Shown: positions 1-32,000 of the stretch, in pieces | How positions within the stretch are numbered: the stretch's first letter is position 1 | Layout of the letters: the number at the start of each line of letters is the position of its first letter | DNA from: Trichodesmium erythraeum IMS101 | GTDB lineage: Bacteria > Cyanobacteriota > Cyanobacteriia > Cyanobacteriales > Microcoleaceae | Assembly: GCF_000014265.1 (NCBI RefSeq) | Contig: NC_008312.1 | Location: 3,780,001-3,812,000 of the forward strand | Direction of reading: 5' to 3' | DNA: 32,000 nucleotides | Translations under genes and position numbers: made by a program | The notes under the pieces: generated by a model | Databases searched by the model: none | What the model saw: only the letters and a program-made list of their open reading frames with translations | Told to the model about the DNA's origin: nothing

Positions 1-206
1 AATTTGAGGCCATAGTCAGCCCAAAATACTAGCTTTTTGCACCGAAAAACTGGCACTTTCCTTTTTGGCATCTACCTACTAAACTTTTTTTTCTACCCTC
101 TTCTTCATTAGTTAGAGTTTTGATATCTTTACCTATGGAGTTGCTTAGAAAAGCCCAATTTCTATGAATAATTTTCCGTTGGTACATTTTTTTGAACTGA
201 GTAGTA

Positions 207-385
207 AGACTTACACATTTTTTGGGGCAGAAAAATGCTTGAAAGTCACTGTAGACAAGGAAATTGCATCAAAAATCTAAAAGAGACTAGAACCCTTGGT
301 GATAAAGGAATCATACCTTTTTCAAGTAAAAGCCTCTGGTTATATATATTTGAGCCTATTTTTGACTGCTTTTTTGTGTAAGTCC
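207..385. repeat. MITE-like unit bounded by an inverted repeat (AGACTTACACA ... TGTGTAAGTCC)
   Basis: 207-217 and 375-385 are reverse complements at 10 of 11 positions and enclose ~157 nt with no ORF. The GGACTTAC/GTAAGTCC core recurs at 15810-15818, 30536-30545 and 30606-30615. Confidence 0.3.
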
Positions 386-470
386 TGGTGGTTAATTTTA
401 CTACTTGACAAGGCTAAAACCAAACCGTAATTTCCAAAGTCTTTGATTATGGTTTTGAATCTCACTTCAA

Positions 471-1574
471 CTATCTTAGCCAACTACCAAACTCCGTAAT
501 AAACCTATCTTTCAAAATAGCATCCCGAATACGTTGGGTAAAACTAATCAATTCTGTAACATTATGCAAAGACAAAAGAGTATAACCCAAAGCTTCCTTT
601 GCTCTAACCAAATGACTCAGATAAGCTCGACTAAAATTTTGACAACAATAACAAGGACAAAACTCATCAAGTGGTCTAAAATCTTCCTTAAACCTAGCAT
701 TCTTCAAATTCCACCTCTCACCCCTCACTAATGCTGCCCCATGTCGCCCCAAACGAGTAGGAATCACACAATCAAATAAATCTATACCCTCAGCGATCGC
801 CCGTACCATTTCCCTATAAGTGCCAACTCCCATCAAATAACGAGGCTTATCCTCTGGCAAGAAAGGAGTTGTCACCTTCACAATATGATCTATTAACTCG
901 CCTGGTTCTCCTACACTTACCCCACCAATAGCATAACCAGGCAGATCCAAATCTACCAACTGCCTTGCTGCTATAGAACGAAGTTCAGGATAAACACCAC
1001 CTTGAACAATACCAAACAAAGCTTGATCCTGACGTTGATGAGCCTCTATGCAACGCTGCAACCATCGATAAGTGCGATTTGTTGCCAACTCCACCTCTTC
1101 CCAACTCGCTGGATAAGGTGGACACTCATCAAAAGCCATAATTACATCCCCTCCCAATTCATTCTGAATTTGGATCGAGCGTTCTGGAGTTAAATCAATC
1201 ATGCTACCATCATGAGGAGAGCGAAACTTAACTCCTGCTTCGCTAATAGTTCGGATATCTCCTAAGCTAAATACCTGAAATCCTCCAGAGTCAGTTAATA
1301 TTGGCCTATTCCAAGCCATAAATTTATGTAACCCACCAGCACCAGCAACAATACTTTCTCCTGGTTGTAAGTGAAGATGATAAGTATTTGCCAAGATCAT
1401 CTGCGCACCTGCCGCCTCTAACTGAGCAGGTGTGAGAGTTTTTACATTTGCCAAGGTTCCCACAGGCATAAATCTAGGTGTATTTATACTCCCATGAGGA
1501 GTTATAAAAATACCTGCACGAGCTTTTGTATAGCTACAACGAGCCTGAGAATTAAAGGAAAAGTTTTGGGACAT
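471..1574 (-). CDS. tgt: queuine tRNA-ribosyltransferase (tRNA-guanine transglycosylase)
   Basis: Carries [37 protein letters not shown] and the zinc site CPCYCC...H. The ORF track starts at GTG 1613. ATG at 1574 (MSQNFSF...) matches the usual Tgt N-terminus better. Confidence 0.93.
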
Positions 1575-1846
1575 AAGATCGATCTTAGATTTTAGTAAGC
1601 GAGAAAATTTCACCTATTTTCTCTAGAATGAGAAATTTAGTCAGAGCCAAAATTTGATTTTAACTTCGCGCCTTCACGCCTTCAACCCTTTGTACCTTTG
1701 CTCCTTCTGATTTTAATCTTACTTCACCAGGGCGCTTCAGATATTCTTACCTCTCTTAAATTTACAATAGCAAGAATTTAACTTCGCGCTTTCGCCCCTT
1801 CTTAGTTCAATAAACATCTCCTATCCCTTATATTTTTCCTTTCTCC

Positions 1847-2293
1847 TTAAAATGGGCAATCATCATCTAACTCTAGATCCCAGTTAGATGACAAGACTTG
1901 ATCCATTACTGCATCAAAAGCTGCAGCATTAATGTTTCTGCTATTTTCTTCTTGCAAGGGGTTTGATAGCGGAATTAGCCTTAACTGACGTCCTTCATTA
2001 AAAAAATTAAAATAAGTTTCTTGACATGGGGACCTCCTCAGTTCTAGGTAGTCAAAACTAAATACATTCAAATATATTGAGTGATTTGCAATTAAAGTTG
2101 ACCGTTGATGATCGGCAAATACTTCTAGTATATATCCTTCTCCTTGGCTTTGAATTTGGCCATCTTGAGTATGGATGTACTTAACTCTGCCTAAATCTAT
2201 TAATAGTCTTTGCATATCACGTTTGTTGACAATAATGCCATTGTCAATTATGCAAGGTGCAGATACCTTGTGGTCAAAATTGTTGGAACTCAT
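1847..2293 (-). CDS. hypothetical protein (148 aa)
   Basis: Long open frame in AT-rich DNA with non-repetitive, protein-like composition. No family recognised. Confidence 0.55.
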   Translation of the reverse strand: MSSNNFDHKVSAPCIIDNGIIVNKRDMQRLLIDLGRVKYIHTQDGQIQSQGEGYILEVFADHQRSTLIANHSIYLNVFSFDYLELRRSPCQETYFNFFNEGRQLRLIPLSNPLQEENSRNINAAAFDAVMDQVLSSNWDLELDDDCPF

Positions 2294-2694
2294 ATAGCAA
2301 AAGCCTCTAATTTAGTAGACAGTTATCAGAACAATTTTTTTATTCTCAGTTGTAAGATATTGCTATTCCTGTTCCAATTTTGGCACAGTTTCTCTGAATA
2401 TGAATCAATAACAAGCACTACGAATTGAGTTTAAAACATTGCTAAATCCCGAAACCTAGTCAGAGATTACTTTTAACTTTTAACTTTTGAGTTTGGCTAT
2501 ATATCCTTTAGTATCATTCTTCAAATTTTTGCACAGATTATAAATTTAATGTTAACAATTAGCCAAATATTCTTTACTATAGAAAATTTATTTTGTCAAC
2601 TTAAGATCATGTTTGGATAATTAGTTATAGATCAAATATCTGGCCACAAATTAATGGATTAGTGAGCAAGGTGTTATCAATTTAATTTTTAAAT

Positions 2695-2721
2695 CTGACA
2701 CCTGACACTTGACACCTGAAC
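2695..2721. repeat. heptanucleotide tandem repeat (CTGACAC-like, about 3.8 copies), STRR-like
   Basis: Read directly as ctgacac ctgacac ttgacac ctgaac. It resembles the short tandem heptamer repeats of filamentous cyanobacteria. Confidence 0.6.
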
Positions 2722-2981
2722 CATTAATCAACAACTAATTCTATTTTTACCTAACATTAGCTATTAAATATAATTATAACATATGTTAAAAAAAAATACA
2801 ATTAAAAAGTCCTACGGCTATAGGCGAGGCTTTAAACCAAATTTTTGAGTAAAATAGTATAAAACTTGTCAAAACTGATTTGGTTGATCGGTTTTCCCGC
2901 TATGAGGCTCCCTTATAGAAGAGGGCGAGTCTTCAACCAACTTCAGGATCATAAATCATAAATTTGCGACGGTAAATATTG

Positions 2982-3746
2982 ATGCAACTAATTAGAGAAA
3001 CTCTTGCCAAGTTCATGGCTGGAATTGCTTTTTACACCTGTTTACCAATTCCCCATGATTGGAATTTAGATTTTCACGGTATTGCTCGTTTAGCTCCATT
3101 GATCGGATTGATACTTGGAGGTATTCAAGGTTTAGTAGATATAGGATTACATTCTTTAGGAATGCCTGTACTCACTAGATCAACTGTAGTGATTATATCT
3201 GGAATTGCTTTAACTGGCGGTTTACATTTGGATGGGGTAATGGATGCTGCTGATGGGTTAGCGGTACCAGAAAAAAAACGAAGACTCGAAGTAATGACAG
3301 ATAGCGCTACAGGAGCTTTTGGTGCAATGGCAGCGATCGCTCTACTACTCATCAAAATTACAGCTTTAACAGATTTAGACAGCGATCGCCTTTTAATACT
3401 AATGGGAATAGCAGGTTGGGGGAGATGGGGTCAGTTAGTAGCGATCGCTTGTTACCCCTATCTTAAACCTACTGGAAAAGGAGCATTTCACAAAAAAGCA
3501 AAATATTCTATTTTGGATTTTTTACTAGGAATACTCTTATTACTGCTTATGAGTGGAATTCTTACTTTATTAGATCCTCAAAATTGGTTGGTAGCTTGTG
3601 GAATGGCAATAGGAGGAATAGCGATCGCTCTACTAACAGGTGCTTGGTTTAACCGTTATTTGGGCGGTCATACTGGCGACACTTACGGCGCTGTAGTTGA
3701 ATGGACAGAAGCATTATTACTATGCGTTGTAGTTACTTTAGAATAA
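2982..3746 (+). CDS. cobS: adenosylcobinamide-GDP ribazoletransferase (cobalamin synthase)
   Basis: Polytopic membrane protein with the CobS signatures GGLHLDGVMDAADG and GGHTGDTYGA. The ATG at 2982 follows the TTG at 2979 used by the ORF track. Confidence 0.9.
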   Translation: MQLIRETLAKFMAGIAFYTCLPIPHDWNLDFHGIARLAPLIGLILGGIQGLVDIGLHSLGMPVLTRSTVVIISGIALTGGLHLDGVMDAADGLAVPEKKRRLEVMTDSATGAFGAMAAIALLLIKITALTDLDSDRLLILMGIAGWGRWGQLVAIACYPYLKPTGKGAFHKKAKYSILDFLLGILLLLLMSGILTLLDPQNWLVACGMAIGGIAIALLTGAWFNRYLGGHTGDTYGAVVEWTEALLLCVVVTLE

Positions 3747-4197
3747 AGGATTGGGTTTTTGTGAAAAAATTTGAACAGAAAACTTACCCTAAACAAAACT
3801 ATCACAATTTGAAAAAAACTGCTCAGGTCGGAACCTCCTGTATTTTCAACCCATAAATTTAAAAATGTTTCTTCAACTCCTATAACTGTCCACAATGTTT
3901 TTCCAGCAATATTTGCTCATACACTCAATAAAAATACTTCACTCCTTAGATTCAAATACTTCACAGTTTAATCAGTGTGAATGCTATTTTCAATCATCTT
4001 CTTTTAAAGCTTATTCTATATTTAGTATTTTTCTTCTCAATTTATTCTTGAATTATTTTATCCTCTATATCCAACAACTCTATTAATATAAAATGATCAT
4101 TTCCTTCAAGCTTACAAACAAAATAGGCAGAATATTTAGAGGAATAGTTATCCTGTTTCTGCCATCTTAAAAAAGTCTAAATACTGAGCCCTAAGTG

Positions 4198-5514
4198 TTA
4201 ACTCTTAAATTCTATCCAAACTTTAATTCCCTCTACCCTTAGAGATTTATTGCGAGTACCACAATATTGACCATTTGAATAAACTGGCAAATCTCCCATA
4301 TTTTGCACATGAGCTGTGTAAAATACATCATAACTGCTAGCTTTATCACCTGTAAGCCGCATAGCAAATCCTTCTAGTCGACGAGCTTTTCCACGTTCTC
4401 CAGCTAATTTTCCAGCTTCTAACCAAGGAGTATCGCCAACTCCACCGATATTAGCCATATATTCCAAATTTAATCCAGCAATAGGAGGCTCTATATTAAC
4501 TTGAAAAGCTTCCACACGGAAACTTTGACCGCGAGTACCTGCATATTCTCTAGCAGCAAATGAGCGATCGCCCAGATTTTGTATATGAACTATAACTTTT
4601 AATCCTACAGACACTCCTATTGGTCTTTGAGTTTTAGAAGAATTTTGAGGCATTTCTACACCAGGAACAATAATAAGTTCCTCTAGAGATTTTGCTGATG
4701 TAGAATCTTCTAAAATCATTATATCTGGATCATCAATAAGTGTTTGATTAGATTCACCACCACCAGATGGTACAACTATTAAAGGCGATAAATTTTTAGT
4801 AGTTGGCTTTTGTAAAGCAGTTGGTTGACTACCAAGATTTTCATCTCGCTCTAATTCTTCCAGTGTAGGTAATATGATTCTAGATTTTTTGCCTAAGGGG
4901 GCATTAGAAATTGTCAGTTTTCCTCTTGATATTGCTAAGGTTAGTTTTTTGTCAAAAGCTGCGTTAACTTTTTCCTCCCATTCTAACCACTCTTCGTCAT
5001 CTAAATTTTTCCCCTGTTTCACAAGTTTTAATACTCCTGAAAGTGGGTGTCTATTTTCTATTAAAGCTTGAGCATCATCAGATAATTTTTCAGATTTTGT
5101 CTGAGAAATTGTTTGATATAATTCCTGAGCTTGTGCTTTAACTAATTCTAAAGGAGGAAATTCTGGTTGTTCTTCGTGAGCGATCGCCAAAATTTGATGA
5201 AGAATATCTAAAGCTGGTTGATTTATTGATAATTCTGCAGTTTCTATAACTGTTTTAATTAAGTGTTCTAACTCTGTCAAAGAAGATATTACCCCAGTAG
5301 AAACTTGAGATTTTTGTGCCAATTTTAGTCCCTGGTCTTTCAGGTCCGTAAAATTTTTACTGTAGTCCATCAGTTCTTCCAGTAAACTTTCTAAAGGAGG
5401 AGTACCTCTATTTTGTAGTTCTTTAGCTGCTAGGGAGAGGCGAATACCTAAATTAGAAAAATTTTTTGATAAGGACTCTAGTTTAGGTAATAAGTTATGG
5501 TCAGTTATTTCCAT
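4198..5514 (-). CDS. hypothetical protein with a helical N-terminal half and three C-terminal ChW-like repeats
   Basis: 438-aa ORF. The C-terminus holds three ~40-aa repeats: VIVHIQNLGD..YAGTRGQSFRVEAFQVNI, LEYMANIGGVGDTPWLEAGKLAGERGKARRLEGFAMRL and VFYTAHVQNMGDLPVYSNGQYCGTRNKSLRVEGIKVWI. They match my recollection of the clostridial hydrophobic-W (ChW) consensus (ahvqn.GW..wv.nG..aGttG...r.Eai.i.l). Confidence 0.7.
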   Translation of the reverse strand: MEITDHNLLPKLESLSKNFSNLGIRLSLAAKELQNRGTPPLESLLEELMDYSKNFTDLKDQGLKLAQKSQVSTGVISSLTELEHLIKTVIETAELSINQPALDILHQILAIAHEEQPEFPPLELVKAQAQELYQTISQTKSEKLSDDAQALIENRHPLSGVLKLVKQGKNLDDEEWLEWEEKVNAAFDKKLTLAISRGKLTISNAPLGKKSRIILPTLEELERDENLGSQPTALQKPTTKNLSPLIVVPSGGGESNQTLIDDPDIMILEDSTSAKSLEELIIVPGVEMPQNSSKTQRPIGVSVGLKVIVHIQNLGDRSFAAREYAGTRGQSFRVEAFQVNIEPPIAGLNLEYMANIGGVGDTPWLEAGKLAGERGKARRLEGFAMRLTGDKASSYDVFYTAHVQNMGDLPVYSNGQYCGTRNKSLRVEGIKVWIEFKS

Positions 5515-5862
5515 GGGTTTTTTAAAGTCAAATTATACAGTGACAATTTTACCGAAAAATGGGGCTTAAAGTCTTGTAAATAAGCAGACCACTTTATATT
5601 ATTGTCTAGATCATAAAAGCAAAAAAACCTTTAACCCATCTAAAAAACTACCTATCTAGACCATAAACACACCTTAAAAACAGAGTTATAGTCTAATAGT
5701 TTTAGTTTGTGCATAGAAAAACTTTAAGCAACAAATGCCAGAAAACCATTTTTTTTGTTTGAAGTGTATTGTAGAGCTCATAGAAATAATCCTACAAGAA
5801 AAATAATTTAAGTATTGCCAATTTGAGACTAAAAATGCTACAGTTAATCATAACCTTACTAA

Positions 5863-5935
5863 GGGCGCGTAGCTCAGTGGATAGAGCACCAGATTCCGGT
5901 TCTGGGTGTCGGGGGTTCAAATCCCTCCGTGCTCG
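5863..5935 (+). tRNA. tRNA-Arg, anticodon CCG
   Basis: 73-nt cloverleaf folded by hand. Acceptor GGGCGCG/CGTGCTC, D arm GCTC-AGTGGATA-GAGC, anticodon arm CCAGA-TTCCGGT-TCTGG (CCG at positions 34-36), T arm GGGGG-TTCAAAT-CCCTC, discriminator G. CCA is not encoded. Confidence 0.95.
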
Positions 5936-6682
5936 TTTTCTCAGATCATTTTTGTAATATAACTTACCAGGGCAAACTTAGAAACACTATTTTTTCCAGT
6001 GCCCTTCCAGTGCCTTTGTTAAAAACAAAGATTTATCTATTCTAGAAACAAGTCATATAAATCCGTAAATTCTAGTTATCTAATAGATATTTCCCAAAAT
6101 GCCAATTTTTATAAAGGTTGAGTAAAGGTTTGAGAATCTTTTGTGGAAGTATATCATGATTATCTCAAGATTTTACTAAACTTAGCTAAACTGACTGACA
6201 CCTAATTGGATAGACTTTCGATTCTGCCTCAGTACTTCAAAAATTACTACTTACCGTAGTATAAAACTTCTCTTTAAGATTAGGCTTGAAATTAATTTAA
6301 ACTTAAACTGAAGCTTGTATATAATTTTCAGATTTAATAGCAGCGCTTACCTTCTGATGCTCAACAAACAAGTATCTGTAAGCTGTAAAACCACAGACAC
6401 TAAATTCCTAGCTAGTTTGGTGTACAAGTAATGATTTTTTGCAGTTAGACTCCTGAGAATGAAAAGAGTTTACTTATAAACATTACTACATTTACAAGCT
6501 ACCCATTCCTAGACCAAATCTTCCTAACTCAGAAAATCTAGATAACTTTTTTAGAAGAAAAAGAATGGCGTTGCATAATCTAATATAAATAATATAAATT
6601 ATAAATATTCATCCCCTTTCACTGGTTATCATTATTCCTCGTAACTACTAGAACTACTTCTTACTCCCCAACCCCCAAAGAA

Positions 6683-7084
6683 CTAATTACCACCAAAAGT
6701 AGGCGTTGACTCAGAGGGAGGAGCTGTTAGTACAGATTGATTATAGGGATTAATTATATCTGGAGTTCGAATAACTGGGGTACTAGAAAATTGTCGTCTT
6801 TGTTCATCTATATATAATTGGTTAATTCGAGTATCATCACTCTCAATAGCTTGCTCTGGATACTTAGGAATACCAAAATAACGACCTATCTGATGCAATA
6901 GGTTTCTTTTTCTAAAAAAGTTACCAGAACGTCTTTGAGTTGCTCGATTAAACTGTTCTGCAAAAGGTTGATATGTACCAGCAGTATCTTCTAGATGTTC
7001 TCCTTGAGCAACCTGGATAGATGTTAGGTTCGCGATCGCACAAAAAATAATAGTGCCACTGAAACTTTTCCAATTTATGGCCAT
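6683..7084 (-). CDS. hypothetical secreted protein (133 aa)
   Basis: N-terminal signal-like segment (SGTIIFCAIANLTSIQVAQG). The ...IRTPDIINPYN... region resembles a conserved cyanobacterial family of unknown function, from recollection only. Confidence 0.55.
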   Translation of the reverse strand: MAINWKSFSGTIIFCAIANLTSIQVAQGEHLEDTAGTYQPFAEQFNRATQRRSGNFFRKRNLLHQIGRYFGIPKYPEQAIESDDTRINQLYIDEQRRQFSSTPVIRTPDIINPYNQSVLTAPPSESTPTFGGN

Positions 7085-7379
7085 AAACTCTAATTACGAC
7101 ATAGATTATTGCTAAATTGTTGATATTATAGCAGGGAGATTCTCAAGAAAAAGTTTATCGTTAGTATTTTGGGAAATAGGGAATAGAGATTAGATTAGTA
7201 TTAAATTGTACCTAACTATCCTTAATCAGTTAGCTACTCACTTTTTTTTAGAGCATTTAAATACCACAGAGCATTTTTCACTCTATAACTACAGCAAAAA
7301 GCCTCCCCCAAAAAAAAAGGTGGAAAGCTTTAAACCAAATTGTTCGGTAAGTTTTTTTTACTAGCAGACACTGCCCATC

Positions 7380-8000
7380 TGTTCTTTTGTTATTTTAATA
7401 TAACCGTTATTTCTTTCCTTATGCCTAGATATTTACCGATTCTATTGCTCCAATCGTTCCAATCATCCTCATAATGGGATTTATTGCCTTTTATTTTGAC
7501 ATGGCTTATAATACCTAAATCTAAGTGTAGGCTTAGTATAATTCTTTATTCTTTGTCATTTAATACCTAGTTTCGGGTGTTTGTGACAGAATAAAAATAC
7601 TTCTCTTTCACCCATTTTGCTGACTAAGGTACAAAAGTAGTTAGCCCATCCTCTTATTATCACGTTTAATTTAGCTATTCAAGCCTTTACTGGGGTAGTT
7701 TTATATCCATTACATACTTCTGCAATTTTTCCGATAGTGAGTTTTTATACTCTCAGTGGATGATTTTATCTGTATCTTAAATCCTTATTTAGTTGACTTA
7801 ACTTTTCATTTCCTGATAGTGAATATTAAGAAATCAAACCCGAGTTTATTTCCTTCATGTACTTCAATTGGTGTGGGCAACTTTAGTTTTTTCTGGTTTT
7901 AGTTCTAAATCCTACCTGGGCTAACCATTTATGTATTAGGGCTTTTGCTTGTAGCACTACTTCGTCCACTTGTCAGTCTCTTTTAACAGTCTCACTCATT
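7380..8000 (-). pseudogene. decayed group II intron reverse transcriptase/maturase fragment
   Basis: Hand translation of the minus strand, broken by stops and frameshifts. It gives ..KALIHKWLAQVGFRTKTRKN*.., ..AKLNVIIRGWANYFCTLVSK.. (domain X hallmark RGWANY), and ..NKSHYEDDWNDWSNRIGK.. (compare the KGNKSPYDGDW..W motif). Confidence 0.6.
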
Positions 8001-8234
8001 TGGTAGTTAGAGCTTTGACCCCATTTAGACCAGCTTTGAAGATTGATATTCAGTCTCTACCCCGTGGCATGCTAAGCTGTCAACCTAACAATAAGGCAAT
8101 AGAAATTGCAGCTATAAGGTAATAAGAATTATTCACAAGTCGAGGTTGTCCTCATATATTGACTTGGAACAGCCATTTATATCCTAATTAAAGGCTTAGT
8201 GGCCAACAGGTTATACTTAAATGTTGCACTTGAT

Positions 8235-8861
8235 ATGACAAACCAAATTAAATCTCTAAATTCATCATCTTTGGCTACTACTGATATAACAACTATTAGA
8301 CAACAATTACTTGATCTTTTAAGTACATTAGCTTATCGTGAGGGAGACTTTATATTATCCTCTGGGCAAAGTAGCTCCTATTATATAAATGGTAAGTACG
8401 TTACTCTTCATCCCCTAGGAGCTCTGATAATTGGCAGATTAATCTTGTCTATGTTACCTGAAGATACTCAAGGAGTAGCTGGTTTAACATTAGGTGCTGA
8501 TCCAATTGTCACTGCTGTTAGTGTGGTATCTGCTTATGAAAATCGTCCTATACCAGCTTTAATTATCCGCAAACAAGCTAAAGGACATGGTACAATGTCT
8601 TACATTGAAGGGCCAAGATTAGATGATAATGCCAAAGTAGTTGTTTTAGAAGATGTCGTGACAACTGGAGCATCAGCAATGATGGCAGTTCATCGACTGC
8701 GAGAGGCAGGTTATCAGGTTAATCATATTTTTTCTCTTGTTGATAGACAACAAGGTGCTCAAGAATTTTATCAAAAAGAAGGTATTTATTTTAAGTCAAT
8801 ATTTACTGTCTCAGAATTACAAGAAAATCTCAAAAATATTAATGATAAAAATGACGACTAA
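8235..8861 (+). CDS. pyrE: orotate phosphoribosyltransferase
   Basis: Carries GDFILSSGQSSSYYINGK and the PRPP-binding loop VVVLEDVVTTGAS. The ORF track starts at GTG 8199; ATG 8235 gives a more typical length. Confidence 0.9.
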   Translation: MTNQIKSLNSSSLATTDITTIRQQLLDLLSTLAYREGDFILSSGQSSSYYINGKYVTLHPLGALIIGRLILSMLPEDTQGVAGLTLGADPIVTAVSVVSAYENRPIPALIIRKQAKGHGTMSYIEGPRLDDNAKVVVLEDVVTTGASAMMAVHRLREAGYQVNHIFSLVDRQQGAQEFYQKEGIYFKSIFTVSELQENLKNINDKNDD

Positions 8862-9404
8862 AGCAGATTTGAAAAACTCATAATGCTAGTTTTTATGAGA
8901 GAAAATTAGTTGAGTTATGATAATTGATTGCTTATTTATTTTACATTTTTATTGAGAGAAATTTACTTACTAAAAAAAATGTGATTATTAAAACAATCAA
9001 CTTATTTACGGTTTATTAGCAGGTACTTAGAATTCAGAAGAAATAACCTCAATGAATAAGATATAAAATTCAGGAAATCTTGAATATTTTCTCAAAAATT
9101 TACTAAAAAAATCTAAGGCTGTTTTAGTGAAACCTTATCTTATACCAATGAATAAAAAACTTTCTTATGCTTGAATTTTATTTTTATAAATATTATTTGT
9201 AGATGAATTTTATTGTTAACTAAACTCTGTGATTTATCTGGTTATTTTTATTGCTTTTCTAGAGTCTAATTGCTAAGAAATAGCAAAAAACCTAAATTTA
9301 GTCAAAAAAGTTATAGTTCTAGAGTATATTAAAAAAGCTCTAGAACTAGATGAATTGATTGGATTAAATATGAGTGTATGAGAAACTAGACTTAGATTTA
9401 TCCA

Positions 9405-9626
9405 TTAATCTTCTCGCCATTCTTCTTTACCTATCAAGTCAGTAATGCGGTCTCTAGCAAGAAAATCATTTCTTTCTAATTCTGACTCAACTTCATCCCA
9501 ATCTCGATGATGAATGTACGAACGAAGAGTATCAATAGATTGATGACGACTAATAAGTTCTTTTCTTAATAATTCTTGGACTTCATCCTTAATAGCATCA
9601 AGGGAGTAGATAGTGGCTTGAACCAT
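9405..9626 (-). CDS. hypothetical small acidic protein (73 aa)
   Basis: Isolated ORF inside a long AT-rich spacer. Composition is protein-like, but there is no recognisable motif or ribosome-binding site. Confidence 0.35.
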   Translation of the reverse strand: MVQATIYSLDAIKDEVQELLRKELISRHQSIDTLRSYIHHRDWDEVESELERNDFLARDRITDLIGKEEWRED

Positions 9627-11089
9627 TGATTTTTTTCCTATAGTAGATATTGTTAAATAGAATTAGTTATTTTAACACAACTAGCACTTTAGAGTGAATA
9701 TTTTTGTAAAGAATTTCAATCATAAGTACCACTATAAAATTATTTACCTATTCTCATTTTCTGGGATCTTATAAGAAGGTAAAAAATTGAGCTTGTATAG
9801 ATATAGAATTAGTTTCGTGTACTTGCAGCTCTAAAAAAACCAATGTAAATAATTATCTCAGAAATATTTTGCTTCTGATGTAGCTACTTTGACGTTTTAA
9901 AAAAATTATTTTTGGTAAATTTAATAGGTTTGGCTTTAAAAACTGAGATACTTTTAGAGCTTTATCAGTTATTAGTAGACTATTCAAGCTTTTGAGTTAA
10001 CAAAGACAAAAGGGTAGCGATCGCTAGCTTGGTCACGGAAAGCAAATAGTACCGTACCATATAGGATCGGCCATGGTATCAGATGTACAAGGGGTGAATA
10101 GTAAAACTCTTGTTATATGGCCATCTTGCACCCTAAATGTTTACCTCATAGGCCGTGGTAAGTGCTGTAATGAAATAGTCACTCCTTACCTCTCTACTAC
10201 GAGGAGAAAAGTTTTGAGTTGCTCACTCTATTAAAGTTTCAAATTAGCCAAGTTTATCAATTACCTTTGAAGAGAAATTTAGGAATTGTTTTTATTTAAG
10301 CTAACTGAAGCAAATATTTACTCAGATTTTAATGACATTTTGAAATTGAAAAATTAGCAAACTTTAGTAACTTTTTCTCTTTCTTTATCCCCTCTTTTCC
10401 CATCCTCTCTCCCATCATTAACTTACAATACTTTCCAACATCTCTACTTTCAAAGTTCTGCTTGATCAACGTCTTTCTTAAAATCAAACTTGACAAAACA
10501 GATAAGTTATAAATTTTCGATTAAATGGATATTTTCCAATAGTAAATATATTTAAAAAGGCGATCGCCTAACCAGGAAAATTGAAGGCTTATTGTATCTA
10601 TTTTTTTCTTTATTAATGTAAGTATTCAGTTATTGAATGCTTACCTATCAACATCTAATAGTTTTGAATTTTATCCATTAAAAAATGCTGCAATAACTTG
10701 TGTCTGAAATTTTTTTATCAAACAAAAAAAGTTGAATTCTTTGCCATATATTGAATTTGGCGATGGAATAAGCGCCCTGTAATAAGCGGATTTGTATTAA
10801 TTACTAAACGAAAATGGTTAGGTTAGAGAATAAAAAAACCCTACCAATACCTCCCCATAACCCCACTTAAAAAAAAGGGTTTTAGGAGTTCCTTAGTAAG
10901 GCATAACTTAACAAATTAGAATAGGTGGGATAGAAAGATTTAGATTTTTAGGATTCATCAATTCCATGGAGTATTTCTGAAACAGTTTTTCCAGAAAGCA
11001 GGAACACACAAAATACAAAGATTAACAATTAAACCCAAATATTAATTGTTTTCTACCCCACCCTAATTATTTTAAAATTAATATGTCTA

Positions 11090-12550
11090 TTAACTTTGAG
11101 TTACAACTTCTTTTTCCTTGGCTAAAAACTTCTCTAATTCTGTCAAAGCGTCAGCATCAACCTTAGTTTGCATCGGACAGAATTTTGGTCCGCACATAGA
11201 ACAAAATTCAGCAGTTTTATAGATATCCGCAGGCAAAGTTTCATCGTGATATTCTTTGGCTCGCTCTGGATCTAAAGATAACTCAAATTGACGGTTCCAA
11301 TCAAAATTGTAACGAGCAGCAGAAAGTTCATCATCTCTATCCCTCGCTCCCTGACGATGCCGACCAATATCTGCTGCATGGGCTGCAATTTTATAAGCAA
11401 TGAGTCCATTTCTGACATCCTCAGCGTTAGGCAAACCTAAATGTTCTTTCGGAGTAACGTAACATAACATTGCTGTACCATACCATCCCGCCATTGCTGC
11501 ACCAATAGCAGAAGTAATATGATCATAACCAGGAGCAATATCTGTGACTAATGGACCTAAAACATAGAAAGGAGCTGGACCTAGAACATTAAACTTTTCC
11601 ATCTGTTCATTGGCGTTGGATGCTAAGGGATCTAGATCCAAAGCATTCAAAGGAGGACTTGAACACTCTTCCATTTGTTTTTTCACATTAAACTCAATTT
11701 GGTCCATTGGTACATGACCAGGACCTTCTACCATAACTTGAACTTCATGTCCCCAGGCACGGCGAGTTAACTGACCTAATGTTTTTAATTCTGCTAGTTG
11801 GGCTTCATCAGAAGCATCATGGGTACAACCGGGTCGTAGAGAATCTCCTAAACTAAAGGAAACATCATATTTTTTGAAGATTTCAATAATATCGTCAAAA
11901 TGAGTATAAAGAGGATTTTGTTTGTGATGGTGGAGCATCCACTTGGCGATAATTCCACCGCCACGGGAAACTATACCAGTGATACGGCTTCTGACTAGAG
12001 GTAGATGTTCAATTAAAATTCCGGCGTGGATGGTTTGATAGTCTACCCCTTGTTGAGCATGCTTTTCAATAACATGAAGAAAGTCATCAGCAGTCAGATT
12101 TTCTATTCTGCCATGAACGCTTTCTACTGCTTGGTATACTGGTACTGTTCCGATAGGTACTGGGGAAGCGTTGATAATAGCAGTTCTAATTTCATCCAAG
12201 TTACCGCCACCTGTGGATAAGTCCATCACGGTATCTGCACCATATTTAATGGATAGTTTTAGTTTATCAACTTCCTTAGTAATATCAGAAGTATTGGGAG
12301 AGGCGCCAATGTTGGCATTAACTTTACACCGAGAAGCAATTCCAATACACATTGGTTCAAGGTTAGTGTGGTTAATATTCGCAGGGATAATCATTCGTCC
12401 CCTTGCTACTTCTGCACGAATTAACTCAGCAGGAAGATTTTCTCGTTGGGCCACAAAGTTCATTTCTTCAGTGATGATTCCCTGACGACCGTAGTGCATC
12501 TGAGAGACATTTTTGTGTCCACTACGTTTGGCGATCCATTCTGTCCGCAT
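11090..12550 (-). CDS. thiC: phosphomethylpyrimidine synthase
   Basis: Carries [27 protein letters not shown] and the C-terminal Fe-S motif [15 protein letters not shown] riboswitch lies directly upstream. It contains an unusual 29-codon insertion (see findings). Confidence 0.95.
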
Positions 12551-12565
12551 ATTTTTTTCCTTAAA

Positions 12566-12650
12566 TAAACAGCTTCCCTCCGCTGGTATTAACCAGTCTC
12601 AGGTTCTAAGGGTATTTCTCAGCCTAAATATTTTAGGCACCCCTAGCTTA
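12566..12650 (-). promoter_or_regulatory. TPP (THI-box) riboswitch in the thiC leader
   Basis: The minus strand reads CTAGGGGTGCCTAAAATATTTAGGCTGAGAAATACCCTTAGAACCTGAGACTGGTTAATACCAGCGGAGGGAAGC. All conserved THI-box blocks are present (GGGGUGCC, GGCUGAGA, ACCCUU, GAACCUGA, CUGGUUAAUACCAGCG, AGGGAA). It ends ~20 nt before the thiC ATG. Confidence 0.92.
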
Positions 12651-12697
12651 GTGGGTTACTATAGCACTTTTTTTTTGATTTGGTGGTGAAGTGTAGT

Positions 12698-12760
12698 AAA
12701 AGTCAAAAGTTAAAATCCAAAAATCAAAAGTTAAAAGCTAAAAAAGTTAATTATTTACAG
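12698..12760. repeat. low-complexity AAAGTYAAAAG-type spacer repeat
   Basis: Reads aaagtcaaaagttaaaatccaaaaatcaaaagttaaaagctaaaaaagttaa. The same motif family occurs at 2469-2491 (reverse orientation), 14572-14590, 14691-14710 and, as a GGTTAAA variant, at 18578-18693. Confidence 0.7.
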
Positions 12761-13759
12761 CAGATTCATATGGTATAAACCGTGAAGTAAATATTTTTTT
12801 GTGCCCTATTCTACGCCGAATTTTTCGTTATTTCTACTACACTAATGGATATTTTTAGTACCACCTTAATGAGGCTGATTTTGATATTATCTTTATAAGT
12901 AGATAGGGGTTAAACTTTGTTGCTATATAACAAAATGTACATTTACCTCAAGTCAACTATTTTTTGTGTGCACCTACTTAATACCAAATATTACTGGTAA
13001 TATTTTGTAGATGCTGACTCCATTTTTTTTAACGGACTTCAGATCGCATCCAGATATTGAGCATTAATACTAATACCATTTCTGAAAACTTTTCTACATT
13101 TTATTGAGTAGAAAAGTAGGGGATTAGATTAGATCAGTAGAGTTGGGGATGTTTCATAAGGACGTCTGCATAACATAAAAATAATTAACATTAATTTAGC
13201 TCAAGAGAGTCAAAAAGTTATTGATTTTATATTATTATTTAATAATTGAAATTTTAGATCAAATCTGCTTGCTTTGGAATGTTGCCAGAAACCTGGTTTG
13301 TGGGAGAGAAATATCAGTATATTTTATTTACTTATATAAATGGTTCTGGGAAATATTTGTGATAGATATATTGTTCAATTTACTTTTTATTTTTAAAATT
13401 TTTGATGATTTCTTTTCTTTTAATCTAATTTTTTTTCCTCTTACTCCAAATATTTTTATTAGCTTTAATTCTGTGTAATTTAATGAAATTACTGTAGGGT
13501 TAAAGTTTTAGGCATGAAAAAATCTGAAAAAGTATTAAGGGTATTAAGGGATTACTTTTGAATAGATGATTTAATTTTTGTTAAAGGGTATAAATTACAC
13601 TACTGGATTGCTATTTATATTGATTGTTTTAGTCACAAAAATAAGCTAATCGCTTTGGTACTGTGGCTCTGATTATATATGCTTTTCTTTGTTCGTCTAA
13701 CTATCAATTAATATTTGATAGATGAAAGCTAAATTCTTAGGTGAAAATTTGATTTTTTT

Positions 13760-14422
13760 TTACCGATAAATATTCCAATTATTTAAAGTTTCCTCTAGTT
13801 TATGATCACTAAAATCATTAATCACAATACTGGCTCCTATTTCTAATAAAGATTTAGGTTCGTGGGTAGAAGCAACTCCTATTGTATAAATTCCTGCTCC
13901 TACTGCTGATTTAACTCCAGAACGGGAATCTTCAAAAACAATTGCCTCTTCTGGGGAAATTGCTAGTTTTTCTAAACATAATTTATAAGGTGCTGGGTCG
14001 GGTTTGCCTACAGTCATTTCTCCACCTAATATTACTAATGGAAATGTATCTTTTAGCTTTAAAACTTCGAGCATAAATTTAGCGTTTTCTGGTGGTGCAT
14101 TTGTTACTACGGCTTTCTGGAGTTTTTGGTTTTTAATCCATTCAATTAAGTCTAATAATCCTGTTAATGGCTGCAAGTTTTTAGCCATTTCTCGAAATTT
14201 AACTTCTTTATAGTCTGCTAGTTCTTCTGCTTCTGTAGTTGATAGTTTTGGCAGTAAATCTTGAATAATTTCTGGGTTAGTTCTACCACTAATATATTGT
14301 TTGTAAGAGTTATGATTAATTGGTATTCCGTGATTATCTAAAATTTCTTTCCAGGTCTGGTAATGCAAGGGGTCTGTGTTTGCTAGGGTGCCATCAAGGT
14401 CAAACAAAATTGCTTTGAGCAT
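13760..14422 (-). CDS. HAD-superfamily hydrolase, subfamily IA (beta-phosphoglucomutase-like)
   Basis: All four HAD motifs are present: FDLDGTLANTD, VVTNAP, GKPDPAPY and FEDSRSGVKSAVGAG. Confidence 0.88.
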   Translation of the reverse strand: MLKAILFDLDGTLANTDPLHYQTWKEILDNHGIPINHNSYKQYISGRTNPEIIQDLLPKLSTTEAEELADYKEVKFREMAKNLQPLTGLLDLIEWIKNQKLQKAVVTNAPPENAKFMLEVLKLKDTFPLVILGGEMTVGKPDPAPYKLCLEKLAISPEEAIVFEDSRSGVKSAVGAGIYTIGVASTHEPKSLLEIGASIVINDFSDHKLEETLNNWNIYR

Positions 14423-14571
14423 TTTAATTTATTTTTATTGATAAGTTGTATTTACTTTGGCGGTTTGAATTTAAAATTCGATGCGTTATAAATCTTTATG
14501 AATGTCTTTTCTATATTCAATTAACATATTTTTGACTTATCTGCAAGAATAACGTCTATTGGTAGGGATAT

Positions 14572-14760
14572 AAGTCAAAAGTTAAAATTTTAAAGCCAAA
14601 AGACTGGTAGGTGGGTTTAGGGACGAAACCCAACAAATAAGCGATCGCTGCCAGTCAAATTTTAAGTTAAAAATTAAAAATTAAAAATTAAAAGTCAAAA
14701 GTTAAAAATTATAGCTGTAGGTGGGGTTGAGGGACGAAACTTAACAAATAAGCGATCGCT
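14572..14760. repeat. two tandem ~110-120 bp units, each AAGTCAAAAGTTAAAA + GTAGGTGGGTTTAGGGACGAAACCCAACAAATAA + HIP1
   Basis: The cores at 14607-14648 and 14717-14759 are near-identical. Copy 1 contains a GGGTTT-N7-AAACCC hairpin, degraded in copy 2. Both end in GCGATCGC. Confidence 0.75.
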
Positions 14761-14909
14761 ACTAGTAGAAAAAGTTATAGGTTAAGAGTTTTTTCATTGT
14801 TGAGCAAACTACTTCTAGTGGAAGCGATCGCTATGACAGAATAAACTGAACTTAATATCATCCCACAGGTTTATCAAAGATAGAGCCAGGATGGTCATAA
14901 TATTTACTT

Positions 14910-15786
14910 TCAACCAGAAATTTCCCTCACTTCTTCAACTGTTAAACTAAGAATTTGTGCTACTTGTTCGACAGTTATTCCTGTTGCTAATAATTTAGGA
15001 ATAGCATTTCTTCGTGTTTGTTCTGCTTTTTCTGCCCGTTGGCGTTCCGGCTCTGCCTGTTGGCGTTCTGGTTCTGCTATGTGAGCCAAGCGATCGCCAC
15101 GAGATTTTTCTACTTTTACTCTTTCTGCTCCTGTCAATAACAGGTTCCGTTCAGGGTCCTACCAAGGTAACCATGATAGAGTTTGATTTTTATAGGAGCC
15201 CTGACATATTCCCAGTTCTATTCCTAGGGACTCAGTTAAATAGTGACCCGGGTCATTAGGAGGCTGGCGACAAGAGCCACCCACCAAATGATATATTTCT
15301 AAGTGGCCAGTTGTGATGATATACACTCCGCAATAAGATATTTTGATAATACGTTTATATACCCAAAGTTTTCCTGGTCTTGTTGTTTCACCATCCTGGG
15401 AAAATCAGAATGACGTTTTTTCTAACTATTCTGTTCCGTCTTCACTGGCAAATTCTAGATAAACTAAAGGTGCCATATATTCTCGCCATAGATAATAGGA
15501 CGAATTTCACCATTTAACAGTGGTGGGACGTTAGGAATATAAAACTAGTTCGGCGCTTCTGACCTTTTTTCTGGGGGGTCAGTTTTTCGCTGATACTACT
15601 ATCTTGGCCAATAGGATAATTTTTATCTGGATGTTGCTGTTGTAAAATAGGTTGGATAGAGTTAGTTAGGAGGATACTTTGGGGATGTTCTTGGAAATTT
15701 TTTACATGGGTGCTGTCCTCATCTGGTAGTTGAGTATGATCGCGAAAAGGTGGTGGTAGGTCAATTTGGTTTTTTGTCTGGTGAAT
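14910..15786 (-). pseudogene. Uma2/DUF820-family endonuclease pseudogene, copy 1
   Basis: The minus strand reads IHQTKNQIDLPPPFRDHTQLPDEDSTHVKNFQEHPQSILLTN, the typical cyanobacterial Uma2 N-terminus. The start position is ATT, not ATG (15784-15786). An in-frame TAG at 15159-15161 sits in ..LSWLPW*DPERNLLLTGAER.., and there are further frame breaks. The 75-aa ORF 14910-15137 is only its C-terminal tail. Confidence 0.7.
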
Positions 15787-15844
15787 TTCAGTTATTAATT
15801 ATTAGTTATAGGACTTACCCAGAGCTACCTTCTAAAAATAGAAA

Positions 15845-16072
15845 GGGAAGACTTGAGGGTTTATTTATTATAAATCTTGAGAATAGTTAGGATAAATACT
15901 GGGTGTAAAATAATAAATAGGGTGACTTTTATTTTTGGAGGAGTAATTTTAATAAAAAGGGAAGGCTTGAGAGTTTATTTATTGTAAGTCTTGAGAATAG
16001 TTACTATGAATACTGGTTGTGAAGTAAGAAATAGGGTGGCTTTTGTTTTTGGAGGAGTAAGTTTAAGTGTCT
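15845..16072. repeat. 2 x 114 bp tandem duplication in a divergent intergenic region
   Basis: Unit 1 starts with GGGAAGACTTGAGGGTTTATTTATTATAAATCTTGAGAATAGTTAGG at 15845. Unit 2 starts with GGGAAGGCTTGAGAGTTTATTTATTGTAAGTCTTGAGAATAGTTACT at 15959. They align along their whole length. Confidence 0.85.
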
Positions 16073-16220
16073 AATGAATAGTTGAATTATTAAAGCAGGT
16101 TTTCCTATTTATGAAAGTCAGATATAGATATGTTAAAGTTCACAGAGGAAATTAATAAGTTCAATAACTAAAATTATCTGAAAATAAAAAAAAATAAGTT
16201 ATAAATAAAGGAGAATTTAG

Positions 16221-16706
16221 ATGAATTATTCAAAGGATAAGTTCTTATTATCTACGTTATTAGCTATCGGAGAGTTAGAGAATTCTTTAGGTTCTGAGGC
16301 TAAAGATGCTCTCTATGTTATTGCTGAACAACTATTTGTTAAACCTACTGCTTGGGAAACAGATATTGAGTCTAATTTAATGGGAATAATTAATGAAAAT
16401 TCGTCTTTAAGTACAATCTTTCAGGACTTTAAATCTAAGTTAGATGAGGTTGATAATATTTATGATTTTATTCCCACTCAAGAAGAATTAGAAGCAGTTA
16501 TTCCGGCGGCTGCTCTGAAACATACCCGTCCTATTATTAAGCCTAATTCTTCTGATCTAACAAGTGAAGAAGAAATTACTAATATGTCTATGCAGGTTTT
16601 ATCATCGCCAGAGCCATCAGAAATAGCAAAAGAAATAGTAAAAAAATCTAGCAAGTTGGAGCGGCTATTAAATTTGATTCGTCCAAATAGGTCGAAGAAT
16701 AAATAA
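16221..16706 (+). CDS. hypothetical protein (161 aa), orphan
   Basis: Clean ORF with a Shine-Dalgarno sequence (AAGGAG) 7 nt upstream of the ATG. The N-terminal half looks helical; the tail is Ser/Glu/Lys-rich and probably disordered. No family recognised. Confidence 0.65.
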   Translation: MNYSKDKFLLSTLLAIGELENSLGSEAKDALYVIAEQLFVKPTAWETDIESNLMGIINENSSLSTIFQDFKSKLDEVDNIYDFIPTQEELEAVIPAAALKHTRPIIKPNSSDLTSEEEITNMSMQVLSSPEPSEIAKEIVKKSSKLERLLNLIRPNRSKNK

Positions 16707-17170
16707 TTTCTAATTATTATGGAAAGCAGAAGGTTCTCAGCAGGGGGTAAGAGTGTTAGAATGATTTGGAAAAACTAGCTTTTTATGGATATGATTTGGT
16801 TTAGTGCCAATTTCTATAGATTGCATTAATTTTTGATTTAGACAGAAAGTAAATAACTTTTTTGCTGTCTTGGTTTTAGTTAATGTGAATTTTATAAGTG
16901 TTTGTTTTTTCCCTACTCTTTGATTTTCTTATTTCTCCTCCTGAGAATTTTTAGGAATGGGTTATTCTCCTGAAGATATAGGTGGAAAAGTTTTTGAGAA
17001 ATGGTAATTCTATTCCCTAGAAAGGTGGGGGATGAAAACTTTTGTTCTCTGTTTGTAGGAGCTATGTTTTATCAACTTTTTTCTGAACATAAAGTTTGAT
17101 AAATGAAAAGGAATTTTCTAGTTTTTAAGCCTCTAGCTCAAGTCGGAAATACTAATAACTAATAACTGAA

Positions 17171-18571
17171 ATGCTCAATATTATTAATCCTACCATTGAC
17201 TTATTTCTCTATGACTTAAGAAATAGTCTGAGTGATAATGAAAAAAGTATAGGGGAAAAACGCGAATATTTTTATCAAAAGTTCGATGAAACTGTTCAGG
17301 AAAGGTTAAAAGAAGACGGAAAGGATCTCGACCAAAGGCAGAAGCAAGAGGTTGGATATATTCAACTTCTTAAGGATATTTATGCTCCTTTAGATCCTGA
17401 TACTCCTATAGAGAATGGTTATTACTATCCAGTACGGTTAGGAGATAGTTATGGACTGTTATTGGAGGTTGCTGAAGTTAATGGTTCTCAGGAAAAAACT
17501 CCAGAATATTTTGCTGAGTTAAAGGAAAGAATTCAACGAAAGTTAGGGGATAATAAAGCTACATTAGGTCAGACTTGGATGTTGTCTACTTACTTACCTA
17601 ATTTCTCGGAAATAACTTCAGCAGAAATAGAACAAATTGCTCAAGAGTCTTACAAAGCTATTTTTCCTAATACAAAAGAAGAAGTTAAGTTTCACAAGAA
17701 AGGTGAGTTTATTGGTGCTACAATTTTTGAGTATTCTGACAAGGGTTTTAAGGAGGAGGTAGTTAAGTTAGGAGAGAAAGAAAATTCTATTTTTGTGCAA
17801 AATAAACATGTTATTGTTGCTATTTATCCAGATAAAGAAAGTTTCGAGATTTTAAGTGAGTTATATACGGACTGGATGTCCTTATTATATTACCATCACA
17901 AAATTATTTGGGCTTATGGTCAAGGTTCTGTTTTAATCAATAAAGCTAAGAAAATGTTTGCTAAAGTTTATTCTATAACTGGGTCTATAGAAGAAAAGGT
18001 TACTGAAGGGAATGGTAAGGTTAATAGGTTGGAGGAAATTGGTTCTATTCTGAGGAAAGTTCAGGTTATTATGAATCAATACACGAATAATATGAATAAT
18101 CTTCAGTTTCAAAAGGTTACAATACAAATTAATTTAAGTAATTATGAGAAAAGATTAAAAACTATTTCTAAAAATGCTACTGAAAAGGTGCCTGGTTCTC
18201 GAACTAATATTGATTTTTTGGATGATTTTAGCAAGTTGGTTAAAGATAAGTATCTTTGGCAAATTAAAGAATATTTAGAAAGTTTTGAGTTAGGTTTGAG
18301 GTTATTAGAGAATAATATTAATGCTATTCGTAGCCAAACAGAAATAGAAAGGGCTAAGGTAGATCGCGATTTTAAAGGGTTAATTAGTGTGGTAGCTACA
18401 GGAGTTGCTATTGCTGGTTTAACAGGAGATAATGCGGCTACGGAATGTAAGTCTATTTTTAATGATAGGTTTTTTCTTTGTCAAAATACGTTTGTATATA
18501 ATATAACCTTAGTTTTCTTTGTTAGTTTGTTAATTTGGCTTTTGAGAAAGTATATATTAAAGCGATCGTAG
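17171..18571 (+). CDS. hypothetical coiled-coil protein with a C-terminal membrane anchor (466 aa)
   Basis: Long ORF. After about residue 250 comes a charged, heptad-like region. The C-terminus has hydrophobic segments LISVVATGVAIAGLTG and ITLVFFVSLLIWLL, followed by a basic RKYILKRS. No family recognised. Confidence 0.75.
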   Translation: MLNIINPTIDLFLYDLRNSLSDNEKSIGEKREYFYQKFDETVQERLKEDGKDLDQRQKQEVGYIQLLKDIYAPLDPDTPIENGYYYPVRLGDSYGLLLEVAEVNGSQEKTPEYFAELKERIQRKLGDNKATLGQTWMLSTYLPNFSEITSAEIEQIAQESYKAIFPNTKEEVKFHKKGEFIGATIFEYSDKGFKEEVVKLGEKENSIFVQNKHVIVAIYPDKESFEILSELYTDWMSLLYYHHKIIWAYGQGSVLINKAKKMFAKVYSITGSIEEKVTEGNGKVNRLEEIGSILRKVQVIMNQYTNNMNNLQFQKVTIQINLSNYEKRLKTISKNATEKVPGSRTNIDFLDDFSKLVKDKYLWQIKEYLESFELGLRLLENNINAIRSQTEIERAKVDRDFKGLISVVATGVAIAGLTGDNAATECKSIFNDRFFLCQNTFVYNITLVFFVSLLIWLLRKYILKRS

Positions 18572-18577
18572 AAGTTG

Positions 18578-18693
18578 GGGGTTAAAATTTAAGGGTTAAA
18601 AGGCAATGGTTAAGCTAAATTTTTTTCCCCCCAAGGAGGTAAGTTAGAGGTTAAAAGTTAGAGGTTAAAGGTTAAAGGTTAAGGGTTAAAATT
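18578..18693. repeat. GGTTAAA/GGTTAAG short tandem repeat tract
   Basis: Reads gggggttaaaatttaagggttaaaagg ... agaggttaaaagttagaggttaaaggttaaaggttaagggttaaaatt. It lies between the convergent 466-aa gene and the tail of the NLR-like gene. Confidence 0.75.
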
Positions 18694-18909
18694 AGTCTTT
18701 AAATGAGTTTGAGAATTTACGGCATATTTGGGGCAAATGATTTACATAATAAATGGTAAAAGTTATCTAGTCCGGGCATCTTGCTCCCGTGGGCGTGCCT
18801 CATAAGTCTGAAGTATGCTGCATCAGTTTCCTAACCATAATATGTTGTTCTATAATGGTGGCTTACGACGGATTATTAAATACTTTTGATAGATAGTAAT
18901 TAATGCTGT

Positions 18910-19245
18910 CTAACCATAAATTCGTCTATTATTTTTCAGCTCCTCCAATACTTCAGAATTAAAGGGATTTTCTCCTTTTTTCAAAGTCTCTATCCAACCC
19001 TCAAGTTTTGCTTTTTCATCCTCATCTTTTATGGATTCTACTAATACTTGAAAATCCTCAACTGCTCCCTGATAATTTCCTGTTAATGCTCTTGCTAAAT
19101 CTTGATAATTCTGGATTTTTCCATCACAGGAAAGTATAACATCCCAATTATCCACATCTATTTCGACATCTGAATCTAATTTTTGTGCTTCATTATAAAG
19201 ATTAATTGCTTCTTCTATTTTTCCCTCTATTGCTAATTTTTTACC
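18910..19245 (-). other. in-frame continuation of the NLR-like ORF beyond its TAA stop (111 codons; includes the 81-aa ORF 18910-19155)
   Basis: 19248 minus 19155 is 93, a multiple of 3, so the frame is the same as ORF 19246-23691. Codons 19245 down to 19156 read GKKLAIEGKIEEAINLYNEAQKLDSDVEID with no stop. Confidence 0.65.
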
Positions 19246-22200
19246 TTATTTTAATTTGGCAGAAGCAGCAAGTTTATTTGCTACAAGTTGGGGGTCTGTT
19301 TCTCTAGTTTTTGTATCAGGATCGAGGTCAATTTCTGGTTCCAATTCTAGAGCTTTTTTGAAGATAGAAATTGCCTGTTTGATTTTCGGTTTTTCCCCTG
19401 TTTTTGCAAGATTTTTAGCTTCTGCAATTAAACTAGGATGAACGGGAATATTTTTGCAAGTTTTCTGATATGTCTCCAAGTCGCTGTTGATATACTGCTG
19501 CCATTCCTCTGCTGTTAAATTCCGACTGAGGCGGCGACAACCTTCTTGAATTAAGCCTTCTGGTGTTGCCCAATGGAGGCGGGCGGTATTGTCAGAACTT
19601 GCAGTAGCAATGGTTTTGCCGTCGGGGCTAAAGGCTACTGCAAATACCCAGTCCTGGTGGTTGAGAGTAGCTAATACATTGCCATTCTCAGTATCCCAGA
19701 GGCGGGCGGTTTTGTCAGAACTTGCAGTTGCAATGGTTTTGCCGTCGGGGCTAAAGGCTACTGCAAATACCCAGTCCTGGTGGTTGAGAGTAGCTAATAC
19801 ATTGCCATTCTCAGTATCCCAGAGGCGGGCGGTTTTGTCATCACTTGCAGTTGCAATGGTTTTGCCGTCGGGGCTAAAGGCTACTGCATTTACCCTGGAC
19901 TGGTGGTTGAGAGTAGCTAATACTTTGCCATTCTCAGTATCCCAGAGGCGGGCGGTTTTGTCAGAACTTGCAGTAGCAATGGTTTTGCCGTCGGGGCTAA
20001 AGGCTACTGCTATTACCGAGGACTGGTGGTTGAGAGTAGCTAATACATTGCCATTCTCAGTATCCCAGAGGCGGGCGGTTTTGTCAGAACTTGCAGTAGC
20101 AATGGTTTTGCCGTCGGGGCTAAAGGCTACTGCTATTACCGAGGACTGGTGGTTGAGAGTAGCTAATACATTGCCATTCTCAGTATCCCAGAGGCGGGCG
20201 GTTTTGTCAGAACTTGCAGTAGCAATGGTTTTGCCGTCGGGGCTAAAGGCTACTGCTCTTACCGTGTCCTGGTGGTTGAGAGTAGCTAATTCTTTGCCAT
20301 TCTCAGTATCCCAGAGGCGGGCGGTTTTGTCAGAACTTGCAGTTGCAATGGTTTTGCCGTCGGGGCTAAAGGCTACTGCATTTACCGAGGACTGGTGGTT
20401 GAGAGTAGCTAATTCTTTGCCATTCTCAGTATCCCAGAGGCGGGCGGTTTTGTCAGAACTTGCAGTTGCAATGGTTTTGCCGTCGGGGCTAAAGGCTACT
20501 GCATTTACCGAGGACTGGTGGTTGAGAGTAGCTAATACATTGCCATTCTCAGTATCCCAGAGGCGGGCGGTTTTGTCAGAACTTGCAGTTGCAATGGTTT
20601 TGCCGTCGGGGCTAAAGGCTACTGCATTTACCCAGGACTGGTGGTTGAGAGTAGCTAATTCTTTGCCATTCTCAGTATCCCAGAGGCGGGCGGTTTTGTC
20701 AGAACTTGCAGTTGCAATGGTTTTGCCGTCGGGGCTAAAGGCTACTGCATTTACCGAGGACTGGTGGTTGAGAGTAGCTAATTCTTTGCCATTCTCAGTA
20801 TCCCAGAGGCGGGCGGTTTTGTCAGAACTTGCAGTTGCAATGGTTTTGCCGTCGGGGCTAAAGGCTACTGCATTTACCGAGGACTGGTGGTTGAGAGTAG
20901 CTAATACATTGCCATTCTCAGTATCCCAGAGGCGGGCGGTTTTGTCAGAACTTGCAGTTGCAATGGTTTTGCCGTCGGGGCTAAAGGCTACTGCATTTAC
21001 CGAGGACTGGTGGTTGAGAGTAGCTAATTCTTTGCCATTCTCAGTATCCCAGAGGCGGGCGGTTTTGTCAGAACTTGCAGTAGCAATGGTTTTGCCGTCG
21101 GGGCTAAAGGCTACTGCATATACATCGGACTGGTGTTTGAGAGTAGCTAATTCTTTGCCATTCTCAGTATCCCAGAGGCGGGCGGTTTTGTCATAACTTG
21201 CAGTAGCAATGGTTTTGCCGTCGGGGCTAAAGGCTACTGCATATACATCGGACTGGTGTTTGAGAGTATAGAGATGCTTGGGTAGTTGACTTACTCCATT
21301 CCGTAGAGTTTGATCCAGTTCAAAAAGTAGGTCCGAGTCAACTTTCCCATAACGTTTTTTGATATCAAAGTATTGCTTCATTGACTCTATGCCCAGTAAT
21401 ACACCTTTATCAAGTAAAGATGGCTTTTGTCTGATCATTGAGTCAGAAAGCATTCCTAATATTCTTGCTGCTTGTTCCTCTACTTTTCTTTGCCGCTCCT
21501 TCTCTTTTTCTTCCTCACGAATTTTCAACTCCCGACTCGCCTCAATAAACTCATAAGCAACCCCATCCAATAAAGCCATTTCATCATATTTTTTCAGATA
21601 TTCTTCTGCCTTAGTTAACCGACCAGCTCGTAATAACAAACCCTCATTTTTTCCATCTTTTTTCCACTCAGCCGCATCAGCCTCAATTTTTCTTTCCACC
21701 GGCAAAGCTTCTTGATATTCTTCCACCCATTCCCTCAAAGTTTTCCAACTTCTAATTAAGTCCTCATGAACAATATCTAATAATATTCCTCCCTCGGAAT
21801 TATCCTTAGTAATTAACCGATTATTTGGATCAGCTAACCTATCACTAACTGCAGATAAAAGCTCTAAACTATGTCTTTTGTTAGGCAACTTTTCCAAAAT
21901 TACTCGCCGCCGAGTATCCGTTATTTTCCCCGAACTTATTTCCTTTTCCCCAGGCTGAACTAACTCTAAAAATATCCTCTTTGCCACCGACCTTTCCTCA
22001 TCATTCAAACTCTGAAAAACTGCATCAGCTCGCTTCGTCAAAGTACCCTTAATTCCACCCAACTTTGTATAAGTTGCCAGAGTTAAAAATTGACTTTTAT
22101 TCTCCCCTTGAGTCGCAAACTTCCACAGAGCATCCAAAGTATATTCCAGCAGAGGTAAACTACCAGGGTTACGCAAAAAATCTTCCCTTATTTGGGCAAT

Positions 22201-23691
22201 TAATCCCGGCTCAACTCCAACTCCAACTAATTCCGCAGGCTTTTTTATAACCTCATCTATTTCATCCTTTTCCAGAGGAGTTACTAATAATTGATGCCGC
22301 TTAATTTGATTAGCTAACCTTCCATATTCAGAACAGCGGTCAAGAAAATCAGCCCGCATTCCCAACACCAAACAAAACTTATCACCTCGTCTTTCCAGAA
22401 CATCCAAAAAACAATCAAAAAAATCCAGTCGTTCTTGTTCTTTTTCCTCGTCACCTTGACAGAGAGTAAAAACCTCTTCAAACTGGTCAATTATCATTAC
22501 CACTCTTTCAGCTTCAACTAGGTCAATAAACCTAATTAAATTATCAGTAAAATTATCAGTAAAATTCTCCTGTTTTTCCCCCTCTCTATTAATTGCTAGT
22601 TCCAAACTTTTCAGAGGAGAAAAAGTCGGAGTAAAAGGATTTAGATAACGCCATCTATCACTTCCAGATATTTTTTGCCCCTGCCTCAGTTGATATAACA
22701 AACCCGCCCGCAATAAAGAAGACTTTCCACTTCCAGAAGCCCCCAAAACCGCCACAAAATTATTAGTTCTAACTCGGTCAATTAACTCATCAGTTAAAAG
22801 AGTTCTGCCATGAAAAAAAACCGCATCATTTTCCTGCTGACGAAAATAAGATAAACCTCGATAAGGAGCCAAATTTTTCCAGCGTTCATCCTTATATTCA
22901 GTCAGAGTATTAGTAGTAAGAATTATCGCATCCCCAGAATTCTGAAACATCGGTGCTTGAGATGTACGAGACATCTTTTTGTTAATAAACTCTGCCAAAA
23001 CATAATTAGTTACCCAACCATCAACATAATTTTCTGGGTTTAAACCAGCCAGCAAATTATCAGTAAATAAACCATGTTTTCCATCCAATTTTTCTTCCGC
23101 AGTTTGAAAAGAACGAGAAGCAGTAATAAAACAACGACTAATTTTTTTTCCTTCAGTACCAGGGTTAGCTTCTCGGTCAAAATTCAAGAATTCACCACTA
23201 AAACAACAGTCTAACCAAACAATTTGTTCTTGAACCGGACTATCTTGTAAGAGCCTTTTTAACCAATTTAAAGAAATACCATAAACATTTTCCGAAAGGT
23301 GAGCCTCACTAGTAGCCAAAAAACCTTCTCGAATATCTCCCTTTTCATCCACATAACCATGTCCGGCAAAAAACAGTAAAGCCACATCAGGAGTTTCATT
23401 TTTTTTACGAGGTTTAAATAGATTAATAATTGCTTCTTGAAGCTCATTAATTTTCACCTTTCCCTTAGGGTCAAATCTTTCTGTACCTTCCTGATCATAG
23501 TTTTTTGGCAAACTTGGCAAACTTGGCAAACGTTGAATTCGAAACTTACCATATTTTTCCAAAATATTAGCAATAGCTTCAGCATCCTTAACAGCAGCCT
23601 TAAGGTTCAAATCTCCTAACTTTTTCTTTTTCAACAAAGGATAACGGTTAATTCCAACGACTAAAGCTTGCCTTAAATTTTTTTTATCCAT
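19246..23691 (-). CDS. NLR-like protein: N-terminal caspase/metacaspase (peptidase C14) + STAND P-loop NTPase + 14 WD40 repeats
   Basis: The caspase His/Cys dyad lies in LLFFAGHGY and IVWLDCCFSG. The STAND entry motif is APYRGLSYF..DAVFFHGR. Walker A is VLGASGSGKSSLLRAGL (nt 22720-22743) and Walker B is VVMIIDQFEEVF. A helical/coiled region follows, then 14 x 41-aa WD40 units (HQxxVxAVAFSPDGKTIATASxDKTARLWDTENGxxLATLN). Confidence 0.92.
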   Translation of the reverse strand: MDKKNLRQALVVGINRYPLLKKKKLGDLNLKAAVKDAEAIANILEKYGKFRIQRLPSLPSLPKNYDQEGTERFDPKGKVKINELQEAIINLFKPRKKNETPDVALLFFAGHGYVDEKGDIREGFLATSEAHLSENVYGISLNWLKRLLQDSPVQEQIVWLDCCFSGEFLNFDREANPGTEGKKISRCFITASRSFQTAEEKLDGKHGLFTDNLLAGLNPENYVDGWVTNYVLAEFINKKMSRTSQAPMFQNSGDAIILTTNTLTEYKDERWKNLAPYRGLSYFRQQENDAVFFHGRTLLTDELIDRVRTNNFVAVLGASGSGKSSLLRAGLLYQLRQGQKISGSDRWRYLNPFTPTFSPLKSLELAINREGEKQENFTDNFTDNLIRFIDLVEAERVVMIIDQFEEVFTLCQGDEEKEQERLDFFDCFLDVLERRGDKFCLVLGMRADFLDRCSEYGRLANQIKRHQLLVTPLEKDEIDEVIKKPAELVGVGVEPGLIAQIREDFLRNPGSLPLLEYTLDALWKFATQGENKSQFLTLATYTKLGGIKGTLTKRADAVFQSLNDEERSVAKRIFLELVQPGEKEISSGKITDTRRRVILEKLPNKRHSLELLSAVSDRLADPNNRLITKDNSEGGILLDIVHEDLIRSWKTLREWVEEYQEALPVERKIEADAAEWKKDGKNEGLLLRAGRLTKAEEYLKKYDEMALLDGVAYEFIEASRELKIREEEKEKERQRKVEEQAARILGMLSDSMIRQKPSLLDKGVLLGIESMKQYFDIKKRYGKVDSDLLFELDQTLRNGVSQLPKHLYTLKHQSDVYAVAFSPDGKTIATASYDKTARLWDTENGKELATLKHQSDVYAVAFSPDGKTIATASSDKTARLWDTENGKELATLNHQSSVNAVAFSPDGKTIATASSDKTARLWDTENGNVLATLNHQSSVNAVAFSPDGKTIATASSDKTARLWDTENGKELATLNHQSSVNAVAFSPDGKTIATASSDKTARLWDTENGKELATLNHQSWVNAVAFSPDGKTIATASSDKTARLWDTENGNVLATLNHQSSVNAVAFSPDGKTIATASSDKTARLWDTENGKELATLNHQSSVNAVAFSPDGKTIATASSDKTARLWDTENGKELATLNHQDTVRAVAFSPDGKTIATASSDKTARLWDTENGNVLATLNHQSSVIAVAFSPDGKTIATASSDKTARLWDTENGNVLATLNHQSSVIAVAFSPDGKTIATASSDKTARLWDTENGKVLATLNHQSRVNAVAFSPDGKTIATASDDKTARLWDTENGNVLATLNHQDWVFAVAFSPDGKTIATASSDKTARLWDTENGNVLATLNHQDWVFAVAFSPDGKTIATASSDNTARLHWATPEGLIQEGCRRLSRNLTAEEWQQYINSDLETYQKTCKNIPVHPSLIAEAKNLAKTGEKPKIKQAISIFKKALELEPEIDLDPDTKTRETDPQLVANKLAASAKLK
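19537..21258 (-). repeat. 14 tandem 123-bp coding units (WD40 blades) with near-identical nucleotide sequence
   Basis: The period of 123 was verified from GCCATTCTCAG at 19681, 19804, 19927 and 20050. Units 19927-20049 and 20050-20172 read identically. Units 19681-19803 and 19804-19926 differ at 8 nt, all within three short patches. Confidence 0.95.
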
Positions 23692-23724
23692 AGTTATTAT
23701 TAATAATTAATAAAATTTGATTTA

Positions 23725-24468
23725 TTAGAGTTGAGAAAGAGGAGAAATTAAAACAATGCCCCGTGTTTTTTTAGATGTTTTATCGATAGTATTCGTTGAT
23801 GCCCAGAGAGTCTTTGTATCCACCCAAACGGGAGGGTACTTGTAACGAGATACATCTAGAACCAAAAACTGGTCACTTTCCTCATTATAAGCAGCAATAG
23901 GAGAAATATGACCCCCTCGTTTTTGTCCGATAGCCTGGCCTAGATAATTAATTAACACAAAGTTGTTATCATTCACCAAATTCTCGCGAATGAGCCCTCG
24001 AAACTGCTCCAAACTAATATCGCTACCATAGAAAGTTTTGACTTCAACACTATAGGTAGCAATGAAGTCCGACAGCTGTGCCAGAGTCATTCCCCGTCTA
24101 GTAATAACACTACGGGGGATAACTTCCTCAGTTTTCTCATTAAAAATATTATCCTGGGTAAAATAACGTTGTGGCCAGGGAGAAGGAGCAGTAGAAGGAA
24201 CTTCTAGAGCATTAAGTACCATAACCGCACTCGCCACACCACAAAATGCTCCATTGACTTGGGTAACGAACTGACTCATCAGAGGAATGTAGTCTGTTTG
24301 AGCTTTGCTGGTTTGGAGTAGAGTTTGGCCTTCAGGGGAAAGGAGAGAAGTCAGGTTTTCCGATAGAGGTAGGCGTTGAGCTTGGAGAGGAACAGCAGTA
24401 ACAACCAAGCTCAGGGGCAGAAAGAAAGAAATAGACCAAAAATTCTTAAAAAAAGTCATGAGAGTCAT
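23725..24468 (-). CDS. phytochelatin synthase-like papain-fold protein (NsPCS-type) with signal peptide
   Basis: Catalytic Cys context is QVNGAFCGVASAVMVLNAL. The His/Asp context is GGHISPIAAYNEESDQFLVLDVSRYKYPPVWV. There is a hydrophobic N-terminal leader, FFLPLSLVVTAVPLQAQ. Confidence 0.85.
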   Translation of the reverse strand: MTLMTFFKNFWSISFFLPLSLVVTAVPLQAQRLPLSENLTSLLSPEGQTLLQTSKAQTDYIPLMSQFVTQVNGAFCGVASAVMVLNALEVPSTAPSPWPQRYFTQDNIFNEKTEEVIPRSVITRRGMTLAQLSDFIATYSVEVKTFYGSDISLEQFRGLIRENLVNDNNFVLINYLGQAIGQKRGGHISPIAAYNEESDQFLVLDVSRYKYPPVWVDTKTLWASTNTIDKTSKKTRGIVLISPLSQL

Positions 24469-24638
24469 TAAGCTAGCATTTCAAAAGCTTTCAGTAATTA
24501 TAGCAGAGGTAGGTTTTATTTCAGACTAAATATCAGTAGTAATATTTGCAAGTAAAGCCCTTTCAAAGTTAGGAGTCGAAGCCGAAAAATCACTACTTGT
24601 ACACCACCACCAAAGGAGGATACTGATACCGTTTATCC

Positions 24639-25323
24639 TCAAGCAGAAACATCCCTCACCTCCTCAACAGTTAAACTAAGAACCTGTGCTACTTGTTCCG
24701 CACTTATTCCCGTAGCTAATAATTGAGAAATAGCATTTATTCATGCCTGTTCTGCTTGTTCTCCTCATTGACCTTCTTGTTCTGCCCGTTCCCTTGCCTG
24801 TTCTGCTATGTTAGCCAAGCGATCGCCACGAACTTTTTATACTTCTACCCTTTCCGCCCCTGTCAACAAAAAAATCCCTTCAGAGTCCCACCACCGTAAC
24901 CATGATAGAGTTTGATTTTGAGAGGAACCCTGGCATATTCCCAATTCTATTCCCAGAGGTTCAATTAAATAATGACCCCGCTCATTAGGAGACATCTAGC
25001 CATAAGAGTCATCCACCAAATGATACATTTGTAAATTGCCAGTTGTGATCATATAAACCCCGTAATAAGATATTTTGACAATACCTTCATATACCCAAAA
25101 TTTTCCTAGTCTTGTTGTTTCATCATCCAGGGAAAACCAAAAAAGTGTTTAGTCTAACTCTTCTGTTCCATCTCCACTGGCAAACTCTAGAGCAACTAAA
25201 AGCGCCATATATTCTCGCCATAGAAAATAAGAGCAACAAAATTCACCATTTAACAGTATCTGGTAATTTAGTATGATCAGGAAAAAGTCGTGGTAGGTCA
25301 ACTTAGTCTTTTGCCTGGTGCAT
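24639..25323 (-). pseudogene. Uma2/DUF820-family endonuclease pseudogene, copy 2
   Basis: Aligns by eye with copy 1 along its length, with many substitutions, in the same orientation. The ATG at 25321-25323 is followed by MHQAKD* (early stop). Several in-frame stops interrupt the C-terminal ..AEQ..LLATGISAEQVAQVLSLTVEEVRDVSA* region. About 200 nt present in copy 1 are missing. Confidence 0.65.
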
Positions 25324-25466
25324 TTCAGTTATTCCTTATTAGTTCAAGACTTAGGGAGAAACGCCATCATAGAGGCAAATATTACTAGTCCTCTACAGAT
25401 AGAATTTGCTCCCTACAGATCGTATTTCAGGAAAATATTATCTGAAATTATCTGAAATAAAATAGA

Positions 25467-27194
25467 TCAATACTTCCGTTCCTTTGGTTCAAACATAGTT
25501 ATTGCCACAGGTCGATAACTGATATCAATACCCGCCAACGAATAATAAGCCAAAGTATGCCGTAAAAACTCCTCATCATTTCGCTTAGTAAAATCTTCCC
25601 GACTATGAGCCCCCCGACTTTCCTGGCGACTCAAAGCCGAACTTAAAATTGTCTCCCCCACAACAATAATACTCCGCAACTCCAGCGCCTCAACAATTTC
25701 CGTATTCCACAACTTACCCTTATCATCCAAATAAACCTGCTGATATTGTTCCTGTAACTGCTCCAATTTTTTAAACCCCTCCTCCATTATAGCCTGGGAA
25801 CGAAACACACCACAATGTTGACTCATGGTATCCTGAAACTGCTGCTGTAAAAAATTAATCCGATATTCTCCAGAGCGGTCTAACAACCCCTGAACTTGTG
25901 CCCGCGCCTCCCTTAAATAACGCTGTTCCTCAACATCAGGCAACTTCCGACCCTCAACAAACTCAGCGATCGCCGCTCCAGTCCGTCGTCCATAAACCAC
26001 ACATTCCAACAAAGAATTACTTCCCAAACGGTTAGCCCCATGTACCGAAACACAAGCACATTCTCCCGCAGCAAATAACCCATCCACCAAAGTATCCGCA
26101 CTCGCGAAAACTCTACCATCAGTATTAGTAGGAATACCACCCATAGAATAATGAGCAGTCGGGCGTACTGGCATCGGTTCATTCACCGCATCAATACCTA
26201 AAAGACGATGACCCTCTTCCCAACAAAAAGGTACCCGACTCATAATTTTCTCCCGACCCATGTGTCGCAGGTCAAGATAAATAAACGGACCGCCCGCACT
26301 ACCATTCATATTAATTCCCCGACCAGCGCGAATTTCCAAAGTAATAGCACGGGAAGTAATATCACGAGGTGCCAACTCCATACGACTAGGAGCATAATTT
26401 GCCATAAAGCGATCGCCCTCGCTATTGATCAGATAAGCACCCTCACCCCGCACTGCCTCCGAAATTAAAACCCCTGCTGGATATAACCCAGTAGGATGAA
26501 ACTGCACAAACTCCATATCTTGAAGAGGCAACCCAGCCATAGCCGCCATTGCCAAACCATCCCCAGTCGAAGCATAATCATTAGAAGTAGTATTAAATAC
26601 CCGACCATAACCACCAGTAGCAAACATTACCACCTTAGCCCGAAGTACAACTATGTCCCCATCCCAAATATGATACATAACTACACCCTTCGCCTGAGTA
26701 TCTTCCAATATCAGGCGCATTACATACCATTCCTCATAAATATGTACTCCATAACGGCGAAGGTTATTAACTAACTCATGAAGAATAGCATGACCAGTTT
26801 TATCCGCAGCATAACAGGTACGGTTGTGAGAGTGACCGCCGAAAGCACGTTGAGCGATGCGACCATCTGGCAACCGGGAGAATAACACTCCTAGATGTTC
26901 CAAGTCAATAATTACATCTGGTGCCTCCTTCGCTAAAATTTCTACTGCGTCTTGGTCTGCTAAATAGTCCGAACCCTTAACAGTATCAAAAGCATGAGCT
27001 TCCCAGCTATCTTTAGTATCTACATTTCTCAGAGACGCCGCTATCCCCCCTTGAGCAGCCACAGAGTGGGAACGAATAGGGTGAGTTTTGGCAACTACTG
27101 CCACATTTAAACTAGGATTTTTTCGAGCTATTTCTACAGCAGCGCGACAGCCAGCAAGACCGCCACCAACTATAATTATATCATGTTCTAACAT
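25467..27194 (-). CDS. sdhA: succinate dehydrogenase/fumarate reductase flavoprotein subunit
   Basis: Carries IIIVGGGLAGCRAA (FAD), RSHSVAAQGGIAA (the covalent-FAD His, which distinguishes it from NadB), FHPTG, RGEGAYL, NRLGSNSLLECVVYGR and ESRGAHSREDF. Confidence 0.92.
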   Translation of the reverse strand: MLEHDIIIVGGGLAGCRAAVEIARKNPSLNVAVVAKTHPIRSHSVAAQGGIAASLRNVDTKDSWEAHAFDTVKGSDYLADQDAVEILAKEAPDVIIDLEHLGVLFSRLPDGRIAQRAFGGHSHNRTCYAADKTGHAILHELVNNLRRYGVHIYEEWYVMRLILEDTQAKGVVMYHIWDGDIVVLRAKVVMFATGGYGRVFNTTSNDYASTGDGLAMAAMAGLPLQDMEFVQFHPTGLYPAGVLISEAVRGEGAYLINSEGDRFMANYAPSRMELAPRDITSRAITLEIRAGRGINMNGSAGGPFIYLDLRHMGREKIMSRVPFCWEEGHRLLGIDAVNEPMPVRPTAHYSMGGIPTNTDGRVFASADTLVDGLFAAGECACVSVHGANRLGSNSLLECVVYGRRTGAAIAEFVEGRKLPDVEEQRYLREARAQVQGLLDRSGEYRINFLQQQFQDTMSQHCGVFRSQAIMEEGFKKLEQLQEQYQQVYLDDKGKLWNTEIVEALELRSIIVVGETILSSALSRQESRGAHSREDFTKRNDEEFLRHTLAYYSLAGIDISYRPVAITMFEPKERKY

Positions 27195-27288
27195 TATAGG
27201 TAAATATCAAATAATTTTCAACTTATATTATCTTACATTTATGATAGTAGACTTCTAAAGAACAATTTAGTTTTATATTTTCCCAAAA

Positions 27289-27590
27289 TCAAGTTCCAGT
27301 AACGGATGTAGGATTCTTATCATCAATGATTCTACATTCACCCATATGGTTTAAATTAACAATATTTCTATCATCAACCCAGTAAGTAAACTCTCCTGTA
27401 GCGCATATAACCTCCTTCCACTATAGGATCAGGCTTTTGACCCCAACTTCCCAATACCCCTCCCCAAGTTTTAACTATTGTTCCCCAGATTTTTAAACTT
27501 TAAGCTAAAATATTTCTTGCTCCATTGTCGTCTCTATCAACAATATAACCACAGTGTGGACATTATACGATATCATGGTGCTGGCCTTCT
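27289..27590 (-). pseudogene. C-terminal relic of an IS200/IS605-family TnpB (OrfB)
   Basis: The minus strand reads ..CPHCGYIVDRDDNGARNILA*SLKIWG.. This is the zinc-ribbon CxxC plus the DRDxNxAxNI RuvC-III motif, followed by a stop and frameshifts. No N-terminal part and no tnpA are present. Confidence 0.5.
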
Positions 27591-28268
27591 AGTAATTTTA
27601 GGTCAAACTTTTACGATACATTAGGATACATATTTACAGCTAAAATTTAGACTAGGAAAAAGATTTAACCTATCCATAACCTAGTGATAGTAAAAATCTT
27701 GAATATTTTTCAACAAAAGCTTAACTTACCAAAAATATTATCTACAATTCTATACAAAAAATCTTTTACATGCAGACATCCAAAAACCTACCTGTCATTA
27801 TCCAGGTAGGTTTTTCACCCTTGTTTGCTGATAAACTCTGAAAGCGTTAACTGATATTGGCAAGTGCATTTTCTTTTTTGTCTTCAAAAAAGTGCCAGCT
27901 TTTCAGCTCCACTTAGCTCACCCACAGAACATATTTTAGACTCACCATGCTAGAAGGCAACAAGAGGCAAATATATCCTATCCTACTACCTCCTAATTAA
28001 TTTCCATTTCTCCTGAGCTTTAAGTTTAACCCCAACCCATCCATACTTTTTCAGCCAGCCCTAACTAGCTATCAACTTTTAGCATTGAGCTAGCTTCCTA
28101 ATTCGAGCAAACCCCAAGCGCCAAATGCTTGAGTCGGAGTTAAAAAAATACTCTTATAGTATGTTATGAAAATTATCCTACTAATTGCAAACCGCTTTTT
28201 TAATACTTTGAGATTCTTGATTAATTGAGAAAATTATTCACTATCACCATCCCAAAGACTCCGAATAT

Positions 28269-28580
28269 TTAACCTAGAAATGTAGCTGTTTGCTGACCAG
28301 GTATTAGCATTTGAAGCTGTTCTTCCTCATTAGGCTCTACTGCAGAAAGTTCAACATGATTTAATAGGGTCGTTACAAAAGCAAATAGCAAAAAAGGTAG
28401 AGATAGAACTACCACTAGAGCAATAGCCCCCAGAGCATAGGCTTGGCTGCTGCTAGTCCAAAGAGCAACCCCTCCAGCAATACTCAAAAATACTACTATT
28501 AACCAAACAATAATTTGGCCATAAATATCACCGAAGGTAAGGGTACAACTAAGCCGATATTTTTTTGTATTATTCATCAC
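28269..28580 (-). CDS. hypothetical small membrane protein (103 aa, two predicted TM helices)
   Basis: Has hydrophobic segments IIVWLIVVFLSIAGGVALW and LGAIALVVVLSLPFLLFAFVTTLL. No family recognised. Confidence 0.55.
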   Translation of the reverse strand: MMNNTKKYRLSCTLTFGDIYGQIIVWLIVVFLSIAGGVALWTSSSQAYALGAIALVVVLSLPFLLFAFVTTLLNHVELSAVEPNEEEQLQMLIPGQQTATFLG

Positions 28581-28789
28581 TTTACCTCGTTTTTTAATTT
28601 ATAGGTTAAACTACTTGTTAAACTAGGGTAAGATTGCTTAATATCTTTTATCGTAATTGTTACGATACTTTACATTAATATTCAACAACTTTATGTCTAT
28701 ACTTAAATTATTACATATAAGAAATAGTATAGTTAAGAAAAAAATATTTTATTTTCTCTTGGAAAATAATAAGCATATCCTAAAAATGA

Positions 28790-30340
28790 CTAAGGTGCCC
28801 AGTGAGGACTCAAACCAGTCAGAGGTAATTCTTCTGGTTTAAGTTGCCATTTTGAATCATTCTCTAGTATTTTAACGTCTAAAGGTAACATCCATAAACG
28901 ACTGATTTTTTCCAAATTTTCAGGTCCTTTCCCTTTTATTAATCTAGTCACCATCTGGTCAAATAATAATACTAAGCCATCTGGTGATAAATCCATATTA
29001 ACTGACCTTTGATTTGGCAAAATAATTAAAGGTATTAAATAATTTTTCTTAAGATCAAATGCTGCAATATAAAGTTGTTTTTTATCTTCCTCTGTATTCT
29101 CAATTCCTTCCGTTAATAAGCAATATAAAATAGTTTTCGTCGGGTCAAATTCTGTACTCAGAATATTATCATAAGGACGAGTTCGTAATAGCTCTTTTTC
29201 TTCACCTTGATTCGTCACAATATATAGAGATCGTGTACCATCTTGATTATATTTTACCATTGTTGCCATAGAACCATCTTTGCTGAAGCTTAAGACCCTG
29301 CCAAACTTTGGTAAAAATATTAAATCTTCTGAATCCGTTTCAGGATTTATAGGTATAATAGACGTACCTTCCCCTTGTAAAATTACTAAACTCTGGCTAT
29401 CTGGAGTAATTAAAAAGTCTCCACCTTTTTGAACTTCTCCATCTTTATTCGTTAGGGGTCTGACTTTTTTTCCTAATTCTAATACCCAAGGACCAGCATC
29501 AAATACATCTTTTCTATTTACTCGTTGAATTACAATTATTTTACCATCAAGAGATAAGTCAAATTTCAAATTTTGGTACTCTGAATTATCCAGAAGTTTT
29601 TCAATTTTACCTACCACTTTTTCTGAAGATTCTGATTTTTCTATTGAATATTGATCATTAACACCAGTTGTGACAGTATATATTTTTTGTTCCAAAGAAC
29701 TTGGGACACCATTGAACTTTTCAACTGCTGAAAACACAACCTTTTTTCCCTCTGGAAAAAACTTAAAATCTAACACTTCTAGATTTTCAGGAGTTAGGAA
29801 TATTCCCTGTTGCTGTTCAGTTAAATTAACTAAAACTAACCTACCTTTTTCTTTCCCTTCAATACCTATATAAGCAAATGCGCGATCGCGACTTTGAAAC
29901 GAACCTTCAAAAGGTTCCATTACCTCTCCCTTATCTAACCCATAAAACTTTTCTTTCGCCCCAGATAATTTTAAAGTATATTTATTACCATAGGGAACAG
30001 AACTTAAAACAGTATAAGCCATTCTCCGACCTGCCCAACTTACCTTTCCTGGTAAAGGCGGCTCAATTTGTAAATGTTTCTCAACACTAGCATGGTTCAT
30101 AGGCCGATTAAAATTTAGTATAAAAGCCGTATCTTCAAAACCTATCTTTTGATCTTGCCAACTAAAATCTCTAACTTTTGGAGCTATATTTCCTCCTACT
30201 ACAAGTACCAGGCAAATTAACAAGGTTATACAAATAATTAAACTAATAGCAACTCGGTCAAGAGGTTCTCGTAATTCCTCTAAAATAATAGTTTGAGCTT
30301 CGCGAAATAGGTAGTTGATTTTTTTTCTTAAATTCACCAT
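28790..30340 (-). CDS. membrane-anchored protein with an Ig-like (SbsA/Big_5-type) domain and a TolB-like beta-propeller region
   Basis: N-terminal TM segment is VAISLIICITLLICLVLVVGG. Then comes FILNFNRPMNHASVEKHLQIEPPLPGKVSWAGRRMAYTV..YTLKLSGAKE, typical of Ig-like surface domains. The rest is beta-rich with repeated ..DG..I/V.. turns. The domain call is from recollection. Confidence 0.7.
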   Translation of the reverse strand: MVNLRKKINYLFREAQTIILEELREPLDRVAISLIICITLLICLVLVVGGNIAPKVRDFSWQDQKIGFEDTAFILNFNRPMNHASVEKHLQIEPPLPGKVSWAGRRMAYTVLSSVPYGNKYTLKLSGAKEKFYGLDKGEVMEPFEGSFQSRDRAFAYIGIEGKEKGRLVLVNLTEQQQGIFLTPENLEVLDFKFFPEGKKVVFSAVEKFNGVPSSLEQKIYTVTTGVNDQYSIEKSESSEKVVGKIEKLLDNSEYQNLKFDLSLDGKIIVIQRVNRKDVFDAGPWVLELGKKVRPLTNKDGEVQKGGDFLITPDSQSLVILQGEGTSIIPINPETDSEDLIFLPKFGRVLSFSKDGSMATMVKYNQDGTRSLYIVTNQGEEKELLRTRPYDNILSTEFDPTKTILYCLLTEGIENTEEDKKQLYIAAFDLKKNYLIPLIILPNQRSVNMDLSPDGLVLLFDQMVTRLIKGKGPENLEKISRLWMLPLDVKILENDSKWQLKPEELPLTGLSPHWAP

Positions 30341-30535
30341 TAGTTTTACCCTTGTATTTCACAAAAAAATATCCTATTTTTATTGGGAAAATCCTATTTA
30401 TTATGTTGAACAAAAAAATACATTAAAAAAAATAAAAACAACCATGATCATAGAATATCATAATTGTTTTGTCAATTTTAGGAAATAACCTTTCTCGGGA
30501 ATTTTTTTGACCAGTAGGTGTAGGCATAAATAAAT

Positions 30536-30615
30536 CAGAACTTACCCAAATATGTGAAATTATACACCATTTGTAGAAGTAGCTTTACTATATAATAGTA
30601 AATAAGTAAGTCCTG
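30536..30615. repeat. small inverted-repeat element (CAGAACTTAC ... GTAAGTCCTG)
   Basis: 30536-30545 and 30606-30615 are reverse complements at 9 of 10 positions and enclose 60 nt. The core motif is the same as in the 207-385 element. Confidence 0.3.
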
Positions 30616-30956
30616 TAAACATTAAAACAAAAAATATCAAAAAGAAGCCAAAAGTTACCTTTCAAACACTTGGTTTTTATAATTTTTTTAGGCTTCGATA
30701 GTATTTAGAGTAAACTTTTGCACTTCCCTTTTCAGGAAAATGCAAAATAGTTTAGATAAAGTTCAATAGCTTTGTGATTCTTTCCATCCCTCCTTATAAG
30801 CTCCTTAGCTTTTATAAAATAGTGACTCAATAAAAATCAAACCCCGAAAAATTAGGATTAATTTCTATTGCTTGACTTAACAATAAAATGTAGGGAAATT
30901 TATAAAATATTCCTACATTATAGCATGACAAAAATTCTCAAGTTTCAACCACAAAA

Positions 30957-32000
30957 TTAATGCCCAATTCCCACATACTGAAAACCAGCAGCTTCCAACT
31001 GTTTACGATCGCAGAAATTCCGACCATCAACAAACAAATTATGCTCCATCGACTTCACCATCTTCCCATAGTCTAACTTTTGAAACTGTGCCCAGTCCGT
31101 CACCAAAACCAAAGCATCACAAGTATCAGCAAGCCTTTCTGAGTCAGTCTCCACAAGTACACCTGTTAAACCATCACGTATACCAGACTGAGAAATAATT
31201 GGATCATAAGCCTTCACCTTTGCCCCCAACCTATTCAACTCTTGAATCAAATCTAGAGAAGGTGCATCCCGCATATCATCAGTATCAGGTTTAAAAGTCA
31301 AACCCAATAACCCAATAGTCTTACCCTTGAGAATTTTCAAATACTGCTGTAACTTATCCACCACTATCATCCGTTGACGCCTGTTCACCTCAACTGCTGC
31401 TTTCAACAAATGTGCTTCACAACCATAGTCATCAGCAGTATGAACCAAAGCAGAGATATCTTTCGGGAAACAGGAACCACCCCAACCAAGACCAGCCTGT
31501 AAAAACTTATTACCAATACGAGAATCTAATCCGATACCCTTAGCAACCTGAGTCACATCTGCACCTACGCGATCGCATATATTAGCAATCTCATTCACAA
31601 AACTAATCTTAGTTGCCAAAAAAGAATTAGCAGCATACTTAATCATTTCTGCAGAGCTCAAATCTGTAATTACCACTGGCACTGGTGGCAGAGACTGTTC
31701 ATCACCATACTTGCGTGTTACTAAAGGCCTATAAAGTTCCTGCATCATATCTAATGCCTTTTGACTATTACTTCCCAACACAATTCTATCTGGGTTAAAA
31801 GTATCAAAGATAGCCGAACCTTCACGCAAAAACTCTGGGTTACTAACTACATCAAACTCTACTTCAATCTCTGTACGAGTTCCCCCTTCTTCTTTTTTAT
31901 GTTCCTCAACACCATCCAAAACAATTCTCCGTACCCAGTCACCAGATCCAATAGGTACAGTTGATTTATTAACAATTACTTTGTAACCTTTAATCATATG
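30957..32000 (-). CDS. ugd: UDP-glucose 6-dehydrogenase, N-terminus beyond the window edge
   Basis: Carries NPEFLREGSA, the catalytic-Cys motif GWGGSCFPKDI, and the C-terminal UDP-binding region GLTFKPDTDDMRDAPS. The Rossmann GxGxxG N-terminus is absent and the frame is open to position 32000. Confidence 0.9.
   Translation of the reverse strand, partial: HMIKGYKVIVNKSTVPIGSGDWVRRIVLDGVEEHKKEEGGTRTEIEVEFDVVSNPEFLREGSAIFDTFNPDRIVLGSNSQKALDMMQELYRPLVTRKYGDEQSLPPVPVVITDLSSAEMIKYAANSFLATKISFVNEIANICDRVGADVTQVAKGIGLDSRIGNKFLQAGLGWGGSCFPKDISALVHTADDYGCEAHLLKAAVEVNRRQRMIVVDKLQQYLKILKGKTIGLLGLTFKPDTDDMRDAPSLDLIQELNRLGAKVKAYDPIISQSGIRDGLTGVLVETDSERLADTCDALVLVTDWAQFQKLDYGKMVKSMEHNLFVDGRNFCDRKQLEAAGFQYVGIGH

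Follow-up and report, generated by a model that had tools for sequence, protein, structure and literature searches.

One gene in the analyzed window (32,000 nt of Trichodesmium erythraeum IMS101) encodes a protein that is best explained, with a probability of about 0.6, as an NLR-like switch of the nSTAND1 clade, that is, a ligand-triggered protease activated by oligomerization for cell suicide or defence, with the products of two neighboring genes, p161 and p466, as candidate partners. The gene itself is a real, largely intact member of a large and already catalogued cyanobacterial family, with more than 6000 relatives at E < 1e-20, and as such is an ordinary finding. It shares family and architecture with the cyanobacterial orthocaspase/metacaspase-WD40 proteins (cbMC-beta of Jiang et al. 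2010; “caspase family protein / nSTAND1 domain-containing NTPase” at NCBI), among which a peptidase C14 with WD40(14) from T. erythraeum IMS101 was already on record in 2010. Nothing essential distinguishes the present copy from cbMC-beta proteins; its array is the most homogenized among the relatives sampled (mean unit identity 0.90) and its tail is truncated.

The coding sequence runs from ATG to TAA without interruption. The earlier note had correctly described a single 1481-aa ORF but named no strand; it lies on the minus strand, and the plus-strand reading of 19246-23691 translates to nonsense and was rejected. A partial “caspase family protein” from T. erythraeum GBRTRLIN201 agrees with it at every residue of aa 1-806 (100% identity). 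The motifs quoted in that note, namely the intact His/Cys dyad, the NOD entry (PYRGLSYF...FFHGR) and Walker A and B, are all present, and in Pfam profile searches both domains exceed their cut-offs: Peptidase_C14 with 52.2 bits (cut-off 21.4, E 8.7e-14) and nSTAND1 with 369-373 bits (cut-off 27.1, E 4e-111). Across an alignment of 26 relatives, the dyad, the Walker residues, a GxP motif and the MHD-like His vary little or not at all (G-H-G and D-C invariant, C163 at least 90% conserved). By analogy with other orthocaspases/metacaspases, the caspase-fold protease is probably Arg/Lys-specific. In a fold search, the AlphaFold model of aa 1-806 (pLDDT 76) matches the MALT1 paracaspase in its C14 domain, and ORC/Cdc6, the plant NLR NRC3 and the bacterial Avs4 in its NOD. 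The proposed effector-NOD-sensor layout holds at the level of both profiles and folds. The linker between the NOD and the propellers is 92% identical to that of the Trichodesmium MAG_R04 relative, 72% to that of L006 and ~30% to those of the Dapis/Okeania copies.

Features of the caspase-nSTAND1-WD40 locus, with positions counted in the window
Feature	Position	Strand	Basis or remark
Uma2-family endonuclease pseudogene, copy 1, left flank	14888..15807	-	in-frame stops; direct repeat of copy 2
p161, small soluble conserved partner	16221..16706	+	tblastn 29-60% identity in 11 loci
p466, 466-aa conserved partner	17171..18571	+	homologs, linkage, AF2 model
Severed TPR-like tail remnant, in frame with main CDS	18910..19245	-	54-64% identity to L002, L003, L004 tails
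Caspase-nSTAND1-WD40 CDS, 1481 aa, ATG to TAA	19246..23691	-	ORF list and translation
In-frame TAA, Lys in uninterrupted Dapis relative L003	19246..19248	-	context AAA TTA AAA TAA GGT AAA
Conserved post-propeller segment (HWATPEGLIQEGCRRLSRNLTAEEWQQYI...), aa 1381-1481	19249..19551	-	similarity to relatives
Array of 14 WD40 units, each exactly 123 bp / 41 aa	19552..21273	-	TRF, per-unit and per-codon tables
Antisense 535-aa “ORF”	19589..21196	+	stop-free antisense frame of the repeat
Helical linker NOD-to-propellers, aa 684-806, lineage-specific	21274..21642	-	predicted long helices, low confidence
nSTAND1 NTPase module (NBD, helical and winged-helix parts), aa 276-683	21643..22866	-	Pfam PF20703
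MHD-like H642	21766-21768	-	
Walker B D402 (MIIDQFEE)	22486-22488	-	
Walker A K323 (GASGSGKSS)	22723-22725	-	
Peptidase C14 domain (orthocaspase/metacaspase-like), aa 7-251	22939..23673	-	Pfam PF00656
D161-C162-C163 (WLDCCFSG)	23203-23211	-	catalytic dyad
H111 (FFAGHGY)	23359-23361	-	catalytic dyad
Phytochelatin-synthase-like papain-fold gene with signal peptide	23725..24468	-	Pfam PF05023, E 6.8e-69
Uma2-family endonuclease pseudogene, copy 2, right flank	24617..25344	-	in-frame stops

The C-terminal part is dominated by the WD40 array, in which the WD40 profile finds 14 stretches (527 bits) and TRF a period of 123 with 13.8 copies and 97% matches. Four of the units are identical at the DNA level. 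Their number is exactly what the two 7-bladed propellers suggested earlier require, and this is the most likely fold judged from the sequence, presumably acting as the sensor. Within units 2-13, 13 of the 14 variable nucleotide sites lie in seven of the 41 codons (binomial P 1e-9, post hoc), and all 13 alter the amino acid; only a single synonymous site is variable. Hypervariability affects codons 8, 9, 11 and 27, plus 5, 40 and 41. In five relatives, the arrays likewise vary most at positions 8, 9, 11 and 27. The residues differing between units occupy the beginning of strand a and the b-c turn, the predicted ligand face; in WD40 propellers, this top face is the usual ligand-binding side. Part of the repeat pattern could result from very recent duplication instead of selection. 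GC3 is 0.48 in the array, compared with 0.23-0.33 in the rest of the gene. For prokaryotic WD40s that are highly repetitive, a matching “hotspot” variability of positions has been described. The long antisense frame across the array was rejected as a gene, since it translates into a 41-aa repeat mirroring the WD40 units.

The variable face bears on two alternative explanations. The protein might be an executioner of stress-induced programmed cell death, responding to abiotic cues (iron starvation, oxidative stress, bloom collapse) and not to foreign molecules. A review states that Fe starvation as well as culture collapse raises the expression of T. erythraeum orthocaspase genes, the WD40-bearing TeMC9 among them, and the metacaspase-like activity in bloom-forming cyanobacteria, cited as context in the earlier note, agrees with this. 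However, the present gene could not be equated with any measured TeMC, and the published “caspase activity” was obtained with Asp substrates, which orthocaspases do not cleave (review). The variation on the ligand face, among units and among relatives, is also more in line with the recognition of variable partners than with sensing of a fixed metabolic cue. This explanation is unlikely, although it survives best among the alternatives.

Slightly less probable still is a receptor for allorecognition or kin discrimination, whose propellers would read polymorphic self/non-self proteins when filament genotypes meet within colonies. The fungal HET-E/HET-D/NWD NLRs, with NACHT and HET-type effectors and a role in allorecognition, likewise possess WD40 arrays of very high internal identity with few variable surface positions. 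High internal repeat conservation is reported for NLRs in the literature, and the fungal pattern has been attributed to concerted evolution combined with diversifying selection. Moreover, the WD40 units of the MAG_R04 ortholog keep a common scaffold while carrying different variable residues. Unlike the fungal proteins, the present one combines an nSTAND1 NOD with a protease effector, and neither allorecognition nor a polymorphic partner locus is known for it. Short-read assemblies break or collapse within the array, which hides any repeat polymorphism between strains.

Downstream of the propellers, the conserved segment is 64-88% identical to those of Dapis, Okeania and Trichodesmium relatives. 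Beyond the TAA, the frame of the caspase gene stays open for 111 codons, and the Dapis homolog (L003:927-6116) continues to 1729 aa without interruption. The stop cuts the protein short of the family's conserved TPR-like tail (about 110 aa). Its remnant, which includes the listed 81-aa “ORF” 18910-19155, carries an internal deletion, the missing segment being retained in L015. The tail seems dispensable, because the Okeania L009 protein ends directly after the post-propeller motif and L006 has no tail similarity past it. The tail is also frameshifted in the MAG_R04 relative, which is 86% identical and has different genomic surroundings.

In the neighborhood survey proposed earlier, both p161 and p466 were found beside a C14-nSTAND1-WD40 gene at 11 independent loci. 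These loci come from several genera of cyanobacteria, Okeania, Nostoc, Moorena and Chroococcidiopsis among them, and their other neighbors differ. Some relatives adjoin genes for an MmeI-type restriction-modification enzyme, GmrSD, ImmA-like proteins or transposons. Both genes had been taken for orphans, which is incorrect, as they belong to conserved families. In relatives, the three genes constitute a conserved module, with the caspase gene first and p161 always between it and p466. In IMS101, the module is circularly permuted, the caspase gene being on the 3' side of the p161/p466 pair. Given the truncated tail and the loss of the canonical divergent p161/p466 arrangement, regulation or function may therefore be impaired in this strain.

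The p161 alignment contains a conserved basic residue in a linker (R111 in the window protein). The p466 family comprises 883 clusters at 50% identity; none of 165 homologs is named or has a Pfam domain. In p466, an alpha/beta domain at the N terminus is followed by three long helices and, at the C terminus, by two hydrophobic ones (hydropathy checked). With the AF2 model of p466 (pLDDT 79.8), the top 14 Foldseek matches in the PDB are CorA/Mrs2 proteins of several organisms (best E 1.3e-4), a likeness at fold level only, with TM-scores of 0.2-0.35. The p466 product is predicted to be a membrane protein with a CorA-channel-like fold. Pfam CorA gave no match in 37 members of the family, from which the GMN motif is absent, and neither p466 nor p161 matched gasdermin. 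The two proteins are the best candidates for downstream substrate and executioner.

All these genes lie in a segment of ~11 kb between the genes for a HAD hydrolase (ending at 14422) and an SdhA-like flavoprotein (starting at 25467). Its description as non-housekeeping is accurate, and so is that of its decayed nucleases, which are two Uma2-family pseudogenes, one on each flank, forming direct repeats. Copy 1 has 78.6% nt identity to an intact Okeania Uma2 gene; copy 2 is 79-85% identical to copy 1 and its profile match is sub-threshold (E 0.019). The segment is insertion-like, but it is syntenic in other T. erythraeum populations, flanked by housekeeping genes on both sides and free of defence neighbors, and is no demonstrated defence island. 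The phytochelatin-synthase-like gene, 33 bp upstream of the caspase gene on the same strand, may be co-transcribed with it; it is not conserved beside the relatives, this linkage being found only in T. erythraeum. A promoter-like site is present near this gene, at 24524-24497. The earlier note had missed the in-frame stop, how nearly identical the repeats are, and the conservation of the partner genes.

The premature stop with the tail deletion, the frameshifted MAG_R04 tail, the lost gene order and the two dead Uma2 genes would also suit a decaying relic that no longer functions; the genome is known for its pseudogenes and non-coding DNA, being only about 60% protein-coding. Yet a 4.4-kb ORF with 14 perfectly in-frame repeats and all catalytic motifs intact is unlikely to persist unselected, its first 806 residues are unchanged in a second T. 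erythraeum genome, and the lost tail seems dispensable. A relic is accordingly improbable, more so than the two preceding explanations. A non-lethal regulatory protease scaffold, with propellers recruiting fixed cellular substrates, e.g., in development or signaling, is very improbable: cyanobacterial WD40 proteins are often discussed as signaling scaffolds, and some orthocaspases may have non-death roles, but a STAND switch, a hypervariable sensor face and a linked membrane protein of channel-like fold are hallmarks of a triggered effector.

Several known systems have a comparable layout. As in the Apaf-1 apoptosome, a STAND NTPase is followed by two WD40 propellers (predicted here) with a caspase output, and activation of the caspase by ligand sensing and oligomerization is proposed likewise. 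The NOD is nSTAND1, however, with no NB-ARC among the matches listed; the caspase is fused and not recruited through a CARD, and the blades are 14 and near-identical, compared with 15 in Apaf-1. A 2026 survey describes cyanobacterial proteins with a fused caspase as Apaf-1 orthologue-like. The resemblance to Avs/bNACHT claimed earlier is confirmed for the tripartite effector-NTPase-sensor layout and the Avs4 fold match, but the product scores under the NACHT threshold and matches none of the PADLOC models of known defence STANDs, including Avs/bNACHT. Those systems mostly have TPR-like sensors and phage proteins as ligands, whereas a WD40 array with no known ligand is found here.

Bacterial operons of gasdermin and caspase-like protease also link a caspase-fold protease to a membrane protein, a potential permeabilizer; here the partners lack gasdermin matches and cleavage is hypothetical. 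CorA-fold membrane effectors occur in defence systems, e.g., type III CRISPR, from which p466 differs in lacking the CorA Pfam match and the GMN motif. The EACC1-caspase two-gene system likewise pairs a caspase-fold protein with a conserved membrane component, and nSTAND1 is said to occur in some of these systems (Kaur et al. 2020). EACC1, found mostly in actinobacteria, is a small single-TM domain whose coding sequence lies 5' of that of the caspase (Kaur et al. 2020), whereas p466, with 466 aa, has a large N-terminal domain and is predicted to span the membrane with two helices. With the NCBIfam model “caspase, EACC1-associated type”, the caspase gene product scores 76.5, against a cut-off of 140.

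The literature assigns this protein class to conflict or apoptosis-like systems. In the favored ligand-triggered switch, the WD40 part would be the sensor, the P-loop NTPase the switch and the N-terminal caspase-fold protease the output. Ligand binding would release autoinhibition, and nucleotide exchange would lead to oligomerization, bringing the protease domains together and rendering them active. Target cleavage would then stop the growth of the affected cell within its filament or kill it, and the switch may act through its membrane partner p466.

The genes p161 and p466, which the earlier note had taken for orphans beside the caspase-nSTAND1-WD40 gene, belong to conserved families neighbouring C14-nSTAND1-WD40 genes. 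In the survey of cyanobacterial neighbourhoods that the note had proposed, a leftward caspase gene followed by rightward p161 and rightward p466 was found in 11 independent loci (three from Dapis, one each from Okeania, a biofilm MAG, Chroococcidiopsis thermalis, Moorena producens and Nostoc sp., and three metagenomic contigs), and the other neighbours vary. The word index returned 165 homologs of p466, none with an informative source name or Pfam domain, and an exhaustive profile search gave 883 clusters at 50% identity, the best 150 of which are mostly 430-540 aa long. p161 is more divergent than p466, yet recognisable in relatives; with only three matches in the word index, it was traced by tblastn on the relatives' loci instead. 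A literature search of partial coverage found no description of the caspase-p161-p466 trio.

In the window, and likewise in a 97%-identical contig of Trichodesmium, the canonical order is circularly permuted: p161 and p466, both rightward, are followed by the leftward caspase gene. A search for a decayed second caspase gene in the canonical slot left of p161 saw no remnant there. Over the linker, the window protein shares 72% identity with the protein of the biofilm MAG, whose gene lies in the canonical position, so that the window gene looks like the cognate type. One locus carries a Pepco-domain gene and a standalone Peptidase_C14, a second caspase, inserted between p161 and p466, and in Dapis and Moorena loci a second STAND-WD40 gene converges on p466. 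The coordinates of these features are collected in the table.

Coordinates of features in the window and in loci of relatives (loci prefixed L)
Feature	Position	Strand	Remark
Large ORF	4198-5514	-	438 aa
tRNA-Arg(CCG)	5863-5935	+	
thiC	11090-12550		
TPP riboswitch	12558-12654	-	
Heptamer run	12697-12744		intergenic
Heptamer run	14569-14721		intergenic
Direct repeat, left	14888-15807		
114-bp unit, tandemly duplicated	15837-16064		
p161	16221-16706	+	
p466	17171-18571	+	
Heptamer run	18569-18691		intergenic
TPR-like tail frame	18910-19245		111 codons past TAA
Caspase-nSTAND1-WD40 gene	19246-23691	-	1481 aa
WD40 array	19552-21273		
Antisense 'ORF'	19589-21196	+	535 aa
PCS-like gene	23725-24468	-	
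Promoter-like site	24524-24497		
Direct repeat, right	24617-25344		
Large ORF	28790-30340	-	516 aa
Second STAND-WD40 gene	L001:1-1238		
Tail-motif copies	L002:12234-12442		Dapis sp. BLCC M126
Tail-motif copies	L003:63-383		Dapis sp. BLCC M126
Gene with uninterrupted tail	L003:927-6116		Dapis, 1729 aa
Second STAND-WD40 gene	L012:9697-13332		NB-ARC
Pepco-domain gene and Peptidase_C14	L017:5110-6819		

The AlphaFold model of p466 (pLDDT 79.8, pTM 0.77) has three parts: an alpha/beta domain at the N terminus, a set of three long helices and, at the C terminus, two helices that coincide with the only hydrophobic segments of the protein. Its top 14 Foldseek matches in the PDB are all CorA/Mrs2 proteins, from bacteria, a fungus and humans, with E-values of 1.3e-4 to 1.5e-2 and probabilities of 0.85-1.0, yet TM-scores of just 0.18-0.35. 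None of 37 p466 members matches the Pfam CorA model, even at E up to 10, and their Pfam scan gave coiled-coil noise only. The GMN motif is absent between the hydrophobic helices. p466 is therefore described as CorA-like in architecture and not as a member of the CorA family. The Foldseek viral library held no significant match to it. The alignment of p161 shows conservation in the helical N-terminal half and in a C-terminal segment, with a variable linker between them. This linker holds a conserved basic residue (R111 in the window, TRGFxP in others), which might, speculatively, serve an Arg/Lys-specific orthocaspase as P1 site. Neither p161 nor p466 had a significant match in Pfam, NCBIfam or PADLOC, the NCBIfam and PADLOC matches staying at chance level (E ~0.01).

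The caspase gene itself is a single open reading frame from ATG to TAA on the minus strand, confirmed by the ORF list and the translation; the plus-strand translation of the same interval has many stops. All motifs quoted in the earlier note were found in the protein, and profile searches recovered its three parts. Peptidase_C14 (PF00656) spans aa 7-251 with 52.2 bits (curated Pfam cut-off 21.4), nSTAND1 (PF20703), named by Kaur et al. (2021), spans aa 276-683 with 369-373 bits (cut-off 27.1) over profile positions 1-378 of 379, and WD40 is matched in 14 stretches with 527 bits. Among Pfam NTPase models, NACHT is sub-threshold (20.6 bits against 26.7), AAA_16 is likewise below threshold and NB-ARC is not among the matches listed. 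None of the Avs1-5 or bNACHT models matches the protein; its PADLOC matches are of WD40/HEAT-type and generic P-loop only. The locus does not fit an EACC1-caspase system: NF047832 ("caspase, EACC1-associated type") scores 76.5 bits against an NCBIfam cut-off of 140, and the neighbours have no significant match in NCBIfam or PADLOC.

In an alignment of 26 relatives, G110-H111-G112 and D161-C162 are invariant, and C163 is present in 25 of the 26 sequences, with Gly in the remaining one. Walker A (GASGSGKSS, its Ala replaced in one sequence) and Walker B (DQFEE) are conserved, as are the GxP-type motif PGSLPLL and the MHD-like winged-helix pair H642-E643. In the register of the DxCHSG motif of metacaspases, C163 would be the catalytic Cys. 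Arg/Lys specificity of the protease is predicted from the Asp that precedes the Cys motif and from published orthocaspase data. The AlphaFold model of aa 1-806 (pLDDT 76) matches ORC/Cdc6 AAA+ proteins, the MALT1 paracaspase (E 7e-7), the plant NLR NRC3 and bacterial Avs4. Searches against PDB sequences (phmmer and profile) with p161, p466 and the part combining C14 and the nucleotide-binding nSTAND1 module (NOD) gave P-loop noise and very weak metacaspase matches only. Profile matches, motif conservation and fold matches make the proposed effector-NOD-sensor anatomy solid.

The gene is an ordinary member of a family already catalogued. More than 6000 proteins match at E < 1e-20, those named by organism being mostly from filamentous cyanobacteria, and in the relatives a common caspase-nSTAND1 core precedes WD40 repeats, pentapeptide repeats or a region without recognised repeats. 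Residues 1-806 match a partial "caspase family protein" of Trichodesmium erythraeum GBRTRLIN201 at 100% identity; the full-length protein gave no match when looked up by exact sequence, and public assemblies break within the repeat. Jiang et al. (2010) listed a WD40(14) "peptidase C14" of T. erythraeum IMS101 among ten metacaspases and described WD40(14) metacaspases in many other cyanobacteria. The window gene is probably Tery_2471, going solely by the order of IMG identifiers. As thousands of such proteins are annotated and the copies of this genome were already listed in 2010, the gene contributes little by itself. Reviews put the orthocaspases of IMS101 at 12 (TeMC1-12), several of which, including a WD40-bearing one, are upregulated under Fe starvation and culture collapse. 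A first rival reading, in which the protein is an abiotic-stress death protease, stands closest to these expression reports; on the other side stands its repeat array, whose hypervariable propellers would detect a variable biotic ligand, e.g., a phage or non-self protein.

This array has a period of 123, 13.8 copies and 97% matches in Tandem Repeats Finder. The 14 blades counted beforehand are confirmed as 14 units, each exactly 41 aa in protein register, a number that suits two 7-bladed propellers, as predicted from the repeat count. Compared in pairs, the units average an identity of 0.90 at the protein level and 97% at the DNA level, and units 4, 5, 7 and 8 are identical in DNA. Across units 2-13, just 14 nucleotide sites vary. 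Thirteen of them sit in codons 5, 8, 9, 11, 27, 40 and 41, where every one alters the amino acid, and the sole synonymous variable site falls outside those seven codons (binomial P = 1e-9 for the clustering, post hoc). In the canonical WD40 repeat, codons 8, 9 and 11 lie on either side of the point where strand a begins, and codon 27 comes before the Asp of the b-c turn. In five relatives, too, the arrays vary most at codons 8, 9, 11 and 27. In two assembled units of another Trichodesmium relative (MAG_R04), the scaffold is nearly the same and the variable residues are different. From knowledge of WD40 folds and a 2017 description of variable "hotspot" positions in highly repetitive prokaryotic WD40 proteins, codons 8, 9, 11 and 27 would be top-face ligand-contact positions, and the pattern reads as that of repeats evolving in concert while their binding face diversifies. 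Fungal HET-E-type NLRs likewise have concerted repeats with a diversified binding face. A second rival, in which the protein is an allorecognition receptor, lies near this likeness, and a non-self protein is among the ligands envisaged for the propellers under the conflict reading as well.

GC3 of the array is 0.48, against 0.23-0.33 elsewhere in the gene. The contrast is common to seven relatives (with the window, arrays at 0.43-0.53 against 0.22-0.44 in the N-terminal C14 and nSTAND1 part; L001-L003, L009, L011, L012 and L019) and is strongest in AT-rich genomes. GC-biased gene conversion within arrays is a possible cause. Diversity-generating retroelements (DGR) were rejected as the source of repeat variation, as their targets in T. 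erythraeum are DUF323 (FGE-sulfatase) proteins of the C-type-lectin-fold type and not WD40. The antisense "ORF" over the array has its own 41-aa repeat and could be mistaken for a gene by gene callers; it owes its existence solely to the absence of stops from the frame antisense to the WD40 unit.

Past the TAA, the same frame continues into a TPR-like tail, which in Dapis lies uninterrupted within the same protein. The stop aligns with a Lys codon, making AAA to TAA the likely change. The window tail also lacks a segment kept in another Trichodesmium population, and in MAG_R04 the same tail is frameshifted. A decaying relic, the third rival, might be read from these lesions. The Okeania protein (L009) stops directly after the post-propeller motif and the biofilm MAG (L006) has no tail similarity beyond it, so the tail seems dispensable; the three core modules are intact as judged from the sequence. 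The remaining rival, a regulatory scaffold, has to be set against the STAND switch, the hypervariable sensor face and the linkage to p466. Two Dapis loci carry tandem copies of the final 21-24 residues of the tail motif, spaced by ~130 bp, where one gene ends and upstream of the gene that follows, which suggests arrays of such genes.

The phytochelatin-synthase-like (PCS-like) papain-fold gene encodes a signal peptide at its N terminus and has a promoter-like site upstream; on the same strand, 33 bp separate its end from the start codon of the caspase gene. Among the loci compared, it is linked to the caspase gene in T. erythraeum only, where the two may be co-transcribed in one operon. Direct repeats, 79-85% identical, bracket the p161-p466-caspase-PCS segment. 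Each is one minus-strand frame with several stops and is 78-82% identical in nucleotides to an Okeania gene that is intact, encodes 269 aa and exceeds the cut-off of the Uma2 endonuclease model (35.7 bits against 27). The match of the window repeats to Uma2 is sub-threshold (E 0.019) and their short six-frame fragments have no Pfam match; they were identified only via stop-bridged translations and the intact Okeania homolog. The decayed nucleases suspected earlier are most probably two Uma2-family pseudogenes. An Rfam scan of 14400-16250 found nothing, so the left repeat, the sole copy scanned, corresponds to no known RNA. The permuted gene order could stem from unequal recombination between the two repeats.

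The outer neighbours are a HAD hydrolase gene on the left and SdhA-like flavoprotein and UDP-glucose dehydrogenase genes on the right; further left lies thiC, with a TPP riboswitch directly upstream. Synteny around the segment is the same in two other T. erythraeum assemblies. Some relatives adjoin restriction, GmrSD, ImmA-like or transposon genes. The segment is insertion-like and not a demonstrated defence island. Elsewhere in the window, a tRNA-Arg(CCG) gene, heptamer runs of the GTTAAAA / GGTTAAA type in three intergenic regions and a tandemly duplicated 114-bp unit just upstream of p161 were seen, and two large ORFs have no significant Pfam/NCBIfam match.

Anatomy, conservation and linkage are what the analysis shows, and the functional steps are inferred from them. 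An NLR-type protease switch, ligand-gated, nucleotide-dependent and activated by oligomerisation, is the best-supported reading of the protein, most likely with a role in conflict or altruistic cell death; each of the four rivals is less probable. In relatives, this switch would work with p161 and the CorA-like p466. More tentatively, with a probability of roughly 0.3, the trio would form one undescribed death or defence module of multicellular cyanobacteria, running from ligand to protease, to a cut in p161 or p466, and to a pore. The activated Arg/Lys-specific protease would cut either p466 or p161, the latter perhaps at the conserved basic residue of its linker, and cleavage would open the CorA-like pore. 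Gene conversion within the array would renew the sensor repertoire and may also explain the GC3-rich repeats.

What makes a follow-up worthwhile is the conserved pair of partner genes, together with the exact mapping of the hypervariable residues in the sensor. The pair provides concrete candidate substrates or executioners for a prokaryotic NLR-like family, one of them channel-like in fold, and the repeat analysis pinpoints which residues of the sensor could be mutated or exchanged. Should the proposed module hold true, an Apaf-1-like sensor would be tied directly to membrane permeabilisation in bacteria, and the cell death of a nitrogen fixer of global importance would gain a molecular handle.

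Follow-up and report, generated by a model that had tools for sequence, protein, structure and literature searches.

A homogenised WD40 array with diversified residues at the predicted top face, the candidate sensor of an NLR-like caspase-nSTAND1 protein of Trichodesmium erythraeum

The window analysed here, a stretch of 32,000 nucleotides from Trichodesmium erythraeum IMS101, contains a tandem array of 14 nearly identical WD40 units, which is probably (we put the probability at roughly 0.7) the ligand-sensing domain of an NLR-like protein, homogenised by recombination and diversified by selection at residues of the predicted top face. An exact-sequence look-up identified the host gene as Tery_2471 of this strain. 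According to the ORF listing, it occupies positions 19246..23691 on the minus strand and codes for 1481 amino acids (ABG51681.1 / WP_011612045.1 / UniProt Q111Z3, annotated as 'peptidase C14, caspase catalytic subunit p20'). The gene itself was known before, as was this pattern of repeat evolution in fungal immune receptors and, in general terms, in cyanobacterial WD40 proteins.

Tery_2471 displays the tripartite order of NLR-like proteins on one polypeptide, with a caspase-like domain (aa 7-251), an nSTAND1 NTPase (aa 276-683) and the WD40 array (aa 810-1383). The N-terminal effector domain (Peptidase_C14, 22939..23673, minus strand; Pfam PF00656, E = 1e-13) carries a His motif, FFAGHGY (23353-23373), and a Cys motif, WLDCCFSG (23194-23217), and a His-Cys catalytic dyad (His111 and Cys162/163) is predicted from AGHG and DCCFSG. 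Both features that define an orthocaspase of the Peptidase C14 type, a p20-like domain and a His-Cys dyad, are thus present, the dyad being assigned from the motif only. The protein has been listed among the Trichodesmium orthocaspases, with the WD40 part regarded as a protein-interaction module (PMC7475262), and a literature search for experimental work on nSTAND1-caspase proteins found none. The NTPase domain (21643..22866, minus strand; Pfam PF20703, E = 4.1e-110) matches positions 1-378 of the 379 of its profile and includes Walker A (GASGSGKSS, 22717-22743, with the lysine at Lys323) and Walker B (VVMIIDQFEE, 22474-22503) motifs, as expected of the nSTAND1 clade of STAND NTPases. It is joined to the array by a linker delimited on the translation (aa 684-809, 21265..21642, minus strand), which is strongly diverged among paralogues (pS 0.58-0.70), has no hydrophobic segment (hydropathy maximum 0.96) and ends in 'HLYTL', the strand preceding unit 1.

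The C-terminal tail (aa 1384-1481 and the TAA codon, 19246..19542, minus strand) is kept beside paralogue arrays, next to which the motif 'HWATPEGLIQE.CRRLSRNLTAEEWQQYI' is found; used as a query, it matched only short fragments at contig ends. Three-frame translation revealed an in-frame continuation past the stop codon (18910..19245, minus strand). Because of its homology to the C-terminus of the paralogue at locus L002, this stretch is probably what remains of a truncated, formerly longer C-terminal domain. As the in-frame stop removes this extension, the IMS101 allele could be partly decayed. An ORF of 81 aa (18910-19155) lies inside the continuation. On the opposite strand, the array is covered by a 535-aa ORF (19589..21196, plus strand) that itself translates as a 41-aa repeat, for which no match to a protein family is expected, and would be a by-product of the stop-free antisense frame of the repeat unit, not a gene.

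The array (19543..21264, minus strand) consists of 14 tandem units of 123 nt (41 codons), unit k starting at position 21264-123(k-1). This organisation, already proposed in a preliminary description of the sequence, was recovered in three ways. The Pfam WD40 profile (PF00400) matched 14 stretches with E = 2.5e-164, TRF reported a single array (19576-21268, period 123, 13.8 copies, 97% matches, 0 indels, score 3008), and the 35-nt core GCAGTAGCCTTTAGCCCCGACGGCAAAACCATTGC occurs exactly 14 times at a spacing of 123 nt, compared to 0 occurrences in each of 100 shuffles. Thirteen units are full length, and unit 14 departs from the repeat after codon 30, where the array terminates. The 13 full units have a mean pairwise identity of 95.5% for nucleotides and 91.8% for amino acids (minimum 0.829), which falls within the Highly-Repetitive (>=0.7) and high-internal-conservation (80-100%) classes of WD40 proteins (Hu 2017; Dyrka 2014). 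In these units, the variable nucleotide columns number 14 of 123, lie in eight codons and are clustered (permutation P = 9e-5). A three-unit block of 369 nt is present twice (20281..21018, minus strand), as units 3-5 (20650-21018) and units 6-8 (20281-20649), and a single substitution (TCG to TGG in unit 6) separates the two copies. The recent duplication of units suggested earlier is borne out by this block copy, which contains the longest exact self-repeat, 364 nt at offset 369; the next is 210 nt at offset 123.

The series of variants reported by the preliminary description for the first variable patch is exact (SDVY twice, SSVN three times, SWVN, SSVN twice, DTVR, SSVI twice, SRVN and DWVF twice), and the GCA/GCT difference at unit codon 20 (8 versus 6 units) is indeed the sole synonymous one. 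The two stretches it had singled out as identical, 19927-20049 and 20050-20172, do read alike, but identity is not limited to one such pair, as four units are identical: units 8, 7, 5 and 4, at 20275-20397, 20398-20520, 20644-20766 and 20767-20889 in the register of that description. Variants are shared between neighbours for units 4 and 5 and for units 7 and 8, but the SYD/SSD codon distinguishes unit 1 from unit 2, and units 13 and 14 have their first patch in common but not the rest. The K/N codon just before HQ, which reads K in units 1-2, has to be added to the list of variable patches.

The array aligns 1:1 with PDB 2YMU (E = 1.5e-233), which is also its best fold match (58% identity), Apaf-1 being another of the PDB matches. 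An AlphaFold2 model showed a regular four-strand periodicity (pLDDT 79.9), and the 14 blades probably form two seven-bladed propellers. Identical 123-nt units are difficult to place, all short-read assemblies break at the array, leaving seven partial proteins of 425-858 aa, and an implausible array of 2 units is found in MAG_R04, all of which might indicate that the reference array is itself collapsed, expanded or mis-ordered. Such an artefact is nevertheless very improbable, given that the sequence stems from the finished 7.75-Mb IMS101 chromosome, that the longest exact self-repeats are shorter than Sanger reads, that the reading frame is unbroken across the 1722 nt of the array, and that 14 units suit two seven-bladed propellers, as in 2YMU. 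In addition, an independent T. erythraeum MAG matches exactly over the 809 upstream residues and up to residue 25 of the array, and the per-site pattern stands even if the unit order were wrong.

The hypervariable codons of the unit are 2, 5, 6, 8, 24, (26), 37 and 38. The most variable are 6, 8 and 24, plus 5, and in the sister arrays also 26; when the arrays were pooled, the five positions of highest entropy were 24, 6, 8, 5 and 26. The hotspot rule of Wu et al. 2012 was applied by taking the motif V-R1-R2-V, which makes position 8 R1 and position 6 R1-2, and the residue before the tetrad Asp, which makes position 24 D-1. The three most variable positions of the pooled arrays are thus the three hotspots that this rule predicts for the top face. 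The placement is based on this rule and on the secondary structure of the AlphaFold2 model, in which the d-a loop contains positions 5-6, the beginning of strand a position 8, and the b-c turn positions 24 and 26. The model agrees with the earlier assignment of the HQxxVx and SxD patches to the top face, but places G[KN][EV] away from it, in the c-d turn and at the start of strand d (bottom/outer rim). The variable positions of the fungal HET-E/D repeats are 10, 11, 12, 14, 30, 32 and 39, and in the register derived in this analysis 11, 12, 14, 30 and 32 correspond to unit positions 5, 6, 8, 24 and 26. Small residues (S, S, N, S) occupy all the hotspots in 5 of the 13 full IMS101 units, which look more like the recent expansion of one 'blank' unit than like a finely tuned surface.

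In the window array, the hypervariable codons have a piN of 0.243, compared to a piS of 0.021 and a piN of 0 in the 33 scaffold codons. The corresponding values for the other Trichodesmium arrays (33 units) are 0.438, 0.072 and 0.034. Hypervariable piN is thus 6-11 times scaffold piS, a ratio that among repeat units ignores recombination and is distinct from a formal dN/dS test. At least 18 nucleotide steps have occurred in the hypervariable codons, compared to one synonymous change in the scaffold (P = 5.6e-6). As a statement on sequence evolution, the combination of a homogenised scaffold with diversified contact residues, put forward earlier, is supported by these data.

The same counts bear on the possibility that the array is only a young propeller, in which one blade was recently amplified and neutral changes accumulated where the fold tolerates them, in the absence of diversifying selection and re-targeting. 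The four identical units and the block duplication do point to a very recent expansion, many IMS101 units are alike in their small hotspot residues, and WRAP of Nostoc punctiforme, the best structural and sequence relative, has been described as recently amplified. However, neutral change cannot outrun the synonymous rate, as the hotspot codons do by both measures given above. These codons differ by 2-3 nucleotides (TCG/GAT, AAT/TTT, TCC/GAC), while the scaffold is invariant in 24 of its 25 adenine columns and in every C, G and T column. Moreover, the same scaffold and the same variable positions are found in several Trichodesmium species and loci, and the array pattern is therefore not a one-off recent event. 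Purely neutral amplification thus appears unlikely.

Most of the variation is held by codon positions 1 and 2 (NNC in 38/46 units for codon 5, NNG in 37/46 for codon 6 and NNT in 39/46 for codon 24), a concentration that might also be expected if a diversity-generating retroelement (DGR) or another site-directed mutator rewrote the hotspot codons. In other multicellular bacteria, DGRs diversify the sensor domains of nSTAND1 proteins (Doré et al. 2024), and that paper also refers to studies of DGR target-gene alleles in populations of T. erythraeum. Against this, a Pfam scan of 15 of the 18 window ORFs of at least 100 aa identified no reverse transcriptase, and no template-like unit copy (35-nt core) is present elsewhere in the window. 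Furthermore, the scaffold adenines are almost all spared while the consensus base of the variable columns may be C, T or G and not only A, the DGR-diversified sensors of Doré et al. 2024 are C-type-lectin domains and not WD40 repeats, and fourteen separately varied units are ill-suited to a single pair of template and variable repeat. On this evidence from the window, the array was rejected as a DGR target, and targeted hypermutation of any kind is extremely improbable.

A scan of genome contigs for paralogue arrays yielded other Trichodesmium species, not IMS101. No fixed scaffold differences were seen among the arrays of the window and of loci L001, L002 and L005, the latter three being on short-read MAG contigs whose arrays are possibly chimeric or collapsed, so that this absence may be inflated. 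At least two arrays with a common scaffold (L002 and L005) are present in MAG_R03; L001 and L002 include units of 114-132 nt, and the array at L004 has only 2 units. The third-position distance among arrays is 0.043-0.094, versus a pS of 0.16-0.70 in the coding sequence that flanks them in the same genes. GC3 is 0.48 in the array but 0.28 elsewhere in the gene, and 8 other loci deviate in the same direction. When the array was used as a protein query, the matches were confined to WD40 proteins with 32-55% identity and at most 1005 aa, none of them named Trichodesmium. As a tentative reading, to which we give less weight than to the sensor reading itself, the caspase-nSTAND1-WD40 genes of Trichodesmium might draw on one pool of exchangeable WD40 cassettes, with a scaffold that is undiverged and GC3-enriched by biased gene conversion and with hotspots turning over between strains. 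Units would then move among paralogous arrays, cytoplasmic and possibly membrane-anchored, perhaps across species, and as a result of this exchange the scaffold would never diverge between loci.

Partial proteins allowed orthologues from other Trichodesmium populations to be compared over their first or last units, where it is mainly the hotspot positions that differ. P0125 is 96.9% identical to Tery_2471 before the array, and its first unit differs only at positions 2, 5 and 8. In P0123, which is 94.3% identical before the array, 10 of the 10 aligned hypervariable positions differ, versus 5.7% of the pre-array residues, and three further changes are located at unit positions 33-35. The array ends in other samples likewise differ at hypervariable positions. 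Among metagenome contigs, a scan for the exact 35-nt scaffold gave 0 matches, and a protein-guided scan detected only distant relatives with at most 59% identity.

The genes adjacent to Tery_2471 are of the housekeeping type (TGT, CobS, ThiC, a HAD hydrolase and an SdhA-like flavoprotein), and a defence-island context is thus unsupported. PADLOC, whose models include Avs and bNACHT, matched no system, and its only hits were repeat-driven or limited to the P-loop (HEAT-ARM_XIII, mad8, mad3 and AriA). The EACC1-caspase two-gene system (Kaur et al. 2020) was also discarded, as the upstream gene is phytochelatin-synthase-like and does not code for a small EACC1 membrane protein. By eye, the phytochelatin-synthase-like protein has an apparent N-terminal signal sequence. 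This neighbourhood, the lack of a PADLOC defence match and the published grouping with the orthocaspases would suit propellers that serve a housekeeping orthocaspase as a constitutive scaffold or for substrate recruitment, in stress proteolysis or in programmed cell death under nutrient stress, instead of sensing non-self, the variability then reflecting relaxed constraint or several endogenous partners. Endogenous partners, however, predict conserved contacts among close orthologues, and it is the contacts that differ most while the remaining protein is 94-97% identical. The layout of effector, STAND and repeats is also that of ligand-gated oligomerising switches, and we consider a housekeeping role quite improbable.

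For the ligand-sensing reading, the following sequence of events is proposed. Unequal crossing-over and gene conversion among the 123-nt units, and apparently also between arrays at different loci, would keep the beta-sheet scaffold near-identical down to synonymous sites and would also alter the number and order of units. Selection would favour amino-acid changes at positions 5, 6 and 8 (R1-3, R1-2 and R1) and 24 and 26 (D-1 and D+1), and the shuffling of such pre-diversified blades may create new binding surfaces rapidly, by which the array could be re-targeted. By analogy with Apaf-1, fungal HET-E/D and antiviral STAND proteins of bacteria, the propellers would bind a protein that is of phage origin, otherwise non-self or related to stress. 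Binding might induce NTP-dependent oligomerisation, by which the caspase-like domains would be brought together and activated, leading to cell death or growth arrest.

A close parallel is provided by the fungal HNWD NLRs (HET-E, HET-D, HET-R and NWD paralogues of Podospora anserina), which have the same layout of effector, STAND NTPase and WD40 repeats. Their WD40 units are of 41-42 aa, with 80-100% internal identity through concerted evolution, their hypervariable sites are on the interaction surface and under diversifying selection in fungi, and their sensors consist of two propellers encoded by arrays that defeat short-read assembly. The effector and NTPase modules are HET and NACHT in the fungal proteins but a caspase-like protease and nSTAND1 in Tery_2471, whose host is a bacterium without meiosis or repeat-induced point mutation. 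The Podospora repeats cluster by gene, whereas the Trichodesmium loci show no fixed differences, with the short-read assembly caveat mentioned above. Furthermore, ligand and phenotype have been established for HET-E/D, whereas those of Tery_2471 are putative. The fungal likeness suggested in the preliminary description therefore holds for the evolutionary mode of the repeats but not for membership of the HNWD family, defined by HET and NACHT, as there is no HET domain, the N-terminus is Peptidase_C14 and the best NTPase match is nSTAND1.

Among cyanobacterial proteins, WRAP (PDB 2YMU) is C-terminal to a STAND ATPase and has 14 near-identical 41-aa blades, like the Tery_2471 array, and its most variable residue follows a conserved Val and corresponds to R1. 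It differs in that its blades were described as amplified very recently and as hardly different from each other, in a paper that treats rapid turnover and not hotspot selection. Moreover, no caspase domain was described there, and the WRAP gene is coupled to a TIR-STAND gene. The hotspots of Tery_2471 are much more diverse, and its array is common to several species. The WD40 proteins classed as HR (internal identity >=0.7, compared to 0.918 in Tery_2471) are enriched in cyanobacteria and fungi, have many repeats and multiple propellers, and combine diverse hotspot sites with a conserved remainder (Hu et al. 2017, Sci Rep 7:10585). Q111Z3 appears in the catalogue of prokaryotic WD40 proteins from that work; the study is a protein-level survey, without analysis of nucleotides, of differences between loci or strains, or of selection.

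In Apaf-1, two WD40 propellers lie C-terminal to a STAND NTPase, and their binding of a protein ligand licenses oligomerisation and the activation of caspase. The caspase of Apaf-1 is recruited via a CARD adaptor domain, whereas that of Tery_2471 is fused, and the Apaf-1 blades have diverged, without concerted evolution. The nSTAND1/STAND sensors of Doré et al. 2024 (PNAS) belong to the same NTPase family and share a fast-diversifying C-terminal sensor, an origin in multicellular bacteria and a putative role in a conflict system, but a C-type-lectin fold is rewritten there by a reverse transcriptase, whereas unit shuffling and point substitution would act on a WD40 array in Tery_2471. A parallel between the repeats of bacterial and fungal NLRs has already been proposed, as a suggestion.

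That high internal repeat identity is cause and consequence of sensor diversification has so far been demonstrated in fungi and is no more than a suggestion for bacteria, and the Tery_2471 locus offers a bacterial test case in which it may be both for a rapidly diversifying sensor. As every short-read assembly examined truncates or collapses the gene, metagenomic surveys will systematically count too few receptors of this class and describe them wrongly. Trichodesmium contributes much of the nitrogen fixed in the oceans, and reports describe caspase-like activity during its cell death. If Tery_2471 and its paralogues act as death switches that are gated by ligands and re-targeted by the shuffling of repeats, part of this cell death would be immune or allorecognition-like and not purely physiological. 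If, in addition, the tentative idea of a common cassette pool is true, Trichodesmium would possess a bacterial recombination-based receptor repertoire, and at least one of the 'metacaspases' to which bloom-terminating cell death has been attributed would be gated by a fast-evolving sensor of non-self, for example phage or kin, and not by nutrient stress alone.

The WD40 array lies entirely within a 1481-aa ORF on the minus strand (19246-23691), whose product was identified by exact-sequence look-up as Tery_2471 (ABG51681.1 / WP_011612045.1 / UniProt Q111Z3), recorded as 'peptidase C14, caspase catalytic subunit p20' from the 7.75-Mb IMS101 chromosome. According to Pfam, it contains a Peptidase_C14 caspase domain (aa 7-251, E = 1e-13) in which both the His motif FFAGHGY and the Cys motif WLDCCFSG are found, an nSTAND1 NTPase (aa 276-683, E = 4.1e-110) with Walker A GASGSGKSS and Walker B VVMIIDQFEE, and 14 WD40 stretches (E = 2.5e-164). 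In this order, the modules reproduce the three-part architecture of NLR-like proteins: effector, STAND NTPase and repeat. The surrounding genes are housekeeping genes (TGT, CobS, ThiC, HAD hydrolase and SdhA-like flavoprotein). Directly upstream and in the same orientation, a gene for a phytochelatin-synthase-like protein (PF05023, E = 6.8e-69; 23725-24468, minus strand), with an apparent N-terminal signal sequence as judged by eye, ends 34 nt before the Tery_2471 start. Beyond the TAA stop of Tery_2471 (19246-19248), about 110 more codons are in frame (18910-19248, minus strand) and show homology to the C terminus of the paralogue at locus L002 ('...EAINLYNEAQKLDSDVEIDVDNW...ARALTGNYQGAVEDFQVLV...'); the 81-aa ORF at 18910-19155 is a remnant of this extension. 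The IMS101 allele appears to have been cut short by a nonsense codon, and its C-terminal tail looks internally duplicated.

The near-identity of the 123-nt WD40 units, noted in the preliminary description, was confirmed by TRF, which detected a single tandem array (19576-21268; period 123, 13.8 copies, 97% matches, no indels), and by a 35-nt core present 14 times at exact 123-nt spacing and absent from shuffled sequence. In frame, the units of 41 codons run from nt 21264 down to 19543 on the minus strand (aa 810-1383), and the last one follows the repeat only up to codon 30. In the 13 full units, variation is limited to 14 of the 123 nucleotide columns, all of them in eight codons (permutation P = 9e-5), namely codons 2 (K/N), 5 (S/D), 6 (S/D/W/T/R), 8 (N/Y/R/I/F), 24 (S/Y/D), 37 (K/N) and 38 (E/V), and codon 20, where GCA/GCT is the sole synonymous site. 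The differences had been described as falling in a few codons, with this Ala codon as the only synonymous one; both statements hold, but the K/N codon before HQ had been overlooked. In-frame translation returned the variants listed for the patch after HQ with the same content and order, and exact comparison verified the two stretches read as identical. What had been missed is that units 4, 5, 7 and 8 are fully identical and that a block of three units has been duplicated, giving units 3-5 and 6-8, with an exact run of 364 nt. A mis-assembly of the reference array is unlikely, as this run is its longest exact self-repeat, the reading frame through it is intact and the count of 14 units suits the fold. 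Antisense to the array, there is a 535-aa ORF (19589-21196, plus strand) that also translates into a perfect 41-aa repeat. It is open solely because the unit lacks a stop codon in one antisense frame, and annotating it as a gene would be wrong. Apart from the array, a non-coding tandem repeat (15837-16066; period 114, 2.0 copies, 87% matches) is located in AT-rich intergenic DNA; the two uncharacterised ORFs downstream of it on the plus strand (16221-16706 and 17171-18571) have no Pfam match.

Replacement and silent diversity were compared by treating the units as sequences, with codons 2, 5, 6, 8, 24, 26, 37 and 38 defined as hypervariable and the remaining 33 as scaffold. The 13 units of the window gave a piN of 0.243 for the hypervariable codons, and a piS of 0.021 and a piN of 0 for the scaffold; the corresponding values for 33 in-register units of other Trichodesmium arrays were 0.438, 0.072 and 0.034. 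Replacement diversity in the hypervariable set is therefore 6-11 times as high as silent diversity in the scaffold, a ratio that ignores recombination and is not a formal test, and such an excess could not be produced by relaxed constraint alone. To connect the hypervariable codon states in the window, at least 18 nucleotide steps are needed in total, versus one synonymous change in the scaffold (binomial P = 5.6e-6), and several pairs of states (TCG/GAT, AAT/TTT, TCC/GAC) are two or three bases apart. A young, recently amplified propeller in which variation is merely tolerated would account for the identical units, but neither for replacement diversity above silent diversity nor for the multi-base codon differences, nor for the presence of the array in several species. 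Diversification of the hotspot codons by a diversity-generating retroelement (DGR) is also unlikely: no reverse transcriptase was detected by Pfam in the 15 window ORFs scanned, no template copy of the unit was found in the window, and 24 of the 25 scaffold adenine columns are invariant, with C, G and T among the variable columns.

AlphaFold2, run on aa 780-1415 as a single sequence, gave the model (pLDDT 79.9, pTM 0.60) on which the variable sites were mapped; in it, strands a, b and c span positions 7-12, 18-23 and 27-33, and strand d runs from position 38 to position 2 of the next unit. The d-a loop holds positions 5-6 and the b-c turn positions 24 and 26; position 8 lies where strand a begins, position 2 where strand d ends, and positions 37-38 at the c-d turn and the beginning of strand d. 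The top face of a WD40 propeller is, by standard convention, made up of the d-a and b-c loops. HQxxVx, SxD and D[KN]T therefore lie on the top face, as first proposed, whereas G[KN][EV], which had been listed with them, is on the bottom or outer rim. Top-face hotspots of WD40 proteins can also be defined from sequence (Wu et al. 2012): strand a begins with the motif (V/L/I)-R1-R2-(V/L/I), whose first hydrophobic residue is followed by R1, with R1-2 two residues ahead of R1 and D-1 directly before the tetrad Asp. In the unit L-N-H-Q-S-S-V-N-A-V...S-S-D-K, R1, R1-2 and D-1 are by this rule positions 8, 6 and 24. The five positions of highest entropy in the pooled arrays are 24, 6, 8, 5 and 26. 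The best Foldseek match of the array, among matches that include Apaf-1, is 2YMU (58% identity), the 14-blade recently amplified propeller (WRAP) of Nostoc, with which it pairs one-to-one (E = 1.5e-233); it is therefore likely to fold as two seven-bladed propellers. Five of the 13 full units (3, 4, 5, 7 and 8, in 20281-21018 on the minus strand) have only small residues (S, S, N, S) at the four main hotspots. These 'blank' units are found mostly in the first presumed propeller and are almost absent from sister arrays of other species; bulky or charged hotspot residues (W, R, F, I, D, Y) are grouped in units 1-2 and 9-14.

Strains differ mainly at the same positions. The other seven members of the 90% cluster of Tery_2471 are all partial (425-858 aa) because their assemblies stop at the array, so that array starts and ends were compared. 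One T. erythraeum MAG protein is identical to Tery_2471 over 809 + 25 residues. The related protein P0125 (96.9% identity before the array) differs in the first unit only at positions 2, 5 and 8, and P0123 (94.3%) differs at all 10 aligned hypervariable positions, with three further changes at positions 33-35. Array-end fragments of other samples, one of them from T. erythraeum 21-75, also differ at positions 5, 6, 8, 24 and 26. A housekeeping scaffold role of the array is at odds with this, since no other part of the protein changes as fast between close orthologues as the contact residues.

When genomes were scanned for similar arrays with the 35-nt core, the same scaffold was found in Trichodesmium MAG_R02 (locus L001), MAG_R03 (L002 and L005) and MAG_R04 (L004), and a more diverged array in Dapis (L003). 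Outside the array, the genes of the window, L001 and L002 are clearly diverged, with a pS from the window of 0.34 for the NTPase (L002), 0.58 and 0.70 for the linker (L002 and L001) and 0.16 and 0.18 for the C-terminal tail (L001 and L002). No fixed scaffold difference was found between any two arrays compared (L001, L002 and L005 being short-read MAG contigs). The third-position distance from the window array to those of L001 and L002 (0.043) is not above that within those two arrays (0.051-0.054), and over all array pairs it is 0.043-0.094. Irregular units (114-132 nt) occur in the arrays of these MAG contigs, so that the apparent mixing between loci may be overstated through chimeric or collapsed assembly. 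An apparent orthologue with the same linker (L004, 1456-1700, protein P0015) has an implausible array of two units, which cannot form a propeller, and is most likely a collapsed short-read assembly. Arrays of 120-123 nt and high identity (93-98% matches) recur in distant metagenome family members, often at contig ends. The GC3 of the array (0.48; 19543-21264) contrasts with 0.28 for the rest of Tery_2471 and 0.22-0.36 for neighbouring genes, and at eight other loci of the family (L001-L003, L005, L006, L008, L010 and L013) the array exceeds the rest of the ORF by 0.07-0.29. GC-biased gene conversion could account for this excess, as could a unit of foreign origin. Paralogues have a moderately hydrophobic segment ('ILGVSLVLMTGLFGYAWMQ') between NTPase and array, at about aa 517 in the L002 protein and aa 49 in the L001 protein, and also in the related proteins P0122 and P0002. 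With a 19-residue Kyte-Doolittle window, its mean is 1.43-1.48, versus a maximum of 0.96 in Tery_2471, which lacks the segment. One WD40 scaffold may therefore serve cytoplasmic and membrane-anchored receptors alike.

Tery_2471 is already listed as a Trichodesmium orthocaspase and in the prokaryotic WD40 catalogue of Hu et al. (2017), who reported that diverse hotspot residues are retained in highly repetitive WD40 proteins, a class common in cyanobacteria and fungi. Pereira and Lupas described continual re-amplification of propellers, with the Nostoc WRAP as a case, Dyrka et al. suggested, without testing it, that bacterial NLR repeats of high internal conservation may evolve in the fungal style, and Doré et al. 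(2024) described nSTAND1 proteins with DGR-diversified lectin sensors. Repeats of the Podospora anserina NLRs HET-E/D are classed by positions 10, 11, 12, 14, 30, 32 and 39 of a 42-aa unit starting with strand d; in a register that we derived from this convention and the repeat consensus (offset 6), fungal positions 11, 12, 14, 30 and 32 correspond to positions 5, 6, 8, 24 and 26. With a different effector and a different NTPase, Tery_2471 falls outside the fungal HET/NACHT family, but its array follows the same evolutionary regime at apparently the same structural positions. Hotspot diversity and re-amplification being already described, and fungal-like evolution of bacterial NLR repeats already suggested, the locus adds a clear bacterial example, resolved at the nucleotide level, to a known type of repeat evolution. 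What appears to go beyond these reports is that the scaffold does not diverge by locus across Trichodesmium arrays, that the arrays have a GC3 excess and that differences between near-identical orthologues are restricted to the hotspots. In terms of sequence evolution, piN versus piS and the between-array comparison support the initial proposal of a homogenised scaffold with a diversifying binding surface, and Tery_2471 would be a death or defence switch that is gated by a ligand and can be re-targeted.
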